From assembly GCA_025453495.1 (NCBI GenBank), contig JALOQM010000001.1, forward strand, positions 155,161 through 219,160: 64,000 nt of DNA. Direction: 5' to 3'. This stretch comes from Minisyncoccota bacterium (lineage in GTDB: Bacteria > Patescibacteriota > Minisyncoccia > Phycocordibacterales > UBA9973). A model generated the notes under the pieces. It was not told the DNA's origin. It did no database searches and saw only the letters and a program-made list of their open reading frames with translations. The position numbers and the translations under genes are program-made. Shown piece by piece: positions 1 through 64,000 of the stretch; the first letter of the stretch is position 1; each line of letters starts with the position of its first letter.

Positions 1-882
1 ACCAAGCTTCTTTCGCAGTATAACACCACCGTCCCTTTTTCGGCACTTTTGTCCTGTTCGACGATACGCCTCATGATGTAGGTGAAACCTACCACGTTCT
101 CCAGTAATAGTGCGATAATCAGACGTTGAATCTCCGGAGAAATCGATACCTTTTTTCAAAACTGTTTTCATTGCTGTAAACATACGTCGCATATTTTGCA
201 CGGGGATGTCTACTACTCGTTGTTCTGGATGTACGCCAGCATACCAGAGTATTTCATCAGAGTAGATATTGCCGATGCCGGCAATAACTGTCTGGTCCAT
301 AAGGGCGACTTTAATTTTTTGGTTTGGTTTTTTTGCAAGCACACTACTAAATTGCGTGAATGTAAACGCACGATCAAGTGGTTCAGGTCCGATTGCGCCA
401 AGATGCGAGGATGTGTCAATTGTGTGAGTATTCGCAAACACCAATTTGCCAAATTTTCTCGTATCAGAGAATGCAAGATGTTTGCCATTTGATAAAGAAA
501 ATAAGACATGAATAAAGCGATTGAAGGGATCTTCAAGTGGTCCTTTCTCATGAGGTTTCCAGGTGCCTGCTTTGAGTGAACTTGAAGGGTTTTTGTATGT
601 GTATTTTCCATAGAGAAGATGTCCTGTCATCTTCATGTGTATGAGCATCGTGACCTTTCCAGATAGATCGATCAAGATATTTTTTGCTCGACGTCTCACC
701 CGAAGCACCTTTTTGCCAATAATCGCATTTTTAAATGCAGCAAAATAGGCAGGATTTTTTATATCTTCATTCTTTTTGTTTGTGTGCGTCTGAAGATCAC
801 TCCAGATATCTATAATCTTGAGACCTGGGAGGACTTTTTGTAGTCCTGAAACTGTTGTGTGTACTTCTGGAAGCTCTGGCAT
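1..882 (-). CDS. mutM: Formamidopyrimidine-DNA glycosylase (Fpg/MutM), 3' end truncated by window edge
   Basis: Minus-strand translation from ATG at ~882 gives MPELPEVHTTVSGLQKVLPGLKIIDIW...HLLYGKY... and, near position 1, ...DYRTITGERGRFHLHHEAYRRTGQKCRKRDGGVILRKKLG (zinc-finger C-terminus). The open frame runs off the window start. Track ORFs 196..492 and 213..611 are out-of-frame artefacts inside this gene. Confidence 0.85.
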   Translation of the reverse strand, partial: MPELPEVHTTVSGLQKVLPGLKIIDIWSDLQTHTNKKNEDIKNPAYFAAFKNAIIGKKVLRVRRRAKNILIDLSGKVTMLIHMKMTGHLLYGKYTYKNPSSSLKAGTWKPHEKGPLEDPFNRFIHVLFSLSNGKHLAFSDTRKFGKLVFANTHTIDTSSHLGAIGPEPLDRAFTFTQFSSVLAKKPNQKIKVALMDQTVIAGIGNIYSDEILWYAGVHPEQRVVDIPVQNMRRMFTAMKTVLKKGIDFSGDSTSDYRTITGERGRFHLHHEAYRRTGQKCRKRDGGVILRKKLG

Positions 883-938
883 TTTTCTATTGTAGCAAAA
901 GCACACGCTCTAAAAGTATTTCTGCTATACTTACACTC

Positions 939-1484
939 ATGATTATTGGCATTACAGGCACTATTGGGGCAGGTAAAGGGACTGTCGCAAGGTATTTAGA
1001 AGAAAAAGGGTTCAAGAATTTTTCGGTACGGGAATTTCTTCTTGAGGAGCTTTCTAAACGCGGTCTCCCACACGATCGTGAACACATGACACCTCTTGCC
1101 AATGAACTCCGAAGGACGTACGGTCCAGCACACATTATCCAAACGTTGTATGCAAAAGCAGGGCAGTACACAGGCAACAGCATCATTGAGTCAATCCGCA
1201 ATGAAGGTGAGATACTATTCCTGAAAACAAAACCCGACTTTCATTTACTAGCTGTTGATGCTGATCAAAAAGTGCGCTACAACCGGATTGTACTCCGCGG
1301 AAGTACGACGGATGCCGTCACCTTTGAAACATTCCAGGCACAAGAAGAGAAGGAATCGAAAGGAGTAAATCCCTGGGAGCAGAACCTCAGTGTATGTATC
1401 GCCAATGCAGATGCCATTTTTGTGAATAATGGAACGTTTGATGAACTCAAATTGCAAGTAGAAAAGTACCTAGATATGCAGTGA
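939..1484 (+). CDS. P-loop kinase (dephospho-CoA kinase / nucleotide kinase-like)
   Basis: Internal start MIIGITGTIGAGKGTVARYL has a Walker A GxxxxGKGT; about 180 aa; the upstream part of track ORF 855..1484 overlaps the mutM start and is probably not translated. Confidence 0.5.
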   Translation: MIIGITGTIGAGKGTVARYLEEKGFKNFSVREFLLEELSKRGLPHDREHMTPLANELRRTYGPAHIIQTLYAKAGQYTGNSIIESIRNEGEILFLKTKPDFHLLAVDADQKVRYNRIVLRGSTTDAVTFETFQAQEEKESKGVNPWEQNLSVCIANADAIFVNNGTFDELKLQVEKYLDMQ

Positions 1485-1620
1485 CAAAAAAATTTTCAAA
1501 GTCACTTTAATTTAAAAAAGCTCTGCATTGGTCGAGAATTGAGCTAAAGGTATGTATTGTATTACGTTCTATTGTTAATTTCATAAAATAAGTAATCGCA
1601 TATTTTTGTGAAAAAAACGA

Positions 1621-2193
1621 TCATGCTTTACCTAGAATTTTGAGCGCCTCTTTTACTCGCGCACTTGTATCAGTAATTTCTGATGAAACTTCTTTGAGCG
1701 CATCGCGCGCTTCTTGTTGGGAGTAGCCGAGAGAACGGAGTGCTTCAAGTGCGTCTGTCTCTGTGCGTGTTATGACACCACTTGCGTCTTTGTGCTCAGT
1801 AAGTTTGTCACGAAGTTCAATGATTATCTTCTCGGCAGTTTTTTTGCCGATACCAGACACTTTTGTCAGGTATGAGGTGTCGCCCGAGGCAATAGCTTTT
1901 TTGAGGCTGGCAACAGAACCGACAGCGACGATGCCAAGTGCACCCTTTGGGCCGATACCCGAAACATCAAGAAGCATTTCAAAAAAAGAAAGTTCTTCAA
2001 GTGAATCAAAGCCATAGAGCTCCATGGCATTTTCTCGGACAGCAAGATAAGTGAAGAATGTTCCGCGGTCATTGTTCTTTGATCGAGTGAGTGTCTCTGG
2101 TATGGTGTACACTTTGTACCCAATACCACCGACATCAATAATAAGATATTTATCGGTACGCAAGCGTATAGTGCCGTCTAGGTAGGAAATCAT
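1621..2193 (-). CDS. ruvA: Holliday junction DNA helicase RuvA
   Basis: 190 aa; the ...LLDVSGIGPKGALGIV...VSGIGKKTAEKII... helix-hairpin-helix pair and overall RuvA layout. Confidence 0.9.
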   Translation of the reverse strand: MISYLDGTIRLRTDKYLIIDVGGIGYKVYTIPETLTRSKNNDRGTFFTYLAVRENAMELYGFDSLEELSFFEMLLDVSGIGPKGALGIVAVGSVASLKKAIASGDTSYLTKVSGIGKKTAEKIIIELRDKLTEHKDASGVITRTETDALEALRSLGYSQQEARDALKEVSSEITDTSARVKEALKILGKA

Positions 2194-2293
2194 GTATCTT
2201 AGTATATATGAAATACAGACAGTTTCCCATGGCGGTATTGATTGCGCTTTTGTCTAGTATTTGGTATGCTACTGTGCATTAATCAATTCAATT

Positions 2294-2545
2294 ATGCCAA
2301 TCACCAAATCAGCAAAAAAGGCGCTCCGTTCATCCCTTAAGAAAAAGATGGTCAATGATCGTGTCAAAAGAGCGATGAAAGATTCTATAAAGAAAGTCGC
2401 GAAGCTTGTCAAAGAAAAAAAGGCGGAGGCAAAAGAATTTGTCCCAGCTGCGTATAAAGCGATCGACAAGGCACTCAAAAAAGGTGTCATCAAGAAGAAC
2501 AACGCCGCACGGAAGAAGTCATCTGTTTCGAGGATGACTAAATAA
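2294..2545 (+). CDS. rpsT: 30S ribosomal protein S20
   Basis: MPITKSAKKALRSSLKKKMVNDRVKRAMKD... is a lysine-rich S20 signature; 83 aa from an internal ATG of track ORF 2261..2545. Confidence 0.9.
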   Translation: MPITKSAKKALRSSLKKKMVNDRVKRAMKDSIKKVAKLVKEKKAEAKEFVPAAYKAIDKALKKGVIKKNNAARKKSSVSRMTK

Positions 2546-2548
2546 CAA

Positions 2549-2579
2549 AAAGTCCCGCTTTATGCGGATTTTTTGTATG
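2549..2579 (+). terminator. Rho-independent terminator after rpsT
   Basis: Hairpin TCCCGC-TTTAT-GCGGA followed by a T-run. Confidence 0.5.
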
Positions 2580-2790
2580 ACTCCTCCACTCGTTCCTGCT
2601 TCAGCAACACTACTCACTACGAAAGAAAGCCGGTGTGGCATGAGTATTTGAATACACCAAATGGCGTATATCCGTGTTTCACAAAGACGGTCGGGCAAAA
2701 AAGAACACTGAACCGTAAAATGAGTACAGTCATAACAATAAGCGGAGCAAGATACTACAGCTTCTTTTTTGAAAATGATATACTTTTTCT

Positions 2791-3054
2791 ATGAGACACT
2801 TGTATGAATTTTATGGTACCGAATGCCCGCACTGCATCGACATGCGAACACTTGTTGAGAAACTAAAGAAAGAAGAAAAGATCGAAATTGAAAGTCTTGA
2901 GGTTTGGCACAATGATGAGAATATGAAAAAGCTCGAATCAATGGATAAAGATATGTGCGGTGGGGTGCCTTTCTTTATCAATACACAGACAAACAAATTC
3001 ATCTGTGGTGAAGCAAGTTACGAAGAGTTAAAAGCCTGGGCAAAAGGAGAATAA
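2791..3054 (+). CDS. Thioredoxin/glutaredoxin-like small redox protein
   Basis: 87 aa with a CPHC (CxxC) motif near the N-terminus; thioredoxin-fold-like length. Confidence 0.6.
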   Translation: MRHLYEFYGTECPHCIDMRTLVEKLKKEEKIEIESLEVWHNDENMKKLESMDKDMCGGVPFFINTQTNKFICGEASYEELKAWAKGE

Positions 3055-3088
3055 GACTTTTTAAAATATACAAAGTAGGCAGAAATTG

Positions 3089-3664
3089 TTAGACACTCTT
3101 TGCTGATCTCTTTTTTCTTTTTACATACCAAAGAATCATGACAAATGAGATAGTTGCTGTCGCGACCATAATACCAATGAGCGCAGTGAAACCAAATATC
3201 CCAGCGACAAAACCTCCGATAAATGCTGCGACACCTTGAAAGATGTCTTTGAGTGCTTCAAACTGCCCCCATTGATATGTCTCGACTGCATCTATTGTAT
3301 TGTCTTCAAGTTCAGCATCAAAAGCAGGGTCAGCAATTGCATTGCCAAGTGCAGCCAATACTTGCGCGATAAAGAGCGTTGTGATATTTGAGATAATAAA
3401 GTACGCTCCAATACCCACAAGCCAAATAAACCATCCGAAGGTAAGTAGCAAGAATCTATTTTTTTGACTCCATTGTAGTCGATGAATGAGCAGGGTTGAG
3501 ATACCTGAAATGATATAAAAGACCGCGACTGCGCCTGAAGCTTCAAGGATATCACCACCGATTTTTTGTACGAAGATGGCGTAAATTGGGATAATGATAC
3601 CTTCAGAGAAAGTTGATAGACCGTACGAGGAAATAAGAAGACGGAAAAAAAATTTTGATTTCAT
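3089..3664 (-). CDS. Polytopic membrane protein (MFS half-transporter-like, about 6 TM)
   Basis: 191 aa with several hydrophobic segments and a C-terminal KRKKRSAKS tail. Confidence 0.4.
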   Translation of the reverse strand: MKSKFFFRLLISSYGLSTFSEGIIIPIYAIFVQKIGGDILEASGAVAVFYIISGISTLLIHRLQWSQKNRFLLLTFGWFIWLVGIGAYFIISNITTLFIAQVLAALGNAIADPAFDAELEDNTIDAVETYQWGQFEALKDIFQGVAAFIGGFVAGIFGFTALIGIMVATATISFVMILWYVKRKKRSAKSV

Positions 3665-3825
3665 ATAAGTAGTATATATTACTTTTGCATGAGATATAAG
3701 ACATGAAATAAGATGTATAGATGCATTTTTTCATATTTTCAAATTAATACAAGTATGTTGTTGTAACGTATAGATTTTAGAATCACAAACAGTATATATT
3801 CGCAAATAAAAAAAGGAGGACAATA

Positions 3826-5076
3826 ATGCATGACCCGTATGCGGAATTTACTAAGCATGTTCTGAAAAATGGACTTGAAGTCCATTTTCAATCCTTGAAT
3901 TGTCCATGGATCAGAATAGAAATCGTCGTTCACAGTGGTGGACGAGAAGATCCAGTAGCGATACCTGGACTTGCTCACTTCGTAGAACACCTCGTTAGTC
4001 AAAATATTCCTAACAGAGAATTTAATCATGTAAGAGAGTTTTTTGAAAACTGCGGCGGTTCGGCTCATTTTGGTACCATAGACTATCTATCGACTCAATA
4101 TGGTTTCTTTATTCCAGCTGATCTCGCTATTCTCCGTGAGGTGCTCGAAATTTTTGGTTCAATGCTACTCCAAGCAAGAATTGAAAAGGACATTGAACGC
4201 GAGAGAGAAGTAATCTCACGTCAATTTAATGAAAAATATCCAATTGCCGAAATACTAGAGCTTCAAATAGATATGTACAGAACTCTCTTCAAAGGACATC
4301 GACTTGAAACATGGAATGCACCAATTGGTCGCCCGGAAGGATTTCTTTCGGCAACACAAGGTGACTTACAAAATTTCTACGATACACACTATGTTCCAGC
4401 AAATATGAGCCTAGTTATTATCAGTGGTATCAAAATTGCAGAGATGATAGCTGAACTTGAAAAGAGTCCGCTTGGAATCAAGAAAGATGGTAATCGGAAT
4501 CCAATTTCTAAGGGATGTAATAAGCCTTTAATTTCCGAGCAAAAAACAAGAACCCTAAAGTTTTCTGATTTTTCTAACCTTACGGTTAACCAAATAACAT
4601 ATAGAGTAACATGGGCTCTTCCACCTTCCTTTCACGGACAAGTCTGTAGAATTTTTAGTTTGGTTCTTGATGAGATTTTGTTTAGTGAAATTCGTGAAAA
4701 ACGAAGTCTTACCTACGATATCCATACTTCATATACGTCTTTTCAAGATATATACGAGTATACGATTGTTGGAAGAATTAATCCTGATGCCTCATCATAC
4801 ATTGAAGAACTTGTATATGAATGTATCTCGTTGGTTTCATCAAGACGTGAGTTATTTGATCGAAAATGTAAGTCACTCAAGCAGAGATGTTTTATGGTTG
4901 ATCTTGTTGGGTGGGAATTAGCTCGATTCGCAGCTGAAGATTTAATTGTCCGTCATCGAATTCTTCTAATACAGGAAGGTTTAGATGAATTGAATGGAGT
5001 GACATTTGACATGATTGTTGCATTTGCAACATTTCTTGCTTCTGCACCAAAGTACACATTTATCACGGTTCCATAA
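3826..5076 (+). CDS. M16 (pitrilysin/insulinase) family zinc peptidase
   Basis: HFVEHL inverted zinc-binding motif (HxxEH) near the N-terminus; 416 aa. Confidence 0.7.
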   Translation: MHDPYAEFTKHVLKNGLEVHFQSLNCPWIRIEIVVHSGGREDPVAIPGLAHFVEHLVSQNIPNREFNHVREFFENCGGSAHFGTIDYLSTQYGFFIPADLAILREVLEIFGSMLLQARIEKDIEREREVISRQFNEKYPIAEILELQIDMYRTLFKGHRLETWNAPIGRPEGFLSATQGDLQNFYDTHYVPANMSLVIISGIKIAEMIAELEKSPLGIKKDGNRNPISKGCNKPLISEQKTRTLKFSDFSNLTVNQITYRVTWALPPSFHGQVCRIFSLVLDEILFSEIREKRSLTYDIHTSYTSFQDIYEYTIVGRINPDASSYIEELVYECISLVSSRRELFDRKCKSLKQRCFMVDLVGWELARFAAEDLIVRHRILLIQEGLDELNGVTFDMIVAFATFLASAPKYTFITVP

Positions 5077-5095
5077 AAAAGTAATGATACAACAA

Positions 5096-5133
5096 AGACC
5101 GCCGAGGTTAAACACTCGACGGTCTCTTTTATT
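5096..5133 (+). terminator. Rho-independent terminator after the M16 peptidase gene
   Basis: GACCGCCGAG...CTCGACGGTC hairpin (one mismatch) followed by TTTTATT. Confidence 0.5.
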
Positions 5134-5134
5134 G

Positions 5135-5206
5135 TGCCCTCGCCAGGAATCGAACCTGGATCGCAAGCTCCGCAAGCTAGCATTCTATCCATTAAACTAC
5201 GAGGAC
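5135..5206 (-). tRNA. tRNA-Arg (anticodon read as GCG; one U-U mismatch in the anticodon stem)
   Basis: Minus-strand sequence GTCCTCGTAGTTTAATGGATAGAATGCTAGCTTGCGGAGCTTGCGATCCAGGTTCGATTCCTGGCGAGGGCA. Acceptor 7 bp, D-loop with GG, T-loop TTCGATT, anticodon loop TTGCGGA. CCA is not encoded. Confidence 0.7.
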
Positions 5207-5253
5207 GATTTTTTCTCGAACGGAGTTATATTAGCACAGCCTTGATTTTGAGG

Positions 5254-5805
5254 CTAGAAGCCAAGGTAGTCCATAATTTTGTGAGCTGTTGGCTCATCCC
5301 TATGCTCTTCTGGGAGATACACAGAGAGTACTTCACGTACACGAACTGGATCAGTGTCACCAAGCGGCACACTGATGAGCGGCACTACTGAACGGTTTGA
5401 CATAACAAAGAGAATACTCTCAGCTTCTTTCTCTAGAATAAAAAATGATTTCAATCTTGCGTAGGGATATTTTTCTCGTCCAAGCTCGACATCTTTTGCA
5501 GTAATTTTAAATAGGATCGTTTCAGGTGAGCGGACAGCAAGAAATCCCAAAACCAAGGCAGCAAGTATGATGAATATTGCGAAAAGATAATTTTTATAGA
5601 TGATCGCGGTAACTGCGCTTGCGACAGCAATGACACCAAGCGCCCAAAACCAGTCGACTGATCGATTTTTCTCACGATATTCTGGAGCTGACCATTCGAG
5701 TGTTGGTTTTTCTTCCATACATACTAACTGTAGCAAATCGTTTTCCGAAAGACTAGGTACTATACAAAACAAAAAGCCCGTAAGGGCTTTTTGTTTTAGT
5801 GCCAT
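5254..5805 (-). CDS. Hypothetical membrane protein
   Basis: 183-aa ORF with two adjacent TM helices (WFWALGVIAVASAVTAIIY..LFAIFIILAALVLGFLAV); the true start may be internal (MEEKPTLEW). Confidence 0.4.
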   Translation of the reverse strand: MALKQKALTGFLFCIVPSLSENDLLQLVCMEEKPTLEWSAPEYREKNRSVDWFWALGVIAVASAVTAIIYKNYLFAIFIILAALVLGFLAVRSPETILFKITAKDVELGREKYPYARLKSFFILEKEAESILFVMSNRSVVPLISVPLGDTDPVRVREVLSVYLPEEHRDEPTAHKIMDYLGF

Positions 5806-5832
5806 GTCGATAGCAACGGTCTGTAGTATACA

Positions 5833-6606
5833 CTATTCTGTTTTTTCAGGGAAGGCTAGTTTGAGATCTTCCTTTGCTTTTTCAAGAGTTATTTTGAAAT
5901 CTTGTGCTGCTTGTCTAAAACTCTCATTACGGACTTCAATGAGTGGCTTTAGTACTTCGCCACGTTTTTCGAGTGCTTTTCTATCAGCTTGTAGCTTCTC
6001 TTTTGCGGTTTTGGCGCTCGTCATGAGAACCTCCTTTACTGTTTTTGGGTCGACGCCAGCTTGACAATCAGCAACTGCCTTATCCTGTGCTGCCTGCATT
6101 GCCACTTTGAACTCACTAATCATAGTGTCTACTTCTGTTCTTTGTGATACGACAGCACTGTCGACGCTGTCACGATAGAGTGCAATCGCACTGTCGATCG
6201 CACTCTTGCGAGTTGCGAGAGCGGATGCAAATGTAGATTTAAATGTCGAAACTGCTGCTTTTTGCTCGTCAGTTGTCGCACGAGCTTCAAGCTTTGCAAA
6301 ATGCTCGTTTATATTTTCATCTCTTTCGAGACGTTTTTCTGCAAGTTTCGCATCGCGCTCTTTCCATCTGTCTTCTATTTTTATTTCATTTTGATCACGG
6401 CGTGCTTTGAGCTGTGTCTCTTGCGCATACATGCGCTCTTTTGAGTTTACGCCAAATGTTGTGACGCGTGCACAAATATTTTTTCCTTCAGGGCGTGCGC
6501 CTCCACGCGGTGGCAGTTCATTTGCAAAAGCGAGTGCTGGAGCGAGGAACTGGACTGCGACGAGGAGTGCAATAGTTTTTTTAAACATATTAGATACTAT
6601 TTTCAT
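5833..6606 (-). CDS. Secreted coiled-coil protein (signal peptide plus charged alpha-helical repeats)
   Basis: N-terminal MKIVSNMFKKTIALLVAVQFLAPALAFA signal peptide followed by a K/E/A-rich coiled-coil-like sequence. Confidence 0.5.
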   Translation of the reverse strand: MKIVSNMFKKTIALLVAVQFLAPALAFANELPPRGGARPEGKNICARVTTFGVNSKERMYAQETQLKARRDQNEIKIEDRWKERDAKLAEKRLERDENINEHFAKLEARATTDEQKAAVSTFKSTFASALATRKSAIDSAIALYRDSVDSAVVSQRTEVDTMISEFKVAMQAAQDKAVADCQAGVDPKTVKEVLMTSAKTAKEKLQADRKALEKRGEVLKPLIEVRNESFRQAAQDFKITLEKAKEDLKLAFPEKTE

Positions 6607-6904
6607 TTATCGATTGATCAAATCCAGTAGTGTCATCCGCTGGAATTTGATCCGTTTCGGATGCTGCATATTGATCTTCATTGCCGGTCGATCGGTCGAT
6701 TGCTTCAAAGAGATCGTTGACACTTCCTGTGGCTCTTGGAAGTTCTGCGTGTATTGTTGAAGTATTGTTTTCAGCCTGCCCTGTTTGTGTATCGCTACGA
6801 TTTACGGTGCCACGCGGCCCTCTGTGTATGAGGACTACAATGATGACGATAGCTATAGCAGCGATAAGAGTAAGAAGTATTTTAAATTTTGATGTCATAT
6901 GCAC
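6590..6904 (-). CDS. Small N-terminally membrane-anchored protein
   Basis: MHMTSKFKILLTLIAAIAIVIIVVLI TM anchor followed by a polar tail; overlaps the previous gene by 17 nt. Confidence 0.35.
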   Translation of the reverse strand: MHMTSKFKILLTLIAAIAIVIIVVLIHRGPRGTVNRSDTQTGQAENNTSTIHAELPRATGSVNDLFEAIDRSTGNEDQYAASETDQIPADDTTGFDQSINENSI

Positions 6905-7032
6905 ACTATTTTATAATTTGATCGATCACATTATTTCTAATAATCAGAGGTCCGACCAAGGCCCTCTTCTCTTACTGACGATTGTACCCTACACTTTATG
7001 ACAATACAAAGTTTTATTTCTGTGGTCTAATT

Positions 7033-7185
7033 TTATTGGACCTCAATGCCATTATCACGCATGCCGGCGTCACTATCAGTTTTGGTTTGTGGGACAAAAG
7101 TATTTTTCTTCTGGTTACTTTTGACCATGACAACAGCGATAGCAAAGATGATAAAGAGTATAACAATGATTATTTTTTTGATCAT
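7033..7185 (-). CDS. Small membrane protein (about 50 aa), similar N-terminal anchor to 6590..6904
   Basis: Hand translation MIKKIIIVILFIIFAIAVVMVKSNQKKNTFVPQTKTDSDAGMRDNGIEVQ*; absent from the ORF track (too short). Confidence 0.25.
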   Translation of the reverse strand: MIKKIIIVILFIIFAIAVVMVKSNQKKNTFVPQTKTDSDAGMRDNGIEVQ

Positions 7186-7214
7186 GGTTTGATTATAGTC
7201 CTCTGGTATACTAT

Positions 7215-8363
7215 GTGTCTATGCAATCTGATATATATACTGCATCTGTAGAGCTGCATGCAAAACATGGCGGCAAGCTCGAAACAAAGAGCAAAATTCC
7301 GCTTACGACAAAAGAAGCACTTTCTTTGGCATATACGCCAGGTGTGGCGGAGGTATCACGACGAATCGCGACCGATCCGTCACTCGCTCGAAGCCTTACA
7401 CTAAAAGGCAATACAATTGCGGTGGTAACTGATGGCTCAGCGATTCTCGGACTTGGTGATCTCGGACCACTTGCTGCACTACCGGTCATGGAAGGGAAGG
7501 CTGCGATTTTCAAGGAATTTGGTGGCGTAGACGCATTTCCGATTTGTCTTACTACACAAGATCCCGAAGAGATTATTGCAATAGTTAAAAATATCGCGCC
7601 GACATTTGGTGGTATCAACCTCGAAGACATTTCCGCGCCAAAATGCTTCATGATTGAGGAGCGTCTACGTGCCGAACTTCCGATCCCTGTGATGCACGAT
7701 GATCAGTGGGGAGCAGCGACAGTCACACTTTCGGCACTTATTAATGCACTTTCGCTTCGCGGACTTACCAAAGAAGAAGCACGAGTGGTTGTAAATGGTG
7801 TCGGCGCTGCTGGTGTGGCTATTGGAAGACTCCTGCATGTGTACGGTATAGTGAATACTATTTTTTGTGACAGTAAAGGGATTATTCACGCTGGTCGTAG
7901 TGATCTCACAAAAGAAAAGAAAGAATTGCTAGATGGCAGCGCTCTTTTGCTAAGTGAAGGATCGCTTGCTGATGCACTAGCTGGTGCGCATGTATTCATC
8001 GGTGTTTCAAAGGCCGGTGCTCTTACTCAGGCTATGGTTCGCACAATGGCGCTGCACCCAATCATTTTCGGTCTTGCAAATCCGACGCCCGAGATCATGC
8101 CTGATGAGGCAAAGGCAGCTGGAGCATTTATTGTTGCGACTGGGCGATCTGATTTTCCAAACCAGATTAACAATTCGCTTGTATTTCCTGGGGCATTTCA
8201 AGGTATGCTTCGGGCTGGTATTCCTCAATTTTCAAATGCTGTCTTTATCAGAATTGCAGAAGCACTCGCGCGGTCTGTCAATACTCCTTCACCAGAAAAA
8301 ATTCTGCCATCAATGTTTGATGAAGGAGTCGTTGCGTTGGTGTCTGAGACAGTACAGGGATAG
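7215..8363 (+). CDS. NAD(P)-dependent malic enzyme (short bacterial form)
   Basis: 382 aa; ...LSLAYTPGVA...VVTDGSAILGLGDLG...FGGINLEDI... motifs; an NAD-binding GVGAAG is present. Confidence 0.9.
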   Translation: MSMQSDIYTASVELHAKHGGKLETKSKIPLTTKEALSLAYTPGVAEVSRRIATDPSLARSLTLKGNTIAVVTDGSAILGLGDLGPLAALPVMEGKAAIFKEFGGVDAFPICLTTQDPEEIIAIVKNIAPTFGGINLEDISAPKCFMIEERLRAELPIPVMHDDQWGAATVTLSALINALSLRGLTKEEARVVVNGVGAAGVAIGRLLHVYGIVNTIFCDSKGIIHAGRSDLTKEKKELLDGSALLLSEGSLADALAGAHVFIGVSKAGALTQAMVRTMALHPIIFGLANPTPEIMPDEAKAAGAFIVATGRSDFPNQINNSLVFPGAFQGMLRAGIPQFSNAVFIRIAEALARSVNTPSPEKILPSMFDEGVVALVSETVQG

Positions 8364-8416
8364 TGCATTACCATAGCACTGTTGACACATATAATCTCAA
8401 ATAGCACAATATAATT

Positions 8417-9290
8417 ATGAATCAAGAAGTTGCGCCGTATAGCACAGGAGTGCTGACCGCTACGCCGGAGGTACCTGAATCTCATACACAAGAAGCGTCA
8501 CTTATGCCGCAGCTGTGCTTACGACTCTTGCCTCAAAAGTAGTGAATATGACTCACGACTCGATACTCTTATAAGAAGCAGAGATGACACAGCAGCAAAA
8601 TTGGCTAGTGTTTGGCAAATGCTCAACCTGCCACCACTCACGGAGATACCACCGAGTCTCAAGCATATTGAAGGTAAGATACATGAGATCAACGAGGAAA
8701 AAGCAACATCGAGAAACGCACTCGTGAAATTATGGCACAAGAAGAGAAACAGGCGCTCGTTAGTATGGAAGAGACACGTCTTATCAATGAGGAGATCGCC
8801 CGATTAAGAAAAAAATTTCTTTCGCTTGATAGAGAGAGGTAGTCACTCATTCTTGCTACCGGACGTATCCCATCTGGTGTCGAGCTGATTCTCCCGCGGG
8901 AAATACAGATGTCTCAGACCGAACAGGTTAAGATGTTTATCACTTGCGTACTAGAAGAGGAGCCCATCACGGAAAAAGACATTGCGGATGAGTCGGAAAC
9001 ATTTCGAGCCATGGAAGTATCTGTACGGAAAACCACCGAAGAGAATGTCGATACTGTGGTTTCACGCCTTGAAGCAGGGTCATCGGATATATTGACGGAT
9101 ATCGCCGCGCGGTGCTTTGTGAAGTTGACGAACTGCTTATAGGCTGTGAAGGAGGAAGTTGTGCTCCCGAATCGTTTTTGCAGCGTATAGAAGAACAAAA
9201 TCAAGAAACAGAAAAAGCACAGTCTGCTACAGAACAAATTGTGCAGACGTATACTCCGAACACACAATCAAATTAATTTTTTTTTCAGCA
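8417..9290 (+). pseudogene. Degraded coding region: several short mutually out-of-frame ORFs
   Basis: Only 35-80-aa ORFs in three frames (e.g. 8601..8807, 8909..9142, and a 37-aa coiled-coil ORF at ~8731). Adjacent frames continue sensible peptide across stops. No intact gene in about 0.9 kb. Confidence 0.25.
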
Positions 9291-9302
9291 CTCAACGTGC
9301 TA

Positions 9303-9755
9303 TTAGTGTGGACGTGATGTACCAAGGAGTGTCGTAAATGGGTCAATGGAGATGCCACCGGAGAAATCCCCGAAGCGTGCCCACTTCGGCGTGATCTTGA
9401 TGAATCGGATGTTTGAGTGGAGTGTTTCAATCGGCGCGGTTTTCCCTTTGAGTGTTTGTTCGAGGAGTTTGATGTATATATCCTTAGCGCCGTTCAATTC
9501 TTCTATTTCCTCCGCTATGCCGGTCATCTGAAGCGTCTGGGCAGGCTCTGTCGAATATACGACAAAGGTTACTTCAGGCTGTTCTTTTATGTTTTCGAAT
9601 TTTGTGCTATTGGTGCGGGTATTGAAGTACAGGTGCAAACCATCGTCAAATGTATAATACACAGCCGCTGACTCCATGCCGTGTGAACCGCGCGTCGATA
9701 TGACGCCGATAGTATTTTTTTTGAGAAAGTCGCGTACGTCTTCCGGGATATCCAT
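9303..9755 (-). CDS. Pyridoxamine 5'-phosphate oxidase-like FMN-binding protein (general stress protein 26-like)
   Basis: 150 aa; N-terminal ...FLKKNTIGVISTRGSHGMESAAVYYTFDDGLHLYFNT... is typical of the PNPOx-like split-barrel fold. Confidence 0.65.
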   Translation of the reverse strand: MDIPEDVRDFLKKNTIGVISTRGSHGMESAAVYYTFDDGLHLYFNTRTNSTKFENIKEQPEVTFVVYSTEPAQTLQMTGIAEEIEELNGAKDIYIKLLEQTLKGKTAPIETLHSNIRFIKITPKWARFGDFSGGISIDPFTTLLGTSRPH

Positions 9756-9906
9756 ATAGGCACATTGTACGGATCTCTATGTCAGTTGTCGAGCATACTG
9801 GTTGTTTTCGGCAAAAGTAGAGAGTATTGAGAATATGTGGTTTTCTCGTATGTGGTAATTATTGGCACGATATATACAATCTTTTTATAGTAAGCCCAGG
9901 TGTTCC

Positions 9907-10317
9907 TTAGAGCATATACTGCACATACTCTACTTCAATCTCTTTATCTTCCGCATATTGTATTTCCGATCTGACACCGAGTGAGTGCTCAAAACCAGGA
10001 AGGACGTAGAGTTTGGTGATGAGTCCAGATTGTATGACGCCTTTGTAGAAGATTTCAAATTTTGCCGCATACTCACGCGGCGCGTTATCATGATAGATAT
10101 CAAGATACGGTGTCTGATCAAATACCTGGTGGCCATCCGCTTCAAGTTCGGCAATCATATTTTTCATCACAGAGAGATTGTGCTCAAACTCATCAGTGTC
10201 GACACCAAGTACGCCCGATACCATCACAAAAGAGCCACCAAGAGCGTGCATGTTGGCAAGTGCAGTATCATGCAGGCGAGTGTAATAGTATGTGGAATTT
10301 GTATCGTATGTTTCCAT
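9907..10317 (-). CDS. Hypothetical protein, possibly nucleoside 2-deoxyribosyltransferase-like (DUF4406-like)
   Basis: 136 aa; C-terminal ...LYVLPGFEHSLGVRSEIQYA... resembles the NDT-family Glu-containing motif; lies in an AT-rich block. Confidence 0.35.
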   Translation of the reverse strand: METYDTNSTYYYTRLHDTALANMHALGGSFVMVSGVLGVDTDEFEHNLSVMKNMIAELEADGHQVFDQTPYLDIYHDNAPREYAAKFEIFYKGVIQSGLITKLYVLPGFEHSLGVRSEIQYAEDKEIEVEYVQYML

Positions 10318-10536
10318 TATGTATAAGTGTAAATAAAGTATCGAAAAATTAATTTCTTGTATGCACTAAACACATACTTACTGTATTAATTTACAAGTAA
10401 TATTGGGCATAGCAAAGTTACAACACTGTACACTAAGCATTTCTTTAAATATATTTAGTAATCACAGTATAGTGCTTTTCTATATTTAAATTATCTATTT
10501 GTCTGTCTGGAGTTTTGACTATGCTATCATGTCAAT

Positions 10537-11571
10537 ATGAAACCAATTATATTTAAAGGTAAAGATAGTTTTGCAATCGGTACACAGTTCGGCAAGATAT
10601 ACAAAAAGAATGGGTTTTCAGTTGATTGGATAACTATCAATAAAACTATCTATAGTCAGCAGTTGAAAATATATAAAAAATACTTCCCTAGTTTCTTGGA
10701 CGAACTAAGAGGTATTGCCATCGCTGGTGGATATGACCTTGATATGTTGCAGTATTCGTTCATTGGTAATTCTGTTGAATGGATGATGAGCACAAACAGA
10801 TATACGGCAACAGCATGTTCAGTCTTTGGACTAAAAAAGGGTACTGACTTGTTTGTCGGCAGAAATTATGACTGGTTGCCTGAAACAGAGAAAGTATTCT
10901 GTGTATACAAGACATACAATCCCAAGAATTATGCGCATATTTCTGTTTCAGATATGAATATCTATAAAAAAAGAATAGCGCTTACTGATCAATCATATCT
11001 CCCTGTTGATGCACTCAATGAACATGGACTATATATTGGACTGACGGCTTCAATAAATAATGATTGGGCATATGGTCTATCAAGTATGCATATGATTAAA
11101 TTAGTCGCTGAAACTTGTAAGAACGTAGCGGAGGCAGTGAGATTGTTTAAAAAAGTACCACTAAATTGTGCAAAGAACTTTTTTATTGCTGATGCTCAAG
11201 GAAATATGGTTGTTGTTGAACATTTTTCTGGGCTTAATTTAAAAATAGTAAAGCCAAAAGACGACCTCTTGATACAAACAAACCACTACAATGATCCGGA
11301 GTTTTCCAAACAAGATAAAATACTTTTGTATAGGCCGACAAATACTACATTTCTTCGCTATTATGAAATCTTGCGCGAAGTAAATTTAAGAAAAAAGACC
11401 TTCAAGCAAAAACACATCCTTGAGATTTTAAATAAAGAGGGGTCACTTCTTTTGCAAAACACACCAACGGCGCGTTCGATATGGACATTGTCATTTAATA
11501 TGACAAAAAAACAGTATGTTTTACACTATGATCTGTTTGGTAAAAAAAAGTCACTAAGATTGAAGATTTAA
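10537..11571 (+). CDS. Ntn-hydrolase family protein (peptidase C45 / acyl-CoA:6-APA acyltransferase / choloylglycine hydrolase-like)
   Basis: 344 aa; candidate nucleophile Cys in ...TATACSVFGL...; ...VGRNYDW... segment; about 30% GC. Confidence 0.5.
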   Translation: MKPIIFKGKDSFAIGTQFGKIYKKNGFSVDWITINKTIYSQQLKIYKKYFPSFLDELRGIAIAGGYDLDMLQYSFIGNSVEWMMSTNRYTATACSVFGLKKGTDLFVGRNYDWLPETEKVFCVYKTYNPKNYAHISVSDMNIYKKRIALTDQSYLPVDALNEHGLYIGLTASINNDWAYGLSSMHMIKLVAETCKNVAEAVRLFKKVPLNCAKNFFIADAQGNMVVVEHFSGLNLKIVKPKDDLLIQTNHYNDPEFSKQDKILLYRPTNTTFLRYYEILREVNLRKKTFKQKHILEILNKEGSLLLQNTPTARSIWTLSFNMTKKQYVLHYDLFGKKKSLRLKI

Positions 11572-11850
11572 AATTAGTATATTTCTCGTTTCTTTCCAAG
11601 AACGAAGAAATAGATTACTTAATGTGCGATCTGGCATCTCTTTATCATTCTCGAGAGTTCTTCAATAAGTTTTTGATACCCAAAGCTATTTAAATGTTGC
11701 CTATCTTCAACGTGGTAATTGTCTTTGTTTTTCAATACTTTCCATAGACAGATTCAGAATCTATAACAGCTACATTCATTATTTTGCAATATCTTTAATA
11801 GCATTATTGTGCTCTGTAGGATATATAAAAAATATTTTTTTATATATCAA

Positions 11851-11886
11851 AATAAAAAAAGCGCAACTCCACAAGGAGAAGCGCTT
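11851..11886 (-). terminator. Rho-independent terminator downstream of the SemiSWEET gene
   Basis: Minus strand: GCGC-TTCTCCTTGTGGAGTT-GCGC followed by T7. Confidence 0.5.
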
Positions 11887-11988
11887 TAGATCACTTTTTG
11901 CCATTGGATAGTCCAGTGAATTCAAGTTTGGCATTAATTACAGTACCCACTAAGCCAATATACCTTTGCGGAAGACAGTATGTATTAG

Positions 11989-12312
11989 CTACAGAAGTTT
12001 GACCAGTTTTTGCTTTTTGTCCTTTATGTTGTGGCTTCTTTTTACGATTTTTTTTTGGTAGTGGAAAAACTGAAAAATAATAATGAGTGATAGCACAGAG
12101 CCAGGGGTCTGTGCTATCACTAGTAACAAATCTGGTTTAGTCCAGCCATAAATACTCCAAAAACTGTAGCTGCAAAACACAGTGCAAATGAGTGGTAGAG
12201 AAAGTCCATCGCAGTTTTTTCTACGATTATTTTTGACAATCTGTGCTGGAAGACCAAGCAGAGCGATTGCTAGCGACGCAGTAGTCGCAAGAATTCCGAT
12301 TACTGTAGACAT
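11989..12312 (-). CDS. SemiSWEET / PQ-loop family small sugar transporter (3-TM)
   Basis: 107 aa with three hydrophobic helices and an LPAQIVKNNRRKNCDGLSLPL segment matching the PQ-loop consensus. Confidence 0.55.
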   Translation of the reverse strand: MSTVIGILATTASLAIALLGLPAQIVKNNRRKNCDGLSLPLICTVFCSYSFWSIYGWTKPDLLLVIAQTPGSVLSLIIIFQFFHYQKKIVKRSHNIKDKKQKLVKLL

Positions 12313-12440
12313 TAAATCCTCCTTAATTTTGATTTAGAAAGTACTACTTGACTACAAAGAAGAGTAACATAATAAGTAACAAAATTGAAGAAGCAGTTTT
12401 GACTCGTTGCTGTATTTACTGAAATATAAATTCGTTACTT

Positions 12441-12544
12441 CTTTTGATTGGATATAGTGGGTTCAGTGCCAGAGTGGTGAGGTGCTGTAAGGGTATTTCA
12501 GGGAGTTTTTGTAAGTTGAAATGAGGTACATGGGTCGGGCTCCT
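12441..12544. repeat. Intergenic repeat, family A, copy 1
   Basis: ...GGGTTCAGTGCCAGAGTGGTGAGGTGCTGTAAGGGTATTTCAGGGAGTTTTTGTAAGTTGAAATGAGGTACATGGGTCGGG...; about 80% identical to the copies at 14236, 15590 and 16150. Confidence 0.7.
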
Positions 12545-12796
12545 TTATTTAGGAAACCAACGACACACGATATCAACAACCTCGATCAATTGAATTGCTG
12601 CAATTCCGACCCCGACCACTGTTAGCCAGAAAACTTTGTTTTGAAGCTTATCGTTCTTTTCGTTTGCTTCAGATATTGTCTGATTTAGTTTTCTTATGTC
12701 TGTTACAAGCAACTCAAGACGGTTGTTTGTTGTTGCTGCAAGGTCGCGATCTATTCCATTACCAGTATTTATGATGGGAAATTCATTATCAGCCAT
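12545..12796 (-). CDS. Hypothetical protein with C-terminal TM segment
   Basis: 83-aa ORF immediately followed by repeat A1. Confidence 0.35.
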   Translation of the reverse strand: MADNEFPIINTGNGIDRDLAATTNNRLELLVTDIRKLNQTISEANEKNDKLQNKVFWLTVVGVGIAAIQLIEVVDIVCRWFPK

Positions 12797-12799
12797 ATC

Positions 12800-13186
12800 C
12801 TATTCGGTGTCAGGAAATGTTCCTGTGTATTGGTTCCCAAAATCATCCATACAAGAAACTTTCCAATCATAGTAATCATAAGAGTAAATCGTATGCTTTT
12901 CCGAAGCACTTCTTGCATACGTAGTTTCACTACCGGGGATAGCTGCGTTACCGCCTATGTATGTCCAGATACATGTTGAAGAATTACCACTCGGGATGGA
13001 GAGCGAGTATCCCTCTTTGCCGTCATAAAAAGTACCCACCAGCACACCTGTTGCCTTAATGGTGGTATTGGTTTTTACATCAATAGTCGGATTTTTGCTC
13101 TGAGAATTTCCAAGCCAATAAGCTCCACCGCCAATAATTGCGATAACGATGAGTATTATCCAAATTTGTGAACCTCGATTTTCCAT
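12800..13186 (-). CDS. Hypothetical membrane-anchored protein
   Basis: 128 aa with an N-terminal TM (IWIILIVIAIIGGGAYWL); 3-nt gap to the downstream gene. Confidence 0.4.
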   Translation of the reverse strand: MENRGSQIWIILIVIAIIGGGAYWLGNSQSKNPTIDVKTNTTIKATGVLVGTFYDGKEGYSLSIPSGNSSTCIWTYIGGNAAIPGSETTYARSASEKHTIYSYDYYDWKVSCMDDFGNQYTGTFPDTE

Positions 13187-13189
13187 TGC

Positions 13190-13343
13190 CTAATTATAAC
13201 TTAAACCTACAAACTTAGGTACTCGGGGCATGCCGATAACAGATTCTTAGTGCGGAGAGCGTCGTGTTAGAACTAACCCCCGACAAGCCCAGTAAGGTCA
13301 TTTTAGCACTATTTCAGAATCTTAATCGACGCGTCTCGTGCGG
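13190..13343. repeat. Intergenic repeat, modules B plus C
   Basis: ACTCGGGGCATGCCGATAACAGATTCTTAGTGCGG matches module B at 15545. CCCCGACAAGCCCAGTAAGGTCATTTTAGCAC...GAATCTTAATCGAC matches module C at 17128. Confidence 0.6.
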
Positions 13344-14195
13344 CTAAGATACATCCTCAAAAGAATCGTAACAACTGCGACACAGCCGAGCAATGAGATC
13401 GGAAGCAACATATTTCCCTGGCATGTTTTCAATCATCTCCGGCACTTCAAATGTATAAACTGCAAGAATGAATAAAGGATGCTCACCTTTATAAACAATT
13501 CCAACATCATTGTATGCATTACTTCTTGTTCCTGTTTTGTGAGCAACTCTGGCTTCCACGGGCAGATGAAATGGTAACCGGTAATTGATTTGTTGCATAA
13601 GTAGAATTTTAAGTGCAAGATTGCACAATTCTGAATCAAGCCCTATATGAACCGCTTCCTTCTCGTCGATTGATCCTTTTAAGAACCAATGTATCATTGC
13701 TGCCGCTTCATTCGGGGTAGTGACATTGGTCGTTTCAACTCTTGCGGGAGTATGTGCGGATGCAGAAAGATTTCCATATCTTAACAAGGTCTGATTAAAA
13801 CCAAGAGATGTAATGTATTTATTCAGCCGATCTAATCCAATCATTTCAACAATCCCACCAGTACATGCATTATCGCTAATAGCTACCATGGCGACTAGCG
13901 CATCATGCAAAGATATGACGCATGCATTAGGATCGAAATAATGAAAAATTCCTGAATTGTTATCCTGGTATTTTTTCTGAATAAAGAAATGATCGGTCAG
14001 GTTCAGTTTTCCTGCTTTAATATCAGCAAGAACGCAGGCGAGTATGAAAATCTTTCTGGTGCTTGCGGAAGGCACAATCTCATCACCAAATCTATTGAAG
14101 AATCCTCCTGTCTGAAGATTAATAAACGAGAATCCTATATGGAACGGCTGTTCGTCACACAAGTCTTTCAGTCTCTGCTCAAGGGGTTTTTCCAT
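13344..14195 (-). CDS. Class A beta-lactamase-like serine hydrolase (PBP/beta-lactamase fold)
   Basis: 283 aa with STRKIF (SxxK), AISDNAC (SDN) and AHKTGT (KTG) motifs in the canonical order and spacing. Confidence 0.65.
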   Translation of the reverse strand: MEKPLEQRLKDLCDEQPFHIGFSFINLQTGGFFNRFGDEIVPSASTRKIFILACVLADIKAGKLNLTDHFFIQKKYQDNNSGIFHYFDPNACVISLHDALVAMVAISDNACTGGIVEMIGLDRLNKYITSLGFNQTLLRYGNLSASAHTPARVETTNVTTPNEAAAMIHWFLKGSIDEKEAVHIGLDSELCNLALKILLMQQINYRLPFHLPVEARVAHKTGTRSNAYNDVGIVYKGEHPLFILAVYTFEVPEMIENMPGKYVASDLIARLCRSCYDSFEDVS

Positions 14196-14235
14196 AGTGC
14201 TAATTATATCAGAGAAGCCTTGTTATAAGGACTTC

Positions 14236-14352
14236 GTGCTAGATGTTAGATGCGGGACACTCGGGTTAAGTACCAGAGTAGCGAGACACCGTAAGGGTAT
14301 TCTGGCAGAGTTTTGAGAACTGAAACGAGGTACATGGGTCGGGGTCTACTTT
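14236..14352. repeat. Intergenic repeat, family A, copy 2
   Basis: ACTCGGGTTAAGTACCAGAGTAGCGAGACACCGTAAGGGTATTCTGGCAGAGTTTTGAGAACTGAAACGAGGTACATGGGTCGGGG. Confidence 0.7.
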
Positions 14353-15486
14353 TCAATCTTGGTATATATCTGGAATGTTTTCACCCAAAAATGATTCTAC
14401 TAATAGTTTACCGATCATAATGCCATTAGTTAGCCCATTGCCACCATTTCCGAACAATTCATAATAGCCGTTTTGTTGCGTAATAAAAGGTCTGTTACGA
14501 GTTGGATATAGCAACAGCCCTGTCCATCGGTGCGAAACGGCAAGGTTCTCTTTAGAAGGATTTTGCACAAAAGCAAGGAATCGCTCTATTATTTTTTCTT
14601 CAGCATTCAGCAGGTCTTTTTCAGAAGGATTCAAGTTGATGCTTCCATTTAAGAATAAGCGGTTTCCAATCTTGCGGACAGCAATATAATTATTCCCCGT
14701 ATTCCAAAACATTCCACCTTTATCCCATGATAAGGCAGAAATATCTTCATCTGAAAGTGGCTCCGTAACAAGCGCAAGCTCTCTTTTAATGATTCCATAA
14801 TTTTCTGTAAGATCAGTTTTATTGCTTTCAATTGCAACAACTACTTTCTTTGCATGGATGATTCCATGAGGAGTTGTTACTGTGTGTACATCAAACGATA
14901 GTGCGGGAGTTTGCTCATATACCGAAAGACCTGCTTTTTCGGCAATTTCTGCAAGTCCCCGAACAAATTTGACCGGGTGTAAAGAACAGTCGTTTGCAAC
15001 AAGAAGAGTATCTTTTTTTGGTTCAAATTGAGGTATGATTTCTCCTATAAAATTCGCATGATGTCTTGCCTGTAGTTCGTCTTGCAGCGTTGATATATCC
15101 TGTGACTCCGAAGCAACATATAAACTTCCTGATCGAGAAAAATCACAAGCGATATTATTACTCTCTATTAAAGAAACAACATACTCTCTTGCATCTATAG
15201 TTCGCTGCCATGCTTCTATGGCTTGCTCTTTTCCGAACTGCTTTTCCGCTTCAACAAAATCAATCGCGAGACCTTCAACCACCATACCGCCATTTTTTCC
15301 TGCTGATCCCGATGCGATAACATCTCTTTCGATAAGTACGGTCTTGAATCCTGCTTTTACAGAATGATATGCGGCAGAAACCCCAGTTATTCCAGCACCG
15401 ATAACAACCACGTCTGTTTCTCTATCTTGTTTGAGAGATGGACGAGAAGTGTATGGGATATCAAGCCAATAGGAGATATTTTTCAT
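14353..15486 (-). CDS. FAD-dependent oxidoreductase (DAO/glycine oxidase-like)
   Basis: 377 aa; N-terminal VVVIGAGITGVSAAY Rossmann GxGxxG. Confidence 0.7.
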   Translation of the reverse strand: MKNISYWLDIPYTSRPSLKQDRETDVVVIGAGITGVSAAYHSVKAGFKTVLIERDVIASGSAGKNGGMVVEGLAIDFVEAEKQFGKEQAIEAWQRTIDAREYVVSLIESNNIACDFSRSGSLYVASESQDISTLQDELQARHHANFIGEIIPQFEPKKDTLLVANDCSLHPVKFVRGLAEIAEKAGLSVYEQTPALSFDVHTVTTPHGIIHAKKVVVAIESNKTDLTENYGIIKRELALVTEPLSDEDISALSWDKGGMFWNTGNNYIAVRKIGNRLFLNGSINLNPSEKDLLNAEEKIIERFLAFVQNPSKENLAVSHRWTGLLLYPTRNRPFITQQNGYYELFGNGGNGLTNGIMIGKLLVESFLGENIPDIYQD

Positions 15487-15499
15487 AAATTCATTTTAG

Positions 15500-15679
15500 C
15501 TTAAATCTCGATGTTTAGTAATCGGGTCGCCCCATCCACCTAACCACTCGGGTCATGCCGATAACAGGTTTTTAGTGCGGGCGACTCGGGTTCAGTACCA
15601 GAATGGTGAGGTGTTGTAAGGGTATTTTAGCGGAGTTTTGGAGATTAGAATGAGGTGTGTGGGTCGCTAATCGATTTCT
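15500..15679. repeat. Intergenic repeat, module B fused to family A copy 3
   Basis: AATCGGGTCGCC...CCACTCGGGTCATGCCGATAACAGGTTTTTAGTGCGGGCG (module B) then ACTCGGGTTCAGTACCAGAATGGTGAGGTGTTGTAAGGGTATTTTAGCGGAGTTTTGGAGATTAGAATGAGGTGTGTGGGTCGCTAATCG (module A). Confidence 0.7.
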
Positions 15680-16096
15680 TTAAAATTCGCGATATCTTGC
15701 GTTTCCCGGATGTCCGTACAGATGGATCAGTAATTCCTTATCTGAACCAAAATGTCCTTCAGTTAAGCTAACTTCTGACGTCTTTAAATCTGCTATGATC
15801 TTCTCTAGAACGATATGCGCATCTTTCGATACAGCAAGATTATTTGAGAGGTGAGCAAATGGACAAAGGAACACATTGTTATGTTTGGTGTCTTTACAGA
15901 ATTTAAGGATTTCCTGAGCAAGTTTAGAGGCCTTTTCAGGAGTATCACCCTTCTCAACCGTGATGAATACTAGAATACAATCATGAGAGGACTGCTTCTC
16001 ATCTAAAATATCTCCATACACAATATCTTTAGGACGAGTCGAGAGACCCGTGATAACGGCACCAAAATCTTTACAGTGAAACAAAATTGATCTCAT
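15680..16096 (-). CDS. Hypothetical protein (138 aa)
   Basis: An ORF between two repeats; no motif I can assign with confidence. Confidence 0.35.
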   Translation of the reverse strand: MRSILFHCKDFGAVITGLSTRPKDIVYGDILDEKQSSHDCILVFITVEKGDTPEKASKLAQEILKFCKDTKHNNVFLCPFAHLSNNLAVSKDAHIVLEKIIADLKTSEVSLTEGHFGSDKELLIHLYGHPGNARYREF

Positions 16097-16099
16097 TGG

Positions 16100-16253
16100 T
16101 TATTTACTGCCTAATCTTATTGCTTTAGGTATGTGGGTCTGCCCCACTTGGCGGGCCATGTGGGTTAAGTACCAGGGTGGTGAGTCCGCGTAAGGGTATT
16201 TGGAAAGGGTTTTGAGAATTGAAATGAGGTATGTGGGTCGGGGCACCTTTTAT
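16100..16253. repeat. Intergenic repeat, family A, copy 4 (with GGTATGTGGGTC at both ends)
   Basis: AGGTATGTGGGTCTGCCCCACTTGGCGGGCCATGTGGGTTAAGTACCAGGGTGGTGAGTCCGCGTAAGGGTATTTGGAAAGGGTTTTGAGAATTGAAATGAGGTATGTGGGTCGGGG. Confidence 0.7.
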
Positions 16254-17015
16254 TTATTGCATAAAATCACCAAACTTCACGATATCAGCTTTTGAGCCAA
16301 GAATATGAATCTTTTCTGGTGCTACTGTTAATTGACCGAAGGGTATATTTTCTACTCCAAATTTATTTACATAATTTTCAAGAAAAAAATCTCTTTCAGT
16401 TTCATTTTCCAGCTTAGCAATAACTTCTTCCTTAGAGAGTTTAGTATTTTTTAAGATTTCATTCAGACCTTGATTTTCAATATTTTCCCTCATTTTTTCT
16501 AATTGTTCAAATGAAAGTTTCTTGCCATCTTTATAACTATTTACATCGTAAAGTATTTGCAATAAAGCATCCTTGCCTTCCTTATACACTGATGATATAT
16601 CACTATGATTAATGCTTCCATCTTCAACAATTTGAATATTTCTCGTATTAACTAATACTGGAATTAATACTTTACCGTCTGATTCATAAGCATCATTCCC
16701 ATATGCGTTATATTTTCTTGCAAAAAATACAGCATTTCTTATAGAACAACCTTCTTTTTCTTTTGAGAAGCCATTAATTAATATGTTTTGAAGATTTTTA
16801 GCATCTGTTCCATGATATACAATATCTTTTATCTTGCTTTCAGGAAAAACAGTATCTAAGTATTCAGAATATTGTTCTTTAGTACCAATCTCAGCAAGTT
16901 CAGGATGTTGTTCAAATACGAAATCAACACCTTCTTTAATTTGAAGTTTCTCGATTTTGTTTTCGCCTGAATGCACATTTTCTATTTTTGGAATATTTTG
17001 AGGGAATCCTTCCAT
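16254..17015 (-). CDS. Hypothetical protein (253 aa)
   Basis: ORF with a Glu/Lys-rich C-terminal half; first gene of the same-strand array. Confidence 0.4.
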   Translation of the reverse strand: MEGFPQNIPKIENVHSGENKIEKLQIKEGVDFVFEQHPELAEIGTKEQYSEYLDTVFPESKIKDIVYHGTDAKNLQNILINGFSKEKEGCSIRNAVFFARKYNAYGNDAYESDGKVLIPVLVNTRNIQIVEDGSINHSDISSVYKEGKDALLQILYDVNSYKDGKKLSFEQLEKMRENIENQGLNEILKNTKLSKEEVIAKLENETERDFFLENYVNKFGVENIPFGQLTVAPEKIHILGSKADIVKFGDFMQ

Positions 17016-17039
17016 GCTTCTATTTTAACTTAAATATCT

Positions 17040-17205
17040 TTTTCTAAGTAATCGGGTCGATCTACTCTCATAAGCCTATGAATCACTCCGATACTTAGTT
17101 CTTTTGGCGGGCTACTCGGGTATGGTACCCCGACCGTCAACCCCAGTAAAGCTTTTCTGACGTTTCCGAATCGACCCGGGCGATGTTTGCGGGTCGGGGT
17201 CACCT
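17040..17205. repeat. Intergenic repeat, A-type start plus module C with an 8-bp inverted repeat
   Basis: AATCGGGTCGATC...GGCGGGCTACTCGGGTATGGTACCCCGACCGTCAACCCCAGTAAAGCTTTTCTGAC...GAATCGACCCGGGCGATGTTTGCGGGTCGGGGTC; CCCCGACC and GGTCGGGG flank about 45 nt. Confidence 0.6.
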
Positions 17206-17266
17206 TTTTGAAAATGAGACTTAGGCACAGATTTTCCCCGGATCAAATGCCAACAAATGCCAATTT

Positions 17267-18016
17267 TTGAGATATAATCAGGGCATGACAGTTGGCGAAT
17301 TGGTATATCTGGAAGCACTTAAGAATGGATACAAACCCAAACTTCCCGAGGGCGTTATTTCAACGTTACAAAAGACATTGGAATCATTTCAGAGGGTCTC
17401 CGAAGATATGCGCGGACCAATACAGATGGCAGCTCAAATGGCTGAGCGCATGCAACCGCAGATAGAAACCACGAGAAAGATGGCGTTTCCTAGAATGGCT
17501 GAGTTTAGTGAATCCATTTCTAGAATCTCTTCCCTCTATGACAAAGAGGAAGAATTCGTCATCCCCGCATTTACACGACCGATTCAAGAAGTACGAATCG
17601 TGAACCCCGAGGATATCGCTATAACATCGACCAAGAGTGAGAGAGATTTTGTAATTGCCTCATATCCTCTTCCGAAGAACGCGGTATGGGAATCCCTCGA
17701 CATCCAGTTCATCGATGGGCATTTCGTTAAGGTTTCGTATCCGAACTTGGAATCAAAGAAGTTCAATTATAAGGATATGGGCTTCGTGAACATGAAGACG
17801 ACGAACCCCGATCTGAAATGGAGACTCCTCTACGCAATTGCAGAAAACGACGGAGCTTTAACTACCACGAAATGGGATAGAGGGTTCGGAAGGAACGTAA
17901 AATACGAACTCAACGAGGGACTCAAGCGATTCTTCGGTATGGCGACGAACCCCATTCCTCACTACACCAAGAGAGATGGCTACAAGCCGCTATTTTCTAT
18001 CAGACGCGAAAGATAG
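17267..18016 (+). CDS. Hypothetical protein (249 aa)
   Basis: ORF with a TATAAT-like -10 just upstream (GAGATATAATCAGGGC ATG). Confidence 0.4.
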   Translation: MRYNQGMTVGELVYLEALKNGYKPKLPEGVISTLQKTLESFQRVSEDMRGPIQMAAQMAERMQPQIETTRKMAFPRMAEFSESISRISSLYDKEEEFVIPAFTRPIQEVRIVNPEDIAITSTKSERDFVIASYPLPKNAVWESLDIQFIDGHFVKVSYPNLESKKFNYKDMGFVNMKTTNPDLKWRLLYAIAENDGALTTTKWDRGFGRNVKYELNEGLKRFFGMATNPIPHYTKRDGYKPLFSIRRER

Positions 18017-18024
18017 TCATTTGA

Positions 18025-18160
18025 TTTGCAATGACGAATAAAAGACTTTCTGTCCATACAGGCAGAAGGTCTTTTATTTTATGGCCTATTCCGTCATTCA
18101 CACTCGCTCAATGAAAATAAATTGTCATTTTGTCATTCAATGACGAGTAGATATAGGAGA
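18025..18160. promoter_or_regulatory. Cluster of AATGACG / CGTCATT repeats including a GTCATTCAATGAC palindrome (candidate operator) upstream of the ParB-methyltransferase operon
   Basis: gcAATGACGaat, cCGTCATTcac, tGTCATTttGTCATTcAATGACgag within about 130 bp. Confidence 0.4.
18041..18080 (+). terminator. Rho-independent terminator after 17267..18016
   Basis: AAAGACTTTCTG-TCCATACAGG-CAGAAGGTCTTT followed by TATTTT. Confidence 0.55.
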
Positions 18161-18190
18161 GTTTAATAAAACCCTCTCCTCAATCAACAC

Positions 18191-19486
18191 ATGGCAAAAG
18201 ACAAGATCACATGGTCGCCCGCCACTCGCAGGCTGGTAGACCTCACCAAGAACGGATACAATCCACGCAAGCTAAGCGAGAACGAACGCAGGGATTTGGA
18301 GAAGTCCGTACAAGAATTCGGCACGGTCGTCCCGATAATCCTCAACATCGGCACGCGCGCCAACACCATCATTGGCGGCGAGCAACGCGTTAAAGTATAC
18401 GCCAATCTTGGCATCGACGAAGTCGAGTGCATGGTGCCATCCCGCGAGCTGACGCTCGACGAGGAGCGCGAACTCAATCTCCGCCTTAACAAGAATACCG
18501 GCTCGTGGGACGAGGAACTCCTCAAGGACTTCGACATGAGCGTGCTTCTTGGTGTCGGCTTCGGTGACGACGAGCTTCAGAACCTCTTTGACGATGTCGA
18601 CGTAGTCGATGACGACTACAATCTCGAGAAAGCACTCAAGGAGACGATCACACCGAAAGTGAAATCGGGAGAAATCTGGGAACTCGGCAAACACCGGTTG
18701 CTTGTCGGCGACTCGACCGACGGCGAATCGGTACAGAAGCTCATGGCGGGAGACTTGGCAGACGTCGTCTACTGCGATAGCCCGTACAACATCGGCCTCG
18801 ACTACTCCAAGGGAGTCAGCAATAAAGAAAAATACCAAGGTTCATATTCCAGCAAGGACGACTCCAAGAAAGACAGCGACTTCATGACCTTCTTGGACAA
18901 GAGCATGGATGTCGCGAAATCGGTCAGCAAGAAAGATGCCCACTTCTTCTACTGGTGCGATTCTTCATACGTCGGAATGGTGCAGAGCTTGTATGGCAAG
19001 CACAAGATAGATGCGAAGCGCGTCTGTCTCTGGATCAAGAACAACCAAAACCCGACGCACAAGATCGCCTTCAACAAAGTGTACGAGCCATGCGTGTATG
19101 GCACGATCGGCAAGCCGTACCTGAACACAGGAATGCACAATGCCAACGAGATACTTAATCAGGAAGTGACGACTGGCAATCAAGTCCATGACGAGATACT
19201 CGACATGATCGATATCTGGATCGAGAAGCGCGACAGTGCCCAGTCATATCAGCACCCGACACAGAAACCCGTAACCCTCAACGAGAAGCCACTCAAGCGA
19301 TGCAGCGCACCGCTCCACATTGTCTTTTCCGGATTTGCCGGAAGCGGCAGTGACCTGATCGCCTGCGAGGAACTCGGTCGTGCGTGGCGCGGAGTCGAGA
19401 AGGATCTCATATTCGCAACCATTGTGATCGACCGATGGGAGAAATTTACCAACCAGAAAGCAGTGAAAATCCATGAAGGTAACTAA
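18191..19486 (+). CDS. ParB-like nuclease N-terminal domain fused to an N4/N6 DNA methyltransferase (beta-class)
   Basis: 431 aa; N-terminal ParB/Srx-like segment (...GYNPRKLSENERRDLEKSVQEFG...); methyltransferase motif IV DSPYN, HPTQKP, and motif I FAGSGS; 55% GC versus about 40% in flanking DNA. Confidence 0.75.
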   Translation: MAKDKITWSPATRRLVDLTKNGYNPRKLSENERRDLEKSVQEFGTVVPIILNIGTRANTIIGGEQRVKVYANLGIDEVECMVPSRELTLDEERELNLRLNKNTGSWDEELLKDFDMSVLLGVGFGDDELQNLFDDVDVVDDDYNLEKALKETITPKVKSGEIWELGKHRLLVGDSTDGESVQKLMAGDLADVVYCDSPYNIGLDYSKGVSNKEKYQGSYSSKDDSKKDSDFMTFLDKSMDVAKSVSKKDAHFFYWCDSSYVGMVQSLYGKHKIDAKRVCLWIKNNQNPTHKIAFNKVYEPCVYGTIGKPYLNTGMHNANEILNQEVTTGNQVHDEILDMIDIWIEKRDSAQSYQHPTQKPVTLNEKPLKRCSAPLHIVFSGFAGSGSDLIACEELGRAWRGVEKDLIFATIVIDRWEKFTNQKAVKIHEGN

Positions 19487-20222
19487 CGGAGACATCTTCA
19501 AAGTCGGCGACCACATCATCGCCTGCGGCGACTCGCTCGACAGAGCATTCGTCGGCAAGGTCATCGGTCATAACAAGGTGCGAGCGGTCGTCAGTGATCC
19601 TCCCTATGGGATTGCGTATGTCGAGAACAAGCAGGGATTGGCGAAGATCAGCGCGGATGAAACGAAGGTAATCGCCAACGACCATCTCCAGAGTGAGGAG
19701 GAATACGAGAACTTCACGCGCGGATATCTCGGCGCGGTCATTCCGTACCTTACGGAATACAACGCCGTGTATATCTTCAATGCTGATGCAATGTTCCCGA
19801 GTCTTCGCGCAGGCATGAAAGTGGCGGGCTTCTACTACAGCCAGATGATCATCTGGCTCAAGAACCAGCCCGTCATGAGTCGCAAGGACTACTTGGCAAT
19901 GTACGAACTCATCGCCTACGGCTGGTTCGGCAAGCACAAGATGGAGCGATCAAAGGCGCGGAATGTGATCTACCATCCAAGACCGACAAAATCGAGACTG
20001 CACCCGACGCAAAAGCCGGTGGGACTTCTGCGGAAGATCATTCCGAACTCCACGAAAGTCGGCGACGTCGTCTACGATCCCTTCCTCGGAAGCGGATCAA
20101 CTGCCGTTGCCTGTGAGCACTTAGGTCGAAAGTGCATCGGCATCGAACTTGATGAGGCGTATGTGGCAATTGCGCTCAAGCGGCTCGAGAAGCTCACTGG
20201 CGAAAAGGCTGTGAAGGTATAA
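19473..20222 (+). CDS. DNA methyltransferase (N6-adenine/N4-cytosine, beta-class)
   Basis: 249 aa; SDPPYG (motif IV), HPTQKP, FLGSGST (motif I); overlaps the upstream gene by 14 nt. Confidence 0.8.
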   Translation: MKVTNGDIFKVGDHIIACGDSLDRAFVGKVIGHNKVRAVVSDPPYGIAYVENKQGLAKISADETKVIANDHLQSEEEYENFTRGYLGAVIPYLTEYNAVYIFNADAMFPSLRAGMKVAGFYYSQMIIWLKNQPVMSRKDYLAMYELIAYGWFGKHKMERSKARNVIYHPRPTKSRLHPTQKPVGLLRKIIPNSTKVGDVVYDPFLGSGSTAVACEHLGRKCIGIELDEAYVAIALKRLEKLTGEKAVKV

Positions 20223-20226
20223 CCGT

Positions 20227-20601
20227 ATGCAGGGAGACGATTTTTCCAAGGATCCGTACAAGAAGCAGGTCTACGAAACCTACGCTCTTTGGAAGTCCCT
20301 CCCGTCATTTCTCAAAGGACAGCCGAGAGTCGCGCTTGAGAAGTTTGGCATTGAAGAAGAAGCGGTGTTTGAGCTGCTCTCGATAAAGACACAGCTTGAT
20401 TTCTCAAAGCGATACAACGTCGATACGGGCACGCTCAGTGACTGGAACAAGCGACTTGAAAAAGACGGACTTTCCAAAGACCTGAATGCATGGGCGCGCA
20501 AGCTCACGCCGAACGTCATCTTCGCTCTCTACAAGAACATCATCAAAGGCGGCCGGGCGCATGAAGTGCGAGCGTGGTTTGAGATCGTAGAACATCACTA
20601 A
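20227..20601 (+). CDS. Hypothetical protein (124 aa), translationally coupled
   Basis: Starts 5 nt after the methyltransferase stop; no recognisable motif. Confidence 0.4.
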   Translation: MQGDDFSKDPYKKQVYETYALWKSLPSFLKGQPRVALEKFGIEEEAVFELLSIKTQLDFSKRYNVDTGTLSDWNKRLEKDGLSKDLNAWARKLTPNVIFALYKNIIKGGRAHEVRAWFEIVEHH

Positions 20602-20602
20602 C

Positions 20603-20800
20603 ATGGAACCAATACAACTTGAAGAAATAAATACCATTCTCTCGGACACCCTCCGCAAGGTCGTGAACCGGGAGATATCGCTCAAGCAAGCATCCATGAT
20701 TGCCAAGCTTGCGATGACGCTCTCGAGAAACATCGCCAATACCGAGCTGAAGGATCGGGTCGAATTCCTCGAAAGCATGCTGCAAAAAACACGCATATGA
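20603..20800 (+). CDS. Hypothetical small protein (65 aa)
   Basis: Coupled start/stop with both neighbours. Confidence 0.35.
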   Translation: MEPIQLEEINTILSDTLRKVVNREISLKQASMIAKLAMTLSRNIANTELKDRVEFLESMLQKTRI

Positions 20801-22284
20801 AAAATCTGAATAACATTATTAAGAGATCGAACCTGACGCCGCTTGAGCGAGTTACCATGCTTGTCCATAACGGAGAGCATAGGCAGAAAACGGGTAAAGA
20901 TATGCTCTCGGAAGCAGAACTCAACACCCTCACCCAAGGATGGGCGGCTCGGCTCGGGCAAGCGAATGAATACAATAAATACTTGGAGATTGCTAAGCTT
21001 GAGAACTCGATGCGGATCGATGCGACGATGTTCTCATACCGCGCGGAGCTATCCTTGGTCAGGCATCAGCGATTGCTTTCGTACTGCCTGACCGAGCCGG
21101 AGCGAATGAAAAAATTGATCAATGACGACATAATGGATGGACTCGAGGAAGAAGAGTGTTTGCGGTTCGCGCTCGCTCACACATATCTCGAGTACGGCTC
21201 TGTGTTGCACCTTTTCACTTTCTTCAATCTCCCGAGAGAGATACGAGAGGATCTCGCTCTTTTGGATGACTCTGTTGCGTACAGCAATCAATATCTAGGT
21301 GATGAAGTACAGCTTTATGAAATGTTCAATGCCAGAAAGGTCAATAATGAAGACAAAGATACACTCGTCGACATCATCTTCTCGCGCATATACTACGAAG
21401 GCATCAACAAAATGCGCGGTGAAGGCACTGAGCGGGACGCTTTTATCCTTGGTGGCTACTTTGCGGAATTTCCGCTGAGCGAAGCGATATACAAAACTGC
21501 TCGTGATCTAGGTATCAAGTGTAAGAACCGGGATGAGGAGGAAATATTGGATGATATTGAGTCGTATGCCAAGGAAAAAGCCGTGACTATGGAGCATCTG
21601 ATCAAGGAATCACTGCGCTCGTGGCTTGATGATGGACTATTCACTAAGCAGTTTGCGCCAATCTTCATGAATGGTGGTTTCGATACAGTAAACGGCATTA
21701 CCAGGAAGAACCACAAAAAACTGTTTGAGATTTGGTATGCGGAGCTAGAAAAATCCAAGAGATATTTCAATACTCTTTTCCGTATGCAGAAACTTAAACG
21801 AGAAGAAGCAGAAATAACCGTCCTTGGAGAAACAAAAACTGTAGAGAAACTCACTGGGGAAAGTTTGTATACATGCCAAGAGGATTTGGAATTTGTACGA
21901 GAATACAAAAAGCAAGTCTATATGATTCTGCCGTTTTCAAATCTCGCTTTGTTTATTGAGAAGCATACCAAGCCAATCCAGAAGTACACGACGCTCTGTC
22001 AGTTTAGGAAGCTCGGGAAGAGAGCATCGGATACCTTTGATGCTAATTTCACGGAAGAATATGACAAGCTTATTGAGTCGTATCGGGAAGAAATGACGCT
22101 TCTCAATCACGAACTTGCGAAGTTGACCGATGTGGCAACTGAACATCTATCTGCAAAAGCCGAGGAAGATTTCAGATGCGCTATTCAGATCTGGAACGGC
22201 AGTTTTCGTTTTGATCTCAGAGAAGCCGACGACAAAGCCGACATTATTGAGAAGTATGAGAGGGATTTCAGGAAGGTTATGTAG
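20797..22284 (+). CDS. Hypothetical protein (495 aa), last gene of the methyltransferase operon
   Basis: ATGA overlap with the upstream ORF; no Walker A or other motif identified. Confidence 0.45.
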   Translation: MKNLNNIIKRSNLTPLERVTMLVHNGEHRQKTGKDMLSEAELNTLTQGWAARLGQANEYNKYLEIAKLENSMRIDATMFSYRAELSLVRHQRLLSYCLTEPERMKKLINDDIMDGLEEEECLRFALAHTYLEYGSVLHLFTFFNLPREIREDLALLDDSVAYSNQYLGDEVQLYEMFNARKVNNEDKDTLVDIIFSRIYYEGINKMRGEGTERDAFILGGYFAEFPLSEAIYKTARDLGIKCKNRDEEEILDDIESYAKEKAVTMEHLIKESLRSWLDDGLFTKQFAPIFMNGGFDTVNGITRKNHKKLFEIWYAELEKSKRYFNTLFRMQKLKREEAEITVLGETKTVEKLTGESLYTCQEDLEFVREYKKQVYMILPFSNLALFIEKHTKPIQKYTTLCQFRKLGKRASDTFDANFTEEYDKLIESYREEMTLLNHELAKLTDVATEHLSAKAEEDFRCAIQIWNGSFRFDLREADDKADIIEKYERDFRKVM

Positions 22285-22295
22285 AATCCAGATTC

Positions 22296-22715
22296 TTATC
22301 CAATTACAATATTTTCTCCATTACCAAATTCCATTTCTTTATACATAATCTCGCCTGATTCATTCTTCTTATAAGGAAGTGTGGCGGAAATTACTTTATT
22401 TTCAGCATCCTCCAGATGAATAGAAATTGCACCATCAGTATTTCCTGCATATAGATTCGCATTAAAAGCAATACCGAAAGCATGTAAATCATGTTCTTGC
22501 TTTTTTACTTGGAAACTCTGCATGAGAGAATCAATGACTTCTTTTGGGGTGGGATGTTTTTCTAAAAAATCATTTTCAACGGCAACTATTTCATCTTTTG
22601 AGTTTAAATACATACCGAACGGATAAAATTCACCATGTTGGATTAGCATTTTCTGAGCAAAAGGAACTAGAGCGTTTAGTAACTTATCAAGTTGTGTGCG
22701 TTCTTTTTCATTCAT
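22296..22715 (-). CDS. Candidate immunity protein for the RHS toxin
   Basis: 139-aa ORF overlapping the stop of the 2042-aa toxin gene by 4 nt, the typical toxin/immunity arrangement. Confidence 0.45.
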   Translation of the reverse strand: MNEKERTQLDKLLNALVPFAQKMLIQHGEFYPFGMYLNSKDEIVAVENDFLEKHPTPKEVIDSLMQSFQVKKQEHDLHAFGIAFNANLYAGNTDGAISIHLEDAENKVISATLPYKKNESGEIMYKEMEFGNGENIVIG

Positions 22716-22718
22716 GTT

Positions 22719-25700
22719 TTATTCACTTGTGCCAGAAAGGGCATTACCAATATTTTTCAATGTCGACTTTACACCTCCTAATGCGTTTTGCAAAGGGCCT
22801 GAGAGACGAGTATCCGGGCGAACGTGTAAATCAAGACTATAGTTTGCGTCTTTCGCATAACTTACAAAATCTTTCATTTGGTTTGTGTAATTCAGACGTG
22901 CAACATTTTTAACTTCCATGAGAGATTTTTTTGAGTGATCCAATCCATCGGGTATACGATAGCTAGCAGTTCCAGTAGCGGATTCTATTCTTTCAGTATT
23001 TTTTACAATACCGCTGGCAAGTTCGCCCGCTCTTCCTTTCGCTGCATTTTCGGCAATATCACCTAATACTTTACCTTTTGGCACTTCTCCTGCGGTAACA
23101 GCGCCAAGTATTGCCATAGGATAGTTTCCTTGCTTTGCATCAGTAATAGCTTGAGAAAGTCCGTATTGGCCAACAGGCGTTGTAAGTGATTGCAAGAATG
23201 ATGTAATTTGTGGAGCATTCATTGCGATATACGCCGCAGCAAAAATAAGTTCTCCTGCAAATTTACCACTTGCATCGCTCATCGTAATCGGATTATTCCT
23301 TCCGTATGAATAGCTGTTCAGTGACTGCGGATCGCTCAGGATACTCGTCATATCCCTGCCCGACAGTGCTTTTGTCGGTTTTTCGTCACCAATAGTTAAA
23401 AATACCGGATCCTGAGAAATAAACTTCCCAACATTCCCCTTGTAGTAACGCGCATTCAAGTAATCGAGTCCTGTATCGTTGTCATGAATCTGCCCCACAT
23501 ACTTTCTCTGTTCATTATACGCCCCAGACGAGATGCGGGATTCGCCGAATGGGTAATAATCGAGTTGCTGAGAAATTGCACCTGAGGCGTCAGTGACGGC
23601 GGTAGTTGAACCGAGGTGATCGGTATGGATATAATACGGCGTCACTGTGACCGTCGGATTAGTAACAGTTTCGATCGTGGCGACAAGGGTGCTTCCTGCA
23701 TAGACTTGCTTGGTCTTCTTCGTACCGTCATCGTTGTAATACTTGTTCGGGTATGAGATGTCAGTCGTGCCTGTAACATAGCGGACGCGGTTACCTTCGT
23801 GGTCGTACCAGTAGTTTGCGGTCACTGAGCCGTCAGTACTCGAAACAAGCTGATCGCGGTAGTTCCAGGTATGCGTGAACGTGCCGTCTGACGTCAGATT
23901 GCCGTCATTGTCGTACGTGCGAGTAATACTGTTAATTTTTGTCGCAGCATGCGGATTCGCATACCCGGTGCCGGCATAGACGTATGCGCCCGCTGGACCA
24001 GAGAGCAGATTGCCGAGCGCATCGTAAGCGAATGAATGCGTGTAGTCACCGCCGCTTGCCGTGCCGGTAATGACAGCGTCAGTCAGACGATAGAGTGCGT
24101 CATATGAATACGTAGCGGTCTTTGCAGTATCAGTATCGGATGCATCATCAAGTTCGGTGATATTGCCGACCGGATCATACACATATGCGAAATCCTGCAC
24201 ATGACGGGTCGAATTCGTCGTCAAACGATTGGTTAGGCGGTAGAGCGCTGAAGCAGCATAGGTGTTCATCGTCGTCACGCCGTTCGCATCATTCTGCGTC
24301 TGGACCTGATCCGTCGGACTGTAGTCGAAGTTAGTAATGAGCGCAGTGAACGTGCGCGCAGACGGTTCCCTACGATCAACTGATTCGAGCAAACCGGCAG
24401 TATTGTAGGTGTAGCGAATCTCGGACATATCGGGATAGACGACTGAGGATATATTCCCCTGTCGATCGTAGAACGTGGACGTCGTATAGGTGTTTCCGTT
24501 GATGACCTTGATTTCGTTGACGACCGTGCCTCTCGAATTGTAGAGGTAGGATGTGTCCGCTCCGAGAAGCATGGTCACTGAGCAGAGTTTGCCCGTACCA
24601 TTCGTGCAGCTTGAGTACGAATACGCAATATCCGTGTCGGTGGTTGCAGTGTTGTCTTCCGAAGTGACCTGATTGACGTCGTTATAGGCGTAGTTTGTCG
24701 TCAGTGCGTTCGGACTTACTGTCTGAATAATGTTTCCTGCATCGTCATACGTATATGTCCATATGCCATAGGTTGCATCAGACACAGCGTGCGTGTCTTG
24801 CGCAGTCAGACGACGATCGAGGCCGTCATACGTGAAATTGCGGACGTTCCCGAGCGCATCGGTTATCTTCGTAAGTTTGCCGTTCAAATTCCATTCGTAG
24901 TTCGTGGTATAAGCGCTTGCAGTCGCATAGAATTCGTCGACAGCGGACAAGTTCTCATATGCGTCGTGATAATAACGCTTCATGTTTCCTGCTGGATCAG
25001 TGACAGTGGTCATCCAGTCGTCGTAGGCATTCGTCGTCGTACCAACTGCGTTCGTCGATGTGAGTACGCGACCAATTGGGTCATATGCGTACGTAGTGTA
25101 GAGCGCCGTAGTGGTTGTCGGTGATGTACGAGCAGTACCCGTGCTTGTATAGCGGAGTGATTCTTTCAAGGTCTTGCCGCGAGCATCATATGCCTTATCG
25201 CTCACGTTGAAAGTATTTGATGCTTCCGCTTCTTTGCGCTCCTGGATCAGGCGACCGAGGCCGTCGAAGTACTGATAGGTATCTGCCGTTGTCGAGGTGT
25301 CGAGATAGTCGGTGCGCTGTACTTTTACCGCACCGGAAGTGTCGGTATATGCATATGCCGTTTTTGCAACTGGAGAATACGGTGAAGTACTATCGGGAAT
25401 TTTTTCAGTGAGCACGCGATCAAGGCCGTCATAAACAGTTTGGTAGACGAAGCTGTTCTGATCGGTCACCTGCTTCGGCTTGCCGAGCGAGTAGTCATAG
25501 ACATACTGCGTCGTATGTGAGAGCGGGTCGGTAACAGTTGTTGGGTAGAGATTATAGGTATCGTATGAATACGAGGTTACCTTTCCACGCGGATCGGTAT
25601 CAGAAGTGACAAGACCATATGAGTTATACGCTTTCTGACTATTAATGTAGGTTGTCGACGCTTTCCAATCTTCAACCTTAGTCTGATTACCTTTGTTTAC

Positions 25701-28700
25701 CGATCCATATGAAAGCGTATCGTAATAGTATTTCGACTCTTTGACGGTGGTGGAAGATGCGTCAGTCACTGTGCTGATCTTTGGCACCACCACTCGGGTC
25801 GTCGTGTTTGCCGCATACACATTTGTCGTGGTGCGCTTGTCGGAACCGGTATCAGTGAATGAGCCGTCTGATGCCACTGCATTTACCCTACCCCATTCGG
25901 TCTTCGTCAGGAGCGAGCCGTCCGTGTTGTCATAGGTATATTCGGTCGCAGTATCGGCATGATCTGAATCGCCATCATACGTCAGCACAGTCTGGCGCGC
26001 GAGCTTCACGAAATCGTGGTCAGTGCCGATGTTGTAGTGATCCCACTTATTGACCGTCAGGCGATAGAGATTGTTCGAGCTGTCACGTTCTTCGACACGG
26101 TACGGCTGACCTATTTTTGCAGGGATATCGTTGTATTCACCGTTTGATGTATCAGTGCCATTACCCTGGTGGTAAAAGGTCTTCGTGACATTGCCGACTT
26201 CATCGGTTGTCGTGACGATATTGAAGCCAGCGAGCGTTCTATGTCCGTCTGAGTAGTACTGATACTTGCCGTCCTGATACGAGTACTGTCTCGTTCCGGT
26301 CGTGCCGAATGCGTCGTTCGTCGTGATGTCTTTGACGACTGTTATGGACTGGGACGGACTTCGGGTTATCGGATTCTTGTCATTAATAGGCTGTTCCTTA
26401 TATGTAATGGACATCGAGCCGCCCGCAGGAGCAGTAATGGTTGAAAGATAATCGGATTTTGAACCGGTATTGAGCCAGACGGCATTTGGGTTCGTGATGT
26501 TTGTACTGTTGTTATAGGCAAATATCCAGTCTGGTAGTCCGTCGTTATTTAGATCAGAAAGTCTTGTGTCATAATCAAATCCTACCTGATTTCCATTTGG
26601 ATAGGTTGGCATGGTCCAGCTTGCAAGTAGCCAACCTGTCCCAGTACTAAGCCAAACCTTGTTAGGATTGATAGTGTTTGTGTTGTTGTTATAAGCATTT
26701 ATCCAATCTGGCAGATTATCTCCATTAATATCTGTAAGCTGGGTATCGTAGGCAAATCCGACATGATTACCATTTGTGTATGTAGGCATGGTCCAAGAAA
26801 CTGCTGTCCACCCAATTCCTGTATTCAGCCAGACAGTATTTGGACTGGCTGCTGTTGGGGAATTGTTGTCATATCCATGAATAAAGTCAACAAGACCATC
26901 GGCGTTTACGTCAATAAGTTTGTTCGTATAATGAAATCCAACCTGATTGCCTGTTAGATAAGTCGGCATCGTCCAACTTGCTGATGTCCAGCCAGAGCCG
27001 GTATTCAACCATACTGCATTCGGATTCGTGGTACTCGTATTATTATTAAAGGCATAAATAAAATCTGGAAGAATATCTCCGTTTATATCCACGAGTTGCG
27101 TGTTTGTATGAAACCCGACCTGATTGCCGCTTGGATATAGCGGCATGTTCCACGATGCGTTCGACCAGCCCGATCCAGTGTTAAGCCAGACCGTATTTGG
27201 GTTTACTGTGCTTGTATTGTTGTTGTAAGCATAGATCCAGTCAGGTAAACCATCTCCATTGAGATCGATCAACTGCGTATTTACTGTATGAAAACCTACC
27301 TGGTTACCACTTGGATAAGTCGGTATAGTCCATGATGCTGATGACCAACCCGATCCATTATTGAGCCAGACCGCATTCGGATTCGCGGTGCTTGTATTGT
27401 TATTATAAGCATAGATCCAATCGGGTAGACCATCGCCATTGAGATCAATCAACTGGGTATTCAAAGTATGAAAGCCCACTTGCCCGCCAGTTGGAAATGT
27501 CGGAAACGTCCATGACGCGAGCGACCAGCCAGATCCGGTATTAAGCCACACAGCGTTTGGATTCGTGGTGCTCGTATTGTTATTGAGCGCATACACGAAG
27601 TCCGGCAAATTATCACCGTTTACATCCACAAGCTGCGTTGCGGAAGCGAACCCTACTTGTCGGAGGTCCGGATAGACAGGCATCGTCCATGACGCGAGCG
27701 ACCATTCATCATCCACAGTCTGATAATCGAATGACATCGCCGGGAGTACCGTCGGCGTGCCGCTTTCGTCATAACCCGTTTCGGTAATTGAAGAAAGGAG
27801 CGAACGATTCTGGTTGTGTCCAGGTAGGTATACAAGGTCGTACTTGCGAGTATTTGTACCGTTAATTTTTGCAACAATGCTCGTAACAAGCGAAGCCGGA
27901 GCGACTGAGAAAGCAGGATTATAGACAGTCACGACATCGGGGCGCGAGCCTAACGTAAAGTCGATTTCGAAAATTCCGTCAGTGGTTCCAAAACCAGTGT
28001 AAAAAATCTTCGATGGATAAATCTGCCCTGCGCTTTTGGTATATTCATAGCGGACGAAGTTATCATTCGTATCGCGCGTCTCTTCAAGCATCCACTTATA
28101 GATATTTCCCGAGTTGTCTTGGCGAGCTTGGGCGTTTGCACCGAAGGTATATTTCACACCCTTTTTATCGGTTACCACCCATCCGTTGGAGACGCGTTCG
28201 TATCGCAAGAAATCTCCCTTTTCAGAACGAGGTGCGTAAAGATTTGATCCGAGCGGAACAAGCTCCCCAGAGAGAGATGACGAAAACACATCGCCTGTCG
28301 TATAGAGGTCTTCCGTACCGGTGCGATTGACGCGCTCGATGTATGGAATATTGACGGACCAGCCGTAGCCGACGACAGAGTCGTTAACTTGATTCTCGCT
28401 ATTGTACATAAGCGAGAGATCAGGCGTCATGTCATTTCTGCCTGGTGGAACCTGAATCTTGTAGGTATGGACGAATGCCCCTGTCAGGTTGTCGATTTCA
28501 GGAGAAAGCAATCCTTTTGAATCCTGCGGCGGAAGCGGATCAGGATCTACTTCTGGCGCTTGAGGGGCTGGCGGCTCTATCGGCGGAGCTGCTTGCTGGT
28601 TTTCTTCAGAAACCTGAGTTTCAGTTTCTTCGCTAACGGTTGGCGTCTCAGTCTGTACTTCTGGCTCAGGAGTTATAACAGTTTCCTGAGTTGCTTCCGT

Positions 28701-28847
28701 ATTCGCTGTTTCTTCAGCGAATACGGTCAGGACAGGAGAAAAAAAGATTGAAAATACAAGAACGCATACCGCCAGCTTCCTAAAAAGACCGGATGCTGAT
28801 AATGGGTTTTTTGCGATATGCATATATTGTTTTTCTTGTTTTAACAA
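22719..28847 (-). CDS. Giant secreted SpvB-domain / FG-GAP beta-propeller / RHS (YD-repeat) polymorphic toxin (Tc-toxin TcB-TcC-like fusion) with a variable C-terminal tip
   Basis: 2042 aa. Signal peptide, then a Pro/Glu-rich linker, then an SpvB-like region (...GYGWSVNIPYIERVNRTGTEDLYTTGDVF...). About eight repeats of VDxNGDxLPDxxYAYNNNTSTxNPNAVWLNTGSGW (FG-GAP-like). Many YD repeats (YTYDALGN, YAYDPIGR, FTYDGLDRR, YTYDDAGN...). An RHS-core-like DYYPFGESR...YYKGNVGKFISQDP...NNPITMSDASGKF. A C-terminal domain of about 200 aa containing IPDGLDH...EVKNV, a possible PD-(D/E)xK motif. Confidence 0.85.
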   Translation of the reverse strand: MLKQEKQYMHIAKNPLSASGLFRKLAVCVLVFSIFFSPVLTVFAEETANTEATQETVITPEPEVQTETPTVSEETETQVSEENQQAAPPIEPPAPQAPEVDPDPLPPQDSKGLLSPEIDNLTGAFVHTYKIQVPPGRNDMTPDLSLMYNSENQVNDSVVGYGWSVNIPYIERVNRTGTEDLYTTGDVFSSSLSGELVPLGSNLYAPRSEKGDFLRYERVSNGWVVTDKKGVKYTFGANAQARQDNSGNIYKWMLEETRDTNDNFVRYEYTKSAGQIYPSKIFYTGFGTTDGIFEIDFTLGSRPDVVTVYNPAFSVAPASLVTSIVAKINGTNTRKYDLVYLPGHNQNRSLLSSITETGYDESGTPTVLPAMSFDYQTVDDEWSLASWTMPVYPDLRQVGFASATQLVDVNGDNLPDFVYALNNNTSTTNPNAVWLNTGSGWSLASWTFPTFPTGGQVGFHTLNTQLIDLNGDGLPDWIYAYNNNTSTANPNAVWLNNGSGWSSASWTIPTYPSGNQVGFHTVNTQLIDLNGDGLPDWIYAYNNNTSTVNPNTVWLNTGSGWSNASWNMPLYPSGNQVGFHTNTQLVDINGDILPDFIYAFNNNTSTTNPNAVWLNTGSGWTSASWTMPTYLTGNQVGFHYTNKLIDVNADGLVDFIHGYDNNSPTAASPNTVWLNTGIGWTAVSWTMPTYTNGNHVGFAYDTQLTDINGDNLPDWINAYNNNTNTINPNKVWLSTGTGWLLASWTMPTYPNGNQVGFDYDTRLSDLNNDGLPDWIFAYNNSTNITNPNAVWLNTGSKSDYLSTITAPAGGSMSITYKEQPINDKNPITRSPSQSITVVKDITTNDAFGTTGTRQYSYQDGKYQYYSDGHRTLAGFNIVTTTDEVGNVTKTFYHQGNGTDTSNGEYNDIPAKIGQPYRVEERDSSNNLYRLTVNKWDHYNIGTDHDFVKLARQTVLTYDGDSDHADTATEYTYDNTDGSLLTKTEWGRVNAVASDGSFTDTGSDKRTTTNVYAANTTTRVVVPKISTVTDASSTTVKESKYYYDTLSYGSVNKGNQTKVEDWKASTTYINSQKAYNSYGLVTSDTDPRGKVTSYSYDTYNLYPTTVTDPLSHTTQYVYDYSLGKPKQVTDQNSFVYQTVYDGLDRVLTEKIPDSTSPYSPVAKTAYAYTDTSGAVKVQRTDYLDTSTTADTYQYFDGLGRLIQERKEAEASNTFNVSDKAYDARGKTLKESLRYTSTGTARTSPTTTTALYTTYAYDPIGRVLTSTNAVGTTTNAYDDWMTTVTDPAGNMKRYYHDAYENLSAVDEFYATASAYTTNYEWNLNGKLTKITDALGNVRNFTYDGLDRRLTAQDTHAVSDATYGIWTYTYDDAGNIIQTVSPNALTTNYAYNDVNQVTSEDNTATTDTDIAYSYSSCTNGTGKLCSVTMLLGADTSYLYNSRGTVVNEIKVINGNTYTTSTFYDRQGNISSVVYPDMSEIRYTYNTAGLLESVDRREPSARTFTALITNFDYSPTDQVQTQNDANGVTTMNTYAASALYRLTNRLTTNSTRHVQDFAYVYDPVGNITELDDASDTDTAKTATYSYDALYRLTDAVITGTASGGDYTHSFAYDALGNLLSGPAGAYVYAGTGYANPHAATKINSITRTYDNDGNLTSDGTFTHTWNYRDQLVSSTDGSVTANYWYDHEGNRVRYVTGTTDISYPNKYYNDDGTKKTKQVYAGSTLVATIETVTNPTVTVTPYYIHTDHLGSTTAVTDASGAISQQLDYYPFGESRISSGAYNEQRKYVGQIHDNDTGLDYLNARYYKGNVGKFISQDPVFLTIGDEKPTKALSGRDMTSILSDPQSLNSYSYGRNNPITMSDASGKFAGELIFAAAYIAMNAPQITSFLQSLTTPVGQYGLSQAITDAKQGNYPMAILGAVTAGEVPKGKVLGDIAENAAKGRAGELASGIVKNTERIESATGTASYRIPDGLDHSKKSLMEVKNVARLNYTNQMKDFVSYAKDANYSLDLHVRPDTRLSGPLQNALGGVKSTLKNIGNALSGTSE

Positions 28848-28961
28848 TCTTAATAATATGACTTGATTCTATATGTTAGACGCCAAAAGTAAACTGATCA
28901 GTCGACTCGAGTATATACATAAGTTCTAAAGGAAAACTAAAGTTTATGTGAAGTCCGACTC

Positions 28962-29765
28962 TTATTTTTCCTCTGCCTTATTGAGTATCAGGGAAATCAT
29001 CGCGAGCGGAACCTCATAATCACGAAGTTCAAGAATATATGGCGTCTCCTTTCCATCCTTGAAAATATGGAGGCCGTCTGAGCGAAGCTCAAGCGAACCG
29101 ATCTTCTTAAACGGGAATGAGAACTGCTTGCGATAACCAAGATAGCCGACGCGCTGATTCGTGATATAGAACACGCCAGAATCCTCCTTGTCCATGATCT
29201 CCTTGGAGACGCTTTGTACGCCTATCGATCCGACGCGGTATCGCACGCCTTTCATGATCTTTATCGAACCAGTAAAGCCGCCGTAGTTCACGCGCGTGGT
29301 GACTTTCTTGCGCTTCATCATGTCTGCGGCAATAGCCCAATGAAGTACCTCGTCTTCTTTGAACACGACATTCAGTTCAGCTTGCGCGTTTTCGATTGTC
29401 GGCAATATGCCCTTGTCTACGAGCGCAAGCGTATAATACTTGTTGAAATTGTCTTGGTTGAAGGCGATGTCGCTTTTCGTGAGACTGAAATGGTTGAGCA
29501 ATTTCTCAAGCGCATTCTTTTCGTCATCAGTGATCCGCTTGTCTGAACCCATAGCGGTAAAAACAGAAGCGACCGAGGTCTTATGGATTGCTTTCACATC
29601 GTCATCAGACAAACCAAACTCCTTTTGCATTTCCATGAGTTTCTCGCTTTCATCGAAGGTCAGTTCACTATCGGCAAGGAACGCTGTCATTGACTCTTGA
29701 TACTTCTTGAGTCCATCCCGTTTCTTTAGGTACCGTTTAACAAATCCGGGTAGATGTAGTTTCAT
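28962..29765 (-). CDS. Hypothetical protein (267 aa) upstream of the RHS toxin gene on the same strand
   Basis: ORF; 3-nt gap to the upstream membrane protein gene. Confidence 0.4.
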   Translation of the reverse strand: MKLHLPGFVKRYLKKRDGLKKYQESMTAFLADSELTFDESEKLMEMQKEFGLSDDDVKAIHKTSVASVFTAMGSDKRITDDEKNALEKLLNHFSLTKSDIAFNQDNFNKYYTLALVDKGILPTIENAQAELNVVFKEDEVLHWAIAADMMKRKKVTTRVNYGGFTGSIKIMKGVRYRVGSIGVQSVSKEIMDKEDSGVFYITNQRVGYLGYRKQFSFPFKKIGSLELRSDGLHIFKDGKETPYILELRDYEVPLAMISLILNKAEEK

Positions 29766-29767
29766 GG

Positions 29768-30385
29768 CTAGTTTATCTCTTCAACCTTAACCTCCCAATT
29801 TATTCCGCTGATAACCCGGATGTAATAACGGCCCGGAGCGATATTGCGGTATGTTGTCTGTCCTTCTCCTTGTTCGGATCCTTCGGTTGAGATGGAAAGA
29901 CCAGGTCCAATATAGCCGCCGTTTTCCTTTTCTAGGCTTATGCTCGAGAAACTGCCGACTGTTGAACCGGTAGTCGTTGCAGTAACGCGTACTTTCTTGC
30001 CCGTGATATTGAAAGACTCGGAATCTTGATTGCCTTTGCCTTTGAGTGAATACACTTCCGTGAAGACTTCCTCTTGAGGTGCGGATTTTTCGCTCGTTCC
30101 AGATTGAGAATCAATTACTTGGCGGGCTTCATCTATTGAACCTGATACGATTAGGCCTCCAATGATGAGAATGGCCGCGATGACGAATCGCGCCATGCCG
30201 GAGAAATTGATCTTGAGATATTTCTTGGTGAGCGTGTTGACGATTGGCAATAAAATGACTCCGGCGATGACGACGGCGACATGACCACTCGCAAGACCTG
30301 CGATGATAGTAAGTACGCCAAGGACCCAGAGAACAATTGAACCTGCTGAGACTGATTTAACGGTCTCGTTGTTTTCGTTATGCAT
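29768..30385 (-). CDS. Hypothetical membrane protein (205 aa)
   Basis: Two to three N-terminal TM helices, then an S/T/G-rich extracellular segment. Confidence 0.4.
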   Translation of the reverse strand: MHNENNETVKSVSAGSIVLWVLGVLTIIAGLASGHVAVVIAGVILLPIVNTLTKKYLKINFSGMARFVIAAILIIGGLIVSGSIDEARQVIDSQSGTSEKSAPQEEVFTEVYSLKGKGNQDSESFNITGKKVRVTATTTGSTVGSFSSISLEKENGGYIGPGLSISTEGSEQGEGQTTYRNIAPGRYYIRVISGINWEVKVEEIN

Positions 30386-30708
30386 ATTTTTCTAGCGGGT
30401 TTTTAATTTGGCGGGAATAACAAAAGACTCCCCGCCATCGCGATGGAAACCTTTCGGCCCCACCCGTACCCGTTTCCAGGTACGACCCGCTAGAGTGACT
30501 CTGACGAGGAGTCTTTTATTCTCTAGCGGGATTTTCGACCATATCCTTGGCGCAAACCAAGGGGTTAGGTCTCCTATTAAGTTGTAAAGCGATTATACCC
30601 TTTTTATAGGGTCGTCGCATCCTAGCTCGGATTAGGGAGTTTGTGTAGCGTACTTACCAACAAAGTGGATTAAGCGGACTGGACTTCGTAGGCCTTCTGA
30701 GTCATCCA
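30386..30708. ncRNA. GC-rich highly structured intergenic region (candidate cis-regulatory RNA or ncRNA)
   Basis: Three copies of TCTAGCGGG (two direct, one inverted as ACCCGCTAGAG), giving two mutually exclusive 10-bp pairings, one followed by ATTTT. A further 10-bp pairing AAAAGACTCC/GGAGTCTTTT. Local hairpins GGCGGG..CCCGCC, GTACC..GGTAC, CCTTGG..CCAAGG. Much higher GC than the flanks. Confidence 0.4.
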
Positions 30709-31035
30709 TTGGGTGTGGATGATATCGAGGCGATCATAGACGCCGCCAAGCATTTCAAATACGAGGAAACCGAAACTGCCTATGCCTTTAATCGAATCTC
30801 GCAACTTGCTGACTCGAAATCAAATCTGAAACGAGCGATCAAAGAGCGCGTTCGGCTTTTGTATGCCGCGTATATCTCTTTGGCTTCCTTTATTCCCGAC
30901 GAGGATGTCGACTACATGCTTGGGTTATACGGAAGGCGTACACAAAAGCGATCCGCTAGAATTGTGGCGCGGGTGATGAAAGAGATGGAGGTGCTTGAAA
31001 AAGAAATTCGGAAGTTTAATCCTTTATCTAATTAA
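30709..31035 (+). CDS. Hypothetical protein (108 aa)
   Basis: ORF downstream of the structured region. Confidence 0.35.
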   Translation: MGVDDIEAIIDAAKHFKYEETETAYAFNRISQLADSKSNLKRAIKERVRLLYAAYISLASFIPDEDVDYMLGLYGRRTQKRSARIVARVMKEMEVLEKEIRKFNPLSN

Positions 31036-31060
31036 AATTTGAAATTAATACTCCTTCATT

Positions 31061-31945
31061 TTATATTCCCAAATCACCAAGGGCATCCTCCAGTAAAGGA
31101 ATGATGTCTTTGAAATACACCCTTAACTTTTTTAGGTCGTTAGCGCCATTTGCTCTTCTTTTAATATTTTCCCATTCTTTACGTAGTAAGTACTCATCTC
31201 CAGATAGATTGGTGAGGTTAAAAGACATCTTATCTATGATGTAACTTTTTTCTATTTTCTTATTTAGAAATATTACAGGATAATTTGAATCATCCCAGAA
31301 AAGGAGTTCGTAGGCTGTCGCCACCCCTTTCGAGCCGTTTACTCCCATAACAACTTCAGACCCCTGCGCAAAAAATCTATGTTCAAAATCCTCCCACATT
31401 GCTGGGGTAAATGATTTTGAATCCATTTCTTGCAAGAGTACATTTTCTATAAAGGATGAGAGAGTTTGATAAGCAAAAGTCACTAGTTTTTCGTCTCTTT
31501 TATCATCGGGATTTTTATCTGCGTGAAATAGATTATTTCTGACTTCATACCAGAACTCCACAACATTCATAAAGTCATTCTCGTCAGCAATTTTACCTTG
31601 ATTATCTAGACCGGCTCTGTGATGATAACTCGCATTATTCCACCAACCATTTCCAGTTGTCATCGGTTCTCTTTGTAGGTAGTTGATGAGGTCTATCAAT
31701 CTTTCTTTGTAATCTGGCTCACCATTTATAAAAGCAGTCCATCTTGCTTGATATGTCTCATCGTTTTTGAAATGTTGTATATACGAGCGTTCTTTTGTAT
31801 TCCCAGAAGCTACCTCGATGTCTTGTTTGGAATATTTATATTTTTTCAAAAAAGCTTCAAAGGCGAGATACTCAAAAACATATCGAGAAAAATAATCTTC
31901 TTTCGCCTTTTCGTGCCAATTTCTTATAAGGGAGATATCTGTCAT
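31061..31945 (-). CDS. HEPN-like (Rx4H) domain protein, possible Abi-type defence protein
   Basis: Probable start MTDISLIRNWHEK; ...EVRNNLFHADKN... matches the HEPN R-x4-H motif; AT-rich. Confidence 0.4.
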   Translation of the reverse strand: MTDISLIRNWHEKAKEDYFSRYVFEYLAFEAFLKKYKYSKQDIEVASGNTKERSYIQHFKNDETYQARWTAFINGEPDYKERLIDLINYLQREPMTTGNGWWNNASYHHRAGLDNQGKIADENDFMNVVEFWYEVRNNLFHADKNPDDKRDEKLVTFAYQTLSSFIENVLLQEMDSKSFTPAMWEDFEHRFFAQGSEVVMGVNGSKGVATAYELLFWDDSNYPVIFLNKKIEKSYIIDKMSFNLTNLSGDEYLLRKEWENIKRRANGANDLKKLRVYFKDIIPLLEDALGDLGI

Positions 31946-32169
31946 GTAAGTTGATCGCTTTAAGCATTCGCAAGGCAACTATATCATGCGTAGACAGGAC
32001 TAAAAAGACGATGGAATTTCTTGATTTTTAGGCATTTCGGTTACCAACAGCTACCACTCGGGACGCTCTGGACTCCTAAAAGGCATTGCGTCATTCATGT
32101 AGGTGTATGAACTATACACAAACACAAGCGCCATTAGGGACGACGGCCAAAGTAGTCGTTCCAATCAAA

Positions 32170-33438
32170 ATGAAATACTGCCTTTATGCGAGAAAGTCGA
32201 CAGAGTCGGAAGAGCGGCAGGTACTCAGTATCGACAGTCAAATCAAGGAGATGCTCCAATTAGCAGAGCGCGAAGGACTTGAGATCGTGACGATGAAGCG
32301 CGAAAGCCACTCTGCCAAGGAAACAGGCCAGCGGCCGGTCTTCAACGAGATAATACAGGAACTACATCAAGGAAAGTTCAACGGTATCCTGACATGGGCA
32401 CCAGATCGCATAAGCAGAAATGCTGGCGACCTGGGCAAGATCGTCGACCTCATGGATGCAGGAAAATTACACCAGATACGCACCTTCGGACAGACGTTCG
32501 GCAACAATCCAAATGAGAAATTCCTGCTCATGATTTTAGGCTCGCAGGCCAAGCTCGAAAACGACAACCGAGGCATTAATGTCAAACGTGGGCTGCGAAC
32601 CCGGGTAGAGATGGGCTTATGGCCGGGCATGGCACCGCTCGGCTACCTAAATCAGAAGATGCTCGACAGGAAGTGCCAGATCGCCGTCGATCCCGACCGC
32701 GCCCCGATCGTTCGCAAAATGTTCGAAAAAGTAGCATATGAAGGATGGAGTGGACGGAAGGTCTACAACTGGCTTAGATTTGATCTGAACTTCCATACCA
32801 GAGGCAACAGGCCGCTGACGCTCTCGGGAGTGTATCGAATATTCAATATGCCAATCTATTACGGACCATTTGAATACCCGAGAGACTCCGGCAATTGGTA
32901 CGACGGCAAGCATGAGCCGATCATAACTAAGGAGTTATATGAAAAAGCGCAGGAACAGCTCAAACGTGACAAGATCGTCCGAGAGAATCGAGAGTTTGCA
33001 TTCACTAAGCTATTTACCTGCGGTATGTGTGGCTCAGGCATATCGGCACAGGAGAAATACAAGGAACTGAAAGATGGCACGAATGCCAAGTACGTCTACT
33101 ACTCATGCTCGAAAGCGCGAGACCGAAACTGCAAAAACAAGTATATTCGTGAGGAAGAACTGATCGAGGAGCTACTTAAGATCATCGACAAACTAAACAT
33201 TAATGAATTAGGGATGAGAATGAAGCTTGAGGAGGAAATCAAGCGATTCAATAGACTTCAGAGGCTTGCAACGAAAGGAACGCCCAAGTACAACATCAAC
33301 GAAGATGACGTGAATACAAGAGAGTATGCCAAGTATGTGCTACGAGAAGGAACGCCACTTGAGAAGCGAGAGTTGATGGGTCATCTGAGGAGTAGACTGT
33401 TGCTGAAGGACAAGAAGATTACGCTACTTGATCAATAA
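32170..33438 (+). CDS. Large serine recombinase (resolvase/invertase N-domain, recombinase domain and zinc ribbon)
   Basis: Internal start MKYCLYARKSTESEERQ (catalytic Ser region); ...RISRN...; GINVKRGLRTRVEMG; Cys cluster CGMCGS...YYSCSK; C-terminal coiled coil. Upstream 32050-32075 carries TACCACTCGGGACGC. Confidence 0.85.
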   Translation: MKYCLYARKSTESEERQVLSIDSQIKEMLQLAEREGLEIVTMKRESHSAKETGQRPVFNEIIQELHQGKFNGILTWAPDRISRNAGDLGKIVDLMDAGKLHQIRTFGQTFGNNPNEKFLLMILGSQAKLENDNRGINVKRGLRTRVEMGLWPGMAPLGYLNQKMLDRKCQIAVDPDRAPIVRKMFEKVAYEGWSGRKVYNWLRFDLNFHTRGNRPLTLSGVYRIFNMPIYYGPFEYPRDSGNWYDGKHEPIITKELYEKAQEQLKRDKIVRENREFAFTKLFTCGMCGSGISAQEKYKELKDGTNAKYVYYSCSKARDRNCKNKYIREEELIEELLKIIDKLNINELGMRMKLEEEIKRFNRLQRLATKGTPKYNINEDDVNTREYAKYVLREGTPLEKRELMGHLRSRLLLKDKKITLLDQ

Positions 33439-34420
33439 AATAAGCTTTAAACTCATCCGAGTAGAAGGTAAATTCATTGTAGCTCTCAGCAAACTTTTTA
33501 TTTGTAACATACACGTCCATTGGTTGAGCGTTTGTGTCTATAACAACACAATTAGCTTGATTATTTGTAATAAATGGGAGCTTTCTGCTGTTCCATGCAT
33601 CATATGCAAGGTGTTCTGAATCCGCATTACCAAAGAGTGTAAGCTTGGGCTTAAGCACATCAAGAAAATCATATGACCTGTCTGATTTTCGTCCATGGTG
33701 AGGAGCGATAAGTACGTCAATATCTTTTACATCATCACTATGGTTTTTGAGAATATGATCCCATGTTTTATCGTGGGAATCTCCAGCAAGAAGAATTTTG
33801 CCACCCTTTGAACGGTACAAGATGACATAGGAAGAATCATTATAATCCTCTGCGTCATTTCCTTCTTCAACCAACTTCTTAGTCGGAGATAGGATATATA
33901 ATCCGTCGCCACCACCTTTGCCATTCTCATCATGATTATAATGATGACCTCTTGACCCAGAATAAAGAACGAGTCGTCGAGGGTCACTTTGCGGGTTTTC
34001 ATCACGCATCTTCTTGTAAAACTCCCAATCTTCTGGATCATAAGGGCTACCTTCTTCAAATTCCTTTTCGCATGTATTGTCTGTATCCCAAAAGTTCTGA
34101 GGTTTAAAAATATCAAATAAGACCTTGATCCCTGACATATGATCCATGTCGGGGTGTGTCAAAATAAATCTAAAAACTTTATCCACGCCAAATTCCTTTA
34201 AGTATCTTATTGGATTTACGGGCAATGACTTCTGATTGAAATTACCAGAAACACTTAGTGTTTCAACAACTGCCTCTCTAACGATTTTTTTGAGCTCGTA
34301 GTTCTTTTCATCAGCAATTGCGCTACCGTTACAGATATCGAAAACACTTACATGTCCTGAGGGGTGTTGAATAATCGAGCAATCACCATTCTTAACATTT
34401 AAAAAGTGAAATACTCCCAT
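33419..34420 (-). CDS. Metallo-beta-lactamase-fold protein of the ComEC/Rec2 C-terminal-domain type
   Basis: 333 aa; N-terminal ...FLNVKNGDCSIIQHPSG...; THPDMDHMSG (HxHxDH-like) and LIAPHHGRKSD are typical of ComEC-type metallo-beta-lactamase domains. Confidence 0.6.
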   Translation of the reverse strand: MGVFHFLNVKNGDCSIIQHPSGHVSVFDICNGSAIADEKNYELKKIVREAVVETLSVSGNFNQKSLPVNPIRYLKEFGVDKVFRFILTHPDMDHMSGIKVLFDIFKPQNFWDTDNTCEKEFEEGSPYDPEDWEFYKKMRDENPQSDPRRLVLYSGSRGHHYNHDENGKGGGDGLYILSPTKKLVEEGNDAEDYNDSSYVILYRSKGGKILLAGDSHDKTWDHILKNHSDDVKDIDVLIAPHHGRKSDRSYDFLDVLKPKLTLFGNADSEHLAYDAWNSRKLPFITNNQANCVVIDTNAQPMDVYVTNKKFAESYNEFTFYSDEFKAYFIDQVA

Positions 34421-34425
34421 AGTTT

Positions 34426-35121
34426 TTATTTACCTACATATTCTTGAAAAAGAGAGCGAGCGTATCTCTTTCCGTGATTATGAATTAGTTTTTTATTCAA
34501 AAGCATCAGGAACAGATACGCCAGTGCCATGGCAAGTGAAAGATAGTATGCCGCATGGATGTCTTTAACTAGAGAGAATACAAACATGTTTATAATAGAG
34601 ACAAATACAGAAATAACCGAACATCCGATCAAGTTTCTTATAAACCCGTATTCAATATTTCTCGACAGCAATAGTCGACCATCTTTCAGCGAATGACGAA
34701 TAAGCGTTACTGCTTCAGCAATCGCTTTTCTTGCCTCGGTTTCGTTTCGGATCTCTTCATCGGGAATAAAAATTTGGATGTTATAGTCAACCTTTATTTT
34801 GTCATGAATTTTTTGCTTGAATTGTAGCGTGTACTCACTGTTAGAATGTAAGAGAAAATCTGTTGTGGGCATTCTAGTCTCATCTCGACTAAACCAAGTT
34901 GACTCATAGAGGTCTTTACCTATAGATCTTCCAATAAATGAAAGTAGTATTAGAAAGACAACGGGGGTGGATATGTCGCCGACCCAGCTCACTCCAAAAA
35001 TTAGTTTGAAGAAACCAGACAAATGGTCGTTGAGGAAAAAGAAATAAAGAACTAGAAAAGGAAAGGATGCGAGTATTGCAGGAAGGATTCTTGCCTGAAT
35101 TGTATATTGGTTGAGTTTCAT
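34426..35121 (-). CDS. Hypothetical polytopic membrane protein (231 aa)
   Basis: Two N-terminal and two C-terminal TM segments; lies between the two metallo-beta-lactamase-fold genes with 3-5-nt gaps. Confidence 0.4.
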   Translation of the reverse strand: MKLNQYTIQARILPAILASFPFLVLYFFFLNDHLSGFFKLIFGVSWVGDISTPVVFLILLSFIGRSIGKDLYESTWFSRDETRMPTTDFLLHSNSEYTLQFKQKIHDKIKVDYNIQIFIPDEEIRNETEARKAIAEAVTLIRHSLKDGRLLLSRNIEYGFIRNLIGCSVISVFVSIINMFVFSLVKDIHAAYYLSLAMALAYLFLMLLNKKLIHNHGKRYARSLFQEYVGK

Positions 35122-35123
35122 AT

Positions 35124-36179
35124 TTATTCTTCTACATAATCATGGAATGGCTCCTGTACTGCAGGACCCCATCCTTGTCGGGTGGGAGCGAGATGTGGAT
35201 GACAAAGCGTCATATTTTTAGTTACATATACAAGTGCGCCATACTTTTTGAGTCCGTTGATGACCTTCTTCGATGGGTGTTTATCTGAGTTTTGAGGCGC
35301 AGAAATCGAAGCTATTACTCCGTTTATCCTTTTGAGAACTTTACTACTCATATTTCGCTTACTGCCATGATGAGGAACATCGAGCAGATTTAGTCCTGTG
35401 AGAACTATACCCTTGGTGTCTGCGTAGTCTGCAGCCAGATGGAGTGCCGTTTTACCTGCATCTCCAGTGAAAAGGATCTTATGTCCGTCTATGTTCAAAA
35501 AGACAATTGCACTTGAATTATTTTCTGCGGAGGTTGAATCCGTGTCATCATCAAGAAGATCGATGTGGATAAAATCCTGAATTTTCTTTGCAACGGTCTC
35601 GATCGCTCTTACAGCGGGCGCTAAAAATCCCAAGGCGGCAACAGGCTCTGGGGTAGAACGGAAATGAGCAAGAAGACCCTGATAATATTCCTTCGATGGA
35701 CCAAGTACGTGCAGTGCATCATTGAATCCAGTAACACCCTGAAACGGTTCAACGATTTGGACACCTTTCTTCTTTGCAATTGCCTCAAGATCACTCGCAT
35801 GTTGCAGAGCTTTTTCCAATTTATCACTCAAGCCAGAGGATGTGATACGCCCGTTAACGAAATGCTTTTTAATATCTTCTGCATGTTCCCATGGCCTGTG
35901 CATAGCTAGAGTAGTTACATTGAGTTTTTCTAGGACAACAGTGAGTCCAGACGCGTGATCGGCATCAGGATGGGTACAGAATACAACGTCGACAATTTCT
36001 GTGCCGTAGTATGTTTTGATGTGATTAACAAGTGTCTCTCCAGACTCTTTTGTTCCTCCGTCGATTACGATAACAGTTTGCTCTGTTCTTGGGCCTGTCA
36101 GGTTTCCGAAGCGAAGTGCGATAGCGTCGCCTCCTTTTTCTCCTTCTCCTACAGGAATGTAGTCAATTTCATAAGCCAT
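35124..36179 (-). CDS. Metallo-beta-lactamase-fold protein of the ComEC/Rec2 C-terminal-domain type (paralogue of 33419..34420)
   Basis: 351 aa; VIDGGTKESGE...VDVVFCTHPDADHASGL...LLDVPHHGSKRNMSS. Confidence 0.6.
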   Translation of the reverse strand: MAYEIDYIPVGEGEKGGDAIALRFGNLTGPRTEQTVIVIDGGTKESGETLVNHIKTYYGTEIVDVVFCTHPDADHASGLTVVLEKLNVTTLAMHRPWEHAEDIKKHFVNGRITSSGLSDKLEKALQHASDLEAIAKKKGVQIVEPFQGVTGFNDALHVLGPSKEYYQGLLAHFRSTPEPVAALGFLAPAVRAIETVAKKIQDFIHIDLLDDDTDSTSAENNSSAIVFLNIDGHKILFTGDAGKTALHLAADYADTKGIVLTGLNLLDVPHHGSKRNMSSKVLKRINGVIASISAPQNSDKHPSKKVINGLKKYGALVYVTKNMTLCHPHLAPTRQGWGPAVQEPFHDYVEE

Positions 36180-36191
36180 ATAAAGTTAGTG

Positions 36192-36812
36192 CTAAAATTT
36201 TGGTAATACTGACACGACAACTCCTTGGATATGAAAATCATCCGTAAGAATTATTGGCTGATGAGTGGGGTTTGTCGATTTTGGCTTCAGCATTACAAAA
36301 TCACCTTGAGGATGATACTCCTTAACGGTAGCGTCATCATCTATAAGAGCTACGACTTTTTGACCAGGATCAGCTGAGGACTGTTGCTTCACCAGAAGCA
36401 AGTCTCCGTCGTTGATGCCAGCTTTATTCATAGAGTCGCCATTTGCACGAAGTAGGAAGTACTTTGATCCTGGCTTCACCATACTTACAGAAACTGGGAT
36501 CATAGCTTCGACATTTTCTTCGGCAAGCATAGGCGCGCCACAGGATACACTTCCAATCAAGGGAAGCGAGATGGTTCGGGCCACGATACCTTCTCTTAGG
36601 TCTTTAATGAACTGAAGGGTGCCGTCGGTCTTTTTCTTTAGAAATCCTCCAGACTCAAGTTCTTCGAGAAGCAACATCGCTGATCGAGGAGACTTATAAT
36701 CCAAAGCATCCATCAGCTTTCTGACAGAGGGAACCTTTCCGAAATGCATCACGTTGTTGCGGATGAACTTCAGGGCTTCACGTGCTTTTTGGCTTAACTC
36801 TTTGTCACTCAT
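36192..36812 (-). CDS. lexA: LexA-type repressor (wHTH plus S24 peptidase)
   Basis: 206 aa; C-terminal GDSM (Ser nucleophile) and a downstream Lys (VKEYHP); N-terminal HTH. Confidence 0.8.
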   Translation of the reverse strand: MSDKELSQKAREALKFIRNNVMHFGKVPSVRKLMDALDYKSPRSAMLLLEELESGGFLKKKTDGTLQFIKDLREGIVARTISLPLIGSVSCGAPMLAEENVEAMIPVSVSMVKPGSKYFLLRANGDSMNKAGINDGDLLLVKQQSSADPGQKVVALIDDDATVKEYHPQGDFVMLKPKSTNPTHQPIILTDDFHIQGVVVSVLPKF

Positions 36813-36830
36813 GATACAAAGTGTATCATA
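36811..36830. promoter_or_regulatory. Perfect 7-3-7 palindrome TGATACA-AAG-TGTATCA overlapping the lexA start codon (candidate LexA box)
   Basis: Seen directly; TTGACT (-35-like) about 35 nt upstream on the coding strand. Confidence 0.4.
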
Positions 36831-36960
36831 CTGTATACTTAAAAGTCAATAACGTAAAAGAGCGACACTGATCGCTCTTTTTGCTACAACCATGAAGCCT
36901 TGTGGGTCGCGCTACCTCCTTAGGCAGTCGGGATACAAAACTAACAGGTTGTCAATGCGG

Positions 36961-37048
36961 AGGAGGTGAGATTCGAACTCACGGACCACGTAAATGGTCT
37001 CCTGTTTTCAAGACAGGTGCCTTCAACCACTCAGCCACTCCTCCGTAT
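36961..37048 (-). tRNA. tRNA-Ser (anticodon TGA), class II with long variable arm
   Basis: Minus strand GGAGGAGTGGCTGAGTGGTTGAAGGCACCTGTCTTGAAAACAGGAGACCATTTACGTGGTCCGTGAGTTCGAATCTCACCTCCTCCG. Confidence 0.85.
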
Positions 37049-37113
37049 AGGCAGAGCTTAACAGAAAACCCCCTTGAAATCAAAGCTGATTTCAAGGGGG
37101 TTTTCTTAGGGGT

Positions 37114-37377
37114 TTATTTTGTCACTTTTTCGACGTCATGTTCAAGCTTCTTTGCAGTGCCTTTCAGATCATGTTTTATATCTTTGATCTGCTTTTTTGC
37201 AATGTAAAAGAGGTAAAAAATATCAAGAATCGCAAATGTATTTAGTATAAGAAGTGCGATAAACCAGACTTTATGTGAACGCTTTGCTGCTGTCCAGAGG
37301 GCATAGCCTTTCCATGGGAGTACCCACAAAATGATGAGCAAGGAAATAAGGGGACCGTATTGCATTAATGTATTCAT
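37114..37377 (-). CDS. Small membrane protein (87 aa)
   Basis: Internal start MNTLMQYGPLISLLIILWVLPWKGYALW... The upstream part of track ORF 37114..37815 lies antisense to ruvX and is likely spurious. Confidence 0.45.
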   Translation of the reverse strand: MNTLMQYGPLISLLIILWVLPWKGYALWTAAKRSHKVWFIALLILNTFAILDIFYLFYIAKKQIKDIKHDLKGTAKKLEHDVEKVTK

Positions 37378-37435
37378 GTCGACATGATAACAAAGGTAAG
37401 CACATAAGACAATAAAAGAAAACCTATGGTATTGT

Positions 37436-37867
37436 TTGTATATGCGACACCTCGGTATCGATTTTGGCTCAAAGCGGGTAGGTCTTGCGCTCTCAGATGA
37501 GAACGGTATGCTCGCATTTCCGCAGTCTATTTTGCAAAATGATCTGACACTTGTAGAACATATCACTACTTTGTGTAGAGATGCACATGTCGGTGAAATT
37601 GTCATTGGCGAATCTCTTGATAGTTCCGGTAGACCAAATCCGATCATGCAGGACGTGAAAGCATTTGCTGTAAAGATCGGGAAGGCGACTGGACTACCTA
37701 TAGTCTTCCAAAAAGAATACATGACCTCACTTGAGGCAAGGCGGCCGATCGATGGCAAAAAGGCATTGGTCGCGCGCAAGGAAAAGATCGAGCAGACACT
37801 GGCCGCTGACGCCAAAGCCGCCGCATTGATCCTGCAAAGGTATCTAGATAAAGTACATTTTGACTAA
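37436..37867 (+). CDS. ruvX: RuvC-like Holliday junction resolvase-like protein YqgF/RuvX (pre-16S rRNA nuclease)
   Basis: LGIDFGSKRVGLALSDENGMLAFP... N-terminus and overall size of about 140 aa. Confidence 0.8.
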   Translation: MYMRHLGIDFGSKRVGLALSDENGMLAFPQSILQNDLTLVEHITTLCRDAHVGEIVIGESLDSSGRPNPIMQDVKAFAVKIGKATGLPIVFQKEYMTSLEARRPIDGKKALVARKEKIEQTLAADAKAAALILQRYLDKVHFD

Positions 37868-37885
37868 TCGCTAACACCTATTTCA

Positions 37886-38209
37886 ATGATCACCATAGAT
37901 GACTTCGCAAAAATAGAAATAAAGCTCGGGACAATTATCGAAGCTGATTTTGTGCCTGATGCAGATAAATTGCTTCGACTTAAGATAGATTTCGGTACTG
38001 AAGTACGCCAGATTGTCTCTGGTATCCGTGAGTATTATCCTGACCCATCGGCACTCATCGGCAAACAGATTCCGGTGCTTACCAATCTCGAACCGCGGAT
38101 GATCAAAGGACTTGAATCAAACGGCATGATTGTCGCCGCAGGTGATGAAGATGATTTCACACTGCTCGAATCGACGAAGAAGGTGACGAACGGCACTGCC
38201 GTCAGATAA
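37886..38209 (+). CDS. tRNA-binding protein (CsaA/Trbp111, EMAP-like OB fold)
   Basis: 107 aa; IEIKLGTIIEADFVPDADKLLRLKIDFG...GMIVAAG. Confidence 0.75.
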   Translation: MITIDDFAKIEIKLGTIIEADFVPDADKLLRLKIDFGTEVRQIVSGIREYYPDPSALIGKQIPVLTNLEPRMIKGLESNGMIVAAGDEDDFTLLESTKKVTNGTAVR

Positions 38210-38213
38210 TCCA

Positions 38214-38810
38214 ATGAAAGAATTTCTCAACAAGAGAAAAGAGGCGCTCTTCAGGTGGAGCGAGCGGCATGTCCAAGGGCCGCATGGCAAGTGGTGGCTT
38301 GCCGGCATTTCATTCGCGGAATCTTCTTTCTTTCCGATTCCACCCGACCTATTTTTGATCGGGATGCTCATGGGCAAAGACCGTTCGCGCTGGGCGCGGT
38401 ATGCACTCATCACTACTATCGCTTCAGTCGCCGGCGGACTCTTTGGCTATCTAATCGGCTATCTTTTTTTCTCGCTTATTGGTGCGAAAATTGTTGCATT
38501 GTATGGACTTGAATCTGCTGTGGCGCATGTGCGCACGCTCTATGCCGACAATGCGTTTTTTGCCATTCTTGTTGCAGGTTTTACTCCCATACCGTATAAG
38601 GTATTTACTATTGCAGCGGGACTGTTTCATATACATCTCCCGATATTCATTATTGCTTCGCTCCTTGGGCGTGGTGGGAGATTTTTTATTGTCAGTTTCC
38701 TTATGCGGCGTTATGGTGGCAAGCTCGGTGAGCTTGTCTATCGGTATTTCAACTTATTCTCGCTTATAGTTGTCGCACTCATTGTCCTTGGTTTCTACTT
38801 TCTTGTCTGA
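38214..38810 (+). CDS. DedA/YqaA-family membrane protein
   Basis: FAESSFFPIPPDLFLIGM matches the DedA signature; several TM segments. Confidence 0.55.
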   Translation: MKEFLNKRKEALFRWSERHVQGPHGKWWLAGISFAESSFFPIPPDLFLIGMLMGKDRSRWARYALITTIASVAGGLFGYLIGYLFFSLIGAKIVALYGLESAVAHVRTLYADNAFFAILVAGFTPIPYKVFTIAAGLFHIHLPIFIIASLLGRGGRFFIVSFLMRRYGGKLGELVYRYFNLFSLIVVALIVLGFYFLV

Positions 38811-38843
38811 CGCAAGACTTTCTGTGGTGTATACTTAGAACAT

Positions 38844-39788
38844 ATGCGCCATATGTTGTACACAAAAGAATTTATCGCACGGAAACTCTCCCGCGCTTCG
38901 ACACTTGGTCTTGATCTTTCTGATGGGGCGATACACTACCTCTCGCTCAAAAAGGCAAAGCATGGCTTAGCTATACGTACGTACGGCACGACCGCTCTCT
39001 CTGACGCTGTATATGCACATGGCTTCATCAAAGATGCGCCCAAACTCCTCTCAATACTCAAACTAATCAAGAAGAAAACCACTATCCGTTATGTCCGCGC
39101 GTCTATTCCAGAAGAACAAGTCTATGTAGTTGATATGACACTCCCGATTGCGGACAAGAAAAAAGTCATCGAAAAGATTACTGCACGTCTTATCGACATA
39201 TTGCCAGCATTCTTTGATGACATGCTTATTAATTATGAGATTCTCTCTGAAGATAAGGAATCATTTCATCTAAACGTCGCGATTGCCAAGAAAACATTTG
39301 TGCATGAGTATCTCAAGCTCCTTTCCGATGCAGGATTTTCTGTCGTCTCACTTGCATTTCGCACAGCAGCGACTACGCATGCACTCATTGGCAAAAAAGA
39401 TACTGAGTCAAAACTCATTGTTTCGCTTGAGCAGACAAAGCTTTGTGTTTTTGGAGTAGTAAGTGGAATTGTGTTTGCAAGCATTGTCTCTGAACTCGAT
39501 TCGCCAAGAAACTTCCATCTTATCAAAGAGAAAATTGATCGTGTCTATGTCGAGTGGACCCGTGCGCAGCCTGGTCAGCAGTTTGGCCCAGTATTGCTTG
39601 TGGGTCAGACTGCGCACGAAGGAGGACTTCTAGAGTATCTTTCGGTATCACTCAAGCTTCCGATAGTGCTTGCAAACGTCTGGGAGAATGTCAGTACATT
39701 TGATCACTACATTCCTGAGATTCCGCGTAATCTTTCGCTTGGCTATCATGCGGCGATTGGTCTTGCGCTTGCTGATTTTGAGAAATAA
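38844..39788 (+). CDS. Actin-like ATPase, type IV pilus PilM-like (or FtsA-like)
   Basis: 314 aa; ...LGLDLSDGAIHYLSLKK... N-terminus; PilM-like size. Confidence 0.4.
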   Translation: MRHMLYTKEFIARKLSRASTLGLDLSDGAIHYLSLKKAKHGLAIRTYGTTALSDAVYAHGFIKDAPKLLSILKLIKKKTTIRYVRASIPEEQVYVVDMTLPIADKKKVIEKITARLIDILPAFFDDMLINYEILSEDKESFHLNVAIAKKTFVHEYLKLLSDAGFSVVSLAFRTAATTHALIGKKDTESKLIVSLEQTKLCVFGVVSGIVFASIVSELDSPRNFHLIKEKIDRVYVEWTRAQPGQQFGPVLLVGQTAHEGGLLEYLSVSLKLPIVLANVWENVSTFDHYIPEIPRNLSLGYHAAIGLALADFEK

Positions 39789-39828
39789 GCACTGCGTGTT
39801 ACTATTTTTGCGTTCTTAGAGAACGACT

Positions 39829-39900
39829 GTCCTCGTAGTTCAATGGATAGAACGAGGGACTTCTAATCCCTAAATCTAGGTTCGATTCCTAGCGAGGGCA
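39829..39900 (+). tRNA. tRNA-Arg (anticodon TCT)
   Basis: GTCCTCGTAGTTCAATGGATAGAACGAGGGACTTCTAATCCCTAAATCTAGGTTCGATTCCTAGCGAGGGCA; anticodon stem AGGGA/TCCCT, loop CTTCTAA. Confidence 0.85.
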
Positions 39901-40017
39901 CAGAGGTGCAAAAAGCAAGATAGTTTTGCTTGCAGGCACCAGTGTGAGCCAAGGCAATGATTTTGTTTTAGTAGGCTTACAGAAATGATACAGTACAGTA
40001 GTTTGCAAAAATAATAT

Positions 40018-40090
40018 GCGCGATTAGCTCAGTTGGTAGAGCAATCCGTTTACACCGGAAAGGTCGGGGGTTCAAGTCCCTCATCGCGCA
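40018..40090 (+). tRNA. tRNA-Val (anticodon TAC)
   Basis: GCGCGATTAGCTCAGTTGGTAGAGCAATCCGTTTACACCGGAAAGGTCGGGGGTTCAAGTCCCTCATCGCGCA. Confidence 0.85.
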
Positions 40091-40094
40091 CACT

Positions 40095-40628
40095 ATGAGT
40101 TTTTTGTATCATTATATTCCCAAAAAAGTTGAGGGTACTATTTTATATCCCCTGAACCTACTCAAGGAGAAGTATCCAGAATTGTCTGTCATGTATGTAA
40201 AGAAATATGTCGGACGTGAAGAAATTATGGAGCAGCGTTTACTAATCCTTGATTGCCTGTGGAACGATGTATTGCACTTTACCGCAGTGCATCCAAAAGA
40301 TTTAAAACAGGCACTGGTAGAAGCAGGACAGCCAGAGACGTTCATGATGTCATTTTATCAGATTGATCCAATGGTACTCGATCCAAAAAATACTATTATC
40401 TATTTGAATACACAGACACGAAAAGAAGACAGCATGCTTGAGCAAAATTTCGTTTCGTATACTCCAAAAGAACTTGCTCAGTACTCCTTTTTGCCAGAAA
40501 GAACAAAAGCATACTATGTTTATATGTATCAACATGAACATGCATTACCGCTTATGTATAAATGGGTTCCGCATATTCTATACAAAGGTACTTTAGATAT
40601 TTCAAATGCAGTAGTTGTCACTGTATAA
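40095..40628 (+). CDS. Hypothetical protein (177 aa)
   Basis: ORF starting 5 nt after tRNA-Val. Confidence 0.4.
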   Translation: MSFLYHYIPKKVEGTILYPLNLLKEKYPELSVMYVKKYVGREEIMEQRLLILDCLWNDVLHFTAVHPKDLKQALVEAGQPETFMMSFYQIDPMVLDPKNTIIYLNTQTRKEDSMLEQNFVSYTPKELAQYSFLPERTKAYYVYMYQHEHALPLMYKWVPHILYKGTLDISNAVVVTV

Positions 40629-40629
40629 C

Positions 40630-41364
40630 ATGCAAACAATCTCTATCCTCTACGAAAATGAACACCTCCTCGTCATCGACAAACCGAGTGGGCTTGTGGT
40701 GCATGCCGACGGCAAGACGGACGAGCTGACGCTTGTCGATTGGTTACTTCAGAAATATCCAGAGATAAAAGATATTGGTGAGCCAATGGAAACTACCAAT
40801 CAGAAGACAGGCGAGAAGGTTACTATTGTCCGCCCCGGGATTGTGCATCGTATCGATCGAGATACATCAGGTTGTCTGGTGATCGCAAAAAACCAGGAGA
40901 TGTACTTGTTCTTGAAAAGACAATTTCAAGAAAGAAAGATAGATAAGACGTACAAGGCTATTGTCTGGGGATGTGTGAAGAATGACACCGGTAAGATCAC
41001 CGCACCGATCGGCAGGAGTGGATCTGATTTCCGCAAGTGGACCGCCCAGCGTGGCGCGCGTGGAGAGCTTCGGGAAGCAGTGACTGAGTACAAAGTGCTC
41101 GATCGCTTCGAGCGAGGTAGTCATGCATTCTCTTTTGTCGAGGTCTGTCCAAAGACCGGACGCACACACCAGATCCGCGTGCATTTCAAATATCTCAATC
41201 ATCCGATACTTTGCGATACGCTCTATGCAGAGAAACTACCATGCGTACTTGGTATTGGGAGACTTGCCCTACATGCAGCAATGATTTCTTTTACGAATCT
41301 ACAAGGAGAGAATATCACTGTTGAAGCGCCGCTGCCAGATGATTTTGTCCGTGCGTTGAAATAG
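40630..41364 (+). CDS. RluA-family pseudouridine synthase
   Basis: ...VHRIDRDTSGCLVIAKN... (catalytic Asp motif); likely start MQTISILYENEHLLVIDKP. Confidence 0.8.
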   Translation: MQTISILYENEHLLVIDKPSGLVVHADGKTDELTLVDWLLQKYPEIKDIGEPMETTNQKTGEKVTIVRPGIVHRIDRDTSGCLVIAKNQEMYLFLKRQFQERKIDKTYKAIVWGCVKNDTGKITAPIGRSGSDFRKWTAQRGARGELREAVTEYKVLDRFERGSHAFSFVEVCPKTGRTHQIRVHFKYLNHPILCDTLYAEKLPCVLGIGRLALHAAMISFTNLQGENITVEAPLPDDFVRALK

Positions 41365-41774
41365 TGCACGACGATACACATATTTTTTCTCATTACTTCT
41401 TTATTTATTTTTTTACCATTGCTTGTATTTGATCTTGCTACGTTCTACATAGATAGTTCATCAAAAGTTTTACAAAATCAAAACTCATGAAAACGACACA
41501 GTGAGGCGACTTCTCTGGGTTGCTCTTGGTGGAGGGAAGAGGAATTGATGGGACGAGAGCACATTGTCTTGTCCTATCTGAAATCTAATCTATGTATGTG
41601 TACTTGGATACTTTTCTGATACGGTACTATTTCTTCACAACGATTCAGTGTGGACGATTTCGATCCTGCAAAGTAGAGGTGAAACAGATTACTTTAAAGT
41701 AATATTTGATATGATAACTGGACTTGCAGTAGCTCTTGAATATACTTCTATACCCGATTGGTGATTTTCCTTGA

Positions 41775-41806
41775 CCGGAGTTCTGTAGCAAGACTTCGGT
41801 TTTTTA
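41775..41806 (+). terminator. Orphan rho-independent terminator in a 500-nt intergenic spacer (possible 3' end of an sRNA)
   Basis: CCGGAGT-TCTGTAGCAAG-ACTTCGG followed by TTTTTT; there is no + strand gene for about 430 nt upstream. Confidence 0.35.
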
Positions 41807-41877
41807 TATTGACTTCTTGTTTTTGTACTGCATAATAGTTTCAGTTTAACCAACACTGCTCTTGGAGGGGCAACATC

Positions 41878-42558
41878 ATGAAACAGTTCTTTTTTATTAC
41901 AGTTTTCGTAATCACGCCATTTTTCGTTCTCACGACAGAAGCACAAAATGTAAAAAAATCGGGGAAAGAAAAAAAGCCGAAGTATGAAATTGTCGGCAAG
42001 GTTGTTGGATACAGCAATCAAGCATATGCACATTTTTTTTCCGGCACTATCATCGTGCAAACGACGCATGGCAATGACACAGTAGAAAGTTGTGGTGATC
42101 GTGATATTTTAATTCTTTGCCGCAACAGCAACGGTGACATTACCAGTTATTTCACCATCGGCGGCCCTGGGAAAGATACCGTCTGCTGTATGACTAGCAG
42201 TCACACAGATACCCTTCTCATAGCTGGCGGATACTCTGATACTGCCAAGATTGCTGATTCTCAGTGTATTGCGAGAAGCGGTATGGATGCATTCCTTGTT
42301 CGCGTGACGAAATCGGGAAAGGTGCTCTGGATGCAGACATGGGGTGCGAGCGGCGATGATTGTTGTACCTGGGTGTGGCGTCCTGGAAAAGACGTAGAGA
42401 CACGTGTACGCTACGAAGCGAAAGAAAACGAGGATATTCACGTTGTCAGCTCGGTTTTCTACACTGCTCCGTCTGACGGGGTGTACATTTTCACCCTGCG
42501 GTTCAATCATGTCGGTCGCCTGATTTCTGATACTGACAGGATTTTTCCCACATTCTAA
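41878..42558 (+). CDS. Secreted hypothetical protein (signal peptide; Cys-rich)
   Basis: MKQFFFITVFVITPFFVLTTEAQ signal peptide; preceded by TTGACT-18-TAATAG promoter-like elements. Confidence 0.45.
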   Translation: MKQFFFITVFVITPFFVLTTEAQNVKKSGKEKKPKYEIVGKVVGYSNQAYAHFFSGTIIVQTTHGNDTVESCGDRDILILCRNSNGDITSYFTIGGPGKDTVCCMTSSHTDTLLIAGGYSDTAKIADSQCIARSGMDAFLVRVTKSGKVLWMQTWGASGDDCCTWVWRPGKDVETRVRYEAKENEDIHVVSSVFYTAPSDGVYIFTLRFNHVGRLISDTDRIFPTF

Positions 42559-42653
42559 TACAACGCTCGGGTGCAGAAACAATGCCAGGCTTCATTATAG
42601 GAGCCTGGCATTTTCGTTGCATGGGCAAAAATTGTGTGGTAGTATCGTCGCGT

Positions 42654-43055
42654 ATGACAAAGACAGCAATGAAACTCACTCCAGTCGAAATGGATGCACG
42701 CAAGAATCTCGGCTTCCGCTCGGGCGATACCGTCCGTGTCTGGTCAAAGATTCTCGAAAAGGGCAAGACTCGCCTACAGGCATTTGAAGGTCTCGTCCTT
42801 TCTCGCAAGCATGGTACGACTGGTACCAATGCGATGTTTACCATCCGCAAGGTATCAAACGCAGTCGGTGTTGAGCGTATTTTTCCACTCTACTCTCCAA
42901 ATATCGATAAGATTGAGATCGTAAAGAAGTCCAAGGCTCGTCGCTCTAAGCTCTACTACATAAGGACAAAGGCGACAAAAGACATCCGTCGCAAGATCAA
43001 GAAAGCATCATTCGACACTGGAGAACCAAAAGAAAAAATAGAAACAGAAGCATAA
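42654..43055 (+). CDS. rplS: 50S ribosomal protein L19
   Basis: Internal start MTKTAMKLTPVEMDARKNLGFRSGDTVRVWSKILEKGKTRLQAFEGLVL... Confidence 0.85.
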   Translation: MTKTAMKLTPVEMDARKNLGFRSGDTVRVWSKILEKGKTRLQAFEGLVLSRKHGTTGTNAMFTIRKVSNAVGVERIFPLYSPNIDKIEIVKKSKARRSKLYYIRTKATKDIRRKIKKASFDTGEPKEKIETEA

Positions 43056-43060
43056 AAAAC

Positions 43061-43090
43061 AAATCCCGCCTTTTGGTGGGATTTGTTTTT
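43061..43090 (+). terminator. Rho-independent terminator after rplS
   Basis: AAATCCCGCC-TTTT-GGTGGGATTT followed by GTTTTT. Confidence 0.5.
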
Positions 43091-43104
43091 GATATACTTT
43101 TTGT

Positions 43105-43473
43105 ATGGATATAGAACTTACAAAGAAAAAATGCCAGCCGTGTGAAAAGAAGGGGAGTAAGCCATTTGATCAAGTAGAAGCCGAGCGATATGTCGCCGAA
43201 GTCCCTGGATGGGAACTCTCTCAAGTGCATTCAGAAGGACAGGCTACACCTGTCTTGAAAATTTCTCGGACATTCGAATTCAAAGATTTCATTGGCTCGA
43301 TGGATTTTATAAATGCAGTTGCTGATATTGCTGAAGCCGAAGGACACCATCCAGATATATACATTTTTTATAACAAAGTGCGACTTGAATTATATACACA
43401 TGCGATCGACGGATTGTCGGAGAATGATTTCATTGTTGCGGCAAAGATACATAGGATCATGCAGTTTCACTAG
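43105..43473 (+). CDS. Pterin-4a-carbinolamine dehydratase (PCD/DCoH)-like protein
   Basis: ...EAEGHHPDIYIFYNKVRLELYTHAIDGLS... matches the PCD signature (E-x3-HHP...Y...H-x3-GLS). Confidence 0.65.
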   Translation: MDIELTKKKCQPCEKKGSKPFDQVEAERYVAEVPGWELSQVHSEGQATPVLKISRTFEFKDFIGSMDFINAVADIAEAEGHHPDIYIFYNKVRLELYTHAIDGLSENDFIVAAKIHRIMQFH

Positions 43474-43522
43474 ACTTTACTTGCGTATTTGCTATAACTA
43501 AAACGTCTTTTTAAGACGATAT

Positions 43523-43595
43523 GGTGCCTATAGTGTAATGGTTAGCACTGGAGTCTGTGGATCTCCCAGTTCGGGTTCAAATCCCGATAGGCACC
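43523..43595 (+). tRNA. tRNA-His (anticodon GTG) with encoded G-1
   Basis: G-GTGCCTATAGTGTAATGGTTAGCACTGGAGTCTGTGGATCTCCCAGTTCGGGTTCAAATCCCGATAGGCAC-C; G-1 opposite discriminator C. Confidence 0.8.
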
Positions 43596-43679
43596 CACGA
43601 GTCAGCAGCCGGTTTTGCGACCGACACGGCTGAAATAGGTAGAGTTTTGGTTCTCGACCGCTTAGGGTAATTTATCAAA

Positions 43680-44318
43680 ATGGAACAATCAATCATCGAG
43701 TATCTTAAAGAAAAATATTCGCCTAGAGCCATTATTCTTGCTGGATCACGTGCAATAGGAAAGGAAACAGAAGACAGTGATTGGGATATATTTGTTTTTG
43801 CTGAAAAAGATTATCCCGACGGTTATTTTGTTTGGAATAATCAGCTGCTCGACATAACAATTCATAGCTGGCCGAAACCCGACAATTGGGTTTTTACGAT
43901 TCCGTTTGGTCCGCTTTGGCCAGTTAAAGTTCTGTATGACGATACTCAAGGAGTATTTGATCAGATACTCAAACGCACTAAAGATGTGTATGAACTTGGT
44001 CCACTTGTAACCTATTCTAATGGGTGTCGAGAACGTCTTGATAAGTTAGAGCGTTGGAAAGGCAAAATTGGAAAATACAAAACTAATTCCGAAGTTCAAT
44101 TTTATTACGCCGGGATTATTTTTGAGTTTGCTATCCGTGTATGGTTCGAACAGCAGAATATATGGCCACTTACTCCTTCGCTTGCAGTTCCGTACATCCG
44201 GGAGAAAGACTCTAAATTTGCTGACATGATCAGTTCTTTTGTAAATCAGAAAGGCGAGAGTCTGGTTCTTCTCACTAATGAAATTGTGAACCATCTGCGG
44301 TCTCTCAGAAAAGAATAA
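43680..44318 (+). CDS. Nucleotidyltransferase (KNTase / minimal nucleotidyltransferase-like) protein
   Basis: ...LAGSRAIGKETEDSDWDIFVF... matches the GS-x9-13-DxD signature of pol-beta-type nucleotidyltransferases; 212 aa with a helical C-terminal domain. Confidence 0.55.
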   Translation: MEQSIIEYLKEKYSPRAIILAGSRAIGKETEDSDWDIFVFAEKDYPDGYFVWNNQLLDITIHSWPKPDNWVFTIPFGPLWPVKVLYDDTQGVFDQILKRTKDVYELGPLVTYSNGCRERLDKLERWKGKIGKYKTNSEVQFYYAGIIFEFAIRVWFEQQNIWPLTPSLAVPYIREKDSKFADMISSFVNQKGESLVLLTNEIVNHLRSLRKE

Positions 44319-44320
44319 CC

Positions 44321-44728
44321 ATGAATTCGATTGCCCATGTAGAAATCAATGTCAGAAATCTAAGAATATCGACTTCATTCTGGTCTGATTTTCTCGCTAC
44401 TCTTGGTTGGAAACAGTTCGATGTCGGCCATTCTTCGGTTTCCGGTTTTGAAGCCCCTGATGGAACACATTTGTTTCTTGTTCAAACAGAGGAGCGTTTC
44501 TTAAGCTCAGGTTTTCATCGAAAGAATATTGGCCTGAATCATGTCGCGTTCAGAGTAGACGCTCCAGAAAAAGTGGATGCATTTGCTGATTTCTTAAAAG
44601 AGAAAAGTATCCCGGTTCTGTATGGAGGTCCAAAAGAGTATTCGTCTGAATACAGCAGGGAACACTACTACGCAGTTTTCTTTGAAGATCCGGATCGGAT
44701 TAAAGTCGAGGTTGTTTTCTATAAGTAA
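44321..44728 (+). CDS. Glyoxalase/bleomycin-resistance/VOC family protein
   Basis: 135 aa; MNSIAHVEINVRNL...GLNHVAFRVD...YAVFFEDPDRIKVEVVF are paired beta-alpha-beta-beta-beta modules. Confidence 0.6.
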   Translation: MNSIAHVEINVRNLRISTSFWSDFLATLGWKQFDVGHSSVSGFEAPDGTHLFLVQTEERFLSSGFHRKNIGLNHVAFRVDAPEKVDAFADFLKEKSIPVLYGGPKEYSSEYSREHYYAVFFEDPDRIKVEVVFYK

Positions 44729-44729
44729 A

Positions 44730-45005
44730 TTAATCTGCCAAGGTAATTTTCTTTTCGGTCACCAATAATTTGTTTCTTAAGTTTTCCAAAAGTTCTCGCT
44801 TCTCGTGGATTGTGCCTTCTTTCAGTAGGTACTTCGCATACATCCGAATATCAACTTCTTTCTCCTTCAGTTTCTTCTCGTCTTTGATTCTAAACACGCT
44901 TGATCGTAATTTATTGTGTCTTGCCCCAAGTTGATTAAAATGTAACGTGCTCTCCTTTAAGGGCCAGAAAAGCCTGTATTTACAGGATGGTTTATTTGTA
45001 TCCAA
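44730..45005 (-). pseudogene. Remnant of a serine recombinase gene (C-terminal about 40 aa retained)
   Basis: C-terminus [38 protein letters not shown] aligns with the C-terminus of the 32170..33438 recombinase ([39 protein letters not shown]); no catalytic domain upstream. Confidence 0.5.
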
Positions 45006-45095
45006 GGTTTAACCTTAGAATGTATGCTTTTTAAGTAATGTAATTATTTATTAATAAACACTGATCTTTATCTTCAGTACGTTATACTTATCTTT

Positions 45096-46595
45096 ATGAA
45101 ACCGATTGATGAACTAAAAAGGCGTTTGCTTGAGATAGCGCATCTCTCTTCTGCACTTGCACTCTTACACTGGGATCAGGAAGTCCATATGCCAAAAAAG
45201 GGTGGTGCGTCCCGAGCACTCGTGATTGCAGAGCTGACTGGTCTTATCCATCAGAAGCTTGTCGCGCTTGATGTTGATCGCGTGCTGACTAAGCTCCAGC
45301 TAGCAGTAAAAAAGGGAACACTCAAAGGAAAAGACAAAGTCATTGTCCTTGAGACGGCACGTACTTTTGAACGAGAGCGGAAACTCCCTGAGGCTTTTGT
45401 GCGCGACATGGCAGAAACAATATCCAAAGCACAATCGGTATGGGCTACCGCTCGAGCACAAAACAATTTCACCTTGTTCCGTCCATGGCTTGAAAAGATA
45501 GTTGCGCTCAAGCGAAAAGAAGCGACATACGTTGGCTACCGTGCATCACCGTATGATGCACTGCTTGATGCATTTGAACCCGACATGACCACACAAGAGG
45601 CAGCACGTATACTGCATGATCTCAAAGATTTTCTCGTGTCATTTCTCAAAGAACTTCAGAGTCGTCCTCAAGCTGCGAAACAACGTCTTTCTCTAAAAGC
45701 TACATTTCCAATTGCAGAGCAAAAAAAGTTCAATGCAGTGCTCGCAAGTGAAATCGGATTTGATCTTGCTGCTGGTGTGATTGAGGAGAGTACGCATCCG
45801 TTTACGACAAATTTCCATCCGCATGATGTGCGTTTCACGACGCGGTATCGTACCGACGATATTATACACGCCATTGGTTCGACTATACATGAGGCGGGAC
45901 ACGGTCTCTATGAGCAAGGTCTTCCAGCGGAGCATTTTGGTACACCACTTGCAGAGGCGGTATCGCTCGGTGTTCATGAATCACAGTCACGTATGTGGGA
46001 AAATATGATTGGCAAGAGTAAGCCATTCTGGAGGTATTTTTATCCGAAGCTCAAAAAGCAATTTCCAGAAGCATTTGGGAAGATTACACTAGAAGATTTT
46101 TATCATGCGATCAACCGCGTCACGCCATCACTTATCCGCACTGAAGCAGATGAAGTCACGTACAACTTGCACATTATCATCCGCTTTGAAATCGAAAAGG
46201 AGCTTATCGAAGGGAGTATTGCTGTCCGTGACGTTCCTCTGATCTGGCAATCAAAAGTCAAAGAATATCTCGGAATCTCCGTGAAGGACGACGCGCATGG
46301 AGCGCTTCAGGACGTCCACTGGTCTGCGGGGCTCTTTGGGTATTTCCCGACGTATACATTTGGCAATCTCTATGCAGCACAGTTCTTTGCGGCTATGGAG
46401 CGAGAGCTTCCTGTAACAGCGCTTCTTGCAAAGGGTACATTTGGTCCAGTGCGCGAGTGGCTTAGGAAGCATATCCATTCACATGGAAAGCGCTATACCG
46501 CCGGAGCACTTGTGAAAAAAGTGACAGGTGAACCTCTCAATAGTCGTTACTTTGCTGACTATTTAAAGAAAAAATATAGAGACATTAAAAAGTAA
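45096..46595 (+). CDS. M32 family carboxypeptidase (Taq carboxypeptidase-like)
   Basis: 499 aa; HEAGHGLYEQG (HExxH) and a downstream HESQS; M32 layout. Confidence 0.8.
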   Translation: MKPIDELKRRLLEIAHLSSALALLHWDQEVHMPKKGGASRALVIAELTGLIHQKLVALDVDRVLTKLQLAVKKGTLKGKDKVIVLETARTFERERKLPEAFVRDMAETISKAQSVWATARAQNNFTLFRPWLEKIVALKRKEATYVGYRASPYDALLDAFEPDMTTQEAARILHDLKDFLVSFLKELQSRPQAAKQRLSLKATFPIAEQKKFNAVLASEIGFDLAAGVIEESTHPFTTNFHPHDVRFTTRYRTDDIIHAIGSTIHEAGHGLYEQGLPAEHFGTPLAEAVSLGVHESQSRMWENMIGKSKPFWRYFYPKLKKQFPEAFGKITLEDFYHAINRVTPSLIRTEADEVTYNLHIIIRFEIEKELIEGSIAVRDVPLIWQSKVKEYLGISVKDDAHGALQDVHWSAGLFGYFPTYTFGNLYAAQFFAAMERELPVTALLAKGTFGPVREWLRKHIHSHGKRYTAGALVKKVTGEPLNSRYFADYLKKKYRDIKK

Positions 46596-46635
46596 CTATC
46601 TTAGTAAGATTGTTAGATTGTCTCATGAGAAAACA

Positions 46636-46664
46636 AAAACGCCACATAGGCGTTTTTGTTTTCT
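46636..46664 (+). terminator. Rho-independent terminator after the carboxypeptidase gene
   Basis: AAAACGCC-ACATAG-GCGTTTTTGTTTT. Confidence 0.55.
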
Positions 46665-46717
46665 AGACCCCGTGGTATAGTGTGACCGGCTAAAAACTTC
46701 ATTCACTAACTAAACAA

Positions 46718-47449
46718 ATGCTCATGATAGCACTGTATTTTTTGCTGGCGCACTGGTTTTTATCATTGTTCTGCCAGACATTTTTTCTGCACCGGTATGC
46801 ATCACACAAGATGTTTACTATGAAGAGAGGGACAGAGCGATTCTTCTATTTCCTCACTTTTCTTTTTCAAGGATCATCATTTCTCAATCCTCGAGCATAC
46901 GCACTCATGCATCGCATGCATCACGAGTATAGTGATACAGAAAAAGATCCACATCCGCCACATTTAGTAAAAGATATTTGGCGACTTATGCTTCGGACAC
47001 GAGATATCTATAGTGATTTTGTGTCCCGTCGAGTACTTCCAGAAAACCAGTTTGATGGGGACTATCCAGAATGGCCCGCGCTTGATTCTTTTGGGAATCG
47101 CTGGAGCGTCCGGATCGGTTTTGGGGTATTGTACATTGTGCTGTATTGCTTTTTTGTAGAAGAATGGTGGCTCTTTTTTCTTTTGCCTATCCATTTTCTC
47201 ATGGGTCCTATCCATGGAGCAATCGTTAATTGGTGCGGACATAAATACGGCTACGCCAATTACAACAATGAAGATAAGTCAAAGAATACTTTTCCTATTG
47301 AACTGTTTCTGATGGGGGAACTTTTCCAAAACAACCACCATAAGTTTCCCAAAAAAGGAAATTTCGCAGTTCGTTGGTTTGAATTTGATCCAACATGGCC
47401 AATAATCAAGTTACTGGATTGGTGTGGAGTAATTAGGTTGAAAACATAA
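46718..47449 (+). CDS. Membrane fatty-acid (acyl-lipid/acyl-CoA) desaturase family protein
   Basis: His boxes HRYASH, HRMHHEY and a C-terminal QNNHH; several TM segments. Confidence 0.65.
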   Translation: MLMIALYFLLAHWFLSLFCQTFFLHRYASHKMFTMKRGTERFFYFLTFLFQGSSFLNPRAYALMHRMHHEYSDTEKDPHPPHLVKDIWRLMLRTRDIYSDFVSRRVLPENQFDGDYPEWPALDSFGNRWSVRIGFGVLYIVLYCFFVEEWWLFFLLPIHFLMGPIHGAIVNWCGHKYGYANYNNEDKSKNTFPIELFLMGELFQNNHHKFPKKGNFAVRWFEFDPTWPIIKLLDWCGVIRLKT

Positions 47450-47460
47450 AAGATAATAAA

Positions 47461-47489
47461 AACACTATGGCAGTGCCCTAGTGTTTTTT
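47461..47489 (+). terminator. Rho-independent terminator after the desaturase gene
   Basis: AACACTA-TGGCAGTGCCC-TAGTGTT followed by TTTTTC. Confidence 0.5.
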
Positions 47490-47540
47490 CTTGAGTGAAG
47501 AATGTAACAAGTGTTTGCAGCAGATAGTTTGGTATACTAT

Positions 47541-48101
47541 ATGTCTATGTTATATACAGGAAAAGGCGACAGTGGTACAACAAAACTCTTCAACACTCCT
47601 TCAGGCGAGCGGTTGCCAAAAACACATCCAGTTTTTGAAGCGCTTGGCACTGTAGATGAACTTGTGGCGCAACTCGGTCTTCTAAAAGTCGGCTTGCGCT
47701 CTACTGATCTTATGATCGGAGAAGTCAGAGCAGATATCGTGACGCATAACGTACAAGAAGCATTGTTTACTCTGCAGGCGGAGCTTGCAGGAGCAGGTAT
47801 GTCGATTGCCGAAGAGCGTGTAACTGAGCTTGGAGCGCTTGTTGATGAGATTGAGAACTTACTACCCCCTATAAAGACTTTTTTTATCGCTGGCGCTACC
47901 GAGCTTTCGGCACAAGCAGATGTTTGTCGTACTATTTCTCGACGCATGGAGCGCACAGTACTGCATGCTGTTTCGGCTGGAATCAAAGTATCTCCAGCCT
48001 CACTTGCGTATGCAAATCGTCTTTCAAGTCTCCTCTATGCCATTGCGCGCTTCTCTAGCTATAGTGCTGGTGTCGATGAAGCTCCGCCATCATATACGTA
48101 G
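47541..48101 (+). CDS. ATP:cob(I)alamin adenosyltransferase, PduO/MMAB type
   Basis: N-terminal YTGKGDSGTT motif; about 185 aa; internal start of track ORF 47511..48101. Confidence 0.7.
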   Translation: MSMLYTGKGDSGTTKLFNTPSGERLPKTHPVFEALGTVDELVAQLGLLKVGLRSTDLMIGEVRADIVTHNVQEALFTLQAELAGAGMSIAEERVTELGALVDEIENLLPPIKTFFIAGATELSAQADVCRTISRRMERTVLHAVSAGIKVSPASLAYANRLSSLLYAIARFSSYSAGVDEAPPSYT

Positions 48102-48110
48102 CCTTCTACT

Positions 48111-48602
48111 ATGTTTAAGGAAGACTTACTCGCAGTCAAGAAACTTCATACTGACGGTCATCTGCATTGGCGGATTGTCTGGCGTGTATCTATCCTCCTT
48201 CTTTACTCCATTGTCTTTCTTGGTATTGCGTCTTACCACTTTTTTGCTGATACTCTCAATTTCTTTATAGCGTCTGGTCTCTACTCTATTGGCTTCTTGC
48301 TCGGCTTTTTTTTGGTTTCAAAAATGTTTCGTATTCACTGGGACAAAGAACGTGCACTCGTTATCGCAAGTGGCATGAATTTTTTTGGGTTCTTCATACT
48401 TCTCCTATATGCGGCACTTCGCTATTGGTCAAATAATGTTGTTGATTATCTCTTGCATCCTGATGCTGCAAGAGTTCCAGGTCTGACATTTTGTTTTGTT
48501 GCAGGAATCATGCTCGGGAGATTTTTCTATACAGTGATAGCAATTAGAAGGGTACACAGTGATAGTTGGGTTACACACAAGTATAAAATTGACAATATTT
48601 GA
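48111..48602 (+). CDS. Hypothetical membrane protein (4 TM)
   Basis: 163-aa hydrophobic ORF. Confidence 0.35.
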   Translation: MFKEDLLAVKKLHTDGHLHWRIVWRVSILLLYSIVFLGIASYHFFADTLNFFIASGLYSIGFLLGFFLVSKMFRIHWDKERALVIASGMNFFGFFILLLYAALRYWSNNVVDYLLHPDAARVPGLTFCFVAGIMLGRFFYTVIAIRRVHSDSWVTHKYKIDNI

Positions 48603-48665
48603 TATACATGTTATTTATAAATTTATGATCTTTTAAACTAAATATTCACCATAAAACGACAGAAC

Positions 48666-49187
48666 ATGTTAAAACTCGCAATAATTGCCACAGGCGGTCA
48701 AATGGTTATTCCTGGTAGAGATATGGTTGCACCGCCTGATCTCATTACAGACCAAAGTTTCAAATCACGACTCAATGACTATATTTTGAGAGCCGATTAC
48801 ATGCCAGCTGCTCGTCCTGAAGCAGGCATACTCAAGCGCCCATCAATTATTGAAGTGTTTGAAAAAGGTGTTACTCTCGAAGACATCTTTGATTTAGCAC
48901 GAACTAAAACTGGTGTAGCGTTGTATGATGTACTTGGTCTTTGTCTTGTGCTCGAAGCTGAGATTGAGTTCCTGTTTGCCAATATACCTGAAAAAGGCAA
49001 TAAGCTGATTGCTCTCAAAGAACATAGGAAAAAATCTAAGAATTCTGAAATTCTCATATCGCCTTCTCTGTGCTGGTTTGAACTCAACAATGATGAAAAA
49101 AAGATTAATGCTATTGTTTTCAACTATAGCCACCTTACACAAGAATTATTCAAGCCCGGTAGTCGTCTTATCTTTTTTCACGATTGA
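48666..49187 (+). CDS. Hypothetical protein (173 aa)
   Basis: ORF with a downstream terminator. Confidence 0.35.
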   Translation: MLKLAIIATGGQMVIPGRDMVAPPDLITDQSFKSRLNDYILRADYMPAARPEAGILKRPSIIEVFEKGVTLEDIFDLARTKTGVALYDVLGLCLVLEAEIEFLFANIPEKGNKLIALKEHRKKSKNSEILISPSLCWFELNNDEKKINAIVFNYSHLTQELFKPGSRLIFFHD

Positions 49188-49210
49188 ATAGATAGATGTT
49201 ATTTTTTTTA

Positions 49211-49245
49211 GAACGCGCCCTCTGATTCAGGCGCGTTCTTTTATT
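49211..49245 (+). terminator. Rho-independent terminator
   Basis: GAACGCGCC-CTCTGATTCA-GGCGCGTTC followed by TTTTATTTC. Confidence 0.55.
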
Positions 49246-49281
49246 TCTTTTTCTATTCTTTCTATCTATAATACGAATGTC

Positions 49282-50160
49282 ATGATGACACTAAAGCAGA
49301 TACTAATTACTGAACCTTCTCCGGAGTATGAGCTGATTGACTCAGGCGACGGCAAAAAACTCGAGCGGTACGGACGTTTTGTTTTTTCGCGTCCTGATCC
49401 ACAAGTACTCTGGTCAAGATGTCTTCCAGTCTCTGTGTGGCGCAACGCCGATCTTGAATTTGTCCGGAAAGGAAAAGAAACGAAGTGGAATGTCGCAGCG
49501 CACGTCCCGAAAGAGTGGCCAATACATTTTTGTGGAGTCACTATGCTTATCCGCCCCACAAGCTTCAAGCACACCGGAGTATTCCCTGAGCAGGAGGGGA
49601 ACTGGCAGTGGATTCGTGAGTGTATCAGAGCAGTGAAGCAACCAGTGCGAGTCTTGAATCTCTTTGGTTACACTGGTGGAGCGACGCTTGTCGCAGCTTT
49701 GGCTGGTGCTGAAGTGACGCATGTAGACGGCTCTAAAGCTGCAATTGCTTGGGCACGCGAAAATGCCGCTCTGTCTGGTCTTTCTGAAGCCCCGATTCGT
49801 TGGATGCTTGATGATGTCAAAGTATTTCTCAAAAAAGAACTAAAGCGTGGTAAACGCTACGACGGCATCATTATGGATCCACCGACTTTTGGCTATGGAC
49901 CAAAAAAGGAACTCTGGAAGATTGAAGAAGATTTCATGGAGCTTCTCGCGCTTACTCGCCAGATACTTACCGATACTCCACTTTTTGTGCTTGCAAGTGG
50001 CTATGCTTCTGGCTATTCTCCAGTGACGTATGGTAATTGTTTTGAAATAACTTTTTCTGATCTTGGTGGCAGTATCACAGCTGGAGAGCTTGCACTGCGA
50101 GAATCGTCTTCCGGACGATTGCTCCCGGCGGGTATTTTTGCAAGGTGGTCTCGTGAGTAA
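49282..50160 (+). CDS. Class I SAM-dependent rRNA methyltransferase (RlmI/RlmK/YccW-like)
   Basis: ...LNLFGYTGGATL... (motif I-like) and ...IIMDPPTFGYG... (DPPxF motif IV); 292 aa. Confidence 0.65.
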   Translation: MMTLKQILITEPSPEYELIDSGDGKKLERYGRFVFSRPDPQVLWSRCLPVSVWRNADLEFVRKGKETKWNVAAHVPKEWPIHFCGVTMLIRPTSFKHTGVFPEQEGNWQWIRECIRAVKQPVRVLNLFGYTGGATLVAALAGAEVTHVDGSKAAIAWARENAALSGLSEAPIRWMLDDVKVFLKKELKRGKRYDGIIMDPPTFGYGPKKELWKIEEDFMELLALTRQILTDTPLFVLASGYASGYSPVTYGNCFEITFSDLGGSITAGELALRESSSGRLLPAGIFARWSRE

Positions 50161-50161
50161 T

Positions 50162-50662
50162 ATGCTATACTTTCCCCGTATGAAGAAAGAAAAAAAGAAA
50201 AGCGCTCAAACAGCGCGGTCAATTATTTATATAATTCTTATCGTTGTCCTTATCGGTGGCCTTGCATATCTTGGCTTTCGGTCAAAGGAGAACGGTGCTA
50301 TGCAAGGTATGGTAACGCTTGAAAATGGTTTGCAGTATGAGATCACAAAAGAAGGTAGTGGTCCTGGGATTAAAAGTGGTGAAGTTGCGGTAGTGAACTA
50401 TACTGGTCGTCTTGAAGACGGTACAGTATTTGATTCAAATGTTGACCCAGCATTTGGACACACAGTTGTGTTTGAATTCGTCATCGACGAGGGTGCGGTT
50501 ATCAAGGGTTGGGATATCGGTGTCAAAGGTATGAAAGTTGGTGAGAAGCGCACACTTGTACTTCCTCCAGAGCTTGGCTACGGTTCTAGCTCGATTGGTC
50601 TAATTCCTCCGAATGCAACACTTATTTTTGATGTCGAACTTCTTGAGATCAAACAAGATTAA
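50162..50662 (+). CDS. FKBP-type peptidyl-prolyl cis-trans isomerase with N-terminal membrane anchor
   Basis: Internal start MLYFPRMKKEKKK; TM segment; FKBP domain ...GVKSGEVAVVNYTGRLEDGTVFDS...IKGWDIGVKGMKVGEKRTLVLPPELGYG...LIFDVELLEI. Confidence 0.8.
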   Translation: MLYFPRMKKEKKKSAQTARSIIYIILIVVLIGGLAYLGFRSKENGAMQGMVTLENGLQYEITKEGSGPGIKSGEVAVVNYTGRLEDGTVFDSNVDPAFGHTVVFEFVIDEGAVIKGWDIGVKGMKVGEKRTLVLPPELGYGSSSIGLIPPNATLIFDVELLEIKQD

Positions 50663-50689
50663 TAATAACAGATAGACTCTACATACTAT

Positions 50690-51484
50690 ATGGAACAATT
50701 TTTTGGAGGAAAAAAATTTGCAAAGTCACTCATCATACTCGCAAGTGTGATCTCAGTGTTCTTTGTAGTAAAAATAGTCTCGACTATCAGAGAATACAAA
50801 TATATCGGCCAAGACGTACTTTCAAATCGTACTATTACAGTCGAGGGTAAAGGTGAAGAATTTGCAATTCCAGATATCGCGACGATTTCGTTTGGTGCGC
50901 AGCAAGACGGTGCTACTGTAGTTGAAGCACAGAAAGAAGTAACTAGAAAAATTGATGCAGCGCTCGCTGTTATCACTGCTGCAAATATTGCAGAAAAAGA
51001 TATCAAGACTGTTGAGTATAGTGCAGTGCCGAGATATGAAATACAGCCGCCATGTCTTAACTATTTCTGCCCAAGTCGTGACCAGAAGATTATCGGCTAT
51101 ACAGTTAATCAGACTATTTCCGTAAAGGTTCGTGATACAGAGAAAGTCAGTGCTCTTCTTGATGGTCTTGCTAAGGCAGAAGTGACAAATATCTCTGGTC
51201 CGGATTTTAGTGTTGATGATGAAGATGCTATGCGCGCAAAAGCCCGTGCGAAGGCTATCGATGACGCAAAAGCGAAAGCAACGGTGCTTTCTAAGCAGCT
51301 TGGCGTTAAACTAGTTCGCATTGCGAATTTCAGTGAGTCTGGCAACTATCCAATATACTATGCAAAATCAGCGGTTGGTATGGGTGCGAGTATGGAAGTT
51401 GCGACAGCAATGCCAACACCAGCACTTCCAGTGGGAGAGAACAAGATTACTTCAAACGTGACTATTACCTACGAGATCAGATAA
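50690..51484 (+). CDS. SIMPL-domain (DUF541) protein, N-terminal TM anchor
   Basis: 264 aa; ...ITVEGKGEEFAIPDIATISFGAQ... at the N-terminus and ...ITSNVTITYEI at the C-terminus are typical of SIMPL/BP26-like proteins. Confidence 0.5.
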   Translation: MEQFFGGKKFAKSLIILASVISVFFVVKIVSTIREYKYIGQDVLSNRTITVEGKGEEFAIPDIATISFGAQQDGATVVEAQKEVTRKIDAALAVITAANIAEKDIKTVEYSAVPRYEIQPPCLNYFCPSRDQKIIGYTVNQTISVKVRDTEKVSALLDGLAKAEVTNISGPDFSVDDEDAMRAKARAKAIDDAKAKATVLSKQLGVKLVRIANFSESGNYPIYYAKSAVGMGASMEVATAMPTPALPVGENKITSNVTITYEIR

Positions 51485-51496
51485 CGGAGTATATAT

Positions 51497-51524
51497 AAAA
51501 AAGCCCCACTTATGGGGCTTTTTT
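51497..51524 (+). terminator. Rho-independent terminator after the SIMPL gene
   Basis: AAAAAGCCCCACTTATGGGGCTTTTTT. Confidence 0.65.
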
Positions 51525-51622
51525 ATATATACATTGACTTCACTACATTGAAATGATACTCTGCAAGCAAGCCCCGCGGGGTGTTTTTTAATAAGAGTAG
51601 TATTTCCGCGGCGATTAACATC

Positions 51623-51805
51623 ATGAAAATCACTGAATACATAAAAGATACAAAAGGAGAACTTAAGCATGTCAATTGGCCGACACGGTCGCAAACAGTG
51701 ATCTTCACTGTTGTCGTCATTATTCTTTCGCTTGTATTAGCCTATGCGCTTGGGCTTTTTGACTTTGCATTTGCGCAAATTTGGCAGAAGATAATTGGCT
51801 ACTAA
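51623..51805 (+). CDS. secE: Preprotein translocase subunit SecE
   Basis: 60 aa: MKITEYIKDTKGELKHVNWPTRSQTVIFTVVVIILSLVLAYALGLFD...; immediately upstream of nusG. A second hairpin (CCCCGCGGGG followed by Ts) lies in the leader at ~51568. Confidence 0.8.
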   Translation: MKITEYIKDTKGELKHVNWPTRSQTVIFTVVVIILSLVLAYALGLFDFAFAQIWQKIIGY

Positions 51806-51813
51806 TCACATAT

Positions 51814-52359
51814 ATGTCAAAACAAGAAACTACAGGAGCACGTAATTGGTACGCGATTCATACCTATGCAGGATATGAAAATGCTGTTCTTCGTAATCTC
51901 AAGCAGCGTATCGATTCTCTTGGTATGAATGACAAGATTTTTAATGTCGTTGTACCAACAGAAAAGAAGATCAAGATCAAAGGCGGCAAGCGCACTGAAT
52001 CAGAAGAAAAAATCTATCCTGGCTACGTGCTTGTCGATATGGTTGTCACCGATGATTCTTGGTACGTCGTTCGTAATACACCGCGCGTCACGGGATTCGT
52101 CGGCGCAGGAGTCAATCCTGTCCCGCTTGCTAAAGAAGAAGTAGATTTCCTTTTCAAGCGCATGGAGCATGATACTGCCAAGCACAATATCGAGCTTGAA
52201 GTTGGAGAGACAATCATCATTAACGATGGTCCATTCAAAGATCTTGAAGGGAAGGTAGACGAAGTTGATTCTGATCGTGGTAAGGTTAAAGTGCTTGTGT
52301 CGATGTTTGGACGCGAGACACCAGTGGAGCTCGACTTCCTCCAAGTCAGAAAACTCTAA
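51814..52359 (+). CDS. nusG: Transcription termination/antitermination factor NusG
   Basis: Internal start MSKQETTGARNWYAIHTYAGYEN (NGN domain); C-terminal KOW ...GETIIINDGPFKDLEGKVDEVD... Confidence 0.85.
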   Translation: MSKQETTGARNWYAIHTYAGYENAVLRNLKQRIDSLGMNDKIFNVVVPTEKKIKIKGGKRTESEEKIYPGYVLVDMVVTDDSWYVVRNTPRVTGFVGAGVNPVPLAKEEVDFLFKRMEHDTAKHNIELEVGETIIINDGPFKDLEGKVDEVDSDRGKVKVLVSMFGRETPVELDFLQVRKL

Positions 52360-52465
52360 AAGACATAATTGCGTACTTTGGGTTTATTTGGTAATCTGTC
52401 GACACTGTTACTAGTTTCTGGCTTCTACTTAAACCCTAACAGCAAAAAGCTAAAAGCAAATTTAT

Positions 52466-52891
52466 ATGGCAGCTAAAAAAATAACAAAAAAGATCAAATT
52501 ACAGATCGCAGCCGGTAAGGCGACACCTGCTCCACCACTTGGTCCTGCACTCGGTCAGGCTGGTATCAATATCGGCGAGTTCGTTACCAAATTCAACGCC
52601 GCGACATCGAGCATGATGGGAGATACCGTTTCTGTAGTCATCTCTGTGTTTGAAGACAGAACATATGATTTCCAGATCAAGACACCACCGACAACTGGTC
52701 TCATCCTCAAAGCAGCAGGTGTTGAGAAAGGTTCTGGTAAGGTGCCAGCAAAGGCTGGCTCGATCACTAAAGGTAAGCTCAAGGAAATCGCTGAAAAGAA
52801 AATGCCTGATTTGAATGCTAACGATATCGAAGCAGCCATGAAGATTGTCGCAGGATCTGCTAAATCAATGGGAATCGAAATCAAAGACTAA
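52466..52891 (+). CDS. rplK: 50S ribosomal protein L11
   Basis: [45 protein letters not shown]... Confidence 0.9.
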
Positions 52892-52903
52892 TCACTAATA
52901 CAA

Positions 52904-52927
52904 AAACCGCCATACGGCGGTTTTTGT
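52904..52927 (+). terminator. Rho-independent terminator after rplK
   Basis: AAAACCGCC-ATAC-GGCGGTTTTTG. Confidence 0.6.
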
Positions 52928-52988
52928 ATTGCTCGACGGATGCGTCCTCCCGTGGTAATCTCTGAGCAGAAACCAATCAAAACTGAAA

Positions 52989-53807
52989 ATGAAAGCAGCC
53001 AGTACCACCAACAGCCAGATCAAGTCGCTTGTCAGCACTGGTCGTGCAATGTTCGATATGCCGGTCACCGACATGGTTGAGCAAGCAATCCCATACTTCC
53101 TGCAATTAACACAGGAAGATGAAGCAAGGAGGATGCAATGGCTTGTTGACCTTTCAGGCGACAGGCATGATCCTGATGACGGTCTCGTCGAAAAGAACGG
53201 CGAGGGGACTGATGACCGAAAATTCTTTTTCCATTACCGACCCCACATCGAGCACATAATCCACGCAAACGGCGGGAATACTGTAAAGTACGGAAAGTAC
53301 ATCAGTCTTCTTTCGGAAATTTACCGGCAGTGTGAACACACGTTCCAGGGAATTATTGGCGGTATCGATGAAGCATTACCCGGCTATCGATTGCTGGAAA
53401 AGTACATGAAGCTGAAGCCAGGAGAGCGCGGAGTGCTCCGTTTGCTTTTTTACAAACCGGGCAACCGCATCCTTGCCAAGGCGCATACCGACCGCAATTT
53501 CGGCACACTGCATATCCATGAATCATATCCGGGATTGTATCTTGATGATGACAAGGAGTGCTTTAAGGTAGAGCGGGACAAGTCACTCGTCTTTTTCGGG
53601 GAAAAAGCGAGCATTGAAACAGATGGGGCACTCAAGCCTTCCATTCATTATGTGGAAGCCACAACATCGGAGTGGCGCTGGTCGGTGGTGTATTTTGCGC
53701 ATATCGAGTGCCGGCTTAGCCAGCACGAGATCGAAGCTATCGTGAAAAAGAAAAAAACCGAGTTTTCATACCCAAATCACGGTAACGAGACGCATTGCCC
53801 AAGGTAA
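52989..53807 (+). CDS. Hypothetical protein, possibly 2OG-Fe(II) oxygenase-like
   Basis: 272 aa; candidate HxD...H triad (AHTDRN ... SIHYVEA); about 50% GC, well above neighbouring genes; sits where rplA would be expected. Confidence 0.3.
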   Translation: MKAASTTNSQIKSLVSTGRAMFDMPVTDMVEQAIPYFLQLTQEDEARRMQWLVDLSGDRHDPDDGLVEKNGEGTDDRKFFFHYRPHIEHIIHANGGNTVKYGKYISLLSEIYRQCEHTFQGIIGGIDEALPGYRLLEKYMKLKPGERGVLRLLFYKPGNRILAKAHTDRNFGTLHIHESYPGLYLDDDKECFKVERDKSLVFFGEKASIETDGALKPSIHYVEATTSEWRWSVVYFAHIECRLSQHEIEAIVKKKKTEFSYPNHGNETHCPR

Positions 53808-53882
53808 CTGCCATCGGCATTAGCCGAAGTTGCTCTATGGGTTGGGCGGTAAAAAGGATTTTTTGAAAAAGAAATCCTTTTT

Positions 53883-54365
53883 TTATTTCTCCAAAACAAC
53901 ATACGAATACGGTACGCCTGTTTTTTCGTCTATTAGTTTTTCTTCAGAAATCACTTTTTTGAAATCACTGTAGTCAGGGAAAAATACATCAGCCTCTTTG
54001 TGATCATCTATGATCGTAAGATAGAGACGATCAGCTATATTGATCGACTGGCGGTATATTTCCGCGCCACCGATGATGAAAATAGCAGTGCCGGATTCTC
54101 TTGCTTTTGCGAGCGCTTCATCGAGTGAATGCGCCACGATGACACCTTCTGGCGGAGTAAAATCGCTATTTCTTGTGATCACGATATTGTGGCGGTCGGG
54201 GAGTGTCCGTCCGATTGATTCAAATGTTTTTCGCCCCACGATGATCACATTGCCGGTCGTGAGCGCGCGAAAGCGCTTCAAATCAGCACTGATGCGATAG
54301 AGAAGCTCATTCTTAGAGCCAAGCCCGCGATCACTCTTTTGTATGGCGGCGATTAGCGCGATCAT
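53883..54365 (-). CDS. folA: Dihydrofolate reductase
   Basis: 160 aa; [52 protein letters not shown]... Confidence 0.9.
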   Translation of the reverse strand: MIALIAAIQKSDRGLGSKNELLYRISADLKRFRALTTGNVIIVGRKTFESIGRTLPDRHNIVITRNSDFTPPEGVIVAHSLDEALAKARESGTAIFIIGGAEIYRQSINIADRLYLTIIDDHKEADVFFPDYSDFKKVISEEKLIDEKTGVPYSYVVLEK

Positions 54366-55330
54366 CAGACGGCGATCGGTGCTTTGATGGCATCGTGCGG
54401 ATTGTAGTCGACCAGTTCGAAATCATCGATCGTGAAATCTTCGATGTTCTTGATAGCAGGATTGATCTTCATTGTTGGCATCGGACGGATGTCATTTTCG
54501 CGGGCAAGCTGCGTTGCTACCTGATCGAGATGATTGAGGTACAGGTGCACGTCGCCGCCGGTCCAGACGAACTCTCCCGGCACAAGTCCGGTCACTTGCG
54601 CGATCATCATGGTCAAGAGGGCATACGAAGCGATATTAAATGGAACACCGAGAAATGTATCGCATGAGCGTTGATAGAGTTGGCAAGATAATTTCCCATC
54701 TGCGACATAAAATTGGAAGAGACAGTGGCATGGCGGAAGTCCTGCTTTTGCCATCTCATCTATATCAGCAACATTCCATGCAGAGACGATTATGCGACGA
54801 GAGTCAGGAGACTTCTTGATCTGTTCGATGACCTGCGCGAGCTGATCGATATGCGCGCCGTTTGGCGCGGGCCAGTTGCGCCACTGGTAGCCATAGATGG
54901 GACCAAGGTTCCCATACTCTTTTGCGAAGACAGCATCTGATACTATTTTTTCTACGAATTCTTTGATACCAGACTGCCATTCTGGAGAATCAGATTTTGG
55001 CACAGGTATATTGTTTTTGACCAGATACGCTTTGTATGGCCACTCGTCCCAGATATGCACATTATTGTCGGCAAGATACTTGAGATTGCTATCACCACGG
55101 ACAAACCAGATAAGCTCATGGATGATTGCTTTGATCGGTACTTTTTTTGTAGTGAGAAGTGGGAAGCCGTCGGCGAGATTAAACCGCATCTGGTAACCAA
55201 AGACGCTTTTTGTTCCGGTACCTGTACGATCAGTTTTGGTTGCGCCTTCACTCATGATGTGTTTGAGGAGTGCGAGATAGGTTGTATCAACGTGTGTTTT
55301 TTGCATACTTTTATTATATGTCCTTTTCAT
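54365..55330 (-). CDS. thyA: Thymidylate synthase (ThyA)
   Basis: ...[20 protein letters not shown]... and ...[42 protein letters not shown]... (catalytic Cys); overlaps folA by 1 nt. Confidence 0.9.
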
Positions 55331-55485
55331 TCAATACCCAACATATAGCATCTGTATGCGATCGTGCATAAATAGTTATATTTTGGATGTTGCTGTAATG
55401 TGCTACAATAGCACTATAGCAATCCATACTACTCTCATGATTTAACTTTCTTCCGCCACATTTTTATTACTCATCTAACCCGGCA

Positions 55486-56679
55486 ATGCCGTCTACTTAC
55501 ATGAAAGATACACAGATACAAAAACTCATCAAGGCGGAAGCAAAAAGACAAAAAAACGTTATCAATCTCATCGCATCTGAGAACTACGTTTCCAAAGATG
55601 TACTGACCGCACTTGGCTCAGAACTTACAAATAAATACGCCGAAGGCTATCCTGGTCGCAGATACTATGGCGGTAATGAAATCGTCGACAAGGTAGAACT
55701 CCTCTGTATTTCGCGCGCGCTCAAACTATTTAAATTAAAACCAACCGAGTGGCACGTGAACGCACAACTTCTCTCTGGTTCGCCAGCGAACTTCGCACTT
55801 TACTCTGCGCTCGTGCCAATCGGTGGGAAAATTATGGGCATGAAGCTCTCCTCCGGCGGCCACCTTACACATGGCCACCCATTGTCGATGACTGGAAAAC
55901 TGTGGAAACCAATACAGTTTGAACTTGATTCGCAGAGAGAAATTATTGATTACGATGCACTTTTAAAAATTGCGATAAAAGAAAAGCCAGATATGATTGT
56001 CGCAGGATTTACTGCGTATCCGCGTATCGTTGATTTCAAAAAGTTTCGTAAGATAGCAGATGCATGTGGTGCATTGCTCCATGTCGATATGGCACACTTT
56101 TCTGGGCTTGTTGCGGGTGGACAGTATCCATCGCCATTTCCATATGCTGATACTGTCATGACAACGACACACAAGAGCCTCCGCGGTCCACGTCAAGCAC
56201 TTGTCTTTGTCCGCAAAGATGCGCGAGAATTTGATAAGAAACTCGACAAGATGGTTATCCCAGGCCTCTTTGGTGGACCACATGAGAATAATATTGCTGC
56301 TGTCGCTGTTGCACTCAAAGAAGCTGATTCACCAGTATTCAAGAAATATGCAAAACAAGTCATCCAGAACGCTAAGACACTCGCCAAAGAATTACAGAAA
56401 CGTGGCTGGCGCATTATCTCTGGTGGTACAGATTCTCATCTCATTCTTGTGGATACTTGGATGCAAGGTGCTGGTGTTTCTGGTAAAGAGGCGAGTATAA
56501 GACTCGAAAAAGCCGGTATTATCGTGAATATGAATACAATTCCTGGTGATACACGTTCAGTTATGGATCCGTCGGGTATTCGTCTTGGTACCTGTGCAGA
56601 GACGACTCGTGGCAAGAAAGAGAAGGATATGCTAAAGATTGCCGAGAAAATAGATACGGCACTCCGCGCGAAAAAATAA
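55486..56679 (+). CDS. glyA: Serine hydroxymethyltransferase
   Basis: ...GGHLTHGHPLS... and ...TTTHKSLRGPR... (PLP lysine); 397 aa. Confidence 0.9.
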   Translation: MPSTYMKDTQIQKLIKAEAKRQKNVINLIASENYVSKDVLTALGSELTNKYAEGYPGRRYYGGNEIVDKVELLCISRALKLFKLKPTEWHVNAQLLSGSPANFALYSALVPIGGKIMGMKLSSGGHLTHGHPLSMTGKLWKPIQFELDSQREIIDYDALLKIAIKEKPDMIVAGFTAYPRIVDFKKFRKIADACGALLHVDMAHFSGLVAGGQYPSPFPYADTVMTTTHKSLRGPRQALVFVRKDAREFDKKLDKMVIPGLFGGPHENNIAAVAVALKEADSPVFKKYAKQVIQNAKTLAKELQKRGWRIISGGTDSHLILVDTWMQGAGVSGKEASIRLEKAGIIVNMNTIPGDTRSVMDPSGIRLGTCAETTRGKKEKDMLKIAEKIDTALRAKK

Positions 56680-57089
56680 TGAAAATTTTTATCTGTTCTA
56701 GTAAACATTTCTACCCACATGTCGCTCCTATTAAGGAGGCGCTTGAGAAAGCAGATCACGTTATCACACTTCCCAACAGTTACGATAATCCTACGAAAGA
56801 ATTTGAAATGAAAGATAGTGGACAAGAAGTGCATAGTGTCTGGAAGGGTGAAATGCTCAAGCTTCAGAGCATGAAAGTTGCAGCCAATGACGCGATTCTT
56901 GTTTTAAATATGGAAAAAAATGGTCAGCAGAATTACATTGGTGGAGCCACCTTTCTTGAAATTTTCAAAGCGTTTGAGCTTGGTAAAAAAATCTTTTTGT
57001 ATAATCCGATTCCCGAAAATATACTAAAAGATGAATTATGCGGCATGAACCCTACTGTTATTAATGGTAATTTAGAGCTGATACTATGA
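56679..57089 (+). CDS. Nucleoside 2-deoxyribosyltransferase-like protein
   Basis: 136 aa; MKIFICSS... N-terminus and ...YIGGATFLEIFKAFELGKKIFLY... Rossmann-like NDT layout; overlaps the next gene by 4 nt. Confidence 0.45.
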   Translation: MKIFICSSKHFYPHVAPIKEALEKADHVITLPNSYDNPTKEFEMKDSGQEVHSVWKGEMLKLQSMKVAANDAILVLNMEKNGQQNYIGGATFLEIFKAFELGKKIFLYNPIPENILKDELCGMNPTVINGNLELIL

Positions 57090-57496
57090 AAATCTATTTT
57101 GCAGGGTCGATACGAGGAGGTAGAGATGATGCAGCACTGTATGCAGAGATTATCAAGCTACTTGCTAATTATGGTGAGGTGTTGACGGAACACATTGGTC
57201 TTAAGGATCTTTCATCTTTGGGTGAAGAGCGAACTCCTCAAGACATTTACGAACGCGATATGGATTGGTTGCTTGGTGCCGATGTCCTCGTCGCTGAAGT
57301 GACGACGACGAGTCTCGGTGTAGGGTATGAAATCGGAGAAGCAGTTGCAGTCGGTAAGCGTATTATGTGTTTGTATCGCGAGCAGGAAGGTAAAAAATTG
57401 TCAGCGATGATCGATGGTAATCCAGAGCTCAAAGTCGTGCGCTACGAAGAAGTAAAAGAGCTCAAGAATGTCTTTGATTCATTTTTTAATAAATAA
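57086..57496 (+). CDS. 2'-deoxynucleoside 5'-phosphate N-hydrolase (DNPH1/Rcl)-like N-deoxyribosyltransferase-family protein
   Basis: MKIYFAGSIRGGRDD... N-terminus and ...VLVAEVTTTSLGVGYEIGEA... match the Rcl/DNPH1 signature. Confidence 0.65.
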   Translation: MKIYFAGSIRGGRDDAALYAEIIKLLANYGEVLTEHIGLKDLSSLGEERTPQDIYERDMDWLLGADVLVAEVTTTSLGVGYEIGEAVAVGKRIMCLYREQEGKKLSAMIDGNPELKVVRYEEVKELKNVFDSFFNK

Positions 57497-57501
57497 TTTT
57501 T

Positions 57502-58191
57502 ATGAAAAAAGGGAAACTCATAGTCATCGACGGGACAGACGGATGCGGTAAGGCGACACAAGCTGCGCTTTTAGTCAGTCTTCTTAAAAAAGAAGGATAT
57601 AAAGTAAAAACAATAGATTTTCCTCGTTACTATGATAATTTTTTTGGAAAATTAATTGGTGAATGTCTGGCGGGTAAGCATGGTAATTTTCTTGCCGTCG
57701 ATTCGCATATTGCATCTGTATTATATGCAGCCGACCGATTTGAATCAGGTGCAATCATAAAGAAGTGGGTCGAACAAGGATATATAGTTGTTACTGATCG
57801 ATACGTCAGCTCAAGTCAAATTCATCAAGCAGCAAAAATTAAGAATAAAAAAGAAAGAAAAAAGTTTCTTGATTGGCTAGACCAAATGGAATATGAAGTA
57901 TTTAAGATTCCTAAGCCAGATATGGTTATGTACCTTGATGTCTCAGTAGAGCTGAGTCAAAAGTTAATGAGAAACAAGGATCAGGCCTACAAGAAGAGAT
58001 ATCTCGAGGGGTCTTTTGATCAGGCAGAAAATGATATAAAGCACCTAACTGATTCAAAGAAAAATTCACGCGATTTGATTCGTGAGTATGGCTGGGTGCA
58101 GATTGATTGCACAAGTAGAGGCAAGATGTTATCAAGAGAAGATATTGCGGAGAAAATCTACGCAAAAATAAAGCCGCTAGTGAAGAAATAA
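57502..58191 (+). CDS. tmk: Thymidylate kinase
   Basis: MKKGKLIVIDGTDGCGKATQ (P-loop) ...VVTDRY... LID region. Confidence 0.9.
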   Translation: MKKGKLIVIDGTDGCGKATQAALLVSLLKKEGYKVKTIDFPRYYDNFFGKLIGECLAGKHGNFLAVDSHIASVLYAADRFESGAIIKKWVEQGYIVVTDRYVSSSQIHQAAKIKNKKERKKFLDWLDQMEYEVFKIPKPDMVMYLDVSVELSQKLMRNKDQAYKKRYLEGSFDQAENDIKHLTDSKKNSRDLIREYGWVQIDCTSRGKMLSREDIAEKIYAKIKPLVKK

Positions 58192-59879
58192 TGTCAATTA
58201 CCAACCAACTCAAAACAATAATCATAGAACTTTTGACCGAACTCGGGATTGAAAATCCGAGCGTATCCTTTGAGCATCCGACCGAGCTTGTGCATGGTGA
58301 CTATTCGACGAATGTCGCGATGGTATATGCCAAAGAACTCAAGAAAAATCCTCGTGTACTTGCAGAAGAGGTCAAGAAATACATACAGAATCAGAAACCA
58401 GATACGATTGAGAATATAGAAATCGCTGGTCCAGGGTTTATTAATTTCTTTCTCTCAAAGCAGTTTTTTGTCGATAGTTTGAAGCACATTATTCGCGAAG
58501 GTGATCAGTTTGGTAGCAATCAAGATGGCGCTGGGAAGAAAGTACTAGTCGAGTATTCGTCACCAAATATCGCAAAACCCTTTACCGTTGGCCATTTACG
58601 CTCGACGATTATCGGTGACGCGGTCGCGAATTTGCTTGCTTTTAGCGGCTATACGGTTATTCGTGACAATCATCTTGGCGATTGGGGGACACAGTTTGGC
58701 AAACTGATTGTCGCGATCAAGAAGTGGGGAGATTTTGAGGCAATCAAAAAAAGCCAAACACCGATCAAAGAGCTCGTCGATTTGTATGTGAAATTCCATG
58801 ATGAGGCAGAAAAAGACGCTTCACTTGAGGATGAAGGACGCGCATGGTTTACCAAGCTCGAACAAGGCGACAGTGACGCGCGTGCGCTGTGGCAGATGTG
58901 TGTCGCACTTTCGATGCAAGAATTTGATCGTATCTATGCACGGCTTCGTGTGAGTGCATTTGATACTGCTCTTGGTGAGAGTTTTTTTGAAGATAAGATG
59001 GCTGCGGTGCTTGTTGATGTAAAAGCAACAAATATTGCCAAAGAATCCGAAGGCGCATATCTTATCTTTTTTGACGAAGAAAAGACGAAATTACCACCAC
59101 TTATGCTCACTAAGAAAGACGGTTCATCGCTCTACGCCCTTCGCGATCTTGCCGCTGATCGCTATCGCAGAGAGACATATGGTACTGATATCACAATCAT
59201 CAATGAAGTCGGTGCTGAGCAGTCGCAGTATTTCCGTCAGATATTTGAAGCAGAAGAACTGCTCGGGTATTTCCCGAAGTCACAGCGCGTGCATATCGGA
59301 CATGGGCTCTATCGCTTTGCGGAAGGGAAGATGTCGACACGCAAAGGCAATGTCATTTGGCTTGATGATATATTGAACGAAGCAGAAAAGCGCGCTGGTG
59401 AACTCAATGAAGCAACAAAGACTGATGTCGCACTCGCGGCGATTAAGTTCAATGATCTCAAACGTGAAGCAATCAAAGATATTGTCTTTGATTGGGATGA
59501 AATACTCAACCTCCATGGCGACACTGGACCGTATCTGCAGTATGCGCATGCACGTTGTGTATCAGTGCTTGAGAAAGCACGTGAGTCGCTTATTGAGCCG
59601 GTTGCAACAGATACACTACAGCAAGCAGGGTCAGTAGAGAAACTTGTCTATCGTTTTCCGGAAATAGTCTCTCGTGCGACTAGTGAGTATGCACCGCATT
59701 ACATTGCGACGTATCTCATCGAGCTTGCGCATGCGTTTTCTACTTACTATGCTGAGACAAAAATTGTTGATCCTGAAGATCATCTTTCTCCGTATAAAGT
59801 CGGTCTCACAAAGGCAGTCAAAATAGTTTTAAAAAATGGGCTGTCTCTCCTTGGTATTCCGACACCAGAGAAGATGTAA
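58191..59879 (+). CDS. argS: Arginyl-tRNA synthetase
   Basis: 562 aa; ...SSPNIAKPFTVGHLRSTIIGDAV... (HIGH-type motif) and C-terminal DALR anticodon-binding region. Confidence 0.9.
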   Translation: MSITNQLKTIIIELLTELGIENPSVSFEHPTELVHGDYSTNVAMVYAKELKKNPRVLAEEVKKYIQNQKPDTIENIEIAGPGFINFFLSKQFFVDSLKHIIREGDQFGSNQDGAGKKVLVEYSSPNIAKPFTVGHLRSTIIGDAVANLLAFSGYTVIRDNHLGDWGTQFGKLIVAIKKWGDFEAIKKSQTPIKELVDLYVKFHDEAEKDASLEDEGRAWFTKLEQGDSDARALWQMCVALSMQEFDRIYARLRVSAFDTALGESFFEDKMAAVLVDVKATNIAKESEGAYLIFFDEEKTKLPPLMLTKKDGSSLYALRDLAADRYRRETYGTDITIINEVGAEQSQYFRQIFEAEELLGYFPKSQRVHIGHGLYRFAEGKMSTRKGNVIWLDDILNEAEKRAGELNEATKTDVALAAIKFNDLKREAIKDIVFDWDEILNLHGDTGPYLQYAHARCVSVLEKARESLIEPVATDTLQQAGSVEKLVYRFPEIVSRATSEYAPHYIATYLIELAHAFSTYYAETKIVDPEDHLSPYKVGLTKAVKIVLKNGLSLLGIPTPEKM

Positions 59880-60533
59880 ATGAAAAAAAAGAAAGTAATA
59901 ATTTTTGATATGGATGGAGTGCTTTTTGACTCTATACCATTTGCGGAGAAATATTTCCTTGAGAGGCACCCCGGGGTTACATCGAAAATGTATAGAGAGC
60001 TTTCCTCTGGAAATTATCTTGAAGAAGTTAAAAAATATTCTAATTTCAAAAAAAACTACACGCCGGAAGATGAAAAAAAATCAGCTGAATGGTATACGGA
60101 ACAGAAAAAAAGAACTCCTTTATTTAAAGGTATTGAAGAGTTATTAGCAGACTTGCATGCCAAAAGTTACATACTTGCACTAAATACGAGTGCGTATAAA
60201 GAGAAGTGTCTCCCACTCCTTATTCATTCAAGAATTGAGCAAATGTTTGATTTTATTGGAACTGCAGAAGTCGCCAAAACAAAGGTTGAAAAATTCAATT
60301 TAATTCTACGTAAATATAAAGTTGGGAAAGAGGATATCGTTTTTGTAACTGATTCCTTAGGAGATCTTAAGGAGGCGTATATATCACATATTCCCACAAT
60401 TGCTGTTACCTGGGGTGTTCATGACAGAAAGCATTTTCTTGATCCACAATATTCAAATTTGATCAAAATTGTGGATACGGTTGAAGATTTGAGAGATACT
60501 ATCTTTGGTGTTTTTGCGTTAGAAAAAATATAG
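59880..60533 (+). CDS. HAD-superfamily hydrolase (beta-phosphoglucomutase-like)
   Basis: VIIFDMDGVLFDS (DxDG motif I); 217 aa. Confidence 0.8.
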   Translation: MKKKKVIIFDMDGVLFDSIPFAEKYFLERHPGVTSKMYRELSSGNYLEEVKKYSNFKKNYTPEDEKKSAEWYTEQKKRTPLFKGIEELLADLHAKSYILALNTSAYKEKCLPLLIHSRIEQMFDFIGTAEVAKTKVEKFNLILRKYKVGKEDIVFVTDSLGDLKEAYISHIPTIAVTWGVHDRKHFLDPQYSNLIKIVDTVEDLRDTIFGVFALEKI

Positions 60534-60544
60534 CTTGCAAATTC

Positions 60545-60820
60545 TCTCATGCACGCTAGTATGAGGGTACAAGCGACGACGAGGGTATCACCTCGTCTGC
60601 CCGCGCCAAAAGCGGGTAAAGCTTCGGGAAGAACTGTCCGCCGACGCCAAAGCTTCGGCGAGACACAATAGACCCCGACGGGTAAGCCCGTTAGCGCTGT
60701 AAATAAGCATCCGCCTATGCGAAAGCTACAGCGTGATAAAACAAGGTGGTACCGCGGGATGAAACTCGCCCTTGGATTATGATGGTTATCGTAATTCGTG
60801 GGCGATTTTTATTTTTTTTA
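60545..60820 (+). promoter_or_regulatory. T-box riboswitch leader (Ile-specific, specifier AUC) with intrinsic terminator, upstream of ileS
   Basis: Hairpin GACGAGG-GTATCAC-CCTCGTC with AUC followed by a purine in the loop (~60578-60598). Conserved T-box sequence AAGGTGGTACCGCGG at ~60743-60757. Terminator CTCGCCC...GGGCGA followed by T10 (~60765-60820). Confidence 0.6.
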
Positions 60821-60823
60821 TAT

Positions 60824-63800
60824 ATGGAAAACAAACAAAATCAAACAGACAAATCAACAACAGCACTTCGTTCCGCTGACGCAAAATCCGCTATGGCTGA
60901 CAGGGAGGAAGCAATATTGAAGCTTTGGGAGGAAAAAGATATTTTTACAAAGACTCTTGAAAAAGAATCACCAAAAGGAGAATTCGTTTTCTACGAAGGA
61001 CCACCAACTGCAAATGGCAAGCCAGGCATTCATCATCTCGAAGGTCGTGCCTTTAAAGATGCGATCCCGCGCTACAAGACAATGCAAGGGTATCACGTGC
61101 GTCGCAAAGGTGGCTGGGATACGCATGGTCTACCAGTGGAACTTCAAGTCGAAAAGAAGCTCGGATTGAAATCGAAAAAAGAGATTGAAGCCTATGGTAT
61201 TGCGAAGTTTAACCAGGAATGTAAAGAGAGCGTTTGGGAATATCGCGACATCTGGGAGAAATTTACGACTCGTATCGGGTATTGGGTGGATCAGAAAGAT
61301 CCATATGTAACCTATGACAATGGATATATTGAATCCTTGTGGAGTGTGCTTGCGCATGTCGAGAAAAAAGAACTTCTCTATAAGGATTACAAAGTGGTGC
61401 CGTGGTGTCCTCGCTGTGGCACTGCGCTTTCTTCACACGAGCTCGCGCAGGGTTATGAAGATGTGAAGGATTTGTCTGTGTATGTGAAGTTTAAAGTCGC
61501 TGGACAAGAGAATACCTATTTGCTTGCATGGACGACGACACCATGGACATTGCCTGGCAACGTCGCGCTTGCGGTGGGTAAGGATGTTGAATATGTTGTT
61601 GTTCAGCATATTGGCACAACTGTTTTTACTACCGATGATGGAAATTACAAACCTCCTACTTTAGAGAAACTAATTTTATCAAAAGATGTCTTTGTAAAAG
61701 AAGATAAAAAGGTTAATCCTACCGACCCACAAAGTAAAAAGTATTTTTTTGGTGATCTCAATAATATTTATGAAATTGTTGGTGAACATAAAGGAAGTGA
61801 TCTCATAGGTTTCTCATATATACCACTCTATCCATTTCTCAAAGACAATCTGCCTGAAAGCGAAAAAGCCAAGCTCGATCGCGCATTCAAAATCTATACT
61901 GCTGATTTTGTCACGACGACGGACGGCACTGGTATTGTGCATATTGCGCCAATGTACGGCAATGACGACTTCGATCTTGGGACAAAAGAAGGGCTCCCGA
62001 AATACCACATCGTAAACGAAGATGGCACATTTAAGTCGGAGACGGGATTTCTTACTGGACAATTTGTAAAGGAAGAAACTGTTGCAGTTTCTGTAATCAA
62101 AGATCTTGCGTCACGTGATCTCCTTTTCAAAAAAGAAAAATACGAGCACAGCTATCCGCATTGCTGGCGTTGTAAGACACCGCTTATCTACTACGCTCGT
62201 GATTCGTGGTATATTCGCATGTCATCACTCAAGAATACGCTTGTAGAAGAAAACAAGTCGATCAATTGGGAGCCTGCGCATATACAAGACGGTCGTTTCG
62301 GTGAGTGGTTGAAGGACATAAAAGATTGGGCTATTTCACGTGAACGCTACTGGGGTACACCGCTTCCGATTTGGGAAACTCTAGATCGAAGTGAGCGTAT
62401 TGTTGTCGATTCGCTCGAGACACTTAAAAAGTATGTCAAAAAATCAGGTAATACCTACTTTGTCATGCGGCACGGTGAATCTGAGAACAATCTCACACGG
62501 ACGATTTCTGTCGTTGCTGATGCGCCCGATCATCTGACTGAGAATGGAAGAGTGCAAGTGCGTACATCAGCAAAGCAGTTGCAGCAAGAAGGATTTGATC
62601 TTATTATCGCATCACCATTTGTACGCACGAGAGAAACAGCAGCAATTATGGCAGAAGTACTTGGTATTCCAAATGAATCAGTTGTCATTGATGAACGTCT
62701 CAGCGAAATGAATCCAGGTGACTTTGGTGGTACAACATGGAAGGAATATCACGAACGTATCCCAAAGACAGTAGAGAATTTCAAAACAGCGCTTCCTGGT
62801 GGTGAATCATATCAACAAGTAAAACAGCGTATTGGTGAAATGTTGTATGGTCTTGAAGAAAAATATCAAAATAAAAAGATACTGTTGGTTACCCATGGAA
62901 GTCCTTTTTGGACACTGTCTGCAGTGATCAATGGACATACTCCACAACAAGTTATTGACATGCTTGCAATGGATGATGAATTGCGTTTTATTAAAAATGC
63001 AGAACATAGAAAACTAGATTTTGCTCCATTGCCACACAATGCGGAGTATGAGCTTGATCTGCATCGTCCTTTCATTGATGACATCGTGCTTGTAAAAGAT
63101 GGTAAAGAGTATCACCGTGTAAAGGAGGTAATGGATGTGTGGTTTGATTCAGGTGCTATGCCGTTTGCACAAGACCATTATCCTTTTGCAAATAAAGAAT
63201 GGGTAGAAGGTCCAGGGTATCCAGCAGACTTTATATCTGAAGGTGTTGATCAGACACGTGGATGGTTTTATACACTGCACGCTGTCGGTATCCTTATGGG
63301 CAGAGGATATGCGTATAAAAATGTCATCTGTCTCGGACATATTCTCGATGCAGAAGGCAAGAAAATGTCTAAGTCACTCGGAAATGTTGTCGATCCGTGG
63401 ATTATGATGGACAAATACGGTGTCGATACACTGCGTCTGTGGATGTACTCAGTCAATCAACCAGGTGATTCAAAGAATTTCGATGAGCGGACAGTTGCGG
63501 AACTCCACAACAAAATTTTTAACCTGCTATATAATGTCGTTTCATTTTATGAGCTCTATCGTGATACATCTCTTGAGGATACGGCCTTGTCGACATCAGT
63601 GCATGTGCTTGATAGATGGATCACGGCACGTCTTGATGAGCTCACCGAAAAAGTAACAAAAAATCTTGACGCATTTAAACTCCTTGAACCAGTGCGCGAA
63701 ATCCGCACGTTCATCGATGATCTTTCAACATGGTATGTCCGCCGTTCACGTGATCGTATGAAAGATGGCGATACGGCAGCAAAGCAGACACTGTATGCTG

Positions 63801-64000
63801 TGCTCAAAAAACTCATCATGATTATGGCGCCGTTTGCCCCATTTGCCACAGAAGACCTCTGGCAGAAACTAAAGACTACAAACGACGTCGAAAGTGTGCA
63901 TTTGGCAAAGTGGCCTGATACAACTGAGTTTTCTCAAGAAGAGATAGCTCGTATGCAAGAAGTCCGTATGGTTGTCTCAAGTGGTCTTGAAGCACGACAA
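60824..64000 (+). CDS. ileS: Isoleucyl-tRNA synthetase, 3' end beyond window; carries an in-frame inserted domain of about 190 aa resembling a histidine phosphatase (PGAM superfamily)
   Basis: MENKQNQ...PPTANGKPGIHHLEGRA (HIGH)...WAISRERYWGTPLPIWE ... [..NTYFVMRHGESENNLTRTI...LLVTHGSPFW...] ...DLHRPFIDDI...DVWFDSG...GKKMSKSLGN (KMSKS). Single open frame with no stops; start is approximate to within 1 nt. Confidence 0.85.
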   Translation, partial: MENKQNQTDKSTTALRSADAKSAMADREEAILKLWEEKDIFTKTLEKESPKGEFVFYEGPPTANGKPGIHHLEGRAFKDAIPRYKTMQGYHVRRKGGWDTHGLPVELQVEKKLGLKSKKEIEAYGIAKFNQECKESVWEYRDIWEKFTTRIGYWVDQKDPYVTYDNGYIESLWSVLAHVEKKELLYKDYKVVPWCPRCGTALSSHELAQGYEDVKDLSVYVKFKVAGQENTYLLAWTTTPWTLPGNVALAVGKDVEYVVVQHIGTTVFTTDDGNYKPPTLEKLILSKDVFVKEDKKVNPTDPQSKKYFFGDLNNIYEIVGEHKGSDLIGFSYIPLYPFLKDNLPESEKAKLDRAFKIYTADFVTTTDGTGIVHIAPMYGNDDFDLGTKEGLPKYHIVNEDGTFKSETGFLTGQFVKEETVAVSVIKDLASRDLLFKKEKYEHSYPHCWRCKTPLIYYARDSWYIRMSSLKNTLVEENKSINWEPAHIQDGRFGEWLKDIKDWAISRERYWGTPLPIWETLDRSERIVVDSLETLKKYVKKSGNTYFVMRHGESENNLTRTISVVADAPDHLTENGRVQVRTSAKQLQQEGFDLIIASPFVRTRETAAIMAEVLGIPNESVVIDERLSEMNPGDFGGTTWKEYHERIPKTVENFKTALPGGESYQQVKQRIGEMLYGLEEKYQNKKILLVTHGSPFWTLSAVINGHTPQQVIDMLAMDDELRFIKNAEHRKLDFAPLPHNAEYELDLHRPFIDDIVLVKDGKEYHRVKEVMDVWFDSGAMPFAQDHYPFANKEWVEGPGYPADFISEGVDQTRGWFYTLHAVGILMGRGYAYKNVICLGHILDAEGKKMSKSLGNVVDPWIMMDKYGVDTLRLWMYSVNQPGDSKNFDERTVAELHNKIFNLLYNVVSFYELYRDTSLEDTALSTSVHVLDRWITARLDELTEKVTKNLDAFKLLEPVREIRTFIDDLSTWYVRRSRDRMKDGDTAAKQTLYAVLKKLIMIMAPFAPFATEDLWQKLKTTNDVESVHLAKWPDTTEFSQEEIARMQEVRMVVSSGLEARQ

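Follow-up and report, generated by a model that had tools for sequence, protein, structure and literature searches.

The ~95-nt repeats that follow the genes of a small same-strand array are probably attachment-site segments: they would form the conserved 3' termini of site-specific integrative units, a family that is spread across Patescibacteria (candidate phyla radiation, CPR). The units would integrate at the CCGC with which tRNA genes end, and they would accrete in tandem. It appears to be an integron-like gene-capture arrangement, apparently with different machinery. In the window, i.e., the whole 64-kb stretch of DNA that was analyzed, the arrangement is a tandem accretion at a tRNA-Ser(tga) gene, and the array is its distal part. 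This context lay beyond the view of the first-pass annotation, the interpretation of which was partly supported.

Repeats and cassettes in the window

A repeat search of the window revealed a family of four copies of 93 nt on the + strand (12448-12540, 14252-14344, 15577-15669 and 16151-16243), which were 67-80% identical to the reference copy. An nhmmer profile of these four copies was searched against the whole window and retrieved its own copies with E values of 1e-24 to 1e-27. Two further weak matches, at 17107-17209 and 13282-13344, were the copies that had been called "module C" before, and a 17-copy profile lifted them to E = 2e-4 and 6e-3, respectively. The window total for the ~95-nt element is four strong and two divergent copies between 12447 and 17201, and the profile search found none elsewhere in the 64 kb. 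The previously described repeat family was confirmed with both methods. The 35-nt "module B" pair was also found (13221-13255 and 15546-15580, 91% identity). Both modules were reread, B as the 5' end of a unit and C as a divergent or "type-2" form of the element.

The features are compiled in Table 1. All six minus-strand ORFs were as described before, but the claim that a repeat lies between each of them was not borne out. The repeat is absent between the ORFs 12800-13186 and 12545-12796, which are spaced by 3 nt, and thus the array consists of five cassettes, one of which has two ORFs. It is indeed cassette-like, with unrelated genes and common ends. A repeat shortly 3' of each minus-strand stop codon had also been claimed, and this holds for all copies in the window except E0, which has no preceding gene. 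The ORF of cassette 4 has the SxxK, SDN and KTG motifs (read from the translation), and its scores are below the NCBIfam cut-offs.

Around the junctions ~170 nt are conserved, ~100 nt 5' of the CCGC and ~65 nt 3' of it, and in this region the motif GACCC(R)N(R)T(R)CC occurs four or five times, always in the same orientation. A GTT[A/C]AGT motif is located ~20 nt inside the element and reads GTTCAGT in most copies. The units are bounded by CCGC (the elements end with ...CCGC[CA]). In E5 this terminus is decayed and reads ...CACTATATCCAATCA in place of ...CCGC. Type-2 copies have a T-arm-like hairpin followed by a 7-nt segment, G, and CCA. In E0 the hairpin is TCGGG/CCCGA, followed by GTAGCCC-G-CCA, and the terminal CCGC is at 17107-17110.

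Table 1. Features of the tRNA gene, the island and the array in the window (LSR, large serine recombinase).
Feature	Coordinates	Strand	Basis
tRNA-Ser(tga), proposed integration target	36957..37044	-	ARAGORN + Rfam
Module B, tRNA-proximal end of LSR island	36897..36956	-	B profile match 36960-36897, E = 1.4e-11
LSR, Resolvase + Recombinase + Zn_ribbon_recom	32107..33438	+	Pfam
LOOT RNA (RF03000), conserved island component	30446..30571	-	Rfam
Conserved distal gene block of island	17267..22284	+	Pfam + PHROGs
E0, type-2 element (module C), LSR-island distal terminus	17107..17201	-	Profile search
Module B, cassette 1 5' end	17046..17106	-	B profile match 17110-17046, E = 1.4e-13
Cassette 1 ORF, 253 aa, weak ADP-ribosyltransferase (ART)-like match, 29.5% GC	16254..17015	-	
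E1, type-1 element, terminus ...CATGGCCCGC	16151..16245	-	Repeat + profile searches
Cassette 2 ORF, 138 aa, free-standing ThrRS editing domain / Ser-tRNA(Thr) hydrolase-like	15680..16096	-	
E2, type-1 element, terminus ...GAGTCGCCCGC	15577..15669	-	Repeat + profile searches
Module B, cassette 3 5' end	15516..15576	-	B profile match 15580-15516, E = 7.5e-16
Cassette 3 ORF, 377 aa, DAO-family FAD oxidoreductase	14353..15486	-	
E3, type-1 element, terminus ...GAGTGTCCCGC	14252..14346	-	Repeat + profile searches
Cassette 4 ORF, 283 aa, class A beta-lactamase family	13344..14195	-	
E4, divergent element, terminus ...GCTCTCCGC	13252..13343	-	Profile search
Module B, cassette 5 5' end	13192..13251	-	B profile match 13255-13192, E = 2.4e-15
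Cassette 5, two hypothetical ORFs: 12800-13186 (128 aa), 12545-12796 (83 aa)	12545..13186	-	
E5, last (distal) type-1 element	12447..12541	-	Repeat + profile searches

The serine recombinase island and the tRNA junctions

The tRNA-Ser(tga) gene lies 20 kb from the array. It is followed by a ~19.9-kb island (17107-36956) and then by the five cassettes (12447-17106). The 3' end of the tRNA gene reads ...CTCCGC at position 36957 and is directly followed by ATTGACAACCTGTTAG..., the start of a module B that is homologous to the island end in another locus (L023). The LSR is the only recombinase that was recognized between the tRNA gene and the array. Its translation contains the N-terminal catalytic Ser motif YARKSTESEERQ, its best NCBIfam match is CcrB (123 bits versus a cut-off of 900), and its relatives form more than 120 protein clusters with 75-95% identity in Patescibacteria. 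No tyrosine recombinase or Phage_integrase-type domain was found among the called genes from ~3.7 to 56 kb of the window. The divergent 243-aa ORF had no match in Pfam, PHROG or PDB, and the 495-aa island protein, for which a confident fold was predicted (pLDDT 88.8), matched no known recombinase fold.

This type of island is widespread, with sizes of 8-20 kb, and it encodes the LSR, two DNA methylases and the LOOT RNA; both of its ends are common to the cassettes. The placement of the LOOT RNA relative to a 205-226-aa gene is kept in L023, L028 and L031. The distal block encodes a 243-249-aa protein, a ParB_N-N6_N4 methylase (18191-19486), a second methylase (19473-20222), and proteins of 124, 65 and 495 aa, and this gene order is repeated in L012, L016, L023-L032, L040 and L049. 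The E0-like arrangement at the island end is identical in L028 and L031-L039. Synteny also supports an insertion: L010 has 3.5 kb between the malic-enzyme gene and tRNA-Ser plus RuvX, and the corresponding stretch of the window measures 28.6 kb.

In three loci (L005, L006, L010) cassettes begin directly after a tRNA-Ser gene. In a further locus (L011) a cassette begins directly after a tRNA-Trp gene, the end of which, ...GCCCGC, is followed by ACTAAGAACC. The tRNA genes in front of module B were called as intact by ARAGORN and Rfam. Module B adjoins tRNA ends and element ends alike, and one element terminus is identical to a real tRNA-Ser 3' end at 14 of 14 nt. A distal direct repeat of the tRNA 3' segment is present, but it is much shorter than usual for tRNA-targeting elements. 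Two presence/absence polymorphisms, L005 versus L019 and L009 versus L013, break exactly at CCGC, which supports recombination sites, the leading candidate of the first-pass annotation. One identical LSR island of ~15.2 kb abuts tRNA-Ser genes with the anticodons gga (two different genes), cga, gct and tga, and the shared sequence stops at CTCCGC. Its distal terminus ...GAGTACACCGC is also identical, and at least four different flanks follow. An LSR gene near a junction of tRNA-Ser and module B recurs in L049/L050 and L051, and L014 and L018 each have a more distantly related LSR gene (33-37% identity) immediately next to a tRNA-Ser gene. On the LSR side, no tRNA gene is adjacent in one compact variant of the island (L031/L032) and at the LSR locus L053. 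An excised circular junction was not found in the sequences analyzed, many of which were metagenome-assembled genomes (MAGs) and metagenome contigs.

With a 21-base pattern, 11 MAGs (Saccharibacteria, Paceibacterota and Minisyncoccia) were found to contain the element; a longer one of 28 bases retrieved it from seven metagenome contigs. The element is conserved at ~80% across the MAGs of these three groups and is always located behind varied ORFs, the result for which the first-pass annotation had proposed to look in related genomes. The fetched loci contained 38 distinct copies, 28 of which had same-strand ORF ends nearby, and clean type-1 copies had a gap of 1-25 nt from the stop codon. The ORFs upstream of the element are of many kinds, and the majority has no Pfam match. 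A 230-aa gene is present together with its element in three genomes with unrelated flanks (83-88% amino-acid identity), indicating that gene plus element moves as a unit. Many cassette loci were covered by 8-kb pieces, and the LSR content of those genomes lies outside this coverage.

Proposed mechanism and alternative explanations

A unit begins with a module B of ~65 nt at its 5' end, followed by a -10-like TAnAAT box 6-7 nt before the ATG and by one or two ORFs. The ~95-nt element starts 1-25 nt past the stop codon, and its end mimics a tRNA 3' terminus (...ACCC-N6-7-CCGC[CA]). The integration target is the terminal CCGC of tRNA-Ser genes and, in at least one case, of a tRNA-Trp gene. A fresh ...CCGC terminus would be deposited downstream with every integration, so that units would pile up in tandem; the newest units would enter beside the tRNA gene. 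The ~19.9-kb LSR island would be the autonomous unit, in addition to the five small cassettes without a recombinase. From the shared 4-nt core (CCGC) and the gene linkage we infer that the LSR of the island catalyzes the exchange within CCGC. The cassettes are presumably non-autonomous units that are mobilized in trans by the LSR, much as SCC elements or tycheposons. The direct repeat that bounds each unit has only 4 nt. The crossover of serine recombinases is 2 nt and the overlap of tyrosine recombinases is 6-8 nt, and, thus, the short repeat is a better fit to a serine recombinase. However, the ~170-nt conservation with its repeated motifs looks more like the arm sites of tyrosine integrases. 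In addition, an enzyme that inserts units again and again beside the tRNA gene would have to accept a hybrid site of tRNA and module B. The att sites of classical serine integrases measure ~40-50 bp, and these enzymes do not act on the pair of attP and attL.

It is unlikely that the element acts mainly at the RNA level, as a C-rich, G-poor, unstructured 3'-UTR module, e.g., as a tract for Rho utilization or insulation, or as a processing signal resembling the 3' end of a tRNA. Such a role is compatible with an attachment site, it would fit the position 1-25 nt past stop codons, and it would account for the conservation beyond the ~30 nt needed by a serine recombinase. On the gene-sense strand the ORFs have ~18% C and ~21% G, whereas the elements average 33.5% C and 15.6% G. 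No intrinsic terminators are present between the cassettes; other genomes have terminator hairpins behind the last copy. However, a rut site would not need ~80% block-wise primary-sequence conservation across classes, the CCGC breakpoints would be left unaccounted for, and E0 carries the element without an upstream gene. RNAalifold yielded a consensus of -0.49 kcal/mol for 25 copies, and thus no conserved secondary structure. The covariation score, which the first-pass annotation had suggested to determine, was 0.176 compared with a shuffle mean of 0.195 (468 of 500 shuffles were at least as high), and Rfam had no match in the array at either threshold. A structured cis-regulatory or small RNA, one of the initial candidates, was rejected because covariation, a consensus fold and an Rfam match were all absent.

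Alternatively, natural transformation could be followed by homologous recombination, with the conserved elements and tRNA genes as substrates, and cassettes would be exchanged without a dedicated site-specific recombinase. Competence has been described in this bacterial group, and the ~100 nt conserved on each cassette side are possible anchors. This explanation is quite improbable: the homology ends within a 4-6-nt core at both island ends, leaving no room for flank-side homologous exchange, and the identical island occurs at five tRNA-Ser genes and with at least four distal flanks that are unrelated to each other. An integron, or a CALIN (an attC cluster lacking the integrase), in which the repeats would be attC sites recombined by IntI as folded single strands, is hardly credible. 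The same-strand cassettes of unrelated genes with a 3'-end site on each would be in line with it, and GTTAAGT in some copies fits the GTTRRRY consensus (read from the sequence). But this heptamer is misplaced and not conserved, the boundary at polymorphisms and island ends is CCGC and not a GTTRRRY core, and the inverted-repeat architecture is absent. The single-stranded DNA folds of six copies were no better than shuffles (z = -0.87 to +0.62), which agrees with the earlier rejection of a canonical attC. The lack of a tyrosine recombinase at ~3.7-56 kb and the cassettes' own -10 boxes also argue against an integron. A MITE family (another initial candidate), a REP-like selfish repeat or a recent local tandem duplication is effectively refuted, even if the window has the intergenic repeat of ~100 nt at one locus only. 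A duplication is excluded by the flanking genes, which are not related to each other. Terminal inverted repeats (no inverted-repeat pair spans the element) and target duplications are absent, and position and strand are fixed relative to the stop codons, directly after which the element sits. The family is also found at tRNA 3' ends in many genomes. As had been proposed, the repeats are functional and not duplication debris.

Comparison with known systems

The units resemble the SCC elements of staphylococci (SCCmec, composite SCC islands), which use the Ccr LSRs. Both have a large serine recombinase, with CcrB as the best NCBIfam match in the window, and in both the insertion point is the very 3' end of a conserved housekeeping gene, which stays intact. 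Short bounding direct repeats, tandem accretion and recombinase-less units with common ends are also shared. The SCC target is rlmH, whereas here tRNA-Ser or tRNA-Trp genes are targeted at their terminal CCGC. The LSR of the window is far below the Ccr cut-offs and thus not a Ccr orthologue. In contrast to SCC, most units consist of one gene with its own promoter (0.6-1.3 kb), the conserved ends are much longer (~100 + 65 nt), and the hosts are Patescibacteria.

Tycheposons of Prochlorococcus and Islander-type tDNA islands also integrate at tRNA genes. Here as there, newcomers push older units further in, partial tRNA-like sequences remain at old boundaries, and cargo-carrying as well as degenerate units occur. 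Of 937 tycheposons 910 use tyrosine recombinases, and a minority uses large serine recombinases (bioRxiv 10.1101/2020.12.28.424599). Their direct repeats are sizeable partial tRNAs, whereas here just CCGC is shared, and the ~95-nt element is no fragment of a tRNA. A regular array of single-gene cassettes with a conserved end per gene has no equivalent description in that study. CIMEs and ICESt-type accretion-mobilization share att-bounded non-autonomous units in tandem with an autonomous element and a presumed mobilization in trans. Unlike the window, they involve tyrosine integrases, multi-kb units and Firmicutes, and no single-gene arrays.

With integrons (IntI, attI, attC) and CALINs the array shares small, functionally unrelated cassettes on the same strand with a conserved 3' site each, insertion at the proximal array end, and cassettes that are common to several genomes. 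Unlike them, it lacks an attC hairpin, a GTTRRRY boundary and a tyrosine recombinase of the IntI type. The landing site is a tRNA 3' end instead of attI, and the cassettes carry their own -10 boxes.

Cassettes and repeats in the window and beyond

A repeat search of the window revealed a family of direct repeats of 93 nt with four copies and, in addition, a 35-nt pair belonging to module B, the 5' end of the units. A profile built from the four copies retrieved them from the 64-kb window with E-values of 1e-24 to 1e-27, and only two more matches were found, both weak and both at the positions of module C. A six-way alignment showed that one scaffold is common to all six intergenic pieces. The array region contains six minus-strand ORFs. 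The first-pass annotation had described six genes, each separated by a repeat. The array was recovered, but one of the repeats is absent, and one element copy is not preceded by a gene (see the table). A local tandem duplication of gene and spacer, the alternative that it had named, does not apply, because the genes flanking the repeats are unrelated.

The window is part of a JGI metagenome contig of 211 kb. The closest protein matches of the window were to Paceibacteria-type Patescibacteria, and it was compared with further genomic and metagenomic loci (L numbers), one of which, L002, is 100% identical to it. A 21-base core pattern of the element had matches in 11 MAGs (Saccharibacteria, Paceibacterota, Minisyncoccia) and a longer pattern of 28 bases in seven metagenome contigs, while a search of viral contigs with a 20-base core pattern yielded no match. 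Using a 17-copy profile, arrays of two or three copies were detected at L010, L012, L015, L016, L019, and L020, and all loci together contained 38 distinct element copies. Where the context is clean, an ORF on the same strand stops 1-25 nt 5' of the element. These ORFs are diverse and mostly without a Pfam match. One gene of 230 aa occurs together with its element in three genomes with 83-88% identity and unrelated flanks, and thus gene and element are mobile as a unit.

A -10-like TAnAAT box is present 6-7 nt upstream of cassette start codons in the window, often inside TTAAGCTAAAAT, and also in cassettes of L005, L010, L011, L012, L014, and L033. No Shine-Dalgarno motif was found before these start codons. 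Judged from these sequence features, the box without a Shine-Dalgarno motif suggests that the cassette mRNAs are self-promoted and leaderless. One cassette encodes a free-standing tRNA editing domain, similar to Ser-tRNA(Thr) hydrolases, and the element on which it rides has tRNA-Ser genes as its target.

Positions of the features in the window (numbered parts in gene sense) and at the comparison loci
Feature	Locus	Position	Remarks
1 tRNA-Ser(tga)	window	37044→36957	gene sense = minus strand
2 Module B	window		after tRNA-Ser(tga)
3 Island cargo	window		LexA, MBL-fold protein, LSR, LOOT RNA, RHS toxin, then 495-aa to 249-aa gene block
4 Element E0	window	17107	CCGC end
5 Five cassettes	window		each: B or short B-like leader, TAnAAT box, ORF(s), element
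6 Chromosomal flank	window	~12447	AATCAAAAGAAG
Element copy, no gene preceding	window	17107-17201	
Genes with no repeat between them	window	12800-13186 and 12545-12796	
Cassette ATGs with TAnAAT box	window	17015, 15486, 14195, 13186	
ThrRS editing domain ORF	window	15680-16096 (-)	archaeal-type, Ser-tRNA(Thr) hydrolase-like
LSR gene	window	32107-33438	
LSR fragment, decayed	window	44733-44855 (-)	61% aa identity to residues 409-449 of the intact LSR
LOOT RNA (RF03000)	window	30446-30571 (-)	orphan motif
LOOT RNA	L031	9924-10044	
LOOT RNA	L023, L028	6640-6772	
RHS/YD-repeat toxin and putative immunity gene	window	22296-28847 (-)	2042 aa (SpvB, TEN_YD-shell, Tox-REase-7) and 139 aa
495-aa protein	window	20797-22284 (+)	
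IS3-family transposase pair	L015	3290-4361	HTH_Tnp_1 + rve
Diversity-generating-retroelement-like pair	L051	7163-8609	bAvd + reverse transcriptase fragment
Inverted tRNA-Ser 3'-end copy	L004, L005, L006	~3064, ~2831, ~3338	respectively
Inverted tRNA-Ser 3'-end copy	L012, L016, L008	~877, ~1122, ~1498	respectively
tRNA-Ser, anticodon ACT (ACU)	L009, L014	3111-3200, 8101-8188	respectively

Unit boundaries at tRNA ends and the recombinase island

At L005, L006, and L010 the first cassette directly follows a same-strand tRNA-Ser gene, and at L011 a cassette directly follows a tRNA-Trp gene, which ends with ATCGCCCGC. The sequence directly 3' of the tRNA end is module B (in gene sense A[C/A]NAAGAAC-YTRNTATCGGNRT-GACCCRNRTRCC), which is also found directly after element ends within arrays. 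The window contains exactly four copies of module B, i.e., three after elements and one after the tRNA-Ser(tga) gene. The last approximately 26 nt of the element look like the stretch of a tRNA from the T-loop to the acceptor end, and one copy is identical to a real tRNA-Ser 3' end in 14 of 14 nt. In the type-2 copies, E0 among them, a T-arm-like hairpin precedes 7 nt, a G, and CCA.

Two pairs of strains, which differ by inserted material, localize the breakpoint. L005 and L019 are otherwise identical, but the former has a tRNA-Ser and the latter an element at the same place, and the identity resumes at CCGCCAAGAGAAC. At L009 a tRNA-Ser(gct) adjoins the flank to which a cassette with its element is joined at L013, also at CCGCCA. 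In both pairs the 3' ends of tRNA and element are interchangeable left partners, and the breakpoint is at or within CCGC. The interval between the malic-enzyme gene and tRNA-Ser/RuvX comprises 28.6 kb in the window versus 3.5 kb in L010. The most distal element of the window has lost the CCGC, which would be in line with its being the oldest one. Both findings agree with the order of parts given in the table, and so does the spread of GC content among the cassettes (29.5% to 41%).

The large serine recombinase (LSR) of the window has more than 120 clusters of homologues with 75-95% identity across Patescibacteria. Around one homologue, a block of about 15.2 kb is the same in at least eight contigs. 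It encodes a 250-aa protein, a ParB_N-methylase, a methylase, proteins of 124, 64, and 495 aa, further proteins, the LSR, an SNF2 helicase, and a 159-aa protein. On the LSR side the block adjoins tRNA-Ser genes whose anticodon is gga (in two separate genes), cga, gct, or tga; the common sequence ends at CTCCGC and starts with module B, and the opposite end carries a type-2 element. Nine contigs with a second variant of the island share an identical terminus, GAGTACACCGC, and beyond it lie at least four unrelated flanks, including a B-module cassette that carries an element of its own. The island thus bears precisely the same two ends as each small cassette. The junction of tRNA-Ser and module B near the LSR was also found in further islands, and in two loci, L014 and L018, the gene of a more distant LSR converges on a tRNA-Ser gene and overlaps with it.

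Several loci have an inverted copy of 17-18 nt of the genome's own tRNA-Ser 3' end (e.g., TTCGAATCCCACCGCTTC) after the terminator of the last cassette, with a GC-rich stretch behind it. This copy may be the remnant of an LSR gene end antisense to the tRNA, as at L014 and L018; the window has no such copy. Both tRNA-Ser genes that bear the unusual ACT anticodon adjoin either cassettes or an LSR gene. One of them is equipped with a TTGACC...TATAAT promoter of its own, and they may be element-borne tRNAs.

LOOT RNA is a conserved part of the island, always just 5' of a conserved gene of 205-226 aa and near the LSR gene, and this conserved placement suggests a cis-regulatory role inside the mobile element. 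The toxin and putative immunity genes of the window are inserted between the 495-aa and 267-aa genes, where other island copies have no such genes. The IS3 pair of L015 lies beside the 297-aa head gene and occupies the place of the ParB-methylase genes of other islands, and the retroelement-like pair of L051 lies inside an LSR island at tRNA-Ser(gct). The window also contains a decayed fragment of a second LSR.

Candidate functions of the element and candidate enzymes

The first-pass annotation had held that the element is not a canonical attC, and this was borne out: as single-stranded DNA the six copies fold no better than shuffled sequences, which rules out an attC hairpin. Its proposal of a structured 3'UTR or leader RNA did not hold. 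A weak, G·U-rich fold of the antisense strand, obtained with four copies, vanished with 25 copies, the consensus of which folds with -0.49 kcal/mol and without compensatory pairs. Covariation for the named structure was below the shuffle mean, an Rfam search with the element gave no match at gathering or E-value thresholds, and the gene-sense strand is unstructured. The mRNA strand of the element is C-rich and G-poor, and this composition would be in line with an added role at the RNA level, e.g., in termination or insulation, which is speculation. A hidden coding region or read-through peptide was rejected: one sense frame lacks stops in the majority of copies yet is interrupted in several, none of the frames stays open throughout the set, the variability has no 3-nt periodicity (0.61 / 0.70 / 0.57), and the copies do not keep a consistent phase with the stop codon upstream. 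The view that the whole element is a degenerate tRNA-Ser was also rejected, because the likeness is limited to the last 14-26 nt or so.

The LSR is the only recombinase recognized in the island, and no tyrosine recombinase is annotated at about 3.7-56 kb of the window. Serine recombinases have a 2-nt crossover, which suits the shared core of 4 nt. On this basis we infer that the LSR would catalyze integration at CCGC and mobilize the recombinase-less cassettes in trans. The 495-aa island protein was considered as a hidden recombinase, but its confident, mostly helical AlphaFold model (pLDDT 88.8, pTM 0.80) had no significant fold match in PDB or BFVD; as modelled, it may represent a new fold. 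The divergent 249-aa ORF at the head of the array was rejected as an integrase, as none of Pfam, PHROG, and PDB gave a match. At the same position L012 and L015 encode a protein of 297 aa and L016 one of 201 aa, both without a Pfam or PHROG match, and homology among the three head proteins was not detectable. A textbook serine integrase is disfavored by the conservation of about 170 nt around the junction, by the four or five GACCC motifs in the same orientation, and by the re-use of the hybrid site of tRNA and module B that the enzyme would have to manage.

Proposed route of gene capture and comparison with known systems

Taken together, we give an even chance to an integron-like capture of genes by a serine recombinase in Patescibacteria. 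The cassettes would be single-gene units, self-promoted and probably leaderless, each with an attachment region of about 170 nt, the end of which would mimic the tRNA 3' terminus. They would be captured serially, one by one, at the CCGC that terminates tRNA-Ser or tRNA-Trp genes, while a highly conserved island with LSR, ParB-methylase, and LOOT RNA, promiscuous across classes, would supply and mobilize them in trans. Because the attachment region is unusually long and has repeated GACCC motifs, an accessory factor or a non-canonical synapse of the serine integrase, re-using the tRNA-proximal hybrid site, would be part of this route.

CPR/Patescibacteria have tiny genomes and few characterized mechanisms of gene flow, and the locus indicates a specific route through which accessory genes could be gained singly. 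The genes seen include beta-lactamase-family, ART-like, methylase, Shedu-like defense, and mechanosensitive channel genes. The route would combine a landing pad (the CCGC of tRNA 3' ends) and a cassette anatomy, both of them defined, with a candidate enzyme showing 75-95% conservation between classes. If confirmed, it could yield a compact serine integrase that targets tRNA ends, mark hypervariable regions in CPR genomes, and give the orphan LOOT RNA motif a genomic context.

A literature search found no description of this cassette system. SCC elements are a known parallel for integration by an LSR-type enzyme and mobilization in trans, and CIMEs, which are not autonomous and accrete next to integrative conjugative elements of streptococci, are a further parallel. 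Accretion parallel to that of the array has been described for tycheposons (bioRxiv 10.1101/2020.12.28.424599). Conceptually, the system is a variant both of tRNA-targeted tandem accretion and of SCC-like serine-recombinase cassettes, and its regular array is unusually integron-like.

Follow-up and report, generated by a model that had tools for sequence, protein, structure and literature searches.

A class A beta-lactamase-fold serine hydrolase gene within a repeat-bearing, integron-like gene array of a CPR bacterium

Introduction

The gene at positions 13344..14195 of a 64-kb stretch of DNA from a Minisyncoccota bacterium (the whole stretch is called the window here) raises two questions, namely whether a gene with the three motifs of class A beta-lactamases encodes a beta-lactamase, and whether the repeats around it make it the cargo of an integron. 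An earlier note, made from the sequence alone, had described a class A beta-lactamase-fold gene inside a repeat-delimited array, likened it to integron cargo, and offered a true beta-lactamase, a DD-peptidase, or an esterase as its product. Class A-like genes of CPR bacteria have already been reported in bulk (PMC9145738), and this exact protein has already been named in NCBI.

Identity, Fold, and Catalytic Motifs

The gene, referred to below as bla-like, and the parts of it that bear on its function are as follows.

13344..14195, minus strand: class A beta-lactamase-fold serine hydrolase gene (bla-like), PF13354, 283 aa
14052..14063, minus strand: codons of S45-T-R-K48 (SxxK motif, with the nucleophile serine and the general-base lysine)
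13869..13877, minus strand: codons of S107-D108-N109 (SDN motif)
13713..13778, minus strand: codons of residues 140-161, the omega-loop region
13530..13538, minus strand: codons of K220-T221-G222 (KTG motif, strand beta3)

As the earlier note had proposed, this is a real gene whose product has the fold of class A beta-lactamases; the protein matches PF13354 (Beta-lactamase2) with 150.6 bits against a gathering score of 22, and the match covers model positions 1-214 of 214. The SxxK, SDN, and KTG motifs also stand in the order that had been read from the DNA. S45-T-R-K48 aligns with the STFK of TEM-1 and provides the SxxK of class A, S107-D-N109 provides the SDN, which is kept in 82-86 of 86 relatives, and K220-T-G222 corresponds to the Lys234-Thr/Ser-Gly236 of class A. 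Judged by its residues, the acylation machinery (Ser45, Lys48, Ser107-Asp-Asn109, and Lys220-Thr-Gly222) is intact. The 86-member family alignment, which was used for residue conservation as well as N-terminus counts, has the acylation residues conserved in 82-86 of its members, which argues for an active enzyme; Arg47 of S-T-R-K is conserved in 82 of the 86. NCBI lists an identical protein, encoded in a Candidatus Pacebacteria MAG (251-kb contig), under the name 'class A beta-lactamase-related serine hydrolase'; this agrees with the CPR host presumed earlier, and the protein is present in further assemblies too.

Omega Loop, Profile Scores, and Cellular Location

In class A beta-lactamases, the omega-loop glutamate activates the deacylating water. 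A search for the equivalent of this residue, Glu166, had been proposed as a check on the gene, and the residue proved to be absent. When the protein was aligned to TEM-1 with hhalign (the aligned motifs serve as a check on the TEM-1 sequence used), SxxK, SDN, and KTG were correctly anchored (STRK/STFK, SDN/SDN, and HKTG/DKSG), with Asn142 at Glu166 and His148 at Asn170. HMMER alignment to PBP-A placed Thr149 at Leu158, which is the PBP-A counterpart of Glu166; the two methods thus differ on the residue at the Glu166 position (Asn142 vs Thr149), and glutamate is found in neither. Column 142 of the family alignment is Ile, Val, or Leu, followed by Pro in 68 of the 86 members, and this family Ile-Pro resembles the Leu-Pro of PBP-A; the protein itself deviates from the family consensus at 142-144, having Asn-Leu-Ser where the consensus has Ile-Pro-Pro.

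The sole acidic residue in the omega-loop region is Glu154; its counterpart in 4ewf is a Glu of the E-x-x-N, and it could in principle reach the active site. However, a general base would be invariant, and column 154 is Glu or Asp in only 49/86 members (57%), which speaks against this role. Residues 141-150 form the single low-confidence stretch of the model (pLDDT 57). Taken over the hhalign comparison with TEM-1, the 86-member alignment, and the model with its low-confidence loop, no equivalent of Glu166/Asn170 was found. Consistent with this picture, all the named NCBIfam bla families score far under their own cutoffs, including bla_class_A (NF033103; 86.4 bits vs a curated cutoff of 200), which is the best match by name, and subclass A2 (67.8 bits vs 320). 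The earlier note had held that best matches to low-molecular-weight PBPs or esterases lacking the class A omega loop would speak against a class A enzyme, and this applies in part: PBP-A, a Glu166-less DD-peptidase, is among the top structural matches.

The N-terminus (MEKPLEQRLKDL) is helix alpha1, which in the structure model is already formed by residues 5-14, and an upstream extension of the ORF is not possible. Helix alpha1 is likewise preceded by fewer than 20 residues in 81 of the 86 relatives. Neither the signal peptide nor the lipobox that goes with secretion of class A enzymes is present in the protein, and only one of the 86 relatives has a signal-like N-terminus. Lacking an export signal of this kind, the enzyme would be kept apart from beta-lactams acting at the cell wall. 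Its sequence features indicate that the protein is most likely not a true class A beta-lactamase.

Comparison with Known Enzymes

With Ambler class A enzymes (TEM-1, CTX-M, PER; NF033103), the bla-like protein has the fold and the three acylation motifs in common, but it is without Glu166/Asn170, without a signal peptide, and below half the curated cutoff. The enzyme PBP-A (Tll2115; PDB 2j7v, 2j8y, 2j9o) of Thermosynechococcus elongatus, one of its top structural matches, likewise has the class A fold without the omega-loop glutamate. According to a previous study, this missing glutamate is what chiefly sets PBP-A, a DD-carboxypeptidase, apart from class A enzymes, and its beta-lactamase activity went up 90-fold when the glutamate was added; it has a 92-residue anchor domain and is a membrane-anchored, periplasmic enzyme that acts on amidated muropeptides (PMC11189452). 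Unlike PBP-A with its N-terminal membrane anchor, the bla-like protein has no N-terminal extension, anchor, or signal; it has S-T-R-K, with an Arg that is almost invariant in its family, in place of S-T-I-K, and its omega region is longer. Two further solved structures, 4ewf (Sphaerobacter thermophilus, annotated 'beta-lactamase') and 6v4w (Chitinophaga pinensis), are only 23-25% identical to it and give no functional anchor, because they were deposited without a described activity.

Family, Genomic Context, and Probable Function

At E<=1e-30, the family comprises 375 clusters (50% identity) out of 1.84 billion representatives. Its members derive from CPR-like contigs, Tectimicrobiota, Chloroflexota, and Acetobacteraceae. 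Relatives also occur in 113 plasmid records, mostly of Rhizobium, where they are annotated only as serine hydrolase. In two Rhizobium plasmids (35% identity), the homologue is flanked by two genes of a peptide ABC importer, for the ATPase on one side and the peptide-binding protein on the other, and a gene for an M20 peptidase/amidohydrolase follows; further relatives adjoin amidohydrolases, an amidase, and an MR/MLE enzyme. No conserved neighbours were found around the close CPR-like homologues (59-74% identity), no protein match among 50,697 phage records, and no PADLOC match for the bla-like gene.

We consider the product to be probably a soluble cytoplasmic serine acyl-hydrolase of the class A/PBP-A fold that acts on a peptide or amide substrate, encoded by a single-gene module with its own -10 box in a non-integron array of a CPR-specific intergenic element. 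Ser45 would form an acyl-enzyme with the peptide or amide, which may be released slowly or by another route, as in PBP-A-type DD-peptidases. The substrate class is suggested by the operon context at 35% identity, and small imported or recycled peptides, possibly D-amino-acid-containing or murein-derived, would be the likely substrates. An enzyme of this kind would give no beta-lactam protection and at most would bind beta-lactams.

As far as the sequence goes, the DD-peptidase and the esterase/amidase options of the earlier note both remain live. The latter, a cytoplasmic esterase or amidase acting with the same acyl-serine chemistry on a non-peptide small molecule (e.g., a lactam, lactone, or acylated metabolite), is rather unlikely, since among the conserved gene neighbourhoods the clearest is that of a peptide ABC importer plus M20 peptidase, and since PBP-A and class A-type enzymes, rather than esterases, are the nearest relatives of solved structure. 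It is improbable that the protein is a non-catalytic ligand-binding or regulatory protein like BlaB (2wuq), a cytoplasmic beta-lactamase-fold regulatory protein of Streptomyces cacaoi; unlike BlaB, the bla-like family keeps its catalytic residues strictly, with near-complete conservation across 86 diverse relatives as expected of an enzyme, and the locus has neither a linked bla regulon nor a linked regulator gene. Least likely of the three products offered in the earlier note, and highly improbable in our assessment, is a true class A enzyme that hydrolyses beta-lactams, is carried as a mobile resistance cassette, and makes the CPR cell or its host resistant: the complete set of SxxK, SDN, and KTG, the best NCBIfam match by name, and the report of some beta-lactamase activity in vitro for two CPR class A-like proteins (PMC9145738) are outweighed by a score of 86 bits where the cutoff is 200, the lack of Glu166/Asn170 and of a signal peptide, the absence of any relative in the phage collection, plasmid relatives that are annotated only as serine hydrolase inside peptide-uptake operons, and an array without integron integrase or attC sites.

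Array Genes, Promoters, and Flank

The bla-like gene lies in an array of minus-strand genes separated by copies of an element of ~93 nt, which is arranged as follows.

11989..12312, minus strand: SemiSWEET/PQ-loop transporter, last array gene, followed by an ordinary hairpin with a T-run and no element copy
12448..12540, minus strand: type-1 element copy, following the 83-aa ORF (4 nt past its stop codon)
12545..13186, minus strand: two-gene array unit (128 aa and 83 aa), no family match
13262-13341, minus strand: type-2 (divergent) element copy (E=5e-4, 18-copy profile), within the intergenic region 13187..13343, right after the bla-like stop codon
14203..14211, minus strand: extended -10 box TGATATAAT, perfect, ending 7 nt before the bla-like ATG
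14252..14344, minus strand: type-1 element copy, 8 nt after the stop codon of the FAD-oxidoreductase, ending 57 nt before the bla-like ATG
14353..15486, minus strand: FAD-dependent amine oxidoreductase (Pfam DAO family), array gene
15577..15669, minus strand: type-1 element copy, following the ThrRS-editing-domain gene (10 nt past its stop codon)
15680..16096, minus strand: free-standing archaeal-type ThrRS editing domain (PF08915, E=7.5e-21, 138 aa), array gene
16151..16243, minus strand: type-1 element copy, following the 253-aa ORF (10 nt past its stop codon)
16254..17015, minus strand: first array gene (253 aa), with weak ADP-ribosyltransferase-like matches under Pfam cutoffs
17107..17199, minus strand: divergent 'head' element copy (E=3e-4, 18-copy profile), between the first array gene and a divergently transcribed 243-aa ORF
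18191..20222, plus strand: ParB-N/N6_N4 DNA methylase and second methylase

The perfect extended -10 box 7 nt before the ATG suggests that the bla-like gene may be transcribed from a promoter of its own, giving a leaderless or near-leaderless mRNA; a two-hexamer promoter scan found no site in the intergenic region upstream of the gene. TATAAT and TAAAAT boxes, at ~13193-13198 and ~17022-17027 (both minus strand), likewise precede the ATGs of two further ORFs, 12800-13186 and 16254-17015, by 6 nt. Since -10 boxes recur 6-7 nt before ATGs, the array genes may be expressed as leaderless transcripts.

Among the array units, the ThrRS editing domain (15680-16096) is a Ser-tRNA(Thr) hydrolase-like protein in a bacterial CPR genome. 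A 'D-amino-acid' operon made up of the bla-like gene, the DAO-family gene, and a DTD-like gene was considered and not supported, because the oxidoreductase matches only generic amine oxidases, far below cutoffs, and because none of the array neighbours recurs beside homologues. A defence island was rejected, as PADLOC matched only the methylases.

The ParB-N/methylase and the second methylase are the only gene pair that lies beside element arrays in more than one genome (the window, L010, and L012, the latter two being loci from the searches described below). The ParB-N/N6_N4 methylases (window 18191-20222, L010:2749-4768, and L012:2693-3979) have 42-43% amino acid identity; the second methylase follows in the window and in L010 (53% amino acid identity), and the contig of L012 ends after the ParB-N/methylase. 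Each locus has a different ORF in the space that separates array and methylases.

The ~93-Nucleotide Element

The flanking repeats of the earlier note were confirmed as six copies of a ~93-nt element at 12.4-17.2 kb, all in one orientation and on the same strand, with none elsewhere in the 64 kb as searched with the 18-copy profile. Four of them (at 12448, 14252, 15577, and 16151) were identified by repeat search and nhmmer, and the other two by the 18-copy profile. Because copies lie at 14252..14344 and 13262-13341, the bla-like gene is bracketed by the element. The type-2 copy is 75% identical to a repeat at L001:4566-4637, which in another genome lies ~300 nt downstream of a bla-like homologue gene (74% identical); this subtype occurs twice in L001.

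Exact-pattern scans located the element in two Candidatus Saccharibacteria MAGs and seven metagenome contigs. Arrays of 2-3 copies with a spacing of 500-1300 bp were found in L010, L011, L012, L015, and L016 (L010:944-1534, L011:59-2086, L012:1185-1834, L015:1834-2534, and L016:36-776), and single copies behind ordinary genes in L009, L013, and L017 (L009:6148-6240, L013:2410-2502, and L017:1837-1929). Eleven of the 18 copies start <=25 nt after a same-strand stop codon, and the most divergent copy of each array is the head copy, beside the divergent flank. The coding strand of the element averages 36% C and 15% G, and its conserved blocks are <=11 nt long. The cargo around the element is unrelated between loci and includes a HEAT-repeat protein, an LD-carboxypeptidase, and an acetyltransferase. 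Between L010 and L011, DNA identity is 77% over 1.25 kb from the last repeat; to the left of the last repeat, only the repeats are shared. The LD-carboxypeptidase (Peptidase_S66; L013:1593-2405, plus strand), with the element directly after it, adds a second hydrolase of the cell-wall-peptide type to the cargo linked with the element. In L011, a transposase gene with an rve domain (integrase core; L011:3561-4361, plus strand) lies ~1.5 kb from the array head, after a conserved 297-aa ORF.

Rfam holds no family for the element, either at the gathering threshold or at E<=5 over 11.9-17.4 kb, and no description of it was found in the literature searched. A phage origin was rejected, because the bla-like protein has no match in the 50,697 phage records and the element was found neither in IMG/VR (two patterns) nor in eight viral loci encoding ParB-methylase relatives.

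Comparison with Integrons and Other Cassette Systems

The integron cargo of the earlier note was not supported. As in integrons (IntI with attI and ORF-attC units), the array consists of same-strand units of one or two ORFs, with a repeat directly 3' of each ORF, a divergent first repeat at the head, and cargo that differs between genomes beside a conserved flank. However, integrons have IntI and the attC hairpin, and the array is without both; its repeats are conserved in sequence and not in structure, and, as a further difference, at least some units have their own -10 box. No IntI-type tyrosine recombinase was found near the array head, and no recombinase domain between ~3.3 and 24 kb; the only recombinase in the 64-kb window is a large serine recombinase (32086-33438), 15 kb off the array. 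The 243-aa divergent ORF at the array head (17285-18016) had no Pfam, PHROG, PADLOC, or PDB match; it was rejected as a recombinase because it matches no family and because the ORFs at the same position in L010, L011, and L012 are non-homologous.

Folding gave z-scores of -0.56 to +0.69 as DNA (five intergenic repeats, one on both strands) and of -0.06 to -1.56 as RNA (six intergenic repeats). RNAalifold returned a weak three-way junction with 6 copies, which vanished with 18; the 18-copy alignment reached -1.67 kcal/mol with zero covarying or compensatory pairs. The attC hairpins were therefore rejected, all z-scores lying between +0.69 and -1.56 and covariation being absent from the 18 copies. 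The element has no inverted repeats, no R/L boxes were seen on reading the aligned copies, and a scan found no intrinsic terminators in the intergenic regions of the array. Two further candidates were dismissed. A small peptide encoded by the repeat (frame RPTYLIS..KYPY..WY in several copies) was rejected, as substitutions in the variable blocks affect all three codon positions, as the frame in two copies is immediately preceded by a stop and has no start, and as the G-poor strand is stop-free in every frame. Variable/template repeats of a DGR were rejected, as the repeats lie outside ORFs and no reverse transcriptase is among the annotated neighbours.

In the PeSL cassettes of T4-type phages and the minimal mobile elements/NIMEs of Neisseria, conserved intergenic sequences bracket exchangeable single genes, which are exchanged by homologous recombination at promoter/stem-loop or flanking-gene sequences. 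The array likewise has short conserved intergenic sequences that bracket single genes; unlike in those systems, the conserved blocks do not exceed 11 nt, a stem-loop is missing, and viral contigs yielded no copy of the element. In composition and position, the element resembles a Rho-utilisation site. Because its conserved blocks are common to CPR classes, recognition by a specific factor is suggested.

The array thus has an integron-like topology and is not an integron, and two readings of the element are live, namely a recombination boundary or a 3'-end/termination signal that is carried with each acquired gene. That the array works as a true site-specific cassette system analogous to integrons, with the 93-nt elements as its recombination sites and the bla-like gene as one of its mobile cassettes, is possible but on balance doubtful. 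It would account for the six copies on one strand with one or two ORFs between them, the 11 of 18 copies placed <=25 nt after a same-strand stop, the more divergent copy at heads by the divergent flank, the unrelated cargo in the Saccharibacteria MAGs and the seven metagenome contigs, the break in L010/L011 homology at the last repeat, and the proximity of the bla-like gene to a type-2 element in two genomes. It is weakened by an array head without a recombinase, whose ORF is non-homologous between loci, by the sole recombinase of the window being a large serine recombinase 15 kb off, and by an element without hairpin, inverted repeats, or covariation; single copies also lie behind ordinary genes (L009, L013, and L017), and ~300 nt separate the element from the bla-like gene in L001. 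In addition, the C-rich, G-poor, unstructured strand and the missing intrinsic terminators fit a transcription-termination or 3'-end element equally well. Somewhat more tentatively still, the element may belong to a CPR-specific, previously undescribed cassette system, in which a hairpin-less ~93-nt sequence would mark the exchange boundaries of single accessory genes between Pacebacteria- and Saccharibacteria-type genomes, beside a ParB-N/DNA-methylase platform and by a mechanism unrelated to IntI/attC.

Other Features of the Window

Convergent to the array end, a C45-family autoproteolytic acyltransferase/hydrolase is encoded at 10537-11571 (plus strand), whose Pfam name is 'acyl-CoA:6-aminopenicillanic acid acyltransferase'; this penicillin-related name by a beta-lactamase-fold gene is most likely a coincidence of nomenclature. 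A 2042-aa RHS/YD-repeat protein with SpvB, TEN_YD-shell, and a C-terminal Tox-REase-7 nuclease domain is encoded at 22296-28847 (minus strand), with ~180-nt tandem repeats inside the gene at 26461-27704, and the 139-aa ORF after it, which has no family match, is possibly an immunity protein. LOOT RNA (Rfam RF03000) was matched at 30446-30571 (minus strand) with 81.5 bits (gathering score 46.4); the match is flanked by unannotated ORFs, and the serine recombinase gene is ~1.5 kb away. The large serine recombinase (32086-33438, plus strand) consists of Resolvase, Recombinase, and Zn-ribbon domains. Beside it, two metallo-beta-lactamase-fold ORFs (one a weak match) and a LexA gene are present (33419-36179 and 36192-36812, both minus strand), and a tRNA-Ser lies near this segment at 36957-37044. 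The segment from ~12 to 33 kb might be one integrated element.

Implications

The combination of SxxK, SDN, and KTG motifs with a 'beta-lactamase' Pfam name is insufficient to call a resistance gene. Motif-based 'resistome' counts, such as the 1,606 putative class A sequences counted in CPR (PMC9145738), are likely to contain numerous hydrolases of this cytoplasmic, Glu166-less kind. Where an organism scavenges its building blocks, a cytoplasmic PBP-A-like enzyme would be a reasonable candidate for degrading host-derived peptides. The element array is worth more attention than the bla-like gene itself; should CPR lineages share the element as a signal for recombination or termination, it would offer a handle on how accessory genes are gained and expressed in reduced genomes.

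Follow-up and report, generated by a model that had tools for sequence, protein, structure and literature searches.

What holds two DNA methyltransferase genes, which have no cognate restriction enzyme, in one operon with three genes that the standard profile libraries do not recognize? The question is raised by five co-directional open reading frames, g1 to g5, on the plus strand at positions 18191-22284 of the stretch of DNA analyzed here (64 kb, hereafter the window), with coordinates that match those of a preliminary description of the locus.

18191-19486, plus strand: g1, 431 aa, ParB/Srx N-terminal domain fused to a beta-class DNA methyltransferase
19473-20222, plus strand: g2, 249 aa, beta-class DNA methyltransferase with motifs DPPY and FLGSGS
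20227-20601, plus strand: g3, 124 aa, helix-turn-helix protein, TerS-like
20603-20800, plus strand: g4, 65 aa, always between g3 and g5
20797-22284, plus strand: g5, 495 aa, almost entirely alpha-helical

The intergenic gaps, in order from g1 to g5, are -14, +4, +1 and -4 nt, and these short or overlapping spacings indicate translational coupling, in agreement with the overlapping or nearly overlapping starts and stops described previously. The GC content given at the same time (~55%, against ~40% for the host) was too high for the operon: the computed value is 49.1% for 18025-22284 (g1, 52.7; g2, 53.9; g3, 50.4; g4, 48.0; g5, 44.5), as compared to 41.8% for window DNA outside the island defined below. 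Of 65 loci from GTDB species genomes, all Patescibacteria, 61 have the block in colinear form; gene order and lengths are constant in every locus fetched, and in the loci examined the block is never found apart from an island context. The operon is the conserved core of a mobile island, seemingly undescribed, that belongs to the ultra-small bacteria of the CPR (Patescibacteria). The favored reading, held with moderate confidence, is that it constitutes the backbone arm of a family of integrative islands that combine protective methylation, a TerS-like g3 suggestive of a satellite, and recombinase-mediated integration at tRNA-Ser.

The island occupies 17107-36956 of the window (19.85 kb), with g1-g5 in its left arm, and its ends are marked by the following features.

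17048-17105, minus strand: degenerate copy of a P'-like arm, just outside the left boundary
17107-17131, minus strand: left end, P arm GGGGTACCATACCCGAGTAGCCCGC (tRNA orientation), the shared CCGC being the candidate crossover
17107-17225 (17107-17263 for the whole conserved stretch): non-coding block, with long-range inverted repeat 17127-17140 / 17187-17200 and then a T-run
36856-36956, minus strand: right end, P' arm ATTGACAACCTGTTAG.. and terminator, abutting the tRNA
36957-37044, minus strand: tRNA-Ser(tga), the integration target, whose 3' end ..CTCCGC joins the island

At the right junction, the tRNA-Ser 3' end ...CTCCGC is followed directly by ATTGACAAC..., while on the left the conserved end sequence ...GGGTACCATACC-N8-CCGC adjoins unrelated flanks in 17 loci. 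The segment 17106-22284 has ~77% DNA identity to loci with different flanks. Two islands, L004 and L006, share 95.6% identity across the 12.8 kb that run from left arm to tRNA, with homology beginning at the left end, and differ in their left flanks and in the tRNA-Ser genes that they occupy (gga and cga); the same P' arm is found at a third tRNA-Ser gene (gct) in L024. Predicted joined ends (P to P') are present in 3 metagenome contigs, and those of L012/L014 are best read as tandem arrays because a truncated recombinase remnant follows; no excised circle or vacant site was seen. Tandem integration probably also accounts for 17048-17105, which resembles the P' arm of L008/L058 (..GTATCGGAGTG..GCGACCCGA.TAC) and would be the remnant of an older island. 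The left-end non-coding block has no match in Rfam.

Linked to the block is a gene for a large serine recombinase, preceded by a conserved motif.

32040-32076, plus strand: motif GTTACCAAC-N13-GGGACGCTCTGGACTCC and then GCGTCATTCATG, conserved upstream of the recombinase gene
32107-33438, plus strand: large serine recombinase, 443 aa from the ATG at 32107

The protein possesses all three domains of large serine recombinases (Resolvase, Recombinase and Zn_ribbon_recom), matches the integrase family phrog_95, and is CcrB-like, with a match to NCBIfam NF047343 (1.5e-35) that stays well under the equivalog cutoff. Orthologues are 73-89% identical between loci, even where g5 is just 25-29% identical, and 23 GTDB loci have one downstream, in the same orientation, within the 10-kb flank; the GTTACCAAC-N13-GGGACGCTCTGGACTCC motif also occurs in L013, which has no recombinase gene. 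Islands of this family have so far come from CPR/Patescibacteria MAGs only, most of which bear the label Paceibacteria or that of a related group. The recombinase would integrate the island at tRNA-Ser. Together, the island ends, recombinase linkage and unrelated flanks bear out the suggestion that the block is carried by a mobile element, and its linkage to a recombinase and to tRNA-Ser attachment junctions is at odds with the notion of a self-contained methyltransferase-based system.

The remainder of the island is occupied largely by cargo.

22296-28847, minus strand: cargo insertion, polymorphic toxin and putative immunity gene
22296-22715, minus strand: putative immunity gene, 139 aa
22719-28847, minus strand: RHS/SpvB/FG-GAP polymorphic toxin, 2042 aa, with C-terminal Tox-REase-7, ending 434 nt downstream of g5
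28962-30385, minus strand: two semi-conserved genes, 267 aa and 205 aa, convergent with g5
30446-30571, minus strand: LOOT RNA (RF03000), at the head of the leftward cargo operon
33419-36812, minus strand: tRNA-side cargo, two metallo-beta-lactamase-fold proteins, a 231-aa protein and a LexA-type repressor
36192-36812, minus strand: LexA-type repressor
36811-36829: palindrome ATGATAC-N5-GTATCAT, overlapping the start of the LexA-type repressor

The interval between operon and recombinase is a variable cargo bay for toxins and defence genes, filled by the RHS toxin in the window and by DGRs, RM genes or a KAP NTPase in other islands. The 267-aa and 205-aa genes come directly after g5 in relatives. 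The LOOT RNA is part of the same island family. The window island has no replication gene, and a primase-helicase was seen next to L010 only. The operon had been regarded as phage- or plasmid-derived cargo, and it is indeed mobile, but as the conserved backbone rather than a loose passenger, the real cargo lying downstream.

The conserved arm extends upstream of g1 through a variable gene and two stretches of regulatory DNA.

17244-17263, plus strand: direct repeat, two copies of CAAATGCCAA, in the g0 promoter region, just upstream of TTGAGATATAAT (17267-17278)
17285-18016, plus strand: g0, 243 aa, variable slot
18013-18179, plus strand: g0-g1 intergenic control region, with terminator hairpin, YGTCAT/ATGACR repeats, palindrome and hairpin
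18037-18078: terminator hairpin, within the control region
18132-18144: 13-bp palindrome GTCATTCAATGAC, within the control region
18156-18179: hairpin just before the g1 start codon

The five-gene unit stands as delimited in the preliminary description, but its extent (18025-22284) does not, as g0 and the conserved non-coding block share the same conserved arm. The g0 gene is common to close relatives, and unrelated genes fill the slot in distant islands. The CAAATGCCAA repeat is unique in the window and, with up to 2 mismatches allowed, precedes the core in about 50 of 61 loci, distant variants included. The AATGACG/CGTCATT cluster and 13-bp palindrome reported upstream of g1 are present, with three copies of AATGACG within 116 bp (18030, plus; 18092, minus; 18139, plus), as compared to 13 copies in the whole 64 kb versus 11 expected. 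The repeats and both hairpins are kept in related loci, with a compensatory change (GGAGAG/CTCTCC versus GAAGAG/CTCTTC).

The first methyltransferase carries a ParB/sulfiredoxin-like domain, as had been recognized: its N-terminal part matches ParB_N (PF02195, E 4.9e-6, 27.0 bits versus a cutoff of 26.3) and phrog_620 (7e-24), and the remainder matches N6_N4_Mtase (PF01555, 3e-19). Methyltransferase motifs are intact across the family. Of the DPPY and SPPY motifs originally listed, DPPY is found in g2, while SPPY occurs nowhere; motif IV of g1 is DSPY, and motif I is FAGSGS. This DSPY is atypical, being found in just one of 63 related copies (DPPY in 45, DPPF in 11), and the g1 enzyme of the window may be impaired. 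The second methyltransferase matches N6_N4_Mtase at 4e-34 and is, judged by sequence, CcrM-like, that is, of predicted N6-adenine type. Neither is paired with a restriction enzyme; the earlier statement that no endonuclease lies nearby holds in that sense, but not for the Tox-REase-7 domain of the RHS toxin. Because no cognate nuclease is present, g1 and g2 would act as orphan methylases, and anti-restriction is their most likely role: methylation of island DNA, and incidentally of host DNA, would let the island survive restriction on entering a new cell, the ParB/Srx domain probably aiding the loading of g1 onto DNA. Similar fusions of a ParB N-terminal domain to a methyltransferase are known from phages and plasmids (PHROG 498), to which g1 matches over its full length (phrog_498, 1e-84) and g2 over the methylase part (2e-63), the difference being that here the fusion is a fixed member of a coupled five-gene operon, alongside another methylase and three uncharacterized genes. 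Mobile carriage, lack of a cognate nuclease and presumed self-protection against host restriction are shared with orphan methylases of plasmid leading regions, for which an anti-defence role has been described (PMC11541004), whereas the ssb, ardA or psiB-type context of those regions is absent here.

Profile searches of Pfam, PHROGs, PADLOC and NCBIfam returned nothing for g3, g4 or g5, in keeping with the view that the three downstream genes are unrecognizable, with the exception that g3 has a phage packaging relative. It has 174 homologues (identity up to 92%; conservation 57-92%). Homologous phage proteins from three distinct IMG/VR contigs (L016, L017/18 and L020), 36-52% identical in end-to-end alignment, are encoded immediately upstream of the large terminase and are longer at the C-terminus by 30-50 residues. 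From this position, we infer that g3 is a C-terminally shortened relative of the phage small terminase. The predicted structure of g3 matches generic HTH regulators only, a weak Xre-like HTH signature is detectable (E 0.38), and there is no nuclease fold or domain. Homologues of the large terminase and of the portal-position protein of those phages were not found in the window or in related loci. The phage contigs have g3 homologues and, in L018 and L019, methylases and a ParB-like domain, and they lack g4 and g5. In the favored reading, g3 would bind a specific island DNA site, candidates being the CAAATGCCAA direct repeat and the YGTCAT operator cluster, and would either divert the packaging motor of a helper phage to the island, in the manner of PICI or PLE satellites, or block that motor.

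The strongest competing explanation, although an unlikely one, dispenses with phage and regards the operon as an island housekeeping module, in which g3 would be a regulator or recombination directionality factor acting on YGTCAT operators upstream of g1 and of the recombinase, g4 and g5 would assist excision or maintenance, the methylases would serve anti-restriction or epigenetic functions, and the island would move by natural transformation or with a conjugative helper. Consistent with this possibility, CGTCATTCA/TGTCATTCA precedes g1 (18092 and 18131) and also, at a distance of 10 nt, the recombinase ATG (32089), accounting for 3 of 4 window copies, and GCGTCATCAATG is kept upstream of the recombinase in other loci; however, 4 copies versus 1.85 expected is not significant alone, and distant variants retain YGTCAT upstream of the recombinase and have none upstream of g1. 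A distant g3-like gene in L082, accompanied by a recombinase and LOOT RNA and not by g1, g2, g4 or g5, would also fit a regulatory or excision role, as would the generic HTH fold of g3 and its lack of the phage C-terminal tail. Set against these points, the closest non-island relatives of g3 are phage proteins at the small-terminase position.

The g5 family comprises 61 homologues at 90% clustering and 250 representatives by profile at 50% clustering, and every named homologue is annotated just as "hypothetical protein". The g5 structure model is confident and all-helical, matches neither a known structure nor a family, and lacks the fold of a nuclease, an ATPase or any other enzyme, and since no catalytic-type residue is conserved across the family, the protein is probably structural or an adaptor. 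The profile libraries hold no nuclease match for g4. As a guess at their roles, g4 and g5 might be non-enzymatic partners of g3, serving as adaptors or scaffolds. The two genes sit where phages carry the large terminase.

These properties of g5 bear on a second and more doubtful explanation, that of a self-contained RM-type defence or addiction system in which the methylases protect self, g3 is a controller (C) protein, and g5, together with g4, acts as an effector of a new kind, directed against unmethylated DNA or bringing about abortive infection. Genomic islands often carry addiction modules, and the order of two methylases, an HTH protein, a small gene and a large one, with translational coupling, resembles C-regulated R-M operons; Type II RM operons with two methylases and a controller likewise have two beta-class methylases, a small HTH protein, for which the Xre-like signature of g3 could be taken, and an upstream palindromic operator. 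In contrast to those operons, there is no restriction endonuclease here, and the large downstream protein lacks a nuclease fold and conserved catalytic-type residues. Furthermore, PADLOC models match none of g3-g5 (the sole match of g5, Cas13d at E 0.054, is at noise level), g3 homologues occupy the small-terminase position in phages, and, in the loci examined, the block keeps to its island context.

A decayed and functionless prophage fragment, the start of a late operon left after deletion of the rest, is very improbable. In its favor, phage contigs L018 and L019 have methylase genes and a ParB-like domain ahead of their g3 homologue, g3 itself is shorter than its phage counterpart, and GC is unlike that of the host. 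Against it, the five ORFs are intact, with lengths and overlaps kept, in 61 species genomes and hundreds of metagenome proteins, and the strong conservation of g3 points to purifying selection; the phage contigs lack g4 and g5, and the block comes with a conserved recombinase between well-defined island ends. The preliminary description had held that a phage packaging match would imply a simple prophage fragment, which does not follow from the match of g3, as no TerL or portal homologue was found in the window or in related loci and the block is intact in 61 species genomes.

The integrative island with a TerS-like protein that is favored here has its closest counterparts in phage satellites (PICI/PLE), which are likewise small recombinase-integrated islands (with a large serine recombinase in PLE), possess a small-terminase homologue of their own without large terminase or portal, and carry genes harmful to competitors or phages. 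Unlike satellites, this island has no replication module, a TerS-like protein without the C-terminal tail, two methylases in its backbone and a CPR bacterium as host; sequence and fold searches connect its g4 and g5 with none of Cpm, Ppi, Rpp, TcaP and Sid, and a helper phage, induction and packaging are hypothetical in its case. With SCCmec (CcrAB/CcrC) it shares a CcrB-like recombinase, and with SCCmec and the tycheposons of Prochlorococcus it shares site-specific insertion at a conserved housekeeping locus, a conserved backbone combined with a bay for variable cargo, and accretion in tandem at one site. The tycheposons are cargo-bearing elements directed to tRNA genes. Novel integrative elements have been described in Prochlorococcus (bioRxiv 10.1101/2020.12.28.424599). 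The island differs from SCCmec and tycheposons in that g1-g5 and the LOOT RNA have no counterpart in those elements and in that it inserts at the very 3' end of tRNA-Ser genes, with several isoacceptors serving as targets.

The five genes at window 18191-22284, g1-g5, are co-directional and tightly spaced, with gaps of -14, +4, +1 and -4 nt between successive reading frames. Two of them encode methyltransferases, and the other three, g3 (124 aa), g4 (65 aa) and g5 (495 aa), have no match in Pfam, PHROGs, PADLOC or NCBIfam.

g1, plus strand, 431 aa: fusion of a ParB_N domain and an N6_N4 methyltransferase; full-length match to PHROG 498 (1e-84)
g2, plus strand, 249 aa: second methyltransferase, of the same class as that in g1

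Both methyltransferases exceed the curated Pfam cutoff of 26.7 bits for PF01555, with scores of 70.2 bits for g1 and 118.9 bits for g2. The motifs of g2, DPPY followed by FLGSGS, fit a (D/S)PP(Y/F) motif lying N-terminal to the SAM-binding motif I, FxGxG, while those of g1 are DSPY and then FAGSGS, the second position of DSPY falling off the (D/S)PP(Y/F) pattern. DPPY or DPPF is found at motif IV in 56 of 63 copies of the g1 family, and the DSPY of the window (residues 196-199, window 18776-18787) is a variant found in only 1 of 63 related copies. DSPY stands where the family has its catalytic motif, and the window copy of g1 may have reduced or altered activity. Weak CcrM-like matches suggest N6-adenine as the target base. 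The ParB/Srx domain of g1 is borderline for PF02195 (27.0 bits, the cutoff being 26.3) and matches phrog_620 at 7e-24; its GxxR-type motif is GGEQR in the window, and 53 of 63 relatives have either this or GGHQR.

The preliminary description had reported a GC content of about 55% against about 40% for the host, and a cluster of operator-like repeats with a 13-bp palindrome upstream of g1. The GC contrast is real and smaller than this, at 49.1% over the described stretch, with a peak of 53.9% in g2, and 41.8% outside the island defined below. The operator-like cluster stands as described, AATGACG occurring three times within 116 bp and 13 times across the 64 kb, and the palindrome, GTCATTCAATGAC, lies at 18132-18144. 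Close relatives keep this cluster, and with it a terminator hairpin and, directly before the g1 start codon, a second hairpin that covaries; distant relatives have other AT-rich palindromes in its place.

Homologues of the operon are numerous. For g5, 61 were found at 90% clustering, all annotated as hypothetical, and a profile search yielded 250 representatives at 50% clustering; for g3 there are 174, with identities of up to 92%. The same order recurs in all contigs examined, namely a variable gene followed by a ParB-methyltransferase of ~431 residues, a methyltransferase of ~250, and proteins of ~125, ~65-70 and ~495 residues, with near-equal gene lengths and unrelated surroundings. The variable position is occupied in the window by g0 (17285-18016), which is common to close relatives only, and elsewhere by unrelated genes. 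A species-level scan, in which the g3 profile was run against one genome per species in GTDB, gave 65 loci, all 65 of them in MAGs of Patescibacteria, and g1-g5 are colinear in 61 of the 65, wherever the contig allows. Identity to the window drops in parallel for g1-g4, from ~90% to ~60%, and faster for g5, from 63% to 25%.

Likeness between the window and other loci at the DNA level sets in near 17106, within a non-coding stretch, and extends to the end of g5. A recombinase gene lies 10 kb downstream of the core (the g1-g5 block), with a tRNA gene to its right.

32107-33438, plus strand: large serine recombinase with Resolvase, Recombinase and zinc ribbon domains
36957-37044, strand opposite to the recombinase: tRNA-Ser(tga)

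The related loci L004-L008 and L011 have recombinase orthologues of 73-89% identity on the downstream side of the core, at a distance of 2-10 kb, even where g5 identity is 25-29%, and an orthologue is likewise found downstream, within the flank examined, in 23 of the GTDB loci. The tRNA-Ser isoacceptor differs from one island to another:

L004: gga
L006: cga
L008, L058 and L024: gct
L039 and L051: tga

Read in the orientation of the tRNA, the tRNA-side junction consists of the end of the tRNA gene, ...CTCCGC, followed by ATTGACAACCTGTTAG... of the island, and the far-side junction consists of island sequence ...GGGTACCATACC-N8-CCGC followed by flanking DNA that is unrelated among the 17 loci in which this junction is seen. 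L004 and L006 are 95.6% identical across 12.84 kb, exactly from junction to junction, and differ in their tRNA-Ser genes and far flanks; the tRNA-side arm of these two is also found in L024, at a third isoacceptor. Shared ends, unrelated flanks and the different tRNA-Ser genes of the L004/L006 twins are the mark of an element that inserts site-specifically where tRNA-Ser genes have their 3' end, CCGC being the shared core. The island of the window thus delimited spans 17107-36956 (19.85 kb), and the domains of the recombinase, together with defined ends at a specific target, fit a large-serine-recombinase integrative element. That g1-g5 form the backbone of an integrative island is very probable. 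The preliminary description, largely right in what it observed, had taken these genes for phage- or plasmid-derived cargo, perhaps an anti-restriction module, an interpretation that is right in part only.

The far, left end of the island (17107-17225) has a T-arm-like look. ARAGORN and Rfam both came back blank, so that neither a tRNA nor any known RNA was accepted here, and the look is better explained as the P arm of the recombinase, resembling the tRNA target. In all loci a motif, GTTACCAAC-N13-GGGACGCTCT(A/G)GACTC and then GCGTCAT(T/C)(C/A)ATG, lies upstream of the recombinase start (window 32040-32100). The first part of this motif is also found at 215-262 of a 1.9-kb contig (L013), beside a tRNA-Ser gene and with solo joined island ends, where there is no recombinase gene; L013 may be a decayed or miniature element.

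The sequence predicted for joined island ends, P|P', in which the far arm abuts the tRNA-side arm, was searched in IMG/VR, with 0 matches, and in metagenomes, where three contigs were found. In one of them, L014, both ends of the window's island lie side by side and are followed by a truncated recombinase remnant. Because of this remnant after the junction, the contigs are read as tandem, partly decayed copies and not as free circles, so the junctions were rejected as proof of a free circle and are probably tandem arrays. The left flank of the window holds, at 17048-17105, a degenerate tRNA-side arm just outside the far island end, which looks like the remnant of a tandem copy. With the joined ends read as tandem and this remnant arm in the flank, excision of the island is therefore a step that we infer. 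A search for empty sites with the genes flanking the window's island against related loci returned nothing informative; the tRNA-Ser gene of L013 has an unoccupied look. Signs of accretion in tandem at one tRNA are seen both in the 17048-17105 arm and in the head-to-tail ends and recombinase remnant at L014 2800-3600 (the L012/L014 junction), and two full cores (L038 and L061) lie 21 kb apart on the single contig CAYJED010000004.1.

The interval between g5 and the recombinase varies in content among loci.

Window 22296-28847, minus strand: RHS/SpvB/FG-GAP polymorphic toxin of 2042 aa ending in a Tox-REase-7 nuclease domain, and a 139-aa downstream gene (putative immunity)
L001 14768-16171, L002 8400-9803 and L007 13049-14449: DGR cassettes (bAvd and reverse transcriptase)
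L001 and L010: 1600-aa helicase-MTES protein
L011: KAP NTPase
L007 and L015: ResIII and methylase
Beyond the recombinase, towards the tRNA, window: a LexA-type repressor and two genes for metallo-beta-lactamase-fold proteins
Beyond the recombinase, towards the tRNA, L004 and L011: copper-resistance genes

Since several relatives have homologues of the two genes at window 28962-30385 directly after g5, the RHS cassette of the window is an insertion. The LexA-type repressor (LexA_DNA_bind and Peptidase_S24; 36192-36829, minus strand) lies inside the island near its tRNA-side end, and the start codon of the gene is part of an overlap with the perfect inverted repeat ATGATAC-N5-GTATCAT. The other islands examined do not conserve this repressor, which could be an SOS-linked island switch or a captured host lexA.

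A structured RNA accompanies the cargo.

Window 30446-30571, minus strand: LOOT RNA (Rfam RF03000), heading the leftward cargo genes
L001 13036-13165, L024 6745-6869, L011 12622-12749 and L082 10745-10861, among others: LOOT RNA

Rfam places LOOT RNA in the corresponding position in 9 of 14 other loci tested, and a covariance model built from these island copies found it in 16 of the 61 core-carrying GTDB loci as well as in the window, L002, L010 and L082. It lies downstream of g5 on the minus strand, always opposite to the core operon, heads leftward cargo in most loci, and is divergent from the recombinase gene where the two are close by (L027 and L079); two weak matches (L026 and L050) lie upstream of the core. 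In the related phage contigs the covariance model gave no match. Because of this recurrent placement and the absence from phage contigs, LOOT RNA belongs to the island family, which gives it a genomic context. We know of no function for LOOT RNA, which reportedly goes back to a motif-survey paper. The main text of the motif survey PMC5737381 contains no discussion of it. In one minimal relative of the island (L082 9971-13910), LOOT RNA is accompanied by an Mrr-type nuclease gene, a g3-like gene of 32% identity and a serine recombinase orthologue of 61% identity; the methylases, g4 and g5 are missing.

The connection to phages comes through g3. Its profile reached six contigs in IMG/VR, one of which (L015) is another copy of the island, and three distinct phage contigs (L016, L017/L018 and L020) encode homologues with 36-52% identity that are alignable across the whole of g3. 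In these phages the homologue is followed by the large terminase (Terminase_3, phrog_2), with a 670-735-aa gene at the portal position. Because it lies directly upstream of the large terminase, the phage homologue is, judged by position, the small terminase (TerS) of the phage, an argument that holds for the homologues and not for g3 itself. Comparison of g3 with described TerS sequence or structure families gave no match. The island protein ends 30-50 residues short of its phage homologues, the C-terminal segment being absent; its AF2 model (pLDDT 77) is helical and matches only generic helix-turn-helix folds, and residues 55-76 have a weak Xre-like signature. The 65-aa g4 is invariably present. 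A profile built from 21 g4 sequences has no similarity to the phage tails, and the idea that g4 is the split-off C-terminal tail of TerS was rejected as unsupported. In tblastn searches of INPHARED neither g5 nor g3 had matches, g5 is absent from IMG/VR, and viral contigs were reached by the g3 profile only.

Among the non-coding features of the island family, conservation is highest for a direct repeat, CAAATGCCAA-CAAATGCCAA, at window 17244-17263. As a pac site common to the phages it was rejected, since near terS in the phage contigs its sole occurrence is one that overlaps a start codon by chance. In loci without g1, g2, g4 and g5, distant g3-like genes (L083 306, L084 1125 and L085 9972) have a start codon that overlaps a related sequence, AAATGCCAAACATTGCCAA.

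The architecture of the island, its insertion target, its linkage to the recombinase, the absence of a nuclease partner and the homology of g3 to a phage protein at the terminase position are the observations from which a mechanism can be proposed. The two methylases would modify island DNA and so allow it to escape restriction when it enters a new host. On phages and plasmids, orphan methylases and ParB-methylase fusions are usually read as serving restriction escape, as in the leading regions of plasmids (PMC11541004). By this analogy, we lean towards protective methylation by g1 and g2. The g3 protein would bind a candidate site on the island, and would then recruit the packaging motor of a helper phage or else poison it, with g4 and g5 as putative partners. 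The TerS of SaPI or PLE satellites recruits the packaging motor of the helper phage. Satellite-type packaging by the present island is a serious possibility, if a somewhat doubtful one.

The main rival explanation retains the island and makes g3 a regulator or an excision factor. In its favour, CGTCATTCA-type sites lie upstream of both g1 and the recombinase, and in L082 a g3-like gene accompanies the recombinase alone; against these stand the phage homologues of g3 at the TerS position. A restriction-like defence system is unlikely. As the preliminary description had it, the methylases lack a restriction enzyme partner: domain, profile and fold searches found no restriction endonuclease next to them and no nuclease domain or fold in g3-g5, and the nearby Tox-REase-7 domain is the C-terminus of the secreted RHS toxin, not a restriction partner. 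Because there is no nuclease, the operon is not a Type II R-M system. A dead prophage fragment is also unlikely. The island is not a prophage: tblastn with the phages' large terminase and portal-position protein found no homologue in the window or related loci, and island genes scanned against PHROGs had no head-and-packaging match.

The operon is best seen as the backbone of a CPR island family that is new, widespread and linked to phage packaging. In the fuller reading, phage satellites or packaging parasites would here be recognised in CPR/Patescibacteria for the first time, as a family of tRNA-Ser-targeting serine-recombinase islands whose operon (ParB-methylase, methylase, truncated TerS, g4 and g5) is a new hijack or interference machine made of unknown-fold proteins and whose cargo bay is headed by LOOT as a regulatory RNA of the island; this reading is speculative and on balance unlikely. 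The closest functional analogues are PLE/PICI satellites and serine-recombinase islands such as SCCmec. Like the former, the island has its own integrase (32107-33438) and a TerS homologue, and no large-terminase or portal homologues; unlike them, it has no recognisable replication module, domain scans having recognised no primase, replicase or origin module in the window island, and D5_N/DUF5906 only beside L010. Compared with SCCmec, the recombinase is CcrB-like, at a score far under the equivalog cutoff.

CPR bacteria account for much of bacterial diversity, and gene exchange has shaped their tiny genomes; to our knowledge their mobile elements are very poorly known. Full-text literature searches turned up no earlier account of such an island family in CPR/Patescibacteria. 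The family is widespread (61 of 65 loci from species-representative genomes), with precise, recognisable ends, a recombinase whose tRNA-Ser target is simple, and toxins, DGRs and defence genes in its cargo bay, and offers a handle by which horizontal transfer can be annotated in CPR genomes. Its recombinase is a candidate tool for site-specific integration in organisms that are just becoming genetically tractable, and the functions of the g4 and g5 families and of the putative truncated TerS are now testable in a defined setting. If the satellite reading were true, phage-satellite biology would extend to epibiotic ultra-small bacteria.

Two genes of the window lie outside the island, beyond its far end. 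One (16254-17015, minus strand) encodes a 253-aa protein with weak ADP-ribosyltransferase-like matches (ART-PolyVal, E 0.002, below cutoff), and the other (15680-16096, minus strand) a free-standing archaeal-type threonyl-tRNA-synthetase editing domain (PF08915, 7.5e-21).
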